From Lingula anatina (taxonomy: Eukaryota; Animalia; Brachiopoda), in assembly GCA_051362555.1 (NCBI GenBank), contig CM120648.1, positions 783,721-847,720 on the forward strand: a stretch of DNA of 64,000 nucleotides, given 5' to 3'. This document shows positions 1 through 64,000 of this stretch, one piece after another (position 1 is the first letter of the stretch; every line of letters starts with the position of its first letter). The notes below the pieces were generated by a model. It searched no databases and had not been told where the DNA came from. It saw nothing but the letters and a program-made list of their open reading frames with translations. The position numbers and the translations under genes were made by a program.

Positions 1-827
1 GCTCCAGCCTGGAAGAGACGAAACCGTTTGTTAGGGCTTGAGTATTAAACTGCTAGATGAAATTATTTACCGCACAATGACATTTTTTTCTCAACTGTTG
101 TGACTAATTGCCAGATGACGTGCAACATTTTTCTCCGTTCATCTCTAGTTTTTACGACGCTTACTACAAAGTGTATCACTTTAAAGCATCGGTGCATAAC
201 TGTATCAGAAAATGTAACTGCTGGAATTTTGAGTGAAGATTTGTGTAATATTAAGATCATTTATTAAGTAATATATCTATAACCGAGACATACCACATGA
301 GGGGCAGCCATAGATGTACCTGAAAAATTTTAAAAAAAAGTATACTGACTTATTTTAAACCTTACAACGTATATTTAAGCTATCACCTTCATACAAATCT
401 AAAAGGCCCGATTTTTCCATCTTTTTTCGATCCCCACTGCATATTTTACTTTGTTTAGAAGTATTATGTATTCCCTTTGAATTGCCAGATAATGGTATGT
501 GGATAGGGATGTAACTCATCACCAAAAATTCACGTTTCATCCCCCCCCCCCCCCATATTCTGTAAGTAGGTATTTGTGCAAAGCCATGCAGCATTCAAAA
601 AAAAAATAAATAATGAAATAAAACTGAAATAATTGCGGATCTATTTTCCTCCGAAAAGTGAAGAAAACATGGCATAATTAATATACAAATACAAAAAACG
701 TGCCAAAACATGTACATGTATACTTATCACTGCAAAATGATACAATTACATATTCTTCGCAAGAAAGATGGTGGTAGAGAAAAAAACTTCGATATATAAG
801 TTTATTATCACACGAACGTTCGTGCTC

Positions 828-889
<62 letters not shown>

Positions 890-2015
890 TTTCTCACCGC
901 TCAAAGAAACAGTTCCAGAGGAAGTTCCTGCATCAGCTCCAATGATGTCTTTGCCCTGAAACACATCATTATAATTCCATGTGAAAAAATGAAGGCAGTG
1001 TCTACTATAGTACATCTTGCATTTTTGCACATGGGCGGAGGAGCTGGGACTATGGTGCCTTATTCTGCCTCTTTTATTTCAACCGCGCCAGTCTTAATTG
1101 CAGGAAGTATGGTGCTGGATTGTCTGCCAACTTTTTATGCCAAATGTGAATGAATTACATGTACATGTTATATTTTAAAAAACTACGTTCAACTTTTTAA
1201 AAATCACACACATACGCATTCACGCATGCGCACACATGAATATTCGTCCAATGCAGACAGTTATCAGTAGAATATCAAACACGTTTATTTTGTTAGCAGT
1301 TCAAAACTTTTCATTGTTATTATTATTATTTTTGGAAGATAACTGAGAACTGGAAGATAACTGAGAAAATTTGCTTGTCTTATGGCCTATTTTTCTCTAA
1401 CATTTTATACTCACAGGGGCAATGATATCTACGCATTCTCCGTAGTTGGAGAAAGAAGCCTTGGCGTCTTGGTTTGTACTGGCCGCGACACAGACACTAC
1501 AATACAAACAGCTCATTTTTAGCGACTCTTAAGGAAAAAAGGCCTCGTGCGAAATTCACGATAAGACAAGACCAATCAAGAAATCTAATCTTGAGAACTT
1601 GATAAAGTTATTGAACTATTTATTTTTAAAAATACAATTAAACGATAACAATTGGAATTAAAAGGAGAAGAAGAAAAGACTACGTAGTTAAAAGGTTAGC
1701 AGATGTGTTTTAAGTTTAAATATTTACTTACACATCACTAGCACCTGCCGGGGAGTAGCCGCACGCATCATCGTTGGAGTTTCCGGCCGCAGCAACAACA
1801 GTCACGCCCTGTGATTGGTTCAATAAATAGAATTACCACACATATCATAGACAAAAAATTCAGGTTCAAATAAAGCCCCTCATTATATTATGATTATCAT
1901 TTATACTGTACCTGCAAAACAGCACTTGCATTTATAACAATTAAAAATGAAACACAGATTGAGGAAAAATAAAAAATAAGATAAGAACATACAAACACAT
2001 TGTATAAGAAGCACT

Positions 2016-2058
<43 letters not shown>

Positions 2059-4853
2059 TCACCAACCGCTTGTACTGCTGCATTTGCTGCGGAGTTGATA
2101 CTGCTTCCAGTGCCACCAAGCGACATGCTGTAATAACATACAGATTCAAATGTAATATATATATATAGACAGGAATTATAGAGTTCAAATGGACTTAACA
2201 CTGCTTTAACCTACCTACTAGTATACTGTTAATATATCGATACGACTGTGTGTCTGTATTTAACTTACTGTTGTACATTTGGCCTTGATATTAAAAAGTC
2301 ACTTTTTAGACAAGTAAAGACCTTTAAAAGGTCAAATACGAGCAAATTGTAACCTTATTCTTTCTAATGGCACTTACATGAATATTTCATAACAACTCAA
2401 CGTTTAGCAAACCAAACGCTCTACATAGAATTTTAAGATAAATAATTGGTCCGGTTTAGCTTACTTGATGACTCCTTTGCGATTAGAAGTCCTTGCATAA
2501 GCTGCCACATCCTCTAGAGCTCCAATGATTCCCCTGTTAACATTTTCCAAAATAAAAAACATGTTTCGTATTCGCAAAGAATTTGCAATTTATAGGCAAT
2601 GTACGGAATTTTTTATCAAGTTGATCACTTTTTTTCACAGTTGTTAAATTTGATCATTCGACCCTTAATGTTATCCTTAAGAAGGTGTTGGTGTTTTTAA
2701 AACATAAGGGCGATTCGCATATGGTCACGAGAAGACCCTTCTGTGACGTCACACAAGCACGGCTGTTAGCCCGTCAAACTGACTTCATTTATAAAAATTG
2801 ACCAACCAAAAAGGAAAAAAGGAAGACTGCAAATCTTTTGATGATGAAAATATGCGTACGTGGTACTTCCACTTCCTTGATCAGAGAGCACTTTGACGGC
2901 GATCAATCTGACACCTCTGGCCACGCCCATGGTGTTGCCACCGACAGTACCTGGATAAGATAAATTAAGTGATGTCGTGATCAATGTCGCAAACAAGGTG
3001 ACTTTCAGGTGAACATGTTTCCTTAAAACGCGTAGCAGTTGTCAGAATATCTCGAAAGTGAACAGATTTTCATTTCGTCACTAGTTCTTGCACAGCAAAT
3101 ACATATAACAATTCTATAGTAGGCCTATTACGAAATACGAGCGGCGTTTTATTTTCTATGGTCTGAAAAGTTAACCTGCTGATCATATTCACAATATAAA
3201 TAAATAAATAAATAAATATCTTACCACATGTAACTTCGTGCTTGTCATCACTAGCACTGTGATCTTCTTGCCCAGATAACAATAATAAGGAGAATTAAAA
3301 AAAGGGAAAAAAATCTTACTAGCTACGTGTGTGCCGTGGCCATTGCCGTCCCTAGAGCTGGTCCCCTGGGGTTCACTGAACTGAGGCTAAAAAGGCAAAT
3401 TATTTCAGCTATAATGCAATTAGCCAACGTGCAAAATTATTGTGAAATGAATTAAAAAGAGTATAAAAACATCTATGCAAATATTACACAAATGTGTGCA
3501 CCTCTGACGCTCCTCAAAATTGTTCACTTTTTTGTGCAATCAACCATATAATATTAAACCTCCGCGTGAAGATTTGCTGAAAAACGATCAGGTATGTAAT
3601 TTAGAAAGACCTAGTTATAGAGTATTTAAGACAGATACCTTATAAAAGGTTATGTCAACAGACTTCTTACACTGATTAGAGAAGAAATTTACATTTGCAA
3701 TTTATATGTGCAATAGTGTTAGGTGTTTTCAGATATACTCCAATGATATTTTTTATTTCTTTTTCCATACATTCTATAATATTTGTTACATCATGCTGTG
3801 GATAGTTGTGAACACTGACGAAAGTTGCGAGAACAAAATCCAAAAAGAGATCGAAATCACCACTGACATTAAAAGTGGCGAAGTTGAAGAGAATCCTATG
3901 GACAATCTGTACGTACGTAAAGTGTCTTGAAGTCTACAGCTCTACCGCCGCTGAAGTCCCGGTGATTGACGTCGATTCCGCTGTAAATGAATATTAATTA
4001 AATATGCAAATTATATAATGAATATTAATAAAATATGCAAATTGATTAACGTGTATAAATAAAATATGCAGATTATATAATGAATATTTGTAAAATATGC
4101 TAATTATATAATATGCAAATCTATATAAGAATAGAATGTTTATAATGTTAGTATACATGTACATGTAAATGTGTGTGTATCTGTTTGTATATATTTTTAA
4201 CTGGCGGATTTCATTTTGGCGAAAAAATGAGAAAATTACTACTCTAAAAAGGGTTTACTAACGATTTTGGGTGAGTTTATTGTATACATCGATGAAAAAA
4301 AGAAAATTTCTGCAATTTTTGGGACATTTCATTTTGGTATACAATGGACTAACGTTCACTGAACGCCTTTAAGGTAAGAAACAATATCCACTTACGTGTC
4401 GAGGATAAAAGCGTCAACTCCCGATCCATCAGCTGAATTACAGATATAAACTATTAACGATTATGTAAAATATTTTAAAATAGTGCTTCAAAAAATTCAT
4501 CAAGCAAATAATAATGATCTTCTATTGTTAATTTTAAGGTTCCATAATATTATGTAAAATTCAACAACATAGGCATATTTTAATTATCAACAATAATAAG
4601 AAAACATAACATCAAAGTGCATTACTTGCCATTTATAAAAACTACAAGAACTTATATTAAGCCAAAGGAAATACCCTTGATCATCACTGACTTAAAAATT
4701 GCAAATTTTCTAAAGACAGCTAAGATGACGTCCATTAAATAATAATTGACCCAAACGTGCCAACACATACCATTTACATCAAAATATCCGTCGCGATTGC
4801 TTTCCACCTGGTCGATTCTGTCTAAACCCTGTAGTCAGAAAGTACAGTCATTC

Positions 4854-4889
<36 letters not shown>

Positions 4890-6934
4890 TTTATTTAAAG
4901 AGGATACATCATATAAAGTGCACACACTTATCTTACAAATAACTGCTGCTGCCTATTTTAATGCTCTGACATGCATTTTTTTTTTTTTTTTTTTTGGACA
5001 TTAGGAAATAAAGATGACTTGCATTAAGTCAAAGGGCCCTTTCTCGATGAATTTATCGACCTAACTTCTGCGCCCTAGGGGGGACTCTCCCGGAAGCTGA
5101 CAGCAATTTAGCGTGAACCACCAGGGAGTTAGGTCGATCCAGATGGATCGATCTAAATCTGTGGGAACCCAGTCTTAACCCCCCCCCCCCTTTACACTGA
5201 AGGGGTCCTTTCTGTGTCCTTTGTGCGGCCATGAAACTGGCATCGCTGAGGTCGTAGAAAGGAGGTACACGCATCGCTTCGGTTGCAGAATGAATGCTCA
5301 ATGGCCGGCCAGTTGTCGGCACGTTAAGTTTTTTATTATAATTTTTGCTCTCAAACAAGGCCGTACTACAGGACGCAGAGAGGATGCCGTCCACTGTTAA
5401 GGGGGTTTTACTCACCCATAGGTTAGTAGCCACTCGGGAAGCGTACAACAATGTGTCCTGTTCAATAAACTCAATGTCATCATCATCTTGCAGAGACTCC
5501 AAGAGCCTGGAAAAATATTAAGCATATTAGGGTAGCCTCCACAAAGCCACGTATGTGACAGACGGCAAGACGGAACATTAGCAAATATGTAAATCAATGT
5601 GGCTATCGGTTAGGTTAGACATATACAAATTTACTACCTAGCAGCTCAATTTTTTTAAATTGAGCTTGTACTCACTACATTCCGTATTTCATAGCAATAA
5701 AAACAAGCTGACCGACTAACAATTGAATGAATAGACAAGAACATTTATTTTCATTTCTTTATATGGAGAACTCTTTGTCTTACTTTACCTGGAGTTAGCG
5801 TGTACGGTGAAGAACTTGGCGTTCCCGATTTCCATCTTCCTGCTGCCGACGTCGGCGTCGGAGGGCTCCTCACCTGCGGCCATAAGTCTGTTCAGTACCA
5901 CACGTCCTCTCATGATGACACGGTTCACTGGTGGAAAGAAAATGAAGAAATATTAATATCACCTTGTAGACATCTTTAATGACATTGGCGAGTCCACAGG
6001 GTCACAGCGTGCACGTGAATCTCCCGTAACTGCTGAGGTACACTGTTTACCCTCCTTACCCAAAACATTGAAAGGAATAGGTGAAAGGAGTTACAATATA
6101 GGAAACGTTCACAATTTTCTTCCTGCGTTACACGAGGAATTGTCTTCGTTTTGGCTACGAAGTATTTACAAACAGTGATGTTTTGTCACTTTCTCGTACC
6201 TCTCATCCAACCATCAATACCCCCCTACGCCCCTCTCTCTTTTTTTCTCCTTCACAAAATGCAATAAATATAATACCATTCAAATGGAAGCGTTAAACAC
6301 ATTCAGGTCTGTCTTGGAACGTTAATAGTCAATAAAGCGACACCTACCGTCGGCATTGTCTTTCACTTTCACAATGAACGTCCTTCCGTCTCCGGCTACA
6401 TCCCTACTGCGAGATGACATCAGCACAGGGGCTGAAAGTTGTCCCAATTTCAAAATATTTGTTATAAATATTTATAAAGCTGAACTGACAAGCATGTACG
6501 ATCATGTTTTTATAAAAGCGGCCCATTTTTCGATTCTTCAAAATCACGAAACCTATGCAACTGGAAGTTAATGGTATAATGACGCAGAGAAACACTTGTA
6601 CTTCAGTGCATGCAGCTACCGGTACATGTAAAATTCATATCAAACATACATAAATGAAACGTAAATTGCCTTAACGTTAACTGGCAGTGCTACGGGGTTA
6701 CAAAAAAGATAAATGACGGAAAAAAAGATTAAGGGAAAAACAGTGACCATGGCTATAACGGCGTCAAATTAGGCACTGTGCTTTTTGATGCTTAAAGTAT
6801 ATAACGCACCTGACAAATTGGCCACCGGTAACAAAAGAAAAAACGACTTACACATTTCACATTTAGTGGAACTTACCTCTGCCATTAGCAACAGCTACAA
6901 AGGCAACGACCAAACACAAAAGTTGGACCTTCAT
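1..6934 (-). CDS. Secreted proteinase K-like subtilase (S8A) with I9 propeptide, paralog A; 3' end lies beyond the window edge
   Basis: Manually spliced GT-AG exons: 6934-6877 (MKVQLLCLVVAFVAVANGR, signal), 6431-6348, 5927-5789, 5506-5416, 4828-4771 (GLDRIDQ), 4432-4396 (AFILDT, catalytic Asp), 3980-3917, 3386-3320 (DGNGHGTHVA, His), 2950-2860, 2533-2465, 2127-2067 (NMSLGG), 1808-1732 (AAAGN), 1496-1415 (SFSNYGECVDIIAP), 955-898, 319-294 (GTSMAAPHV, Ser), 8-<1. All phases are compatible. Non-coding first exon ends at 7350. Confidence 0.93.
829..886. repeat. (GA)n microsatellite just inside the intron following protease A exon 955-898
   Basis: Pure GA run seen directly. Confidence 0.95.
2015..2058. 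repeat. (TTTA)n microsatellite
   Basis: Tetranucleotide run seen directly. Confidence 0.9.
3986..4125. repeat. Degenerate ~31-bp minisatellite containing ATATGCAAAT
   Basis: atatgcaaat or variants at about 4002, 4033, 4064, 4095 and 4111. Confidence 0.75.
5179..5405. mobile_element. Degenerate MITE-like insertion with ~50-bp imperfect terminal inverted repeats (piggyBac-like CCC..GGG ends)
   Basis: Left end cccc-tttacactgaagggg-tcctttctgtgtcctt-tgtgcggcc versus reverse complement of right end cccc-ttaacagtggacggca-tcctctctgcgtcctg-tagtacggcc. TTAA at 5175-5178; the right flank is imperfect (tttta). Confidence 0.45.
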
Positions 6935-7402
6935 CTTCTTCTAAATTATGAAAAATAAAAACAAACTTTACTTTGCGTACGTGGGTTAAGTCAAACCCCA
7001 AGGAAGCCAGGTAAATTGAACATGTAAAAAAGAAATGCCAATCGGAATCAATCAGTTATACAAGACACTTTCGATTTTACCAAACAGGACAAAACTCTGA
7101 CATGCCTGCAATCATTTAAAGTGAATGTAAACAGAAAGAGCAAAAAAAGAGCAAAAACACCCCACCCGTTACTTGAATCGCTCGTGTTGATCATGAAATG
7201 TTGCTCAAAACACGGCACCTTCTAAACCCCTGTAGACCAAATTCTACAAAGGTAACAAAAACCGGAGAAGATGGCAATAATATCCCCCTCTCCGTGTTAT
7301 TTCGAACAATGAATTATTATCACGTTGAAACCATTTTGAGAATACTCACGGTTCTCAGTGTCCTAGGACCAGAATCTGCTGCTGTGTACATTTAGCTCCC
7401 TT

Positions 7403-7456
7403 TTTATACAGTATGGAACCCCTCTCACCCTGGGAACTTCGTGCCGCCGTCAGATG
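7403..7456 (-). promoter_or_regulatory. Protease A core promoter: TATA box, TGGGAA/TTCCCA box and E-box
   Basis: tttata 7403-7408 (TATAAA on minus), tgggaa 7431-7436, cagatg 7451-7456. Spacing is identical in paralog B. Confidence 0.65.
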
Positions 7457-9522
7457 CCCTAAGTGCGACTATATGGCCCATCAAATGTTGAAGCACTCTT
7501 GTTCGGATGCAGATCCTACCTAGGGATTATTATTGGTGCTTTCGCCGGCACTCAGTTTGTAATGGTCTGATAATAATTTTGGGGTAGCTTCACAAACGAA
7601 CGTAGGCCTGGGATTTTGTTTTAACTTTTAGACCTAAAATATGGCCTGGTTGTGTTGAATCCACATTCTGCTTAAATTCAGTATGCATTTGCCTTAAGTG
7701 TTCACCACGTTTTCTTGTTATAAAACAGGCACAATATTAGATCTATCTGGACGACTTTTTTTCTTTATCTAGTGTACAAAGCTGACGAAAATGTTGGCTG
7801 AAAAGTTTAGAGCAGTTTCCGGACCGAGTTCATTTGTGAAACTGGTTAATGGTCCTTACTGATAACGATGTAAGGAGTTTCACACGTGGCACGTTCGCTA
7901 AAAATCGTTAAAGATAAAACTAACGCAGGATGACAGATGCATTTGACAAGCAGGGATACTATTCCAGTAGTGATCCATGAAGGACAATTTTTTTTTAATT
8001 CTTTATACGCACTTAAATTAGACAATAATGTTGAGAATATGTTATATTGGCATTTTAATGAATTCTTTGTAACAACCGTTGGGAGTGGACCAAGTAACAA
8101 ACGATAAGATACAGAATTAATATACATGTATAAAGCAAACGGAAATTCAAACTGTTGAAGTTGGATTCATAGTGGATATAGTGACGACAACAACAACAAT
8201 TTGAGACTCAAACGTATGCTCACCAATGTATTTTTATCCAAGGTATTTATGTTCTATCTCACTGTGCGGATCGCATATTTTCTGTACATTAACTTTTGTG
8301 TGGTCATAAGAAGCTTCCATTTTTATTTACTAATTAACATTTTTATTATTTCTTTATTATGGAATCAATTTGAGTCTTGTTTACATCACTTACAATTAGA
8401 TATCCAAAGTATCATGTGTAATACATTATAGTTGGAAAATTCCCTAAGATTAGTATGAAGCAGTTCCAAACGTTCTGCCAAATCACTTTTTTTTTCATGA
8501 AATTAACCAGTCAATGCAACTAAAACGTTACCTGACATTGACATTTTCCATTCTTGCCAAATAAGAAAACATTTTTTGCATTCGTTCAGTTGAAGTTACA
8601 TATGGTGTAGAATCCCTGTGAGGCATAAAAAAATACTGTCAGTTTTATAATCTACTCAAACAAATTTCACATTCCCCCCCCCCCCCCAAAAAAAAAAGAA
8701 TCAAGTTAATTATTTTGTCTGCCAATTAAAGTTCACCTTCTTGAAGTTTCTAGTAGTTAATTTGGCTTATCTCTCCAGTTCGTAAAAGTCCGCCAAATGA
8801 CATACAAATGGACGGCACGTTACTGCTGCACGCGGAAAACCAAGATTATTTAAACGAGAGTTGGTGGAAATTTACGACCGAAGTTTATACAAAACATATA
8901 AAGAAAGCGTAATATACATGTTTCGAGATGTATGAAAATATGAATAACCTTAGGATTTCTATCAGTTGTGCTATTTGAAATTATACGGTGACATTTGGGT
9001 TTATATTGGCAACGTTTTCACAAGCCAACTCGCTTCCAATGCATTTTTAAGAAAAGTGTGCTTGATGTTAATAACTTGCTAATTTTTCTTATTCGAATTT
9101 ATTTAATTAATTTGCAATAAGTCAAAGTGTAACCAATTAACTTTACAACATAATAGATTAGACTTGGAATAAGTTTAGTCTGTCTTTAGTTCCGTAGTCT
9201 ATATATAGTCTGCCCGTACATTGCTAACTTCTTGATCACATGATCGGGAAATCGCGAGAACTCACCGGTGCTCAAACTACCCTTTGCATAAAAAAAGGCA
9301 CAGTTTAATCCAATGAGGCAGTTGATAGAGCAGTGATCAATGTGACAGTAACATATTGCTGACCCTCAAGTTCAGTTTTCAAACATGAGGTACACCCCTC
9401 TGCTTAAATGTTTTTTTAAATTAATATTAATAATATTAATCTCTCATATTAATCTCTCATATCAATTTTATCTTAATTTGCTTCTGTAGAATCATACATG
9501 TACATACAAACATGCAATTATT

Positions 9523-9599
9523 GTAGTAGTAGTAGTAGTAGTATAAAGTAGTAGCTGTGGTTGTAGCAGTACAGTAGTAGTTGTTGTTGTTGTTGTTGT
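9523..9599. repeat. Compound (GTA)n/(GTT)n microsatellite
   Basis: Seen directly. Confidence 0.85.
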
Positions 9600-9922
9600 A
9601 ATACATCTACTCACAGTAAAAAATATAATATCCATATGATATAAGATGACTTAAGATATGGTTTGCTAGACAAAAGATGTTTTGGATGATATTGATAGAA
9701 AATTAATATAATTTCAGCAACCCCACATATGTATAACCACAAATGAAGGCAAAATCGGCACAACAAGTTCAATATAACACAAACCGACTCCAGGCAAGTT
9801 TATTCAATCAAGCAACCAAAAATTGGAAACAATAAATCTCAGTCACTTTAGAAATTCATAACGCAATTATATTTTATTTGTGTTGTCTTTTAAGCACTCT
9901 GGGCAAGTCCTGATCCTTGGGA

Positions 9923-11242
9923 CTATTTGGAACCGTCACTTCCAACAAAGAGGAACCTATTTGGCGTGGCCATAGGTCTAACCAAGGAGGAGGGACAGCA
10001 GAAGTCCCAGTCAAGGGCACAACAGATGTGTTCAGGTGGCGCTGTTGTTGGTTGTGTACTTCCGGGAAAACCGGATATGACGTCCATGGTTGCTCTGGAA
10101 TGATGACGCAATTTTGAACTTTTTTATTTCTTTTTCAGGAATAATCTATGGTATGATGCTTGTAGTCCGGTAGTCAAATTTATATTATGTGTCGGTCCTG
10201 ATGTATGAGTTTATGTCATAATAATAATAACATGTAAACTTCTTATTACTTGTCTTTATCTTGAATAACAAGTCCAAGATGAGAGATGATTAAACAATGG
10301 TTGTCTCGGCTCGGTAAATTAAGTTCATTCAACACTAAACATTTCTGCAAATCTTACACAAAACATGTGTCACCGACACAAAACAGATATAAATGTATCT
10401 CACCCGTCGTAAAGCCAGGACTTCACATCATCTGGAGTGGCATTCGGTGAGCTGCCCAAAAACAAGGCTACTGCTCCAGCCTAGAAAATACGAGACTTCT
10501 TTTTTTTATATAAATTTCCGGGTTTTTTTTAATATTTAAAAAGTGCACAAGGTGTTTACTAGACTAATTACCCTGAGATTCTGCTTGTGAAAATGTGAGA
10601 GTGTCTAAACCTAAACTTTAAGTGTATGCATTCATAAAGCAAAAGTTATATTTCTTATTGTACCAGTTAGCAACAGCTGCAGTTCCGCATTAGACAACGA
10701 ATCGTGAGAAATGTGATGCAACTACAATGACGCTGAAAATACACATACACGACCCGTTTTTTTTTCAAATGAATCTTTAAAGAACAATGGGTTACAAACA
10801 TATATAACGCTTATAATTATCGAATCACACCAACTAACGCAATCCGATATTTTCATATGTATATGTGTATAATATGTGTTATACTCCTTCGTTATACATG
10901 TACTTACCACATGTGGGGCAGCCATAGATGTACCTAAAACATATAAAGCTACATATAGAACCTTCCAAAGCCATTTCAACCAAACTATTGTCGATTTAGC
11001 TTATAAAACCTCCCAAAATCTTCAAATGTATCGTTCCCAAAAGCTAATTGCTAGCCAAACATTTCGTCTCGTCGCGCTGAGCGTATAAAAAAGTTTGGTT
11101 ACATGCCATTGCATAACTACATAAAGTCACTTTCTAATGAGGAGAAAATGTCCCCAAATTTTGTATCTTTAAACCAAAAGAATTTTAATAGCTACAACTT
11201 TGGGGTTTAAATGCACTGTGTCATGAATTATCGGATACACTG

Positions 11243-11292
<50 letters not shown>

Positions 11293-14200
11293 CCGCTCAA
11301 GCTGACAGATCCACTTCCGGAATTGGCGTCAGCTCCTAAGATGGACTGGCCCTGCAACAGGTATTGTTAAGATCAACTGTAAGTCAGAGGCGGTCCAGGT
11401 TTTGTAAGGGGAGGGTGGAGGACACAATAAGACAAAGACATTTGAGCTGCTTCACTTGAAAAATTAAAAACGGTACACGAGGCCAATTTCACTACAATAT
11501 GTCGGACACAAGGAAAGGAGTTTGGTTTTATTTCGTCTCCTTAGACATTTGCGAGTGGAGGGGGAGTGAGATGGGGGTCAGAGAGAGGTGCTTCGGGACT
11601 GAAGGAGAGGTGCTGGTCTACTGAGTCCTTTCTTGGGTCCAATCATAAATGTCGAACTTTATTTTAGCTTACTTAGGTCAACGTCAGGGATCTACATTTT
11701 CTTTCTCGTCACTATGGGTACACTGTCTACATAAATCGGTTTCAGGTTTATGGATTTGCATATTCTGTTGGTATTTGGAGATTGAGGGCATGGCAGAGCG
11801 ATTTTTCTAACTTTTTTTTCTAACTCTCGTAAAATAATCATTTATAAAATTATCAACGCTGTGAAAACTGTCAAATGAAAACATTTTTACGTAATAGAAA
11901 CAGTTGAATGCATTACTTCATACTCACAGGGGCAATGATGTCAACGCAAGAGCCGTAGTTGGAGAAAGACGCCTTGGCGTCTTGGTTTGTACTGGCCGCA
12001 ACGCAGACACTGGAAAATGGGAAGATATTATTTATCAGATAATTCACTCTAAGCAAAACTGCGTTGAGAATAACATGTGGCAAGCTTTAAGCTTTTACAG
12101 TTTTTAAGGATATATGTACAAACTATATTAAATTAATTGTCCGCGCTTTGATACTATAGTATAGTAAATATATGTTCTTACACTTCACTAGCACCAGCCG
12201 GGGAGTAGCCGCACGCATCATCATTGGAGTTACCGGCCGCAGCAACAACAGTCACGCCCTGTGATTGGTAAAAATATTTAATGTACTAGTAGGGCCTATA
12301 GAACATTGACGTAAAATATTGAACTGCATTGCACAAACATTTACGTAACATGCAAACTGGTCTGAAATATTGCCCGCGTCTTTTTATGCGATACAGGTGC
12401 AACTTATTCACAATTGTTAACAACCAACGGAAAAGAGAATGGAAAAATATTTCCATCTTTTGGAAAAACACAAAATGCACTTATAGGCAAATCTTTATAC
12501 AGTAAAAAGATTGATAATCATTTGTATTCACATGCTTAACTAAATGTCATCTGCACTGAAAAGTCCGTCATATTCCGACTGAATTCGAATGTGCTTTTTA
12601 AACCTACCGCCTGCACTGCTGCATTTGATGCGGCATTGATACTGCTTCCGGTGCCGCCGAGCGACATGCTGCAAAAGCAAATAAGTACAATTTGTGTGAA
12701 ATATATTTGAAAAAGACACACACTTGATAACTGCTCTCAGTTATTATAACGATATGTCCAGATGAGATTTAAATGAAATCGTGAAGATCTCAAAATTATA
12801 AATCTAATTTTCACAAATATTTTAGTTTAAAAAAGACCTACTTGATGACTCCCTTGCGATTGGAGGTTCTAGCATACGCTACCACGTCTTCAATTGCCCC
12901 AATGATACCACTGTTCACGACAAAGAATAAAATAATAAAAAATTAAAGTTATTAGCTTTATAACGGGGACTTTTTCGTTACTCACACGGTTTAACTCAAA
13001 GATTCGGACAAAGTGATCCCAGTATTATATTTTTTTCAGTTTGTAAATCAAAGAGAAAACAAGAGAGACTCCATGACAATGAATACAGATTTCATTGATT
13101 TAGCCCAGTCTTAGATTTTGACCCACTTTCAGTGCGTCACGCTAACCCTAACCTGTATGAATCAAATGGAGGGCACGCGGGATCTGTTACCCCCAGTTTC
13201 TTATCACCCGATATGTATACGTTTACATTTAAAACAAAAGATGTGTTTTGACATTGCTTACATGGACGATAACACGTGTTTTTCTGTGTTGTTCCTAATA
13301 TGCCTAATGATCTTACTACTATGAGTTTATGAGCGTACCTGTAGCTACCTTTACAGAATAAGATTTTATGTCAAACTCTCAAAATAAAGACAGCTTTTCT
13401 GATGCGAAATAAAAGAATGAAGGATTAAAATATTTTGATGATGAAATTGTGCATACGTTGTACTTCCACTTCCTTGGTCAGACAACACTTTGACGGCGAC
13501 CAATCTGACAGCTCTGGCCACGCCCATGGTATTGCCACCAACAGTACCTGGAAAATTAAGTGATGTCGTGATCAACATTGCTTTGTTTACTTAAAGTGAT
13601 AATAACTCTTCGTTTCGGCCAAAAAATGAATTTTCCTGGAGTAAACAACAATTTTCCCATACTTACCAATGGTTAATGAATCCATTTTTACATTCAAAGT
13701 TAGTCCCTGGTTTTTTTCTAAAAAGTTTGGTTTTTTGTTAAAATCTCTTAAGAGATTTTAACATAGTATGGTCATCAATGGAGGTCACGTGGTCAAAAGA
13801 CAAGCTCAGATATCAGAATAATAGCTATAACAGCTGTTTTTGTGGGAAAACAGAATATATTATATTTTTATGAGTCACTCACAATGTTTTTATTGTGAAA
13901 TACAGATTTCATACGAAGAGTTATTATCCCTTTAATATGAAAGTTAAATCTGAGTTTCCATGAAGAAACAGATAGCACGCCTACTAGAACAGCGTGTGTT
14001 TCCGATAAGCGTCAAACAGGAGAGATTGATTTTTTTTTCAGTTTGTTACTCAAATTTATTTTGCTAATACATCTTTTTTTCTTTGCAGTTCCACGTTATA
14101 TATTTGCTGATCACGCAATTAACATTGTACTGTACTCATACAGTAGCTTTCCTAATTAAATATCATAGACTGCTGGCCTGATTGTACTTTTTAGAAGTAA

Positions 14201-17123
14201 TGAAGGATCAACTTACTAGCGACGTGAGTTCCGTGACCGTTGCCGTCACTGGAACTTGGGCCGTATGGCTCGCTGAAAGCGCTCTGGAGGTATAATAGAA
14301 ACAGTTTTCACAATACTAACTACACTGTTGACTCTTGACCTAGCAATAGACGTAAGACTTAAGTGTGTATATATACTACCTCAAAAGAATGACCAATGCT
14401 CTTCATAAATAGGTAAAAATTTCATTGTTAACTTTTTCTCGAGCTCATATGAGCATTTTATTTTAAATATGGAAAACTTGTAATAGAATTTATTAAGCAA
14501 TATGTGTAAGACAAAGCCATGAGTAAACATATATGTATTAAATAAATTTAGATCACATACGTAAAGGTCCTTGAAGTCGACAGCCCTGCCAGTCCTGAAG
14601 TCACTGTGAGCCACGTCAATACCCCTGTAAGTTAAAAAATGATATTCACAATTATACAGTGTTATCTGACACCCCTTCTCATTTAATGTCATATGTGTTC
14701 TACATGTTTGATGTTGAACCAAAATATATGTTGGACATCCACAGAAACAGATGTGTAGTTCAATCAAAGGTCTTTAACACGACCTGAATATACGCCACCG
14801 TATTTGAACTGTCGTTAGGATATTGGATTTTCAACTTTGCCTTGATGGCCACTACTTTCTTTATCTCAATCTAATACAACTTGCGGTGCTAGTTAATCAA
14901 ATGAACATAACATCAATTAAAGCAACGTTGGAATTTGAATAAAAGAATGTGCTTTTGTCAAAACCCTTTTAAACCATACTTTCTCTGTGCTTATACCAAT
15001 ATCAAATGCAGGCAACATATTTATAATTTTGAAACAAAATTTTCCGCAAGGCAATGTTTATTCCATTTGTCTTTGAGGACATTCTGAGCTTAACTTGCTG
15101 GTCATCGGACAGACATCTGGACTCAGGCTGCACCCGAACAGTTGAAGATGATAAAAAGGCAGTTTCTAAATATAATTTTGGAAATTCAGTGTTACACTTA
15201 CGTGTCAAGGATGAAGGCATCGACACCCGCTCCGTCTCCTGAATAACAAATATAAAATATTGATCAGAGAGAGAGAGAGAGAGAGAAAGAGAGACAGAGA
15301 GAGGTTAGAGGCATTTTCGGGGCCAGTGAACCCCTACCTACATGGACATGTACCTCAACTGATTAACTCAGAAACAAAACGATAATCTCGTGACGTTAAA
15401 ATCAATCTCTAAAACATCTTTGCCGATTGTAATTTTCTCAACGGGTTTGAATAGGCACCTTTGTGACAAAGGAAAAAAATGCTGATTTTTTTCTACATTT
15501 TTAACATATAAATACGTAAACTTATAAAGGTCTAACACACACTGTGTTAATTAGTCACGTACCTACAGGGTCAAAGCACTGGTCACGGGTACCTGACCTC
15601 TGGTCAATTCTGTCCAGACCCTTAAGTTATAAAAAATACACACGTGTCATTTACGGTTTATAATAAAAATGCGTAATTCTCATTTCATAATTATATCATT
15701 AACGTTTAAGGCTCGAGATTGTTTACTCGACACAAGTCCCTGGCAAAGATCTAAATATCGAAAGCTTGGGCATTTTTATCTCTTGATTTATTCATCATTT
15801 CCGCAACTTGATCGAAATAGAATTAACTGATAGACTTTTTTTTAATTTTTTTAAACCTTGCATTTTAGATATTTTGTTTTAAATTTGCTTAAGTATGTCT
15901 TTCAATATTCCTTTATTCTTACTTACTAATGGTTTTATCCAACTATGATGCAATGATTGTATTTATCCAACCCTCGGGTTGCAAGTTTGGTAATAATAAT
16001 AATAATAATAATAGATATCAAAAATGATTAAATTCTTTCAGAGTCTAAATAATGAAGACGCAAACTAACACTACTACACTTGGTCCACGTAAATGGTCGT
16101 ATTAAACAAAGGTGTTTTCATGGCCTGATGTCCTACATGTGGGTAAACGATGCCCGCAAGCCGTAAGATTTATGCTCGGGCATTATAGATATTTATCCAC
16201 TGGCGGATCCAAGATTTTGATCAGGAGAGGGTATAAAGACACACCAATAACCTCTTCATGTTTACATGATAATCTTGCATGCTAATATAAAATATCCCAA
16301 TTAAAACGAAAAATATACTTTTTAAAGCATGCCGTGTAGGGACAGAGAAATTGATTGGATTTTGTTCGCTCGTTTTTACATGTACCATTTATTGGCAGGG
16401 AAGGACGAGAGGGGGGAGGGCTTCTTAATCTAAGGGGGGGGGAGTACATGTACGTGCCCCGTGCTGCTGGTGTGCACCTCTCTAGGTTTAGCCTCATTAT
16501 CTGTATCCAAGTACCCGCACTCACCCAGAGGCCGCTGTTGTCAATAGGGACACAAGCTGCCGTGTACAACAACGTGTCCTGCTCAATAAACTCGATGTCA
16601 TCGTCATCTTGAAGAGCCTCCAGGAGCCTGGGAATTTTAATTCAAAATTCAGCAATAAAAGTATTTTCCCTGCTTAACCAAACTGATACATCAATGAAAC
16701 GTTGAGTTGATTTATTGATGTATTTATTTATCAATAAGTATATGTATCTATTTATTTATGAAAATTAACTTTTTGAATTATCTCTATTGAACTATTTACA
16801 TAAACGGAAGGATTGCTGAAATAAATAAATAAATAGATAAATGCCTCGTTCCTTCTAGAATTAAATATTTTAATATTTTTTTCACCTGGAGTTAGCGTGG
16901 ATGGTGAAGAACTTGGCGTTCCCGATTTCCATCTTCCTGCTGCCGACGTCGGCGTCGGAGGGCTCCTCACCGGAAGCCATCAGTCTGTTCAGTACCACGC
17001 GTCCTCTCATGATGACACGGTTCACTGGGGGGAAGAAATAGTGAGCCATACGTTTTTATGTGTATGATCATATGTTAACGTGTTTTATAATTTGTTAATC
17101 CGCTTATTAAAAATATGACTTTT

Positions 17124-17164
<41 letters not shown>

Positions 17165-17666
17165 TGTAATGATTTTGATGTTGCGTTTTCTTTAAGAAAA
17201 CGTGGATCTCACGAAAATATGTGGTATGCAAAGTTAACGTGCACACAGAAAGGGCACACACAAATGCACACATATACACAGTGATACGCACAAATACAAA
17301 CACACACGCAAAGAGAGAGAGAGAGAGAGAGAGAGTGGTCATAGAATGCTGAAAATCAATACAGCGATACTCACCGTCGGCATTGTCTTTCACTTTCACA
17401 ATGTACGTCCTTCCGTCTCCGGCTACGTCACTACTGCGAGCAGCCCTCAGCACAGGTGCTGAAATATTCACAATATTCAAGAATTGAAATTCAGCGCACC
17501 AACTCAACTATTTTCACGCTTCATCGGCCAATATATATTTTTAAATCAGTAATATACTTCTGCAAAGTGCTTTTAATTGTTTCAGGTTATTCATTTTATC
17601 AAACGTACCTCTTCCGCTGGCAAAAGCCACAGTAGCTGCGATCAAAACGAAAAGTTGTGCCTTCAT
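9923..17666 (-). CDS. Secreted proteinase K-like subtilase (S8A) with I9 propeptide, paralog B; complete, 17 coding exons, 440 aa
   Basis: Exons 17666-17609 (MKAQLFVLIAATVAFASGR), 17458-17375, 17024-16886, 16627-16525, 15620-15563, 15238-15202 (ILDT), 14624-14561, 14283-14217 (GHGTHVA), 13547-13457, 12910-12842, 12668-12608, 12258-12182 (AAAGN), 12009-11928, 11351-11294, 10933-10908 (GTSMAAPHV), 10480-10404, 10094-9923 (..TPNRFLFVGSDGSK*). They sum to 1323 nt with an open frame. Non-coding exon 1 ends at 18063. AATAAA (minus) at 9873-9878 and 9799-9804. Confidence 0.94.
11246..11289. repeat. (GA)n microsatellite just inside the intron following protease B exon 11351-11294
   Basis: Seen directly; same relative position as 829-886 in paralog A. 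Confidence 0.95.
13595..13931. mobile_element. Non-autonomous DNA transposon with TTAA target duplication (Kolobok-like)
   Basis: TTAA at 13591-13594 and 13932-13935. TIR agtgataataactctttcgt versus reverse complement agggataataactcttcgt. Purine-purine termini plus TTAA fit Kolobok. Confidence 0.7.
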
Positions 17667-18111
17667 CTTGATCTAGAAAATATGAAAACTAGCAAAGATC
17701 ATGGTTTGTATCATACATGTATATCAATCTATCTAGAGAGAACATGTAAATTAATATGAATTTAATACTACTCCATTTTCCATTCTTATTAACCGTTATT
17801 ATAATTTAAAAGTTGCATAATTCAATAACTTAACCATACTACTAGTACCTCATTCGTTCTACAGGCTAAAAATAGAAATCTGTTATCTTTTTATCCACAT
17901 TTAATTGAATTTTTAGGCAAACATCAGGATCTAGCCTCTGATAAAGTAATTTCTTTGTGCTGTAAAAACATCCAAAAAGTACTGCAATCCCAATAATATT
18001 AGACGAGATCGGTGTGTTTTGTTATAAAAATTAATGTCGTTAAAAGTTTGTTAAATACTCACGCGGTGACCTCTGTAGTCGAAAGTATGTCTCTGAGCCT
18101 TTAAACCCCCT

Positions 18112-18165
18112 TTTATAGAGCTCTGCGTCTCTCTCGCTCTGGGAATATAACGCGCAGGACAGATG
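18112..18165 (-). promoter_or_regulatory. Protease B core promoter: TATA box, TGGGAA/TTCCCA box and E-box
   Basis: tttata 18112-18117, tgggaa 18140-18145, cagatg 18160-18165. Offsets +28 and +20 are the same as in paralog A. Confidence 0.65.
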
Positions 18166-18920
18166 GTCGGGGAACCACTCAAGGCTTCATTTCAGAGCGC
18201 GGGGCACTTGTCGAAATTCAAGTGAAGTGCACAAGTTGTTACCTGAGCGTGTAGTGTCGCGAAAATGTGACTGCTGGGTGATAAAATAATTACACTTTAC
18301 TGATAAACCACCTGTTTAACATGTACGGATAGTTTGGCTGTGAAAATGGATAGTTTGGCTTAAAAGAATAAAATAATAAGAAGAAAAGGGCGAGGAGGAT
18401 GTTCGGGTCTTGTGTCGGAATAGATTGAGTTTTGTGCTGAACACTGTTTACGTGACCAAAGTTAGTGCGTTTAATTTTTTTTTTCATTATGCATTATTGC
18501 TTTTCCCTTGAGTATGTTGGTGTAGGAAGATAGTTAGTATATCTACGTGAATTAAGACACTGTTTATTAATGAGACAATTCAGCGATAAACATACCATGT
18601 ATTATTTGCCTTTTTATTACATAATAACACTGTAAACTGAAAGGCTCGTCAGCGTGAGATTTTCACCGCGTGTTTCGGGTACGTATTGCTTAATTGTTTT
18701 ATTACGTGTGAATGCTTTGTGTAAGCGTCAGGGTATACAGCACATGGACTTTCAGAACGTTATTCCACCCTGAATCAAAGCTACTTTGGCGGCGTACACA
18801 TGCTGAGAGTGAAGCAATGAGGTCTCTACCCGGTATCTGCTCTTTTACCCAGGGGGGCGATTGGGGATCGTTTTCCAAAGATGTCCAGTTTGAAGAAAGG
18901 ATATTTGCACTCTCTGTCGC

Positions 18921-18991
18921 TCTCTCTCTCTCTCACAGACACACACAAACACATAGCCTACACATGCATACACACGCAAGACACTTGTAAA

Positions 18992-19031
<40 letters not shown>

Positions 19032-19122
19032 CATACCCAAGTTTAAACGCATGCCTACACACGCAATTACACACAAACACACACACACACGCGCACACAC
19101 ACACACGAACGCAAACACACAC
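18921..19122. repeat. Compound (CT)n/(CA)n/(TA)n microsatellite region
   Basis: Seen directly; it produces the YIYIYI and THTH pseudo-ORFs. Confidence 0.9.
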
Positions 19123-20734
19123 TGTGCGCAACCTTTTTTTTTTAGGAACACGGATTTATTTTATGTAATGTGTGAACGTTTGTAAACCTCTCCCCAACAC
19201 CACCACCCTCTGTTTACAAATGGTCCAAGGTCAGATTTTGAATTAAAAAGGCCCACAATAAATCAGTCTTCTAATTTATGTTTTTATTTTTTTTTTTTTT
19301 TTTAAGATTTGAGACGATAGCCCATATATATATAACACACGGCTGAGAGGGCATTCGCCTTGTTTTGGTAAATCTTGCAGAAATTTTGTGCTGTTTGAAG
19401 AATGTAGTGCTATCGGCAAACTGAGAATTGTTTTATATTACATCAAAAATTATTCGTGTTATTTGCTGTGTCCTGCGTCAGAGTTTCTTCTTTATTTCTT
19501 TATTATTTTTTTAAGCAGGAAATGTTTCATAGCAAGAAAAGAAATCAAATATTTAGTGGACAGTTGAGCGTTCTCAAGAAGCATGCCAGATATAAATGCG
19601 CAAAAGTATGTCTGACACAATGCATTACCATGTCGCATTATTGGACCTCTTATACCCATTCCATAGAGTTTCTGTGTATAATAGTATCTCTTTGATTCAG
19701 ACTGACACGTCAGCAATTTACATAAAAAATTGAGACAGCAAGGGCAAACATGGAGGGTTCAGAACTATTTTATACCACGTAGTAATCAGGTAGAAACTTG
19801 CCTAGCAATAACCTTTTAGCCAAGTTACTTTCTAGCCATTTTGCAGGTGTGACCAAACTGGGGTTAGGGTTAGCCAGACGTAAGTGGGACAAAATTTAGG
19901 ACGAGGCTCTCCTCTGCAAATTAATGGGAACCGGACTGTCTATCACGTAACACCCCCCCCCCCCCCCACAAAGAAAAAAAATGTTCCTGTCGCCCCCTCC
20001 GTACACTCCTCTCCCAGCCCTCTTCAGTCATTCACCCAACCTTTCATTCTCTTTCTCTCTCTCTCTCTCTCTTTTCAGTGGCATCTATAAAGCATACCCC
20101 GACCTTCATGTTTTCAACCTTGTCTCAAAACTTTTCAAAATATTCAAGTCATTTTAGCCGTTTCTTAACTGTATTTATTTCACAGAGTCAGTAGACAGAA
20201 CAAAGATCCATAATGGATGCTGTGGCATAGAAAAGTTTATAGAAAATGTGAAGCAATCGATCATCATCCTGCACACAAATTGGTTGTGGCATATTTAATC
20301 AACATAGTTTGTTTGTTTGTTCTGATAAACATTTTCCAGAGATGGAAAGTTGGGAGATTAATGCGTTTAGACAGCACAGTAAACGGTTATGTAATGTAGA
20401 AAAAATGGAAATAGACTTATCGACAACCGGTACCTTTAAGAAAATAAGCAGTTTACGATTTCTGAAAATTAAGGAGACTTTTGTGCCACGCATGAGGGCA
20501 TAATTCTTTTCTTTCACATTATTCAAAAAAGAAAAAGAAACCTTCCTTAATCAAACACCATATCCAACGGCAAAATAAATAGTTGTTATTCTGAATAAAT
20601 AGTTGTTCATCGTTCTCAACACATGTAAGCTATAGTGACCTAAAATCGGTGTCATATGTCTCCTACAAACTTCCAGTTGGTACCTGTCACTCAAAATGGT
20701 CAAATAGGTCACGTGATCTCTGAACGTCCAGAAG

Positions 20735-21811
20735 TTATGGACACACTTTGCACAACTGTGGACAGTGCCCATACTTGAATTCTAACCCGTGTACCATATA
20801 GTTGTCAGCGCACACAAATGGATAATCTGCCCAATGTACGCAATACCACTTATCTTTCCCATTGTCGCCCATCTGAGAACAGTCCACTGTAAAGATAAGA
20901 ATTATACACGTGTATGTATAGCAACTGATTTTATAAATTTACATATACAAATTTACTGTAGCTAGTACTTGTATACGTAATATATGTATTTGATAATTGA
21001 TATTAGTTGTGGCCAAATATGTCAGAGTGAATAGACGAAACAGTCAACAGGTATCAGTAAATTAAATATATGGATCTATCATAAATGAAAACTTTCTGAC
21101 TGTATTTGATAATGCTCTGTAATATTTAGCCTTTTGGCATGCGATGATACTGTACTACGTCCACCATGCCCTAGCTCAGCGTTGTGCTGAGGTTGTTATG
21201 TATGACACACTTTACATATGAAAAACATAACATGGTGAGTCTCGACTCACGTATAAACAATCTTATGTTAAATGCTCACACTGCTCACAGGCGCCAGTGA
21301 AGTATTGTGGGCAGTCACAGCCGCAAGTTTTGTAGTTGGGGGTTCCTCCATTTTTACATTCAATCAGCTGTCCGCCACAGGGTAGGTCGCCTTGAGACAA
21401 AGGGTGTAAAGTTGACGGAGATTAAATTTCAACTCCAAGTTATTTTCAAATCAGCGGAAGTCATGGGAGAGAGTTTTAATTCTAATTGTTTTTTTTAAAA
21501 GCAGATCTCGAAAATATTCATGCATTATGATGACTTGGGTTATGTATAATACTTATAGCAGATACAGCAGAATCTATAATTAAAATAGCAGTAAGTCAGA
21601 CTCACCACAATTTTCAGGCTGGGCTGCGCATTCTTTGGTAACTGTAACAACGCAAAAATCTATTTATAAATCAGACTAAAGCTCTCAGGCACGCTTGTGT
21701 AACACTTTCAAATTTCATCATTATGAGTAGCGCTACAACACAGGTCAAGTTTTATCAGAAAATTAGTGTGATATAGCCATGAAATCAGAAAATGAAATCA
21801 TGAAATTAAGT

Positions 21812-21847
<36 letters not shown>

Positions 21848-22010
21848 AAAGCTTTCCTTCCAATACTGTATACCAACAATAATCAGTTACTCAGTACGTA
21901 CTACAGAGGTTGTTTCGGCATTCTCCGGTCAGGTCGGAGTTGCTCACACATCCCGAGCAGTTTGTTCCTTGAGTATATGGCGCAACACCGACGTAGTTAC
22001 CTCTGGAGAT

Positions 22011-22043
<33 letters not shown>

Positions 22044-23975
22044 TTAAATACCGAAAACATATATAAATAAATAAGTTAAATATCGAAAACTAGACATTGC
22101 TCACACTTAATTGAATCAGCAGGAATCACGAAGAATGAGGCTCAATGAAGATTTTTAAAAATTCGCACCACATTCGAGACAAAATTTTAAATTGACCTTA
22201 ATTATCGTAAGAGTACCGTTGGAATACTCAGAATGCGCTTGAATTTGCCCGGAATGATGATTGCACCTTCGGCTGTTTTAGCTCTCAAATGCAGTTTAAA
22301 TGTAGTTGGAAAACTAGGAATATCTATAATGCTGTCAGAAGGCAGTAGGAATATTTAGAATATACTTTGAATGGCGTACTACAGTACTACATCCGAGGCA
22401 CATTCGAAACATTCTGGCGGGATTTTATACCCTCGTCACACTAGAGGCGGAATGATTAAGAATGGTGTCGAAAATGCAATTCTTTGTGTATTCCAGGTTA
22501 TTCGAAGAGCATTCTAAAAATTCCAAATATTTATATCCATTCTTGTAGCCGGCTCGAATGTTTTTGTCATGTCAAAAACTTTCGAAGTGCATTCCAAGTG
22601 GAAAATTATCGAATGGCATTTGAACAGTATTCTAACTGCACTATGACTGCATTCTAAATATTCTAACGAGATTCCGACAGCATTCGAAATATTGAAACCA
22701 TGAAAGCCCATTTTTATTTCCCGAGATTCTTGAAACATTCATATTATTTAGCGTAATCCCCGAATAAAGCATACCATGACCCGTAAATGCGGCGTTTTAT
22801 TCACTTTCCTTCTTGTGGCAATATACAGTGTATGTCCGGTAAATTGTAATTTTCAGGAACTCCGACTCGCGTGATCAATGAGATATGAATAAAGTTGTAT
22901 TTACTGTGATTTGTGAACGTATGGTGTACTATCTCGTGTACTGTGATCGACCCCCCCCCCCCCCCCCAAGGGAAACCTGTAAGTGATACGAAATGGACAA
23001 ATTAAACCTCCCACACCCCCTGCAAACGGACTTGCGGAATTATCATCATTACTTTCTTCAACAAAAAAGGAGCAACAATATATATACTCACGCAGGCGAA
23101 TATCTGCAGACGATATAGTACCACAGGGAAGAACTAGGAAACGGTGATCCCGTGGTGCACTTCTTCATACCACAACCGAGTTTGGTACTGGCAGCCCAGA
23201 CGACCTAACGGAAAAAAATGAAAGTATTCGTCCACGGATGAATTTCTTCACACCGTCTGATCATATAATGTCACATAATATTGCTAGGGGTAGAAGACAA
23301 TGTGAACTTACCTAATCGCTGCTATGTCGCATTGTGACTTCATAATGAAGTCTTTGAAAAATTAAGATTTTACCTTTATCTAAACTGACCTGCGTATAGT
23401 GTCCACAGCTTTTTCCAGGAGGAGGGTTGCATGAGTTGGAGGACAAATTGTACCACTGTTTCTCATTGTCCCACCTGTCCACGACCTTTACATGTAGTAA
23501 CGAAGTGAAGGATGAACCAGACAAGTTCTCACCGTACTTCCCGCCTGGTTGGCTGTGGCCCATGCTACAAGTATCTGCCCACGCCTGCGAACTTGCAGCA
23601 AGTTCGTCGTCCCACATCTAAAAAAACAGTTGAATTTGTTCTCAGGATGTCCCAAGGCCGCACTGAAGTCTGACTGGTCTGAACTTTCTTAAAAATCCGC
23701 CCAACTCATTTCAAGATAATTCGGTAATGGTCCAGTATGTATCAGTGTATCAGTATCACTAATTAGCCATATCTTTCTTGTTGTAAAACATACGCAATAA
23801 TAATATAAGTCGGACTATCACTGTTTTTTTCTGGGGTCAAAGTAAATGTTAAAGTGGGGACCAATTTTTCTGACTGATTACGTCCGTGACTGAATCGAGT
23901 TTTGTTAAGATGTCTGACGTCGATGAAAAAAATTGAGATGGTCCAGATACATTAAATGATCTCCCAAATATCCAA

Positions 23976-24009
<34 letters not shown>

Positions 24010-24909
24010 AGTGTGTGCTACGTGCACAGGGTAATTATCAAGGTAGAAAAAATGATAAAACTAAAATTAGCATAAGTTAAGATACCAAATAATTTCATGA
24101 ACATAGTGCGACCGACCAAAGAAAAGCAGTAGAGAGTGTGTGTATGTACGTGTGCGTGCGCATGTGTGTGTGTATTTTACCATTCTAGTCATCAAGGCAG
24201 CGGACGGACTGACTAAACTCCGCCTCAAATTGTGACGGTCAAGCATCTGCTGTTTTTCAGCGTCTGACAATCCATTGTCTCCTCTCTTGACGACAGCGGA
24301 AAATGCTTCAATAGTCGAGCGATAACATATAAAATTACACATCGATAAAGTAAGCATTTCCTTCACAAAATAGATATGTGATATTTTACTCCTTAATATT
24401 GCAAAAAAAAAGAAAAAAAAAGAGAATATGCCAATACTGAATCTGAATTTAGAAATTAAGTAGAGAGAAAGAAAGAAAGAAAGAAAGAAGATCGTCCCAG
24501 AAGACGGCCTCCGTGCGCCCCTGAAGTACACAGATAAATAAAAAGTTGGATCAACTGAAGTCGCTGTGCCACCATGCTAAAATAACATTGATCACGCTGA
24601 AGTAGGAGGATGGCAAAACAAAAATAATGTTAAGTATAATAACTTGTTTAACTCGGAATCGAAGTGATTACTTCTACTACCACTACTACCTACTGGTTGT
24701 ATTAAGCATGGTAGTTAAGTCAAAACGAATACTGGTACGAGCATTATATGTCCATTTTTTGCAATTAAATGTAATAGAGCAAGCTATTTCAAAAATTACG
24801 TGCTATTTTCTTAGAGACGCTACCAAAACAACCCCCAAAACTAAAAAAAGGAAAAAAGATAGAGGTATTGAGAACGTTATATTGTTTCTTTCCTCTTTCC
24901 TCCCCCCTG

Positions 24910-24949
<40 letters not shown>

Positions 24950-25108
24950 ACACTCTCTCTTTCTCTCTCTCTTTCTCTCTCTCTCTCACACACACTCTCA
25001 CACACACTCTCTTTCTCACTCTCTCACTCTCACTCTTTCACTCTCTCTTTCTCACTCTTTCTCACTCTCTCTCACTCTTTCTCTCACTCTTTCTCTCACA
25101 CTCTCTCT

Positions 25109-25144
<36 letters not shown>

Positions 25145-25578
25145 CACACTTTCTCTCTCTCACTCCCTCACTCTCACTCTTTTACCCTCTCTCTCACTCA
25201 CTCTCTCCCCCCTCTCTCTCTTGCCCCATTCACACTAGCACGTCAAGGCTGACCTCGGTTCTACCGCGGTTAACTAATGTGAACGGGCGACGTAGCTCTG
25301 ACCGTGGTCGAAATAAACCCAAATCGGGAGGTGGGTATAATCGGAGTAAACTCCTGACCGCGGTCAAGACCGAATGTCTACATATGAAGCGCATGCGCAC
25401 AAGTGTATCGTCATTTGAGCTCCCGACATGTTTCACAGATTCTAGTAAGAGCGCATGCTGATATTCTACCGCTACTGATCGCTGCCGGTGTCAGTGTGAA
25501 CGCGGTTTGGACGCGGTTTAGTTGACCGCGGTTTAATCGGAGTAAACTCGACCACGGTTAACGTTCTAATGTGAATGG

Positions 25579-25615
<37 letters not shown>

Positions 25616-25924
25616 AGGGCCTCTATAAAGCATACCCCGCCCTTCAATCTGCTTTCAATCTCTCTGTATATTGTCATTTTCCTCGACAGTTATTCGCATC
25701 ATCAGGCCAGAAAAAAATTGTAACGGACGTAATAAGAAAAGTAAAATCTTTGCACCATCTGTACTTATCAAGATATCGCTGCGTGTTTGTACATGTAAAA
25801 CGTTGCCAGTATTAATATGTTTCAATATTACCGTTTTCTGCAATGTATACAAGCATGTCAACTGTGACTTACCCTGTTCAGGCAAAAACGCTAAGGTAAG
25901 AATCAGCACTGTTAAAGTCAGCAT
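20735..25924 (-). CDS. CAP1: secreted CAP/SCP (CRISP-like) protein with EGF-like and ShKT-like C-terminal domains, 8 exons, 305 aa
   Basis: Exons 25924-25873 (MLTLTVLILTLAFLPEQ), 24305-24181 (HNLRR..MTRM), 23617-23390 (MWDDELA..GENL..CGHYTQ), 23204-23092 (VVWAASTKLGCG..VCRYSPA), 22002-21902 (GNY..PY..CSGC..C..NLC hinge), 21641-21606 (TKECAAQPENC), 21390-21280 (CGGQLIECKNGGTPNYKTCGCDCPQYFTGACEQ), 20886-20735 (DCSQ..WYC..C..KYGHCPQLCKVCP*). 918 nt in frame. AATAAA (minus) at 20174-20179. Confidence 0.9.
22101..22700. mobile_element. GAAT/ATTC-rich interspersed repeat fragment in intron 4 of CAP1 (also in CAP3)
   Basis: Shared with 38903-39515 and absent from CAP2/CAP4 intron 4. Contains a tacc(c/t)cgtcacact terminus-like motif; no matching opposite end found. 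Confidence 0.5.
24910..25222. repeat. Compound (CT)/(CA) low-complexity tract in intron 1 (copies at ~33243-33556 and ~41699-41972)
   Basis: Seen directly; source of the SLSLSH pseudo-ORFs. Confidence 0.92.
25223..25580. mobile_element. ~358-bp MITE inserted into the CT microsatellite of CAP1 intron 1 (possibly PIF/Harbinger-like)
   Basis: Ends gccccattcacactag and ctaatgtgaatggcc are inverted (ccattcacaYtag). Internal repeated aatcggagtaaactc. Absent from the matching CAP3 tract. Confidence 0.7.
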
Positions 25925-25991
25925 TTTCTTCTGATAAGCAATTTTTCTAGTATCCGCTTCCGCAATATAGCAAATACAGACACAAAGGGCC

Positions 25992-26072
25992 TTTTATATA
26001 TTTAAAGACAGCGGGGATACCCGATTGCTCTATCATATGACGTCGGATATGACGTCACACAGATCGACCAAT
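25992..26072 (-). promoter_or_regulatory. CAP1 promoter: TATA, CRE (TGACGTCA) and CCAAT
   Basis: ttttata 25992-25998, TGACGTCA 26050-26057 (near-CRE at 26038), ccaat 26068-26072. Retained in all five CAP copies. Confidence 0.65.
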
Positions 26073-26178
26073 TATACCACAATTTGTGCACAATTTGCCT
26101 CCGTTTTATTTATCAAAGCTGATGTGACATTTCAAAAACAATGGGGACGGGGTCTAAAATGTTGGGAAAAGTGGTTTT

Positions 26179-26211
<33 letters not shown>

Positions 26212-29198
26212 GTGTACCCCATTTGCACTTTTTTCACTTTTTATATTGGTGTTGTTTCAAATGTTTTTCTTCTACTGTATTATTACATTATATCAATCAT
26301 TTTATCATCCTGTTACCGCAGGCAGTGTTTTAACACCTAAAAGTCAACAGTAGTGTATCAATTGTTTAACTATGTGTATGTGATATTTATCTCAATGCTC
26401 AATGTAGTGCTATGATTTTCATTTAACAATATTGTCACATTTAATGTGTGTGTGTGTGTGTGTTTCAATTTGCACCACGTTTTCTAACTTTTATAAAAGC
26501 GGTTAATTAACTGTAGAATGTCATACCAAAAAAAAAATAATAATAATAAAACAGATGAATGTATCACGCCAGTTTAACTGCATGCAGATAGTAAAAAAAT
26601 CATAAATTGGTAGGCCTACTGATTACCTTCTTTGGCAAAAGTTAGCTTACTTGCCAAAAAAAAAAGGTAAACAGTATACACTCCCTGTACTTGGGGCTTT
26701 AAAATATATTTAAAAAATACATGGGTGGCTTTGATGTGGACATTTAATGTCAATTCCGAGAAAAATTCTTGGCTGTGGCTGGAAACTGTTAAATACATAA
26801 ACATATGTGTAGATCCGCGTATGATGCTCTGCATGCATCTGGACGCTGGCAGAGCAGAGAAGTAAGAGACTCCAGATGGACAGGGTGCAAGAATATTATT
26901 TAGAAAAATCTCAAATAGGACATCCATTCCTTCTTCCAACCCCCCTCTCTTAAGCTTTTACGTAAACTTTACAGTACAAACAGGGATAATTAGCACACGT
27001 GTAAAGAGTGAAATATTCTTGGGATCTTGCACGGGAAAATAATGGATAATTTAACTTCATTACAAGCCTTTCAACCAACAGTAAAAAATGAGCATACAGG
27101 TATGATTATATAGTCGTATCTAACAAGTGAACCACATTTATCGATGAATTAGCAGCAGTAGGCCTAAGTGGCTCGCACCTGTCACCAACGGGGGAAATTG
27201 TTCAAAATTGTGAAATTATTTGTAATTATTGGTAATCGAGGAACCCTCAACTCTTAGCACCAGCGCAAGTATACCCTGTACTAGTATCAAACCACAGCCG
27301 TCGTGTCACCTTCCTAAATTTTTACCAATCCATACAATGTACATTTTTTCTTGATACAGATCTCTTGCTGATGAAACAGACGAGTGGAATATTGGTAAAT
27401 AATCCTCCTTTTTTGAGGGGTGGGGGTGACATTGGATAAGTTGCACATATTTTCATAGTGATATTTTAGGTAATACTCATATACCTATATAAGTGGTTCT
27501 TTGGAGAGTAGATGTATGTTTCCATGTTTTGATAATGGAGGGGTAATAACGACCTGGGGTTCACAAGTGTTTAAAAGACCAAAAAACAGTGAATTTTATT
27601 TATTCAATTTCGACTTTGAATTAAATTCAGTGTCCATTCGTGTACTTTGGCATTTGTTGCAAGGTGATGGTGTCTTATATATGTTGTTTGGTGGAGCCTA
27701 AAAAAACCTGCAGTGCAGAAACCACCAAATAGACCAATCACAGACAAACGTAGTGCTGTGAGAAAAATAAGTGATTTGTGATAAAATTGTGGGAAAAATT
27801 AGTGACTGTTTACATGTACAAACAGAGGGGTGCACGTGTTCAAGTACTTCCGGTAAAAAAAGTAGCTTTGCAACAGTATAGTTTTGTGCCATTTGTGAGT
27901 TGTCCATGAGAATGAGAAATGTTTCACCAAGTAATTTTGTTCATGCAGTTTTGCAGGCATTTCTTAGTATGGTCGTCAATGGAAAATATTTGGTGGTTTC
28001 TGACCTTCTTTCATCTCTGCCTTCGACACCGAAGTTTTCGGCACGCGTAGTTTTCGCCAGTGGTTAATGACTTCCGCTCCGCCATTGGGCCAGATTGCTC
28101 TCTTATCACACCTAACACATTGCACGGCTGCTGCAGGATCTGAGAATGGTCTCTAGCAAATTTGTTGAGTCTACCCAATTGTCTGGTTTAAAAGTCTTAT
28201 GCTGATTTTATTTCAAAATGTAGTGAGTGTACGCGTTGTATGTAGTGGGTGTATAAGACAGGCGTTCATATCAGTCAAGGGGATACTTCGGTTTCTGAAA
28301 AAAGTCACACCAATGTTCCCCTCTTGGAATTAGGATTTTGACTAAGCTAATTTATGGAACTAAACCATACCAAATGGCACCGTTCGCCATCTAAAATACA
28401 CAAAGTTTTCGGGGCCCTTCAGTGGGCCCCGAACCCCACGCCAACCCTTTGTCTCTATTGAGGCAATACCAAAGCTTTTGTTTGTTCTCGTGTAAAGTTC
28501 CAAAATACATGAAAATAAATTCATAATGTTCTCGTCGTTTTTATTCTTTTCCATTTCAGAAAGCATACCCTGACTTTCTTGTTTTCAACCTTGTCTCAAA
28601 AAATTTCAAAATATTCAAGTCATTTTGGCTGTTTCTTCACCGTATTTATTTCACAGAGTAGACAGAGCAGAGAGCCATAATGGATGATGTGACATAGCAA
28701 AGCTTTAGAAAATGTGAACCAATCGCTCATCATCTTGCACACAATTTGGTTGTGGCATATTTAATTAACATAGTTTGTTTGCTTGTTCTGCTAAACATTT
28801 TTCAGAGATGGAAAGTTGGGAGGTTAATGTGTTTAGACAGCACAGTAAACGGTTATGTAAAGTAAAAAAAATGGAAACACCCTCACGACAGCCGGTAGCT
28901 TTAAAAAAAAATAACCAGTTTACTTTTTCTGAAAATTGAAGAGACTTTTAGGGTCACGCTTGAAGGCATATTTCTTTTCTTTCACATCATTCAAGAAAGA
29001 AAAAGAAACCTTTCTTAATCACCATATCCAACGGCAAAATAAATAGTTCTTATTCTGAATAAATAGTTGTTCATCGTTCTCATCACATGTCAGCTATAGT
29101 GACCTAAAATCGGTGTCATATGTCTCCTACAATCTTCCAGTTGGTACCAGTCACTCAAAATGGTCAAATAGGTCACGTGATCTCTGAACGTACGGAAG

Positions 29199-32100
29199 TT
29201 AAGGACACAAATTGCACAACTGTGGACAGCTCCCGTACTTGACTACTGCCCCGTTGACTTTCATGTTGTCTGCGCAAGTATTTGGATTATCTGCCCACTG
29301 GCTGCAATACCACTTATCTTTCCCATTGTCGCCCATCTGAGCACAGTCATCTGTAAAGATAAGAGTTATACACATGTATGTATCGCAACTGATTCTGTAA
29401 ATGTACATATACAAATTTACTTTAGCTAGCACTTGTATACGTAATATATGTATTTGATAATTGATATTAGTTGTGGCCAAGTCTGTGAACAGAGTGAACA
29501 GACGAAACAGTCAACCAGTAAGGTACCAGTAAATTAAATATCTGGATCTATCATAAATGAAAATTTCTGATTGTATTTGATAATGTTTTGTAATATTTAG
29601 CCTTTTGGCATGCGATGATACTGTACTACATCCAATATGCAATAGCGTTGTGCTGAGGTTGTTATGTATGTCACACTATACATATAAAAAAACATAACCG
29701 TGGTATTTTGTAAGTCTCGACTCACGTATAACAATCTTATGTTAAATACTCACACTGCTCACAGGTGGCGCCAGTGAAGTATTGTGCGCAGTCACAGCCG
29801 CAAGTTTCGTAGTTGGGGGTTCCTCCATTTTTGCAATCAAACAGCTGTCCGCCACAGGGCTGCTCGCCTGCAGACAAAGGGTGTAGACTTGACGGGATTA
29901 AATTTCAACACCAAGTTATTTTCAAATCAGTGGGAGTCATGGGAGAGACTTTTAATTCTAATTGTTTTTTAAAAGCACATCTTGAAAATATTCATGCATT
30001 TTGATGACTTGGTTTATTCTGCATACTAATAGCAGATACAGAAAATTTTATGATTAGAATAGCAGTGAGGCAAACTTACGACAGTGATCAGGGTGGGTTG
30101 AGCATTCCTCTCTGGTAACTGTAACAACCAAAATCATTGTGTATAATCCGACTAAAGCTCTCAGGCACGCTTTCGGCACATTGTGTAGAAATTTCACAGT
30201 TTGAAATTTCATTATTATGAGTAACGCTACAACACACGTCAACTTTTATCAGAAAATTAGTGTGATATTGCCATGAAATCATAAAATGTACAAGAGAGAG
30301 AGAGAGAAAGTTTTCCTTCCAATACTGTATACCAACAATAATCAGTTACTCAGTACGTACGACAGAGTTTGTTTCGGCATTCTCCGGTCAAGTCGGAGTT
30401 GCTCACACATCCCGAGCAGCTTGTTCCTTGAGTATAGGGCGCACTGCCCTTCACGTTACCTCTGGAGATATAAATATATATAAATGAATAAATAAGTAAA
30501 ATACCGAAAACTAGAGATTCATACAGCACGTGGTCAACCGCCAACACGTTAATTACAATATGGGGCACACATTATATATTTTTTACGAAAGTTGTTCCTG
30601 GAATCACTCCTTGCCCTCTAGTGCATGTAAAACTGCCTATCTTGTAAATTTCATCATGGTTTGTAAAGCATTTTGATATCTAGTCCATAAATCAATGCCG
30701 ATGCTAACGTAATGATCTATTATTTAACAATCTGATTTCCCTGATGGTCCCATGGGCTATTTTCGTTACCCGCGAAAGCCCATTTCTTATTTCCCGAGAT
30801 GCGTGAAACGTTCATATTATTTAGCCTGATTCGTGAATTAAGGGCATCCCATGACCTTTGAATGCGGCGATTTATCCTCTTTGCTTCTTGTGGCAAAATG
30901 CCCGGTAATTTGTGATTTTCAGGACTTCCGACTCGCGTGATCAATGAGATATGAATAAAGTTCGGGCGGATTGAGGCCGTCTTCTGGGTCTTCCGGAAGA
31001 CGGTCAGATTTTCAAGTTTATATTGACGGGCATCAACTTTTTCTGTCGGAAGACGGTCAGAATTGGAGGATGGATCAACAAAGATAATTTGGAAAACTGA
31101 TAGCTCTGGATCCGCCCCTGTTAAAGTTTTATTTACTGTGATTTGTGAATTTATGGTGCTATGGTGCTTTTTCTCGTGAATTGTGATCACACAAACCCCT
31201 CCCCAAGAAAAACCCAGTCCCTTTTTAACGAACCTTCCAGGGGGTTCTTGTCTGAAAAAGTGATAGGGCAAAGGACAAATTAAGCCGCCCACACCCCATC
31301 ATTACTTGCTTCAACAAAAAAGGAGCAAGAAGATAATTAAAAGCGCCAGGCTGTTTTTTTTTTTTTTTTTTTTCCATACTCACGCAGGCGAATATCTGCA
31401 GACGACATAGTACCACGTGGAAGAACTAGGAAACGGCGATCCCGTGGTGCACTTCTTCATACCACAACCGAGTTTGTTACTGGCAGCCCAGACGACCTAA
31501 AGGGAAAGAGAAAGTATTCGTTCACGGATGAATTTCTTCACACCGTCTGATCATATAATGCCACATAATATTGCTAGGGGTAGAAGAAAATGTGAACTTA
31601 CCTAATCGCTGCAATGTCGTATTTTGACTTCATAATGACGTCTTTGAAAAACTAACTTTTTTCTTTATCTAAACTGACCTGCGTATAGTGTCCACAGTTT
31701 TTATTAGGAGGAGGATTGCATGAGTTGGAGGACAACGTGTACCACTGTTTCTCATTGTCCCAGTCGTCCACGGCGGCAGTTGCTCCCGGAGGAGCGGTGG
31801 AAGCATACAAGTTCTCACCATAATTCCCGCTGCTGTGGCCGTAGTTACAGCCATTCGCCCACGCCTGTGCACCTGCAGCAAGTCCGTCGTCCCACATCTG
31901 AAAAAAACAAAAAACAAAAACAAACAAACAAAAAAAAAAAAAAACAATTGAATTTCTTCTCAGGGTGTCCCAAGGCCGCACTGAAGTCTGACTGGTCTTA
32001 ACTTTCTTTAAAATCCGCCCAACTCATTTCAAGATAATTCGGTAATGGCCCAGTATGTATCAGTGTATCAGTATCACTAATTAGCCATATCTTTCTTGTT

Positions 32101-32293
32101 GTAAAACATACGCAATAATAAAATTAGTCGGACTATCACTGTTTTTTTCTGGGGTCAAAGTAAATGTTAAAGTGGGGACCATTTTTTCTGACTGATTACG
32201 TCCGTGACTGAATCGAGTTTTGTTAAGATGTCTGACATCGATGAAAAAAATTGAGATGGTCTAGATACATTAAATGATCTCCCAAATATCCAA

Positions 32294-32333
<40 letters not shown>

Positions 32334-33250
32334 CGAGCATGAGTGTGTGCTACGTGCACAGGGTAATTATCAAGGTAGAAAAAATAATAAAACTAAAATT
32401 AGCATAAGTTAAGATACCAAATAATTTCCTGAACATAGTGCGACCGACCAAAGAAAAGCAGTAGAGAGTGTGTGTATGTACGTGTGCGTGCGCATGCGTG
32501 TGTGTATTTTACCATTCTAGTCATCAAGGCAGCGGACGGACTGACTAAACTCCGCCTCAAATTGTGACGGTCAAGCATCTGCTGTTTTTCAGCGTCTGAC
32601 AATCCATTGTCTCCTCTCTTGACGACAGCGGAAAATGCTTCAATAGTCGAGCAATAACATATAAAATTACACATCGATAAAGTAAGCATTTCCTTCACAA
32701 AATAGATATGTGATATTTTACTCCTTAATATTGCAAAAAAAAAAAGAAAAAAAGAGAATATGCCAATACTGAATCTGAATTGAGAAATTAAGTAGAGAGA
32801 AAGAAAGAAAGAAAGAAGATCGTCCCAGAAGACGGCCTCCGTGCGCCCCTGAAGTACACAGATAAATAAAAAGCTGGATCAACTGAAGTCGCTGTGCCAC
32901 CATGCTAAAATAACATTGATCACGCTGAAGTAGGAGGATGGCAAAACAAAAATAATGTTAAGTATAATAACTTGTTTAACTCGAAATCGAAGTGATTACT
33001 TCTACTACCACTACTACCTACTGGTTGTATTAAGCATGGTAGTTAAGTCAAAACGAATACTGGTACGAGCATTATATGTCCATTTTTTGCAATTAAATGT
33101 AATAGCGCAAGCTATTTCAAAAATTACGTGCTATTTTCTTAGAGACGCTACCAAAACAACCCCCAAAACTAAAAAAAAGGAAAAAAAGATAGAGGTATTG
33201 AGAACGTTATATTGTTGCTTTCCTCTTTCCTCCCCCCTGCCTTTCTCTCA

Positions 33251-33305
<55 letters not shown>

Positions 33306-33313
33306 ACACTCTC

Positions 33314-33347
<34 letters not shown>

Positions 33348-34238
33348 ACACTCTCACACACACTCTCTTTCTCACTCTCACTCTTTCACTCTCTCTTTCT
33401 CACTCTTTCTCACTCTTTCTCTCACTCTTTCTCTCACACTCTCTCTTACTCTCTCTCTCTCTCTCTCTTTCTCATACACACTCTCTCTCTCTCTCACTCC
33501 CTCACTCTCACTCTTTCACCCTCTCTCTCACTCACTCTCTCCCCCCTCTCTCTCTTGCCCCATTCACACTAGCACGTCAAGGCTGACCTCGGTTCTACCG
33601 CGGTTAACTAATGTGAACGGGCGACGTAGCTCTGACCGTGGTCGAAATAAACCCAAATCGGGAGGTGGGTATAATCGGAGTAAACTCCTGACCGCGGTCA
33701 AGACCGCATGTCTACATATGAAGCGCATGCGCACAAGTGTATCGTCATTTGAGCTCCCGACATGTTTCACAGATTCTAGTAAGAGCGCATGCTGATATTC
33801 TACCGCTACTGATCGCTGCCGGTGTCAGTGTGAACGCGGTTTGGACGCGGTTTAGTTGACTGCGGTTTAATCGGAGTAAACTCGACCACGGTTAACGTTC
33901 TAATGTGAATGGCCTCTCTCTCTCTCTTAAGGGCATCTATAAAGCATACCCCGCCCTTCAATCTGCTTTCAATCTCTCTGTATATTGTCATTTTCCTCGA
34001 CAGTTATTCGCATCATCAGGCCAGAAAAAAATTGTAACGGACGTAATAAGAAAAGTAAAAACTTTGCACCATCTGTACATATCAAGATATCGCTGCGTGT
34101 TTGTACATGTAAAACGTTGCCAGTATTAATATGTTTCAATATTACCGTTTTCTGCAATGTATACAAGCATGTCAACTGTGACTTACCCTGTTCAGGCAAA
34201 AACGCTAAGGTAAGAATCAGCACTGTTAAAGTCAGCAT
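29199..34238 (-). CDS. CAP2: secreted CAP-EGF-like-ShKT-like protein, 8 exons, 304 aa
   Basis: Exons 34238-34187, 32637-32513, 31897-31679 (MWDDGLAAGAQAWANGC..CGHYTQ), 31496-31384, 30461-30361, 30118-30080 (TREECSTHPDHC), 29867-29754 (CGGQLFDCKNGGTPNYETCGCDCAQYFTGATCEQ), 29350-29199 (..KYGSCPQLCNLCP*). 915 nt in frame. Confidence 0.9.
30963..31120. mobile_element. ~158-bp hAT-like MITE in intron 4 of CAP2
   Basis: Ends c-gggcggat and ggatccgcccctg. 8-bp flanking duplication ataaagtt / ttaaagtt. Empty site ataaagttttatttactg in CAP3 (variant in CAP1). Confidence 0.75.
33557..33914. mobile_element. Second copy of the intron-1 MITE (CAP2)
   Basis: Near-identical to 25223-25580 at the same position, so co-duplicated or converted. 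Confidence 0.7.
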
Positions 34239-34304
34239 TTTCTTCTGATAAGCAATTATTCTAGTGTCCGCTTCCGCAATGTGCAAATACAGACACAAAG
34301 GGCC

Positions 34305-34385
34305 TTTTATATATTTAAAGACAGCGGAGATACCCGGTTGCTCTATCATATAGCGTCGGATATGACGTCACACAGATCGACCAAT
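34305..34385 (-). promoter_or_regulatory. CAP2 promoter: TATA, CRE and CCAAT
   Basis: ttttata 34305, TGACGTCA 34363-34370, ccaat 34381-34385. Confidence 0.6.
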
Positions 34386-37300
34386 TATACCACAATTTGT
34401 GCACAATTTGCCTCCGTTTTATTTATCAAAGCTGATGTGACATTTCAAAAACAATGGGGACGGGGTCTAAAATGTTGGGAAAAGTGGTTTTGATTTTTTT
34501 TTTTTTTTTTTTTTTTGGTGTACCCCATTTGCACTTTTTGCACTTTTTATATTGGTGTTGTTTCAAATGTTTTTCTTCTACTGTATAATTACATTATATC
34601 AATCATTTTATCATCCAGTTACCGCAGGCAGTGTTTTAACACCTAAAAGTCAACAGTAGTGTATCAATTGTTTAACTATGTGTATGTGATATTTATCTCA
34701 ATGCTCAATGTAGTGCTATGATTTTCATTTAACAATATTGTCACATTTAATGTGTGTGTGTGTGTGTTTCAATTTGCACCACGTTTTCTAACTTTTATAA
34801 AAAGCGGTTAATTAACTGTAGAATGTCATACCAAAAAAAAAATAATAATAATAAAACAGATGAATGTATCACGCCAGTTTAACTGCATGCAGATAGTAAA
34901 AAAATCATAAATTGGTAGACATACTGATTACCTTTTTTTGGCAAAAGTTAGCTTACTTGCCAAAAAAAAAAAAGGTAAACAGTATACACTCCCTGTACTT
35001 GGGGCTTTAAAATATATTTAAAAAATACATGGGTGGCTTTGATGTGGACATTTAATGTCAATTCCGAGAAAAATTCTTTGCTGAGGCTGGAAACTGTTAA
35101 ATACATAAACATATGTGAAGATCCGCGAATGATGCTCTGCATGCATTTGGACGCTGGCAGAGCAGAGAAGTAAGAAACTCCAGATGGACAGGGTGCAAGA
35201 ATAATTGTTCGATATCACCTAATTAAGATTTCAAAAATATTATTTAGAAAAATCTCAGGGAGGACATCCATTCCTTCTTCCAACCCCCCTCTCTTAAGCT
35301 TTTACGTAAACTGTACAGTACAAACAGGGATAATTAGCACACGTGTAAAGAGTGACATATTCATGTGATCTTGCACGGGAAAATAATGGATAATTTAACT
35401 TCATTACAAGCCTTTTAACCAACAGTAAAAAATGAGCATACAGGTATAATTATATAGTCGTATCTAACATGTGAATCACATTTATCGATGAATTAGCAGC
35501 AGTAGGCCTAAGTGGCTCGCACCTGTCACCAACGGGGGAAATTGTTCAAAATTGTGAAATTATTTGTAATTATTGGTAATCGAGGAACCCTCAACTCTTA
35601 GCACCAGCGCTAGTATACCCTGTACTAGTATCAAACCACAGCCGTCGTGTCACCTTCCTAAATTTTTACCAATCCATGCAATGTACATTTTTCTTGATAC
35701 AGATCTCTTGCTGATGAAACAGACGAGTGGAATATTGGTAAATAATCCTCCTTTTTTGAGGGGTGGGGGTGACATTGGATAAGTTGCACATATTTTCATA
35801 GTGATATTTTCGGTAATACTCATATACCTATATAAGTGGTTCTTTGGAGGAGTAGATGTATGTTTCCATGTTTTGATAATGGAGGGGTAATAACGACCTG
35901 GGGTTCACAAGTGTTTAAAAGACCAAAAAACAGTGAATTTTATTTATTCAATTTCGACTTTGAATTAAATTCAATGTCCATTCGTGTACTTTGGCATTTG
36001 TTGCAAGGTGATGGTGTCTTATAGGCCTATATGTTGTTTGGTGGAGCCTAGAAAAAACCTGCAGTGCAGAAACCACCAAATAGACCAATCACAGACAAGC
36101 GTAGTGCTGTGAGAAAAATAAGTGATTTGTGATAAAATTGTGGGAAAAATTAGTGACTGTTTACATGTACAAACAGAGGGGTGCACGTGTTCAAGTACTT
36201 CCGGTAAAAAGTAGCTTTGCAACAGTATAGTTTTGTGCCATTTGTGTGCTATCCAAAGGGGATGAGAAATGTTTCACCAAGTGATTTTGTTCATGCAGTT
36301 TTGCAGGCATTTCTTAGTATGGTCGTCAATGGAAAATATTTGGTGGTTTCTGTCCTCCTTTCATCTCTGCCTTCGACACCAAAGTTTTCGGCACGCGTAG
36401 TTTTCGCCAGTGGTTAATGACTTCCGCTCCGCATGCGCAGTTAATATAGAGGGCCAGATTGCTCTCTTATCACACCTAACACATTGCACGGCTGCTGCAG
36501 GATCTGAGAATGGTCTCTAGCAAATTTGTTGAGTCTACCCAATTGTCTGGTTTAAAAGTCTTATGCTGCTTTTATTTAAAAATGTAGTGAGTGTACGCGT
36601 TGTATGTAGTGGGTGTATAAGACAGGCGTTCATATCAGTCAAGGGGATACTTCGGTTTCTGAAAAAAGGTAACACCAATGTTCCCCTCTTGGAATTAGGA
36701 TTTTGACTAAGCTAATTTATGGAACTAAACCGTACCAAATGGCACCGTTCGCCATCTAAAATACACAAAGTTTTCGGGGCCCTTCTGTGGGCCCCGAACC
36801 CCACGCCAACCCTTTGCTTTTATTGAGGCAATACCAAAGTTTTTGTTTGTTCTCATGTAAAGTTCCAAAATACATGGAAATAAATTCATAATGTTCTCGT
36901 TGTTTTTATTCTTTTCCATTTCAGAAAGTATACCCTGACTTTCATGTTTTCAACCTTGTCTCAAAAAATTTCAATATATTCAAGTCATTTTAGCCGTTTC
37001 TTAATTAACCGTATTTATTTCACAGAGTAGACAGAGCAGAGAGCCATAATGGATGATGTGACATAGCAAAGCTTTAGAAAATGTGAACCAATCGATTATC
37101 ATCCTGCACACAATTTGGTTGTGGCATATTTAATTAACATTGTTTGCTTGTTCTGCTAAACATTTTTCAGAAATGGAAAGTTAGGAGGTTAATGTGTTTA
37201 GACAGCACAGTAAACGGTTATATAAAGTAGAGAAATGGAAACACCCTCACGACAGCCGGTAGCTTAAAAAAAATAACCAGTTTACCATTTCTGAAGATTG

Positions 37301-37563
37301 AGGAGACTTTTGGGTCACGCTTGAATGCATATTCCTTTTCTTTCACATTATTCAAAAAAGAAAAAGAAACCTTCCTTAATCAATCACCATATCCAACGGC
37401 AAAATAAATAGTTCTTATTCTGAATAAATAGTTTATCATCGTGGTCAACACATGTCAGCTATAGTGACCTAAAATAGGCGTCATATGTCTTCTACAAACT
37501 TCCAGTTGGTACCAGTCACTCAAAATGGTCAAATAGGTCACGTGATCTCTAAACGTCCGGAAG

Positions 37564-40500
37564 TTATGGACACACTTTGCACATCTGTGGACAGCTCCCA
37601 TACCTGACTACTGCCCCATTTACTATCATGTTGTCTGTGCAAGCACCTGGATTATCTGTCCAATATAAACAATACCACTTATCTTTCCCATTGTCGCCCA
37701 TCTGAGAACAGTCCACTGTAAAGATAAGAGCTATACACATGTATGTATCGCAACTAATTTTATAAATGTACATATACAAATTTACTGTAGCTAGTACTTG
37801 TATACGTAATATCTATATGTACTTGATAAATGATATTAGTTGTGGCCAAGTCTGTCAGAGTGAACAGACGAAACAGTCAACAGGTATCAGTAAATTAAAT
37901 ATCTGGATCTACCGGTATAATAAATGAAATTTTTCCGACTGTATTTGATAATGTTCTGTAATATTTAGCCTTTTGGCATGCGATGATACTGTACTACGTC
38001 CACCATGCACTAGATCAGCGTTGTGCTGAGGTTGTTATGTATAACACACTTTACATATAAAAAACATAACCGTGGTAAGTCTCGACTCACGCATAACAAT
38101 TTTATGTTAAATACTCACACTGCTCACAGGTGGCGCCAGTGAAGAATTGTGGGCAGTCACAGCCGCAAGTTTTGTAGTTGCGGGTTCCTCCATTTTTACA
38201 TTCAATCAGCTGTCCGCCACAGGCTAGGTCGCCTTGAGACAAAGGGTGTAGAGTTGACGGGATTAAATTTCAACTCCAACCTATTTTCAAATCAGTTGGA
38301 GTCATGGGAGTGAGTTTTAATTCTAATTGTGTTTTTTTTAAGCAGATCTTGAAAATATTCATGCATTATGATGCCTTGGGTGATGTTGAATACTTATAGC
38401 AGATACAGCAGAATCTATAATTAAAATAGCAGTAAGTCAGACTCACCACAATTTTCGGGCTGGGCTGCGCATTCTTTGGTAACTGTAACAACGCAAAAAT
38501 CTATTTATAAATCAGACTAAAGCTCTCAGGCACGCTTGTGTAACACTTTCAAATTTCATCATTATGAGTAGCGCTACAACACAGGTCAAGTTTTATCAGA
38601 AAATTAGTGTGATATAGCCATGAAATCAGAAAATGAAATCATGAAATTAAGTGAGAGAGAGAAAGAGAGAGGCAGAGAGAGAGAGAGAAAAGCTTTCCTT
38701 CCAATACTGTGTACCAACAATAATCAGTTTCTCAGTACGTACTACAGAGGTTGTTTCGGCATTCTCCGGTCAGGTCGGAGTTGCTCACGCATCCCGAGCA
38801 GTTTGTTCCTTGAGTATATGGCGCAACACCGACGTAGTTACCTCTGGAGATATAAACATATATAAATAAATAAGTTAAATATCGAAAACTAGACATTGCT
38901 AATACCCCCGTCACACTTAATTGGAATCAGCAGGAATCAAGAAGAATGAGGCTCAATGAAGAATTTTAAAAATTCGCACCACATTCGGGAAAAAAATTTA
39001 AATTCACCTTAATTATTGTAAGAGCACCGTTGGAATACTCAGAATGCGCTTGAATTCGCCTGGAATGATGAGTACACCTTCGGCTGTTTAGCTCTCAAAT
39101 GCAGTTCAAACGTAGTTGGAAAACTAGGAATATCTATAATGCTGTCAGAAGGCAGTAAGAATATAAAGAATATACTTTGAATGGCGTACTACAGTAGTGT
39201 AGTTCGATTGCTGGCAAAATTAATATTTCACCTCATCCGAGGCAAATTCAAAACATTCTGGCGGGATTTTATACCCTCGTCACACTAGAGGCGGAATGAT
39301 TAAGAATGGTGTCGAAAATGCAATTGTTTGTGCATTTCCAGGTTATTCGTCCCATTCTTGTGGCCGGCTCGAATGTTTTTGTCATGTCAAAAACTTTCGA
39401 AATGCATTCCAAGTGGAAAATTATCGAATGGCATTTGAACAGTATTCTAACTGCACTATGACTGCATTCTAAATATTCTAACGGCATTCCGACAGCATTC
39501 GAAACATTGAAACCATGAAAGCCCATAATATGAAACGTTCATATTATTTAGCCTGATTCGTGAATTAGGCATCCCATAACCTGCGAATGCGGCGATTTAT
39601 TCTCTATCCTTCTTGGGGCAATATGCCCGGTAAATTGTGATTTTCAGGAACTCCGACTCGCGTGATCAATGAGATATGAATAAAGTTTTATTTACTGTGA
39701 TTTGTGAACGTATGGTATACTATCTCGTGAACTGTGATTCCCCCCCCCCCCCCCCCCCAAGAGAAACCTGTAAGTTGTACGAAATGGGTAAATTAAACCT
39801 CCCACACCCCCTGTAAACGGACCTCCGGAATTATTATCATTACTTGCTTCAACAAAAAAGGAGCAAGAAGATAATGAAAAACGCCAGGCTGTCTTTTCAT
39901 ACTCACGCAGGCGAATATCTGCAGACGACATAGTACCACGAGGTGCACTTCTTCATACCACAACCGAGTTTGGTACTGGCAGCCCAGACGACCTAATGGA
40001 AAAAAATGAAAGTATTCGTTCACGGATGAATTTCTTCACACCGTCTGATCATATAATTTCACAAAAAATTGCTAGGGGTAGTAGAAAAAGTGTACTTACC
40101 TAACCGCTGCTGTGTCGCATTGTGACTTCATAATGACGTCCTTGAAAAACTAAGTTTTTTTTTCTCTATCTTAACTGACCTGCGTATAGTGTCCACAGCT
40201 TTTACCAGGAGGAGGATTGCATGTGTTGGAGGACAAGGTGTACCATTGTTTCTCTTCGTCCCAGGCGTCCACGGCCTTATATGGTCCCGGAGGGTAGGAG
40301 GAACCAAACAGGTTCTCACCGTACTTCCCGCCGGTGTTGCTGTGGCCCATGTTGCAGCTATCTGCCCACGCCTGCGAACTTGCAGCAAGTTCGTCGTCCC
40401 ACATCTAAAAAAAACAGTTGAATTTATTCTCAGAGTGTCCCAAGGCCGCACTGAAGTCTGACTGGTCTTAACTTTCTTAAAAATCCGCCCAACTCATTTC

Positions 40501-42283
40501 AAGATAATTCGGTAATGGTCCAGTATGTATCAGTGTATCAGTATCACTAATTAGCCATATCTTTCTTGTTGTAAAACATACGCAATAATAAAATTAGTCG
40601 GACTATCACTGTTTTTTCTGGGGTCAAAGTAAATATTAAAGTGGGGATCAATTTTTCTGACTGATTATGTCTGTGACTGAATCGAGTTTTGTTAAGATGT
40701 CTGACGTCGATGAAAAAAATTGAGATGGTCTAGATACATTAAATGATCTCCCAAATATCCAATGTGTGTGTGTGTGAGTGTGTGTGTGTGTGTGTATGTG
40801 CGTGTGAGTGTGTGCTACGTGCACAGGGTAATTATCAAGGTAGAAAAAATGATGAAACTAAAATTAGCATAAGTTAAGATACCAAATAATTTCCTGAACA
40901 TAGTGCGACCGACCAAAGAAAAGCAGTAGAGAGTGTGTGTATGTACGTGTGCGTGCGCATGCGTGTGTGTATTTTACCATTCTAGTCATCAAGGCAGCGG
41001 ACGGACTGACTAAACTCCGCCTCAAATTGTGACGGTCAAGCATCTGCTGTTTTTCAGCGTCTGACAATCCATTGTCTCCTCTCTTGACGACAGCGGAAAA
41101 TGCTTCAATAGTCGAGCAATAACATATAAAATTACACATCGATAAAGTAAGCATTTCCTTCAAAAAATAGATATGTGATATTTTACTCCTTAATATTGCA
41201 AAAAAAAAAAAGAAAAAAGAAAGAAAGAATATGCCAATACTGAATCTGAATTTAGAAATTAAGTATAGAGAAAGAAAGAAAGAAGATCGTCCTAGAAGAC
41301 GGCCTCCGTGCGCCCCTGAAGTACACAGATAAATAAAAAGTTGGATCAACTGAAGTCGCTGTGCCACCATGCTAAAATAACATTGATCACGCTGAAGTAG
41401 GAGGATGGCAAAACAAAAATAATGTTAAGTATAATAACTTGTTTAACTCGGAATCGAAGTGATTACTTCTACTACCACTACTACCTACTGGTTGTATTAA
41501 GCATGGCAGTTAAGTCAAAACGAATACTGGTACGAGCATTATATGTCTATTTTTTTGCAATTAAATGTAATAGAGCAAGCTATTTCAAAAATTACGTGCT
41601 ATTTTCATAGAGACTCTTGCCAGTATCCAACATGTGGACACCTACCAAAACAACCCCCAAAACCAAAAAAAAAAAAAAGGAAAAAGATAGAGGTATATCT
41701 CTGTCTCTCTCTTTCTCTCTCACACACACACTCTCACACTCTCTCTTTCTCTCTCTCTTTCTCTCATTCTCTCTCACACACACTCTCACACACACTCTCA
41801 CTCTCTCACTCTCACTCTTTCACTCTCTCTCTCACACTCACTCTTTCTCTCACACTCTCTCTTTCTCTCTCCCTCTCTTTCTCTCTCTCTCTCTCTCTGA
41901 CTCTTTCTCTCTCTCACTCTCTCGCTCTCTCACTCACACTCTCTCACTCTCTTCCCCCCTCTCTCTCTCTCTTTAGGGCATCTATAAAGCATACCCCCCC
42001 CCTTCAATCTGCTTTCAATCTCTCTGGATATTGTCATTTTCCTCGACAGTTATTCGCATCCTCAGGCCAGAAAAAAATGTAACGGACGTAATAAGAAAAG
42101 TAAAATCTTTGCACCATCTGTACTTATCAAGATATCGCTGCGTGTTTGTACATGTAAAACGTTGCCAGTATTAATATATTTCAATATTACCGTTTTCTGC
42201 AATGTATACAAGCATGTCAACTGTGACTTACACTGTTCAGGCAAAAACGCTAAGGTAAGAATCAGCACTGTTAAAGTCAGCAT
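37564..42283 (-). CDS. CAP3: secreted CAP-EGF-like-ShKT-like protein, 8 exons, 296 aa, with a 9-aa in-frame deletion in exon 4
   Basis: Exons 42283-42232, 41102-40978, 40404-40180, 39992-39907 (VVWAASTKLGCGMKKCTSWYYVVCRYSPA), 38843-38743, 38482-38447, 38232-38119, 37715-37564 (..RYGSCPQMCKVCP*). 891 nt in frame. Confidence 0.88.
38903..39515. mobile_element. GAAT-rich repeat fragment in CAP3 intron 4 (homologous to 22101-22700)
   Basis: Begins tacccccgtcacacttaattggaatc; shared with CAP1 only. Confidence 0.5.
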
Positions 42284-42349
42284 TTTCTTCTGATAAGCAA
42301 TTTTTCTAGTGTCCGCCTCCGCAATGTGCAAATACAGACACAAAGGGCC

Positions 42350-42430
42350 TTTTATATATTTAAAGACAGCCGGGATACCCGGTTGCTCTATCATATAGCG
42401 TCGGATATGACGTCACACAGATCGACCAAT
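42350..42430 (-). promoter_or_regulatory. CAP3 promoter: TATA, CRE and CCAAT
   Basis: ttttata 42350, TGACGTCA 42408-42415, ccaat 42426-42430. Confidence 0.6.
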
Positions 42431-42746
42431 TATACCACAATTTATGCACAATTTGCCTCCGTTTTATTTATCAAAGCTGATGTGACATTTTAAAAACAAT
42501 GGGGACGGGGTCTAAAATGTTGGGAAAAGTGGTTTTAATTTTTTTTTTTTTTGGTATACCCCATTTGCACTTTTTATATTGGTGTTGTTTCAAATGTTTT
42601 TCTTCTACTGTATAATTACATTATATCAATCATTTTATCATCCAGTTACCGCAAGCAGTGTTTTAACACCTAAAAGTCAACAGTAGTGTATCAATTCTTT
42701 AACTATGTGTATGTGATATTTATCTCAGTGCTCAATGTAGTGCTAT

Positions 42747-44571
42747 ATTGCTAACAGAATGACCCAGAGACCTATCGCAGAGCTAAACTCCAACTGAAGA
42801 AGGCGATCAAAGAAGCTAAGAAATGCATGAAAAGCAAAATAGAGGAAAGCTTTAACACTAAGAACTCTAGGGAACTGTGGTCAAATATCTCCTTAATTAC
42901 TAACTACAAGGGCTCAAAACACTCTGCTGACAAAGGAGACGCGTCACTGCCGGACAAACTGAATGACTTTTATGCACGCTTTGATAAAGACAATAGTTCT
43001 TCTACAACGGTTTTACCTCCGACTTCCCAAGCTGACAATACTGAAGCAGTTCCGCTCACCGTTCACCCCTGGCAAGTAAAACGGCAATTTATGCGCCTCA
43101 ATGTTCGTAAGGCGTCTGGGCCAGATGGAATTTCACCTCGTGTTCTCAAACTCTGTGCTGACCAACTTGCGTACGTCTTTACTGTCATCTACAACTGGTC
43201 TCTACAAATCCGCAAAGTACCATTGCTCTGGAAGACGGCGTCTATCATCCCGGTACCAAAATCCAACCGAGTTACCAGCTTAAACGATCTCAGACCCGTG
43301 GCTCTGACTCCGGTGCCCATGAAAATTTTAGAAAAATTAGTTTTAAATTTTATTAAAGAAATTGTGCCAAAAACCTTGGACCCACTGCAATTCGCTTATC
43401 GATCTAACAGAAATGTTGAAGATGCAGTTAATCTGTGCCTACACACTGTACTACAACACTTAGATAACAAAAACTCTTATGCAAGGATTTTATTTATTGA
43501 CTACAGTTCAGCTTTTAACACAATTGTGCCAAAAAAACTATATTTGAAACTTTTAAACCATCTTAAGCTACCTGTTTTTATTTGTGACTGGATTTTAGAC
43601 TTTCTTTTAGATAGAAGACAATCTGTTAAAGTCGGCTCATTTAGCTCAAAAATAACAGTCTTAAATACCGGTGCACCACAGGGATGCGTCCTTTCACCTT
43701 GTCTTTACTCCCTTTTTACTTACGATTGCACTAGTGTAAGCGATGGGACTTTTCTCATGAAATTTGCGGACGATACTACGCTGGTGGGGCTAGTCACTGA
43801 TAATGACGAGAGTACATATAGAGAATCTGTTGAGTCGTTGTTAAGCTGGTGCGAGAGTAATGATCTTATCTTGAACGTAGCTAAAACCAAAGAAATGATA
43901 GTGGATTTTAGAAGGAATCAGAATGTAAAGGTACCACTCACCATTGGTAATGATGAAGTTAGTAGGGTAGAGGAATTTAAACTACTTGGTATACACCTTA
44001 ACAGTAAATTGAATTGGAAAGATAACACCGTAAAGAGTGTAAAGAAGGCACGGCAAAGACTGTATTTTTTAAGATCATTGAGAACTTTTACTGATAGTGT
44101 GCCTATTTTAGTCAATTTTTATAGGTGTGTAATTGAAAGCATTCTAGCGTACGGAATTATAATATGGTATAGCGGAACAGCTGGGGAGGAAAGGAAGAAA
44201 TTAGCAAACGTTGTAAAAACTGCAAGCAGGATTATCGGACAAGATCTCCCCAAGCTGGATGATATTTTTAAGGACAGGATGGAGAAAAGAATTGTCAACA
44301 CCATGAAAGACGCTTTCCATCCTGCATCCTCTCTTTTTACTTTTTTACCAAGCAACAGTAGACTTTTAACTTTTAAAGGCAGTAAACGCTTTTTAAACAG
44401 CTTTTATCCAAGTGCAGTGACGCATTTTAATTTGATCTCAAAGCTAAATTCTTAATTTATTTATTTATTTATTATTTTATTATTTTACTCTGTATATTGC
44501 TCCAATGGAAAATGATTTCCGATTTTTATAATTGGCTAAATAAACTCTTATCTTATCTTATCTTATCTTAT
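42747..44571 (+). mobile_element. 5'-truncated non-LTR retrotransposon, Rex1/Babar-type, with (TCTTA)n tail
   Basis: Interrupts the empty site gtgctat|gattttc seen upstream of CAP1 and CAP2. AATAAA followed by (tctta)5 at the 3' end. Possible 3-bp TAT duplication. Confidence 0.9.
42827..44455 (+). CDS. Reverse transcriptase ORF of the LINE; endonuclease domain lost by 5' truncation
   Basis: 542 aa uninterrupted with KASGPDG, LRPVALT, DPLQFAY, RILFIDYSSAFNT, GAPQGCVLSP, KFADDT, LNVAKTKEM and KKARQRLYFLR, motifs typical of Rex1/Babar RT. The frame stays open upstream (NDPETYRRAKLQLKKAIKEAKKC). Confidence 0.92.
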   Translation: MKSKIEESFNTKNSRELWSNISLITNYKGSKHSADKGDASLPDKLNDFYARFDKDNSSSTTVLPPTSQADNTEAVPLTVHPWQVKRQFMRLNVRKASGPDGISPRVLKLCADQLAYVFTVIYNWSLQIRKVPLLWKTASIIPVPKSNRVTSLNDLRPVALTPVPMKILEKLVLNFIKEIVPKTLDPLQFAYRSNRNVEDAVNLCLHTVLQHLDNKNSYARILFIDYSSAFNTIVPKKLYLKLLNHLKLPVFICDWILDFLLDRRQSVKVGSFSSKITVLNTGAPQGCVLSPCLYSLFTYDCTSVSDGTFLMKFADDTTLVGLVTDNDESTYRESVESLLSWCESNDLILNVAKTKEMIVDFRRNQNVKVPLTIGNDEVSRVEEFKLLGIHLNSKLNWKDNTVKSVKKARQRLYFLRSLRTFTDSVPILVNFYRCVIESILAYGIIIWYSGTAGEERKKLANVVKTASRIIGQDLPKLDDIFKDRMEKRIVNTMKDAFHPASSLFTFLPSNSRLLTFKGSKRFLNSFYPSAVTHFNLISKLNS

Positions 44572-44601
44572 GATTTTCATTTAACAATATTGTCACATTT
44601 A

Positions 44602-44641
<40 letters not shown>

Positions 44642-45029
44642 TTCAATTTGCACCACGTTTTCTAACTTTTATAAAAAGCAGTTAATTAACTGCAGAATGT
44701 CATACCAAAACAAAATAAAACAGATGAATGTATCACGCCAGTTAAACTGCATGCAGAGGGTAAAAAAAATCATAAATTGGTAGGCCTACTGATTACCTTT
44801 TTTGGCAAAAGTTAGCTTACTTGCCCCCCAAAAAAAGGTAAACAGTATACACTCCCTGTACTTGGGGCTTTAAAATATATTTAAAAAAATACATGGGTGC
44901 CTTTGATGAGGACATTTAATGTCAATTCCGAGAAAAATTCTTAGCTGAGGCTGGAAACTGTTGAATGCATAAACATATGTGTAGATCCGCGTATGATGCT
45001 CTGCATGCGTTTCAGGCCTACCCAAATAC

Positions 45030-45547
45030 CAGACTCGGCACCTAAGGATCCTGAATTAACCGGTATATCGGACCACACTACCCGTTTTCAAGGTGTGTGT
45101 CAGATAGCATTTCGGAATATCATACCCCAGAACAAATTTTGTAGGACGACTGCGAGCTCATCCACGCTCGGCTGAACAACCTTAAACAGTCTTACTTTAG
45201 AGTACTCTATTTCATTGTCTCTATGGGGGTATATGGGGACTTTACGACATTCTGTTTGAATGTTTTAACCACTTTTGATAGGGCTTTTTTTTTTTTTGCA
45301 TTGTATTAGATTAATGTGGCAGTCTAAGGTTCATCTAGGTGGCTTTCAAATTTATGCACCCGGTATTAAAATCATATAGCGATTAAATACGACAATCGTT
45401 TACTATCCAATCAAGGTGACAGCCGATTGTGAGCTCATCCTGTCGGTGTTCTGACTGATACTCCGAAATGCGATCTGACACACACCTTGAAAACGGGTAG
45501 TGTGGTCCGATATACCGGTTAATTCAGGATCCTTAGTGCCGAGTCTG
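45030..45547. mobile_element. ~518-bp non-autonomous element with ~90-bp near-perfect terminal inverted repeats
   Basis: cagactcggcacctaaggatcctgaattaaccggtatatcggaccacactacccgttttcaaggtgtgtgtcagat.. mirrored at 45457-45547. Absent from the paralogous site ctgcatgcatttgg near 35137. Confidence 0.85.
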
Positions 45548-46230
45548 CATTTGGACGTTGAAAGAGCAGAGAAGTAAGAAACACCAGATGGACAGGGAGC
45601 AAGAATAATTGTTCCATATCACCTAATTAAGATTTCAAAAACATTATTTAGAAAAATCTCAGGTAGGACATCCATTCCTTCTTCCAACCCCCCTCTCTTA
45701 AGCTTTTACGTAAACTGTACAGTACAAACAGGGATAATTAGCACACGTGTAAAGAGTGACATATTCATGTGATCTTGCACGGGAAAATAATGGATAATTT
45801 AACTTCATTACAAGCCTTTTAACCAACAGTAAAAAATGAGCATACAGGTTATGATTTTATAGTCGTATCTAAAAAGTGAACCACATTTATCGATGAATTA
45901 GCAGCAGTAAGTGGCTCGCACCTGTCACCAACGGGGGAAATTGTTCAAAATTGTGAATTTACTTGTAATTATTGGTAATCGAGGAACCCTCAACTCTTAG
46001 CACCAGCGCAAGTATACCCTGTACTAGTATCAAACCACAGCCGTCGTGTCACCTTCCTAAATTTTCACCAATCCATACAATGTACATTTTTCTTGATACA
46101 GATCTCTTGCTGATGAAACAGACGAGTGGAATATTGGTAAATAATCCTCCTTTTTTGAGGGGTGGGGGTGACATTGGATAAGTTGCACATATTTTCATAG
46201 TGATATTTTCGGTAATACTCATATACCTAT

Positions 46231-48714
46231 TAGTCCGGTGGCTTAAGGAAAAAATCGTGACACGGCGGATAAAAGCACCAAATTTTGCATGTGGGTACCT
46301 TTTGACATTCTAAATCAAATTAGAGCCGTAGCCCTCTCAAACAATTTACCGTTTGGTAAAAAAATCCAAAATGGCCGCCAATTTGTGGAATTCTTTAGAA
46401 ATATGTACATACCCATGTTGATTTTTATCAAATAAATTATTTTCTCAGAGTTTTCCACACCCTAATTACCCATTTTTTTCATATATGTCAGATAGCAAAT
46501 AAATTCCCTTGGACTTTTTGAAAAAATCCAAGATGGCTGTCATATGCCATAGAAACAGCCATAGGAATACTAGTGCACAACTAATACCAGCTAGAAAGAT
46601 ACGTTGTCCACTATTAAATTAAGTCTGTTTCTCAGATTTTTGTTACCCACATAATATGTTTGTGGTGAGTAACTACGAAGTGTTCTTGGGCATTTAGGAA
46701 AATCCAAGATGGCTGCCATGTGCCACAGGAATTCTAGTATACAAAGGATTCAACTAATGGCAACTGGAAAGATTAATTTTCCACTATCAAATTAAGTTTG
46801 TTTCTGAGTGTTTTCCACATCCTTTCCACCCACACAATATGTATGTGGTGAGTAACTAACATGCAATCTTGGGCATTTTGAGAAAATCCAAGATGGCCGC
46901 CATATGTCATAGGAATTCTTATAGTATTACAAAGGGTTAGAACTAATGTCAGCTAGGAAAAACATAATTCACTATCAAATTCAGTTTATTTTTTCAGTGT
47001 TTTACACATTATTATTACACTGTGATACATATCTAGCAGGTAATAAATGTGCATATTTGATCATTTTGAGAAAATCCAAGATGGCCATCATTGGCCATAG
47101 GAATACTACTGGAATTACAACTGCACATCCATGGCTTTTCATCTACTACCAGGGTGAAACTGTGTTTGCTTATCAAGTTTTGCCCATCCTTATTAGTCCT
47201 ATGATAAATATCTAGTGGGTAAATAGTGTGCATCCTTGGATATTCTGAGAAAATCCAAGATAGCTACAATCTGACATAGGAATACTAATGGGTGGGTTTC
47301 AATTGCTGCATGTGGTTCATTATACGATAACATTACCATGGGTTTGTTTTAAAAATAATTTACGTTTTTCTTTCCATTTATTATTACCCCTATGATGTAT
47401 ACCTCATCTGTAGCATGTGTGTATCTTTGGGTATTCTGAAAAATTCAAGATGTCTGCCTTTTGTCATTAGAATATCCGTACACATAATCAAATAATGCCA
47501 GAGATACACAGAGTCCAATTTAAATGTAGTTAACTTTAGATTGTTTTAAATGTTTTCCCTTTCATATCCTATTTATCCTTTTGAAAGACTGTGTGTGTAG
47601 AAACTGTATGTATCCTTGAGTACTATTCAGAGAAAACCCAAAATAGCTGCCACTTGCGATAGGAATATGTCATTCAAATGCACATAGGTGTCAATTAATT
47701 AATGGAACAGTTTAGACATTGATTCCAACATGAAATATAGTCGTTTAATGTTAAAACATGTTTGCATCCTTATTATCTTACTCTATATAAATCTGGTGTG
47801 TAGCAAGTGTGGAGCTTGCGTATTTGAGAAAATTCAAGATTGCTGCAATTCACAATAGGAATAGTACAGTCAACTAGTGCCAGAGAGACATTGGGTTCAA
47901 TATAAAATGAAATAAAATAAAAAATCAGGGTCATTATGATATTTTGTCAAAATACTTAAGGGTACACACTTGTTACCCACCAGACAGATATCTCAAAGTT
48001 CAAAAAGAATGTGGGAAATGCCGAGAAACAAAATATCATAATGACCCTGATTTGCCTTAGAAGTGCCTATAAAATCCAATGCACCAGTTTTCCTATGGGG
48101 AAAAGAAGGCCATCTTGGATTTCCCCAAAATGATCAAATATGAACATTAATTACCTAGCAGATATGTATCATGGGATTATAATGATAATAATAATTATAA
48201 TAATAATAAAAGAAAAACAACTGAATTTAGCTTCATTTTATATGGAAGCCTATCTCTCGCAGGTATTAACTTAACCCCACCTTCTATGGCTATAATGACA
48301 GCCATTTTGTTTTGTTTTGTTTTCAAAAAGGATACACATAACATTCTCATCACATATATATTATGTGGATTAAAAAGATGTGGAAAATACTCAGAAACAA
48401 ACCTAATTTATCAATTAAAATTATATCTCCAAGGCAGAAGAAGCCCTATGTGTATACTATTGTGTTCCTTTGATATGGCGGCCATCTTGTTTTTTTTTCG
48501 AAATGCCTGAGAATAAAGGTTAGTAACTCACCACAAATATATTATTTCTGTAATTTGGCGGCCATTTTGGATTTTTTGGCCAAACGTAATTTTTTTCCGT
48601 GGGCTACGGCTCTAATTTGATTTAGTATGTCAAAAGGTACCCACATGCAAAATTTGGTGCTTTTATCCGCCGTGTCACGATTTGGCCATTTTTTTGCCCT
48701 AAGCTACTGGACTA
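46231..48714. mobile_element. ~2.5-kb non-autonomous DNA transposon, Academ-like (TAG..CTA ends, 3-bp TSD, ~150-bp TIR)
   Basis: TSD TAT at 46228-46230 and 48715-48717; empty site cctatataagtgg near 27485 and 35827. TIR tagtccRgtRgctta..atcgtgacacggcggataaaagcaccaaattttgcatgtgggtacc... No transposase ORF. Superfamily call rests only on termini and TSD. Confidence 0.82.
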
Positions 48715-50426
48715 TATATAAGTGGTTCTTTGGAGAGTAGATGTATGTTTCCATGTTTTGATAATGGAGGGGTAATAACGACCTGGGGTTCACAAGTGTT
48801 TAAAAGACCAAAAAACAGTGAATCTTATTTATTCAATTTCGACTTTGAATTAAATTCAGTGTCCATTCGTGTACTTTGGCATTTGTTGCAAGGTGATGGT
48901 GGCTTATATATGTTGTTTGGTGGAGCCTAGAAAAAACCTGCAGTGCAGAAACCACCAAATAGACCAATCACAGACAAGCGTAGTGCTGTGAGAAAAATAA
49001 GTGATTTGTGATAAAATTGTGGGAAAAATTAGTGACTGTTTACATGTACAAACAGAGGGGTGCACGTGTTCAAGTACTTCCGGTAAAAAAAGTAGCTTCG
49101 CAACAGTATAGTTTTGTGCCATTTGTCAGCTGTCCATGAGAATGAGAAATGTTTCACCAAGTAATTTTGTTCATGCAGTTTTGCAGGCATTTCTTAGTAT
49201 GGTCGTCAATGGAAAATATTTGGTGGTTTCTGACCTTCTTTCATCTCTGCCTTCGACACCGAAGTTTTCGGCACGCGTAGTTTTCGCCAGTGGTTAATGA
49301 CTTCCGCTCCGCCATTGGGCCAGATTGCTCTCTTATCACACCTAACACATTGCACGGCTGCTGCAGGATCTGAGAATGGTCTCTAGCAAATTTGTTAAGT
49401 CTACCCAATTGTCTGGTTTAAAAGTCTTATGCTGATTTTATTTCAAAATGTAGTGAGTGTACGCGTTGTATGTAGTGGGTGTATAAGACAGGCGTTCATA
49501 TCAGTCAAGGGGATACTTCGGTTTCTGAAAAAAGTCACACCAATGTTCCCCTCTTGGAATTAGGATTTTGACTAAGCTAATTTATGGAACTAAACCATAC
49601 CAAATGGCACCGTTCGCCATCTAAAATACACAAAGTTTTCGGGGCCCTTCAGTGGGCCCCGAACCCCACGCCAACCCTTTGTCTTTATTGAGGCAATACC
49701 AAAGTTTTTGTTTGTTCTCGTGTAAAGTTCCAAAATACATGAAAATAAATTCATAATAATCTCGTCGTTTTTATTCTTTTCCATTTCAGAAAGCATACCC
49801 TGACTTTCTTGTTTTCAACCTTGTTTCAAAAAATTTCAAAATATTCAAGTCATTTTGGCCGTTTCTTCACCGTATTTATTTCACAGAGTAGAGCAAAGAA
49901 CCATAATGGATGATGTGGCATAGAAAAGTTTATAGAAAATGTGAAGCAATCGCTCATCATCCTGCACACAATTTGGTTGTGGCATATTTAATCAACATAT
50001 TTTGTTTGCTTGTTCTGCTAAACATTTTTCAGAGATGGAAAGTTGGGAGGTTAATGTGTTTAGACAGCACAGTAAACGGTTATGTAAAGTAAAAAAAAAT
50101 GGAAACACCCTCACGACAGCCGGTAGCTTTAAAAAAAAATAACCAGTTTACTTTTTCTGAAAATTGAAGAGACTTTTAGGGTCACGCTTGAAGGCATATT
50201 TCTTTTCTTTCACATCATTCAAGAAAGAAAAAGAAACCTTTCTTAATCACCATATCCAACGGCAAAATAAATAGTTCTTATTCTGAATAAATAGTTGTTC
50301 ATCGTTCTCATCACATGTAAGCTATAGTGACCTAAAATCGGTGTCATATGTCTTCTACAATCTTCCAGTTGGTACCAGTCACTCAAAATGGTCAAATAGG
50401 TCACGTGATCTCTGAACGTCCGGAAG

Positions 50427-53400
50427 TTAAGGACACAAATTGCACAACTGTGGACAGCTCCCGTACTTGACTACTGCCCCGTTGACTATCATGTTGTCTG
50501 CGCAAGTATTTGGATTATCTGCCCACTGGCTGCAATACCACTTATCTTTCCCATTGTCGCCCATCTGAGCACAGTCATCTGTAAAGATAAGAGTTATACA
50601 CATGTATGTATCGCAACTGATTCTGTAAATGTACATATACAAATTTACTTTAGCTAGCACTTGTATACGTAATATATGTATTTGATAATTGATATTAGTT
50701 GTGGCCAAGTCTGTGAACAGAGTGAACAGACGAAACAGTCAACCAGTAAGGTACCAGTAAATTAAATATCTGGATCTATCATAAATGAAAATTTCTGATT
50801 GTATTTGATAATGTTTTGTAATATTTAGCCTTTTGGCATGCGATGATACTGTACTACATCCAATATGCAATAGCGTTGTGCTGAGGTTGTTATGTATGTC
50901 ACACTATACATATAAAAAAACATAACCGTGGTATTTTGTAAGTCTCGACTCACGTATAACAATCTTATGTTAAATACTCACACTGCTCACAGGTGGCGCC
51001 AGTGAAGTATTGTGCGCAGTCACAGCCGCAAGTTTCGTAGTTGGGGGTTCCTCCATTTTTGCAATCAAACAGCTGTCCGCCACAGGGCTGCTCGCCTGCA
51101 GACAAAGGGTGTAGACTTGACGGGATTAAATTTCAACACCAAGTTATTTTCAAATCAGTGGGAGTCATGGGAGATACTTTTAATTCTAATTGTTTTTTAA
51201 AAGCACATCTTGAAAATATTCATGCATTTTGATGACTTGGTTTATTCTGCATACTAATAGCAGATACAGAAAATTTTATGATTAGAATAGCAGTGAGGCA
51301 AACTTACGACAGTGATCAGGGTGGGTTGAGCATTCCTCTCTGGTAACTGTAACAACCAAAATCATTGTGTATAATCCGACTAAAGCTCTCAGGCACGCTT
51401 TCGGCACATTGTGTAGAAATTTCACAGTTTGAAATTTCATTATTATGAGTAACGCTACAACACACGTCAACTTTTATCAGAAAATTAGTGTGATATTGCC
51501 ATGAAATCATAAAATGTACAAGAGAGAGAGAGAGAAAGTTTTCCTTCCAATACTGTATACCAACAATAATCAGTTACTCAGTACGTACGACAGAGTTTGT
51601 TTCGGCATTCTCCGGTCAAGTCGGAGTTGCTCACACATCCCGAGCAGCTTGTTCCTTGAGTATAGGGCGCACTGCCCTTCACGTTACCTCTGGAGATATA
51701 AATATATATAAATAAATAAGTAAAATACCGAAAACTAGAGATTCATACAGCACGTGGTCAACCGCCAACACGTTAATTACAATATGGGGCACACATTATA
51801 TATTTTTTACGAAAGTTGTTCCTGGAATCACTCCTTGCCCTCTAGTGCATGTAAAACTGCCTATCTTGTAAATTTCATCATGGTTTGTAAAGCAATTTGA
51901 TATCTAGTCCATAAATCAATGCCGATGCTAACGTAATGATCTATTATTTAACAATCTGATTTCCCTGATGGTCCCATGGGCTATTTTCGTTACCCGCGAA
52001 AGCCCATTTCTTATTTCCCGAGATGCGTGAAACGTTCATATTATTTAGCCTGATTCGTGAATTAAGGGCATCCCATGACCTTTGAATGCGGCGATTTATC
52101 CTCTTTGCTTCTTGTGGCAAAATGCCCGGTAATTTGTGATTTTCAGGACTTCCGACTCGCGTGATCAATGAGATATGAATAAAGTTCGGGCGGATTGAGG
52201 CCGTCTTCTGGGTCTTCCGGAATACGGTCAGATTTTCAAGTTTATATTGACGGGCATCAAATTTTTCTGTCGGAAGACGGTCAGAATTGGAGGATGGATC
52301 AACAAAGATAATTTGGAAAACTGATAGCTCTGGATCCGCCCCTGTTAAAGTTTTATTTACTGTGATTTGTGAATTTATGGTGCTATGGTGCTTTTTCTCG
52401 TGAATTGTGATCACACAAACCCCTCCCCAAGAAAAACCCAGTCCCTTTTTAACGAACCTTCCAGGGGGTTCTTGTCTGAAAAAGTGATAGGGCAAAGGAC
52501 AAATTAAGCCGCCCACACCCCATCATTACTTGCTTCAACAAAAAAGGAGCAAGAAGATAATTAAAAGCGCCAGGCTGTTTTTTTTTTTTCCATACTCACG
52601 CAGGCGAATATCTGCAGACGATATAGTACCACAGGGAAGAACTAGGAAACGGCGATCCCGTGGTGCACTTCTTCATACCACAACCGAGTTTGTTACTGGC
52701 AGCCCAGACGACCTAAAGGGAAAGAGAAAGTATTCGTTCACGGATGAATTTCTTCACACCGTCTGAGCATATAATGCCACATAATATTGCTAGGGGTAGA
52801 AGAAAATGTGAACTTACCTAATCGCTGCAATGTCGTATTTTGACTTCATAATGACGTCTTTGAAAAACTAACTTTTTTCTTTATCTAAACTAACCTGCGT
52901 ATAGTGTCCACAGTTTTTATTAGGAGGAGGATTGCATGAGTTGGAGGACAACGTGTACCACTGTTTCTCATTGTCCCAGTCGTCCACGGCGGCAGTTACT
53001 CCCGGAGGAGCGGTGGAAGCATACAAGTTCTCACCATAATTCCCGCTGCTGTGGCCGTAGTTACAGCCATTCGCCCACGCCTGTGCACCTGCAGCAAGTC
53101 CGTCGTCCCACATCTGAAAAAAACAAAAAAAACAAAAAAAAAATTGAATTTCTTCTCAGGGTGTCCCAAGGCCGCACTGAAGTCTGACTGGTCTTAACTT
53201 TCTTAAAAATCCGTCCAACTCATTTCAAGATAATGTTGTAAAGCAAATGACATACACTTTCGTTTCTAACACGTGTAAAACTCATGCATACTCGAGATGG
53301 ACAAAGTCCAAGCATGAGTAATTCGGAAAACATTTTAAATATTTTAAATTAAAAACAAGTCTCAATGGAATTACTAAATTAGGAAATATTGAATAGCGTT

Positions 53401-54134
53401 TTGTAATATGAAAATGGAAAATTCTTTGGGAAAATAGAGTATAAATACTTGTAGATTCTTTGAAAAAAAGTGAGTCGGTGAATAAACGTTCGAAAGCTCC
53501 AAACTGTTGTCGTCATTCCACACTATAACAATAATTCGGTAATGGTCTCGTACGTATCAGTGTATCAGTTTCACCCATTAGCCATGTCATTCTTGTTGTA
53601 AAACATGTGCAATATTAAAGTTGTATGTGCTTGCGCGTGCGTACGAGTTTGTGTATTTTACCATTCTAGTCATCAAGGTAGCGGATGGACTGACTGAACT
53701 CCGCTTCAAATTGTGACGGTCTAGCATCTGCTGTTTTTCAGCGTCTGACAATCCATTGTCTCCTCTCTTGACGACAGCGGAAAATGCTTCAAGAAATAGA
53801 AATAATCGAGCAATAACATATAAAATTACACATCGATAAAGTAAGCATTTCCTTCACAAAATAGATATGTGAAATTTTACCCCGACCTTTATGCTTTCAA
53901 TCTCTTTACAGATTGTCATTTTCCCCGTTTACCTATAGAACCTGCTCTGACAGTTATTTGGATCCCCAGGCAACAAAAATTGTAACGGACGTAATAACAA
54001 AAGTTAAATCTTTGCAGTGGTTCGCGTTCTTAACCATCTGTGCATATCAAGATACATATAAAGCATGTCAACTGTGACTTACCCTGTTCAGGCAAAAACG
54101 CTAAGGTAAGAATCAGCACTGTTAGAGTCAGCAT
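50427..54134 (-). CDS. CAP4: secreted CAP-EGF-like-ShKT-like protein, 8 exons, 304 aa; near-identical to CAP2 from exon 3 onward
   Basis: Exons 54134-54083, 53786-53662, 53113-52895, 52712-52600, 51689-51589, 51346-51308, 51095-50982, 50578-50427. 915 nt in frame. Confidence 0.9.
52187..52344. mobile_element. hAT-like MITE in CAP4 intron 4 (co-duplicated with 30963-31120)
   Basis: Same sequence and same 8-bp flanks. Confidence 0.75.
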
Positions 54135-54200
54135 TTTCTTCTGATGAGCAATTCTTCTGGTGTCTGCTTCCGCAATATAGCAAATACAGACACAACGGCC

Positions 54201-54281
54201 TTTTATATATTTAAAGACGGCGGGGGTACCCGGTTGCTCTATCAAATGACGTCTGATATGACGTCACACAGATCGACCAAT
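54201..54281 (-). promoter_or_regulatory. CAP4 promoter: TATA, CRE and CCAAT
   Basis: ttttata 54201, TGACGTCA 54259-54266, ccaat 54277-54281. Confidence 0.6.
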
Positions 54282-57200
54282 CATACCACAATTTGTGCAC
54301 AGTTTGCCTCCGTTTTATTTATCAGCTGATGTGACATTTGAAAAACAATGGGGAGGGCGTCTAAAATGTTGGGAAGAGTGGTTTCAATTTTTTTTTTTCG
54401 TATACCCCATTTGCACTCTTTGCACTTTTTATATTAGGGTTGTTTCAAATGTTTTTCTTCTACTGTATAATTATATCAATCATTTCAACACCCAGTTACC
54501 GCAAGCAGTGTTTTAACACCTAAAAGTCAACAGCAGTGTATCAATTGTGTAACTATGTGTATCTTAGATTTCAGTGCTCAATGTAGAGGTACAATGTATG
54601 TTCTTCATTTAACATTGCTACAGTACAGATACAATTCTCTAATCAGCACATTTAACGTGTGTGTGTTTCAATTTGCACCAAAGTTTTATAAAAAGCAGTT
54701 TAATTAACAATAGATGACATCCCAAAACAAAATAAAACAGATGAATGTACCATGCCAATTAAACTGCAAGAGTAAAAAAAATCATAAATTGTTATTGATT
54801 ACTTTTTTGGCAAAATTTAGCTTACTTGCCAAAAAAAGGTAAACAGTATACACTCCATGTACTTGGGGCTTTAAAATATCTTTAAAAAACTACAAGGGTG
54901 GTTTTAATGTGGACTTTTAATTTCAATTCCGAGATAATTACTTGGCAGAGGCTGAATGCATAAAGATATGTGTAGTTCCGCGTGTGATGCTCGCATCTGG
55001 ACGCTGGCAGAGCAGAGAAGTAAGAGACTCCAGATGGACAGGATGGACGAATAATTGTTCGATATCACTTAATAAAGATTTCAAAAATATTATTTAAAAA
55101 TTCTTAGGGAGGGAAGTCATTCCTCCCCCTCTATTTAGCTTTAACGTAAAACGTATAAACAGGGAAAATTAGCACACGTGTAAATAGTAAAATATTCATG
55201 TGATCTTGCACGGGAAAATGGATAATTTAACTTCATTACAAGCCTTTCAACCAACGGTAAATGAGCATACAGGTATGATTATATAGTCAAATCTAACAGG
55301 TGGACCACATTTATCGATGAATTAGCAGCAGTAAGTGGCTCGCACCTGTCACCAACGGGTGAAATTGTTCAAAATTGTGAATTTATTTGTAATTATTGGT
55401 AATCGAGGAACCCTCAACTCTTAGCACCAGCGCTAGTATACCCTGTACATATATCAAACGACAGTCGTTGTGCCACTTTCCTAAATTTTAACTAAGCCAT
55501 ACAGTGTACATTTTTCTTGGTACAGATCTCTTGCTGGTGAAACAAACGAGTGGAATATTGGTAAATAATTCTTTTTTTAGGGTCGGTGGCATTAGTTAAG
55601 TTGCACATATTTTCTTAGTGATATTTTACGTAATACTCGTATACCTATAGCTGGTTCTTTATACAGTAGATGTATGTTTCCATGTTTTCATAATGGTAGA
55701 GGTAAAAACAATATGTTGCAAGGTGATACGAGTCTTATTGTATATGTTGTTTTGTGGAGCCTAGAAGAAACCTGGATAGAAACCACCAAATAGACCATTC
55801 ACAGACGAATGTAGTGCTGTTAGAAAAATTAGTGATTTTTTCCTAATTTTTCCTGACATTTCTTGTGTGTTAATGGTGTCAACTAGCAGGCTAGGCTGTA
55901 AACTAAGGTTTTATTTATTTATTTTTTTTTCAGGACCAGGCACAGGTTTCGTGCAGTCGTGAGACCTCTGGCGGAGGGAGCTACTGGCTGTGAGCGGTGT
56001 AGGGGGTTGTTTACATGTAAAAACATGAGGGGTGCACGTGTTCTAGTACTGCTGGTAAAAAAGAAGCTTTGCAACAGTATAGTTTTGTGCCATTTGTGTG
56101 CTATCCAAAGGGATGAGAAATGTTTCACCAAGTAATTTTGTTCATGCAGTTTTGCAGGCAATTCTTTGTATGGCCGTCAATGGAAATATTTGGTGGTTTC
56201 TGTTCTTCCTTCAACTCTGCCTTCAACGTATCCGTGCCCCCCCCCCCCCCCCCTTCAAATAATCCTGGATCCTCCCTTGGTTAATATATGTACTCCTACA
56301 AGTAGGTTGACTTTCCAAACTGGAAGACGAGGTAGTAAGTATAAATACATTCAGACTGTAAGTGAATCAAGATATTTTCCTTAATTTTTCTGCGTATTAA
56401 GACAAGTAGACTCACTTAATGTACATTAAAGTCTATAGCACATCACCTCTACGGGGCCATAATGTATGAGTAGATTAGGGACGAAGGAAGCAAATCTATC
56501 GTTTGTGATATTCCCATTCATACGAAATTTTATGAGTACTGGATAGACCTTAAGAACCACCATACTTGTAGCCGCGTTGGTGTCGAGAGATATAATTTGA
56601 AAATATTATATTTCAGAGGTTAAGCAATCAATCGTCAAACACAAAATTACAATGAATAGCTATCAATTTCCTTTGCTTTTGTTGAGGCAGATCGAAATAC
56701 CAAAGTTTTGTTTGTTCTCGTGTAAAGTTCCAAAATACATGAAAATAAATTCATAATGTTCTCGTCGTTTAAATAAAATGCAATCATAAGTAAAGCAAAA
56801 TGAAAATATAACTCTTATTTTGAAGCAGTAAGCTTTTTATTCTTTTCCAATTCAGAAAGCATACATTGAATTTTTTTGTTTGTTTGTTTATTATCATTGA
56901 AATCATTACAGCATTCTATAATTTTTCACATGTCAAGCAGATGACTTTACAAGGCAATTTACTTAAAAATTGTTGAAAAGTGAAAACTGTCTTTACGGCA
57001 TCCGTCGGTTTTTATCAAAATAATTAAATTATGGATTGAAATAGCTTAGCGCGGAAAGTTCATTGGACTTTGAGCCACGTTTGAGTCTCGACTCAGATTC
57101 GAATGTCAGTTTTTGATTCTTGATTCATTCAAATAAAGAAAACAGAGCAAATCCTAATACACACACTGGACAATAGAAGTGTCACTCCTACTGAACCAAT

Positions 57201-57717
57201 ACTTTGCTGGAAATAAATGACTGTGGAATGATGTGCTCCTGGTATCATTTTATTAACATCAAATTTCACAAAAAGACCAACAATACAATTAATTATAAGT
57301 AGACCAGGCATTATAACTTTGATTACTCTGATTCAGTGGGTTAACACTTCTATTGTCCAGTATGTGTATAATATTAAGAACCATACCAAACAACAAAATG
57401 CATTATTACTTATTCTGAATAAATAATTGCTTAGCGCTGAAGATACATATGAACTGCTCAACACACGTTATAGTCATATTGACCCAAAAGTTACTATATT
57501 TTGTTGTACTCATTGAATGACCAAACATTTGATATTAATTAGTAGCACCACACAGGTGAGAGACAACACGTTTTCATCTCAAATAACAGTTCATCTGATA
57601 ATTAAGGAAGATTATGTTCGATGATTACCTGGCGTCATCTTATACGACATCCTATCCCATGCCTTGCAAGCACCGTCACCACGTTATAGATATAAATATA
57701 AGATTGATATAGATCTC

Positions 57718-58141
57718 TTATGCCGAATAGCCTCTGAAACGTCCCGCAGTTGTGGACACAGAGAAAACAACTCTGCAGTGTCCACATTTGATTACCTCTG
57801 CTACATGTTTCCGAGCACCTGTAAAATATTATTATTATTATTATTATTGTAAGGTAGAGCAGTATATGTTAGTGATATAGCTGGACCGGTATAATAGATA
57901 ACAGAGGCACAGCGTCCCCCGTTTTTTTCTGAAGTTGAATTTAAATTGAACTTCATTGCATGGCTGAACCTCTAAAAGCATCGATAGAAATAACGCTCGG
58001 TGATAACAATCCAAGAAATCACCACGTTTTTCTGGTTTGGCTGGACATTACGCCTTGGTTATTGTAAAAACGAAAAAAAGCATTTTGAAATAACACCTGA
58101 AAATTCACACGTGTGTGTGTGTGTGTGTGTGTGTGAGTGCA

Positions 58142-58177
<36 letters not shown>

Positions 58178-61100
58178 CTGTCCAAGAATAACTGACCTCA
58201 CAATCCTAACCACAGAGGTTGTTCTTGCACGCTCCGGTCTTGCACTTGGAGCAGCTTGGTCCTGCAATGTATGGTTTAGTTCCCATCCAGTTTCCTCTGG
58301 AAAATAAAACATAGCAAAACTGGAGAACACTTCGAGAATGCAGACCTCCGCCAAGGACAACCGTATTGTATACTTCATTCCTTATCTGACCCTGCTTTTT
58401 TAAATCCTTGGCATGTTGGTTTTTAGGCAATATCATTGTAATACATCTTATATTCATTTTTAGAACGCTCCTACATGTACATGTTTTATGGCCATTCTTC
58501 GAGTTTTCTCAAAACAAACTATGTTTAACAACAGTCCATTCGACAAGAAAAAAGAAAGTAAGAACTGAAGAAGAATTCTGCGTATTCATACTTACTGGGG
58601 CCAATATCTGCAGACGATATAATACCATGTGCCAAATATTGCCCCATTAGTGCACATATTTATACCACAGCCAACTTGCCGGGTAGTGGCCCACACGACC
58701 TTAATGAAAGAACATATCTTTCAGGATTCTTTCACTGGTTAACTTTTTAACACTAGTACTATCTGTTCATATAATGTTATAGAATATTGCTAGCGCACCA
58801 CCAAGCAAATATATGACGATATTTCGACGTCACTATGTCGCCCTGCTACCGCAATATGATGTCATCATGAACTTGTGTTAAGTTATATAACTTATTATTT
58901 ACATTCACACACCGATAGGTGCATGAATCATAGATTTCACCTCTAGCATATCTCCCAAATATAGGGAGACCGGGGCCAGTAGGACCCCGGGGTAAGTTGG
59001 CCCCTCGTCAATTTCTGAAAAAGCAACTACGAGGTAAAAAAATGATCACATTGTCTTGTTAAGTGACCGTATCCAACAATGTCAAAAAACCATGGTCATA
59101 AAAAAGTCTAAATTGGTAACATGAGGTTTCACACCAGGAGATCTGTATACTTGATACTAGTAATTGTGAATGTGCCGTTAGAACCAAGTCAAGGGGTTAG
59201 TAAATACAAGATTACGATTGAAATTATTAATTTCTTTAAAAACAAGAGTTAATAATTCGTTATCATTCATTACAAAATGGCGTTGCATATGTACATGTAG
59301 CTAAGTTCTTGGCCCTTGCTTTAAAACCGGTTTTGTTGCTTTAACTCATTCCCAGTTGGGTATACAAGACCTAAAGTACATGTACGTGTCTTACTGGGCT
59401 AACTTGACCCGGTCTCAAGTACCTCAGCACAAGTACGATGGTGGCTTGCAAAGAGGATCTCGGCAACTTAATTTTTAAGGTGACAAGTGAAATATCTAAT
59501 CTAAACGCTCTGTAATTTCGAAAGGTTTTATTTAAGTCGTCTAAATAAAGGATTCACTATTCAAAAAACTAAAATGACAAACAATTTATGAACGGATAGA
59601 ATTTAAGAAAGCCAGATTAGATTTTAAATATTTATATGGACTCTCACCTAAATACATCAAAGACTTACTGGGAATTGCAACCATGGACACTACAGTCGAA
59701 ACACCCGATCAAATAATAAGGGAAATATCTTGTTGGCAGACATAAAGACATACTAACTAAAGGCCCAATATGGACCTCGATTAAAAGATGGAACTGCCTA
59801 CACTCTGAAATCAAAAAATCTCCAAAGACTTGGATACTTTAAAAATATTGTTTTTAAAAAACCAAAAGTAACGTACAGAGGGCCATGTGTAAGATAAGTG
59901 TGTGCACTTAACATGTTTTACGCTCTTTATTATTATTATTATAATTATTATTATTATTATTCATTTATTGTAGTTACATGTAAATATAATTTATCATTAT
60001 GAATGCATTATATAGAATGAAAATAATGTACAAATGTGAATTATAGCTATAAAACAGTGATCGTTCGCAATTCAACTGCGGGTTTTCATTTATTACCCTT
60101 TGTGGATTTAAACACGATTTTGTAGACAGCTACGAGATTTTGGGGTAAAATTATTTTCTTTGTCCCTTACTTGAGTGTAATGTCCACACATTTCACCGTC
60201 GTTGCAGGAGTTCGAGGACAAATCGTACCACTTTTTCTCCTCGTCCCAGCCGTCCACGGCGTCCGTTGGTTCAGGAGGATTGGTGGAGACATACAAATTC
60301 TCACCGTAATTCCCTATTCTGTGGGCAAGTTTACAGCCCTCTGCCCAAGTCTGCGCCCCTGCAGCTAGTCTGTCGTCCCATATCTGATAAAACATTATTA
60401 GAACTACTTTTAACCTGTTTCATAAAAAGATCTACATGTACAGTTCGAAAACTAGTCTTAACTTTAAGTCGGTTGAAGTCAAATTATTTGAACGACCATG
60501 TCCATTTCATAAAAAGAGAAACATAGCTAATCCATAAAAAAATTTTAATTTTTTTATTTGGCATGGTATTAGTCCGACCAGTTCAGTCTTCTTATACCAT
60601 CAGCCTGATTTAACGTGTAAAAGACTCTTCTCTCTCTCTCTTTCTCTCTCTCTCTCCCTCTCTCTGTGCGCAGGTGTGTGTATATATGTGTGTGTTTACT
60701 ATTCCCACTAGCTTACTAGAATTTACTTGTACTGTACTAGGCCTCTGAATTATCATATAATACTGATATCACGTCAATTTTAAAGGTACAAATAATAGGA
60801 CTTAAAACATACTCTAAGTGCATGGATTGCTTCTCGTTGATCTTATCAACTTTATACAACTTTATACATTTTTTTTTTTTTTTTTTTTTGTATAAAGTGG
60901 TACACGCTGACTTAAACAATCTAATTGTTCACTATATTCCTACCACACTTTTTGTGAACAGAAGCATAACTTACATGTATATCGAAACTTGTGAAAATAC
61001 GTCCAGTTGAATGGTAAAAGCTAAAAATCAATATTCGCTCTAGTGGATCAACTGGTAACTTAAGGAGTCAAAACAATATTTTAAATATAATACCAATCTA

Positions 61101-62712
61101 GTCATCGAAGCAGCGGATGGACTGACTGAACTCCGCTTCAAATTGTGACGGTCTAGCATCTGCTGTTTTTCAGCTTCCGTCAATCCACCTTCTCTGTTGT
61201 GGACCACGACAAATGCTTTCAAAATAAAAAAGAAAAATTCCTTAGAGTTAAAGTCTTAAATAATAATGAGCCGTATGCATAATACCTTTTGTATTTCGAT
61301 AGATGTATTTCCATTTGTTATCGCTTCTTTTTGCTTTGGATTGGAAAAGAAAAAAAAATCGAAAAAAAACAAAGAGTCTCGAGACATAAGGAAGTACATA
61401 GATGAATAAATACGAAGTTGTGGAAAGCTACATGTTGTACATATATTTTGGTTATTTGAACAGTAATTCAAAAGCTTGAAATAAGCGTAAATGACCTTCA
61501 TCAACTAGGTGTGCAAGGATGACCAAAATGAAAGACTATTCCTTAGTAGTACGGTACAAGTGTACATAATGGACTTTAATTATCATGTTCCGTGTATGAA
61601 GTAAACAAACAAAAAATATGTGAATCAAATGAGTAAAAGGATAGTGATTTATTGAGTGAAAGTTAATTTTTAAGAGTCAGTAAGTGTAGAAAATGTTTTC
61701 ATGACAGAAAAAGATGGAACATGTCAAAGTCACATGTAGTATAATTTAATTGGTCAATTTCTCAAGAGAATGGCAAGTTTCTGACACGTGTTAAATACAT
61801 GCAACCTAAGGATGGATATGGTCTAAGCATGAGTAATTCAAATAATATTTTAAATATTTTAATTGAAAAAATATCTTAGTAATTACCTAATAAGGAAATG
61901 TTGCATCGTGGTTTGCAACGTGAGAAGTTTCTTGTATTCACGCAAAGACTATGATAAAAAAAAAAGTGAATACATGATCTGTACGGAGAAATAGAGTATA
62001 AATACTTTAAAAATTGTATGAAAAATGGAGTCGGTGAATAAAAGCTTGAAAGCTTTAGACAGTTGTCATTCCTCACTACAACAATTATTTCAAATGATAC
62101 TGAAAAACCCATAGCAAGATATGAATATACACTTGAAACTGGGTAAGATTGTCAAGCACTTTATGGAGAATCATGAACGACTGTGAGCAATCACGCTGTA
62201 CCTGTCTCTATACCTGACCTGTCACAGTCCATAGCTGTTGTTTCCTGGAACTAGTATGACTATGATATGCCCGACTGAGACTTCAAAGGTTGCTGAAATT
62301 ATCTCTTCTCTGGGCTGCGTAATTATGAAACATCATGAAGCCGGAAAAGGCACTTTCAAACTAAAGTCGGCTTCATCTGCAATGACCTTACTTTGTCTGA
62401 GCATAATATTATACCAACCAGTACGATTCTAGTGGATTTAAGAACAAATGATCTGACTTATATGAAATTTAAACCAATATCTTGTACAAGTACGTGTATC
62501 GATCGCGTGTGAAACTTCCGAGTATTTTTGCATACGCCGCAATTCCTGTGCATATTCAAGATGTCGATGTGTTTTGGTAAAACTGTCAGCTTCAAATTCT
62601 CTCATGCATTTGTTCAAATTACAACATTTTGCAAAATATAGGTAATCTGTTACTTACCCTGTTCAGGCAAAAAAGCTACAATAGTCAGAACCAAGAGTTT
62701 TAAAGTCAGCAT
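57718..62712 (-). CDS. CAP5: divergent secreted CAP protein lacking intact linker, EGF and ShKT exons; terminal exon uncertain
   Basis: Exons 62712-62658 (MLTLKLLVLTIVAFLPEQ), 61215-61094, 60383-60171 (IWDDRLA..GENL..CGHYTQ), 58699-58596 (VVWATTRQVGCG..VCRYWPQ), 58296-58211 (GNWMGTKPY..CSKC..CKNNLC). Then either a splice to 57818-57718 (GARKHVAEVIKCGHCR..YSA*, 226 aa total) or read-through to a stop at 58206. Confidence 0.78.
58023..58061 (-). pseudogene. Dead 39-nt pseudo-exon, homolog of the CAP linker exon 6
   Basis: tttttacAA|ta acc aag gcg TAA tgt cca gcc aaa cca gaa aaa CGT g|gtgatt. Same length as CAP2/4 exon 6, with acceptor AG>AA, an in-frame stop and Cys>Arg. Confidence 0.75.
58964..59419. 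mobile_element. TA-flanked MITE-like element (Tc1/mariner/pogo-like) in CAP5 intron 3
   Basis: ta|gggagaccggggccagt versus reverse complement of right end ta|cttgagaccgggtcaagt; imperfect. Confidence 0.5.
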
Positions 62713-62776
62713 CTTTTCCTGAACAATTACTCTGAGCTGCTTCACCACAGTGTGCAAATATAGACTTTAACTTGCC

Positions 62777-62857
62777 TTTAATACGCGCAACAACGGTCAT
62801 AGTATTTAGACGCTCTTTCACTTGACGTTGCCTATGACGTCACCCGGATCTACCAAT
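62777..62857 (-). promoter_or_regulatory. CAP5 promoter: TATA-like, CRE and CCAAT
   Basis: tttaata 62777, TGACGTCA 62835-62842, ccaat 62853-62857. Offsets +58 and +18 are identical to CAP1. Confidence 0.6.
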
Positions 62858-62916
62858 GGAAATTTACCCGATATGCAGAGACGCTAGCTGAAAGGGCAAT
62901 TAAGCGACTCTATATG

Positions 62917-63019
62917 TAATAGACAGACCCCGAGTCAGCGAGGGTTATGTGGCATACACGAATGCGTAGTACGAGTGGATGTTACATAACCCTCGCTGAC
63001 GAGGGATCTATCTTATTTA
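62917..63019. repeat. Palindromic hairpin element
   Basis: Perfect 17-bp arms gtcagcgagggttatgt (62933-62949) and acataaccctcgctgac (62984-63000), with imperfect extension inward and outward. Confidence 0.75.
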
Positions 63020-63053
63020 GACCACGGGTCCATTAGCGGGTTATAACGCATTC

Positions 63054-63360
63054 ATGCGAGACGTGCGGTTATGCGAGTTACACCACGTCTGGGTCTTTTG
63101 TACTTCACTTCCACCGTGGTCTAAACAGAAAATGAGAAACTTGTCAGAGGATATGACACGCAGGGTGAGGGCTCTGCAAGCGGCTGCTGGATGTCATACT
63201 TTTTTACGCTTTACTGTAATATGCCATTTTACTGTGTTGCATATCACTGATCCGGAGATTAACATAATCTTTAATACATGTATATATGCTTAAAGTTAAT
63301 ACTGACAACAAACTGTTGATATGGTTTTCTTGATGTGTTCTTTTCTTTTGGCTGATATCT
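63054..63360 (+). mobile_element. Degenerate Tc1-like transposase 3' remnant
   Basis: NLSEDMTRRVRALQAAAGCHT resembles the Tc1 C-terminal motif LvxSMprRvxAvixaxGghT. Recognised by eye only. Confidence 0.55.
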
Positions 63361-64000
63361 TAAGTCAGATTTGATGTTATAATAAATTAGTCAGCATATC
63401 TCACAATAGAAGACTGGATATTTGTATTACTCAATGACATACTTTTTGATCAATAAAGCCAAAAAGTTTAGTGTGCACTCAAACATCAATCAATTGTTAA
63501 AGCACAAATATAGAGTGTGAAATATTCATGAGTTTATGTAGGAAAAATAACGTAAGCTTTTCAACCAGTAGTTAATGAACATACGGGCAAGGTAATAGAT
63601 TTATGTAACAGCTGCGGCACATTTATTGATGAATCAGCAGCAGTGAGCAGCAATCACCTGTCTCCAAACGGTAAAACTTTAAAGGAATTATTAATTTACT
63701 TCTGTTTTGCCTATTCACGAGCCATTGTTCTTTGTGAACTTGGGTTTGGCAGTTTATGCATCTTCAATTAGAAAGTTTTAATTTTCAGTGGCTTGCCAAT
63801 CAATAAGAACGAAGCCTGTCATCCACACATGCACAGCACACGCACTGCACAAAAGGGAATGGTCTCGTTTTCACACTGAACAAAACACAGGGTTTTGTAT
63901 GGTGGCCTTGAATCGTAGACATTTTTATTTGTCGCGTGAAATTTCGTTTTTTTTTTTTTTTTTTTTTTTTTTTGGATTGATTGCATCTGACACGGAGCTA

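What the first reader, a model, noticed from the sequence alone, without database searches (positions are those of the whole stretch)
20735..40404. Toxin-like accelerated evolution: CAP exon 3 and ShKT exon vary far more than introns and other exons
Seen: CAP1 and CAP3 have identical exon 2, 5 and 6 peptides and closely alignable introns, yet differ heavily in exon 3 (GENLSGSSFTSLLHVKVVDRWDNE vs GENLFGSSYPPGPYKAVDAWDEE) and in the middle of exon 8 (CVHWADYPFVCADNYMVHGLEFKYGH vs CLYWTDNPGACTDNMIVNGAVVRYGS; CAP2 CSQWADNPNTCADNMKVNGAVVKYGS), with Cys fixed. Between CAP2 and CAP4, all exon 3-8 differences I could see by eye are non-synonymous (A/V, T/L, V/I, K/I). Established: exons more divergent than introns, with a conserved signal peptide and Cys scaffold, is the pattern of venom, immune and gamete-recognition gene families. 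Inference: diversifying selection.
Basis: partly seen in the sequence, partly recalled or inferred. Interest (0 to 1): 0.72.

Follow-up and report, generated by a model that had tools for sequence, protein, structure and literature searches.

The report
Fast-diverging brachiopod CAP gene array
A lamp shell (brachiopod) carries five tandem genes for secreted cysteine-rich CAP proteins, four of them intact, whose copies swap DNA yet stay different in a few short patches, likely because selection favours distinct binding surfaces, a pattern known from venom and immune genes.

Summary
The window (Lingula anatina, by a 100% identical database protein) has five tandem minus-strand CAP genes. Four are intact 8-exon genes: signal peptide, CAP, hinge, EGF-like and ShKT-like domain. 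CAP1 and CAP3 differ at 13% (exon 3) and 16% (exon 8) of sites, against 4.8% in introns and 1.6% in other exons. Recombination between copies is clear (CAP2 is a chimera). Codon site models give a minority of sites with dN/dS of 5 or more. This survives patchy-conversion nulls (0/43 and 3/53 simulations reach the observed value) but not a model with free multi-nucleotide changes. Best reading (0.6): selection keeps short patches divergent while gene conversion homogenises the rest and shuffles the patches. The family is spliced and very abundant in one of three RNA runs. Venom is unlikely. The architecture matches molluscan CAP-ShK type II. A new member of a known kind.

The parts
20735..25924 (-). 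CAP1, intact 8-exon gene (exons 25924-25873, 24305-24181, 23617-23390, 23204-23092, 22002-21902, 21641-21606, 21390-21280, 20886-20735)
   Evidence: GT-AG exons, open frame; exon 3 hits Pfam CAP
29199..34238 (-). CAP2, intact; chimera with promoter to intron 2 of CAP1/CAP3 type and exons 3-8 of CAP4 type (exon 3 31897-31679, exon 8 29350-29199)
37564..42283 (-). CAP3, intact; 27-nt in-frame deletion in exon 4 (exon 3 40404-40180, exon 8 37715-37564)
   Evidence: exon 3 100% identical to P0001
50427..54134 (-). CAP4, intact; 97.7% protein identity to CAP2 (exon 3 53113-52895, exon 8 50578-50427)
58211..62712 (-). CAP5, older paralog: exons 1-5 open (signal, CAP, hinge)
   Evidence: dS about 0.5, dN/dS 0.4-0.6 to the others
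57732..58091 (-). decayed remnants of exon 6 and of the end of exon 8 behind CAP5; no match to the EGF exon found
   Evidence: blastn 72-74% to the CAP1 tail
23474..23572 (-). hypervariable patch in exon 3 (CAP1 coordinates): residues around the first tetrad His and the loop between the two tetrad Glu
   Evidence: 7 of the 12 three-state codons; posterior 0.6-0.97 at four sites; loop between a strand and a helix in the model of P0002
21984..21995 (-). small variable patch after the GN motif in exon 5
   Evidence: posterior 0.65-0.90 at three codons; two further variants in RNA
20765..20839 (-). hypervariable middle of exon 8 (ShKT-like domain, between 2nd and 4th Cys)
   Evidence: 5 of the 12 three-state codons; posterior 0.96 and 0.99 at two sites
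31898..32038 (.). approximate recombination breakpoint in CAP2, at the end of intron 2
   Evidence: blast block edge; switch of site patterns

Best explanation
These are tandem genes for predicted secreted CAP-EGF-ShKT-like proteins whose copies exchange DNA, while selection likely keeps a few short surface patches different between copies. Shown: intact genes, a fixed Cys/Trp scaffold and metal tetrad, divergence peaks in exons 3 and 8, recombinant copies, and very high spliced expression of the family in one RNA run. Inferred: conversion tracts and unequal crossovers homogenise introns and the constant exons. Tracts that would erase the variable patches are selected against, so those patches age and raise dS as well as dN (exon 3). 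A minority of codons also change under positive selection (clearest in exon 8 of CAP1/CAP3). Crossovers inside and between exons then reshuffle the patches into new combinations. The protein would act as a tissue-restricted secreted binder whose specificity is set by those patches. The partner is unknown; my guess is epithelial or mantle defence (about 45%), then gamete interaction (about 30%).
For: Exon 3 and exon 8 peaks over introns. CAP1-specific changes 29/359 in exons 3+8 vs 46/1220 in the least homogenised non-coding parts, p 0.001. Exon 8 CAP1/CAP3: 16 of 50 residues differ but only 1 clean silent change in 20.9 sites, equal to the intron rate. Average dN/dS about 1 although all 32 Cys/Trp columns are fixed. 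M1a vs M2a LRT 23.2 with separate branch lengths for exon 3, exon 8 and exons 4-7, class dN/dS 5.2 at 24% of sites. LRT 16.8, 12.6 and 8.9 with ten windows and 0%, 3% or 6% multi-nucleotide events. Null simulations reach the observed 19.7 in 0 of 43 and 3 of 53. Introns show no clear excess of adjacent differences. Recombination: 16 runs vs 27.2 expected among 175 informative sites, 0 of 10,000 permutations; P0002 is a mosaic; RNA exon 6 forms have a CAP2/4-type start and a CAP1/3-type end. All exon length differences are multiples of three. The same peak-under-conversion signature is described for primate opsins (PMC3924837, passages).
Against: Exon-wide dN/dS is never significantly above 1 (lowest p 0.15). 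Changes fall evenly on codon positions 1/2/3 (52/41/46). Branch dN/dS is 1.1, 0.55 and 1.1. LRT drops to 1.95 with free multi-hit rates, 4.45 with gamma site rates and 1.49 with both. A purifying-plus-neutral null reproduces the counts of three-state codons (12 vs 12.5) and multi-hit codons (55 vs 51). New residues in P0002 are not enriched at variable sites (4 of 10, p 0.23). CAP3's exon 3+8 rate equals its intron rate (p 0.52). There are only three independent lineages. CAP1, the fastest copy, is not shown to be expressed: all 1,107 X18 reads at one diagnostic exon 8 base carry the non-CAP1 letter.
Confidence: 0.6

Rival explanations
1. Relaxed constraint plus patchy gene conversion. Redundant copies keep only the Cys/Trp scaffold and drift elsewhere. 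Exons 3 and 8 are tracts that by chance escaped homogenisation or were copied in from a more distant copy not in the window.
For: dN/dS about 1 everywhere, including the quiet exons. Raised clean dS in exon 3 (6/37.6 vs 0.048, p 0.009). Even codon positions. Nulls with extra rate freedom fit as well and reproduce the summary counts. One intron peak is as high as exon 3's. CAP5's tail has decayed.
Against: The two highest peaks fall in exons, which are under a fifth of the aligned length. Exon 8 of CAP1/CAP3 has intron-level dS but 32% residue change. Simulated nulls rarely reach the observed LRT. The free multi-hit fit needs about 15% multi-nucleotide events, which the introns do not show. No stop or frameshift in four copies.
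Confidence: 0.27
2. One reading: venom-type accelerated point substitution across exons 3 and 8 of a toxin family, with introns as a neutral clock.
For: Exons exceed introns. Snake venom CRISPs are the top solved relatives and are under positive selection (PMC7150914, passages). CAP-ShK proteins are salivary components of a vampire snail (PMC6409789, passages). The dominant X18 transcript has a Lys-Tyr pair in the variable part of exon 8.
Against: Exon-wide dN/dS is about 1. The introns are converted, so they are no clock. Lingula is a filter feeder with no known venom gland (own knowledge). The 'ophanin-like' label is an automatic similarity name. The dyad alone is not sufficient for channel block (PMC6409789).
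Confidence: 0.08
3. Assembly artefact: the copies are uncollapsed alleles or misjoined haplotypes, so the mosaic and some differences are not in one chromosome.
For: CAP2 and CAP4 are 98.3% identical over 4.5 kb, close to the 1.6% heterozygosity reported for Lingula (PMC4595640, passage). The database's full-length model P0002 matches no copy here (92% at best).
Against: CAP1, CAP3 and CAP2/4 differ by 13-21% in protein. A 223-nt contig of run X4 matches most of CAP1 exon 3 with no difference (X4 may be the assembly's own source). Mosaic forms also occur in RNA reads and in P0002. The site tests treat CAP2/4 as one lineage.
Confidence: 0.05

Closest known systems
Molluscan CAP-ShK type II proteins (Cumia reticulata CreCAP-ShK 4-7; oyster homologues), PMC6409789
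   Same: Signal peptide, CAP domain, EGF-like and poorly recognisable ShKT-like motifs; repeated duplication; tissue-restricted expression (salivary gland in Cumia, mantle in oyster). An oyster CAP+EGF protein (P0162) has the widest query coverage (73%) among the non-Lingula hits listed.
   Different: Brachiopod, with one EGF and one ShKT-like module with long loops. No tree with the molluscan sequences was built. The paper's main text does not mention Lingula, and 'positive selection' has 0 hits in it.
Snake venom CRISPs (pseudechetoxin, pseudecin, stecrisp, natrin, triflin), PMC7150914
   Same: CAP + hinge + six-Cys tail; His-Glu-Glu-His tetrad; top PDB sequence hits at E 1e-27 to 1e-24; positive selection on surface sites.
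   Different: About 30-35% identity over CAP and hinge only; extra two-Cys exon and EGF module; different tail spacing; no venom system.
Divergence peaks kept under gene conversion (primate red/green opsin exon 5), PMC3924837
   Same: Homogenised introns and constant exons with a peak at a few exons.
   Different: The functional sites are unknown here; there are several patches, and they are reshuffled between copies.
   Same: Tandem secreted CAP paralogs with high dN/dS in recent pairs.
   Different: Those are parasite proteins facing a host immune system; the paper does not mention gene conversion (0 hits).
ASSET segment switching in snake toxins, PMC2711939 (abstract and outline only)
   Same: Short exon segments change radically within a fixed scaffold.
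   Different: Here the segments remain alignable codon by codon.

Membership tests
CAP superfamily | CAP domain (PF00188) above the curated cut-off | tested here: met
   Exon 3 of CAP1 and CAP3 score 28 and 35 bits vs cut-off 21.1; P0002 70 bits; the model matches GLIPR1 and CRISP folds at E 1e-17
CAP superfamily | His-Glu-Glu-His cavity tetrad | tested here: met
   Aligned to stecrisp (triflin numbering from PMC7150914); present in all five copies; nearly invariant in alignment A1
CAP superfamily, secreted | N-terminal signal peptide | tested here: inconclusive
   Hydrophobic 17-residue exon 1 read by eye; no predictor was run
CAP-ShK type II | EGF-like module after the hinge | tested here: inconclusive
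   CAP3 exon 7 hits EGF_2 at E 0.009, 16.7 bits, under the 22.1 cut-off; P0002 gives no EGF hit; six Cys present
ShKT domain (PF01549) | Pfam ShK match | tested here: not met
   No hit for three exon 8 peptides or P0002; no ShK-type hit in PDB; the 4 hits among 1.84 billion representatives are spurious
ShKT domain (PF01549) | Six Cys ending in C-x3-C-x2-C, and the ShK fold | tested here: inconclusive
   Spacing 12-9-15-3-2 in all copies (the canonical pattern is recalled); Atlas features give ShK clusters at 0.75-0.76, a lead only; single-sequence model pLDDT 57, pTM 0.29
CAP-ShK type II | Grouping with the molluscan type II clade in a tree | not tested
   No tree built
Accelerated-evolution toxin genes | Exons more divergent than introns | tested here: met
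Accelerated-evolution toxin genes | dN/dS above 1 over the mature or variable exons | tested here: not met
   0.55-1.66 for exons 3 and 8, none significant
Accelerated-evolution toxin genes | Site class with dN/dS above 1 | tested here: inconclusive
   Significant; borderline; lost with free multi-hit rates
Venom CRISP | Venom-gland expression and toxic activity | not testable with these tools
   The tissue of run X18 is not given; no assay

The most novel reading that the evidence does not exclude
A non-venomous, filter-feeding brachiopod runs a venom-style arms race. A very abundant secreted CAP-EGF-ShKT-like protein family is diversified by selection plus MHC-like shuffling of short variable cassettes, and some natural alleles carry a Lys-Tyr pair that could act on ion channels of parasites or predators: a defensive mucus toxin system in a phylum with none described.
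Probability: 0.15. Interest if true: 0.7.

Novelty: new member of a known kind. Interest (0 to 1): 0.4.

Why it matters
It is a compact case of venom-style exon divergence in an animal without venom, which bears on whether CRISP-like toxins were already fast-evolving secretions before recruitment to venom. It also shows that 'exons faster than introns' can arise largely from gene conversion, so this pattern alone is no proof of accelerated mutation or of dN/dS above 1. The array gives named codons to test for a binding role in a poorly studied phylum.

Tried and rejected
No whole genome is held, so other family members could not be counted. A first 7-exon model was wrong and was corrected with P0002. 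Pairwise NG86 tests, codon-position tests, branch models and summary-statistic simulations gave no support for dN/dS above 1. M7/M8, MEME and GARD were not run; my own M1a/M2a-type code and a runs test stand in for them. The CAP2/CAP4 'all non-synonymous' argument was rejected. Enrichment of P0002's new residues at variable sites: not significant. The new residues seen in RNA were not counted, because the tool shows only loose ends and joint inserts, which are biased to divergent places. Exon 8 homology searches found nothing real; its fold was too poor to search with. Surface clustering of variable sites was not measured: the fold tool's answer gave confidence and secondary structure only. 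No RNA holder was listed by index. Earlier scan findings: none. Literature searches and term look-ups in the Lingula genome paper's text and one supplement found no description of this array; subscription papers on Lingula immunity and on phoronid and nemertean genomes could not be searched.

Full report
What is there. Self-comparison shows a tandem array on the minus strand. Splice-anchored annotation gives four intact 8-exon genes, CAP1-CAP4, and an older fifth copy with exons 1-5 open and only decayed remnants of exons 6 and 8. CAP3 exon 3 is 100% identical to a Lingula anatina protein (P0001). A second L. anatina protein, P0002, is a full-length relative, 92% identical to CAP2 and CAP4 and 78-81% to CAP1 and CAP3. 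The window is therefore L. anatina or a very close relative (inference). The proteins have a hydrophobic leader, a CAP domain with the His-Glu-Glu-His tetrad intact, a hinge, a two-Cys mini-exon, an EGF-like module (below the Pfam cut-off) and a six-Cys tail. The tail is ShKT-like by its Cys ending only; Pfam, PDB and a full-library search do not recognise it, and the Atlas gives a weak lead.

The observation. CAP1 and CAP3 differ at 29/219 sites in exon 3 and 25/152 in exon 8, against 156/3219 in introns and 8/499 in the other exons. Against CAP2, exons 5 and 6 are as divergent as exons 3 and 8, so the family has more than two variable places. Among CAP1, CAP3 and CAP2, 71 of 234 codons in exons 3-8 vary, but none of the 24 Cys or 8 Trp columns. 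All exon length differences are multiples of three. The CAP2/CAP4 argument carries no weight: five changes in four codons, three of them in an exon 4 tract shared with CAP1.

Recombination. CAP2 follows CAP1/CAP3 from the promoter to the end of intron 2 and CAP4 from exon 3 on. Informative sites cluster (16 runs vs 27.2 expected; 0 of 10,000 permutations). CAP1 and CAP3 are near-identical over exon 2 and from exon 5 to exon 6 (intron 5: 2/220) but differ by 6-9% in introns 3, 4, 6 and 7. P0002 switches type repeatedly along the diagnostic columns. So the introns are not a neutral clock, and conversion both homogenises and shuffles.

Selection, for and against. Exon-wide dN/dS is about 1: CAP1/CAP3 0.55-0.65 in exon 3 and 1.36-1.66 in exon 8, other pairs among CAP1-CAP3 0.8-1.3, no test significant. 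Codon positions are hit evenly and branch ratios are 1.1, 0.55 and 1.1. In exon 3 silent sites are raised too (6/37.6, p 0.009), as expected of an old, unconverted tract; in exon 8 they are not (1/20.9) although 16 of 50 residues differ. Site models on the three independent lineages (CAP4 and CAP5 left out; exons 1-2 left out as converted) give LRT 23.2 with three partitions. With ten windows of their own branch lengths the LRT is 16.8, 12.6 and 8.9 at 0%, 3% and 6% multi-nucleotide events. With freely fitted multi-hit rates the signal vanishes (1.95), and with gamma site rates it is 4.45. The free fit implies about 15% multi-nucleotide events (approximate), whereas introns show no clear excess of adjacent differences. 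Simulating purifying-plus-neutral evolution with patchy branch lengths and multi-hits reached the observed 19.7 in 0 of 43 runs (25-codon patches, 3%) and 3 of 53 (12-codon patches, 6%). The first kind of null does reproduce simple counts of multi-state codons, and P0002's new residues are not enriched at variable sites. I read this as moderate support for positive selection at roughly 7-25% of codons. The best-supported sites lie next to the tetrad residues in sequence, after the GN motif, and between the second and third Cys of the tail. Their spatial grouping was not measured.

Expression. I laid window 20600-24400 (CAP1 exons 2-8) with 3 of the 9 listed RNA runs and one contig run. X18 gave 85,773 of 11,053,536 records (7,760 per million), with depth on the exons and joints from exon 3 to exon 8. 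X12 (123) and X15 (155) gave mostly intronic repeat reads and one spliced read. The family is thus very abundant in one sample and nearly absent in two; the tissues are not given. The X18 transcripts are CAP2/CAP4/P0002-like: all 1,107 reads at one exon 8 base differ from CAP1. They carry further variants after the GN motif, hybrid exon 6 forms, and a Lys-Tyr pair shortly after the third Cys of the tail (hand translation of the consensus of 7,859 loose ends). A Lys-Tyr dyad is the channel-binding core of ShK but is not sufficient (PMC6409789); that the position is equivalent is my recollection, untested. An X4 contig matches most of CAP1 exon 3 exactly.

How it most likely works. See Best explanation: a secreted binder with a fixed scaffold and several exchangeable variable patches. 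Shown: structure of the array, recombination, peaks, expression. Inferred: selection against homogenising the patches, positive selection at some codons, secretion, and the partner. Epithelial defence is favoured only by analogy: oyster type II CAP-ShK genes are mantle-specific (PMC6409789), and CAP/CRISP genes recur among secretory-cell alignments across spiralians (10.64898/2026.03.09.710468, passage).

Comparison and novelty. The architecture fits molluscan CAP-ShK type II; membership by tree was not tested. The evolutionary pattern is that of divergence peaks under gene conversion (PMC3924837) and of selected CAP families in snakes and schistosomes (PMC7150914, PMC4350168). Papers seen: term-matched passages of PMC6409789, PMC7150914, PMC3924837, PMC4350168, PMC4921858, PMC4595640 (plus a term search of its one supplement) and 10.64898/2026.03.09.710468; abstract and outline of PMC2711939; the rest as search listings only. 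The Lingula genome paper notes positive selection in young extracellular-matrix duplicates in general; the terms I looked up found no mention of this array. Searches found no description of it, within an open-access library. Interest 0.4.

Noticed in passing
window 843-6453 and 11246-17480 (minus strand): Two tandem multi-exon paralogs that look like subtilisin/proteinase K-type serine proteases (label recalled from motifs; two short exon pieces gave no Pfam hit). Their exons align at 75-94% and their introns do not: the ordinary pattern, next door to the CAP array.
   Followed up: partly
window 42755-44455 (+): Open 566-aa reverse transcriptase frame (RVT_1 E 1.6e-28) of a LINE-type element just upstream of CAP3, ending in short tandem repeats; probably a recent 5'-truncated insertion.
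   Followed up: partly
window 46252-48683: About 2.4-kb element with 133-nt terminal inverted repeats (92%) and internal repeats between CAP3 and CAP4; a likely non-autonomous DNA transposon.
   Followed up: no
window 45022-45554: About 530-nt insertion with 101-nt inverted ends (95%), MITE-like.
   Followed up: no
window 22100-22750 and 38900-39520: High-copy repeat in intron 4 of CAP1 and CAP3 (very high contig depth); CAP2 and CAP4 have unrelated sequence over part of this intron.
   Followed up: partly
window 57732-58091: CAP5 has lost its tail exons to decay but keeps exons 1-5 open with dN/dS 0.4-0.6; it may be a CAP-plus-hinge protein or a young pseudogene.
   Followed up: partly
window 39907-39992 and P0002: The exon 4 hairpin loop comes in three lengths (CAP3 nine residues shorter, P0002 four shorter than CAP1, CAP2 and CAP4): another variable surface, by indel.
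   Followed up: no
P0002: The annotated full-length Lingula protein matches no copy in the window, and CAP1, CAP2 and CAP4 did not appear in the protein searches, which suggests copy or haplotype differences between assemblies or a gap in annotation.
   Followed up: no
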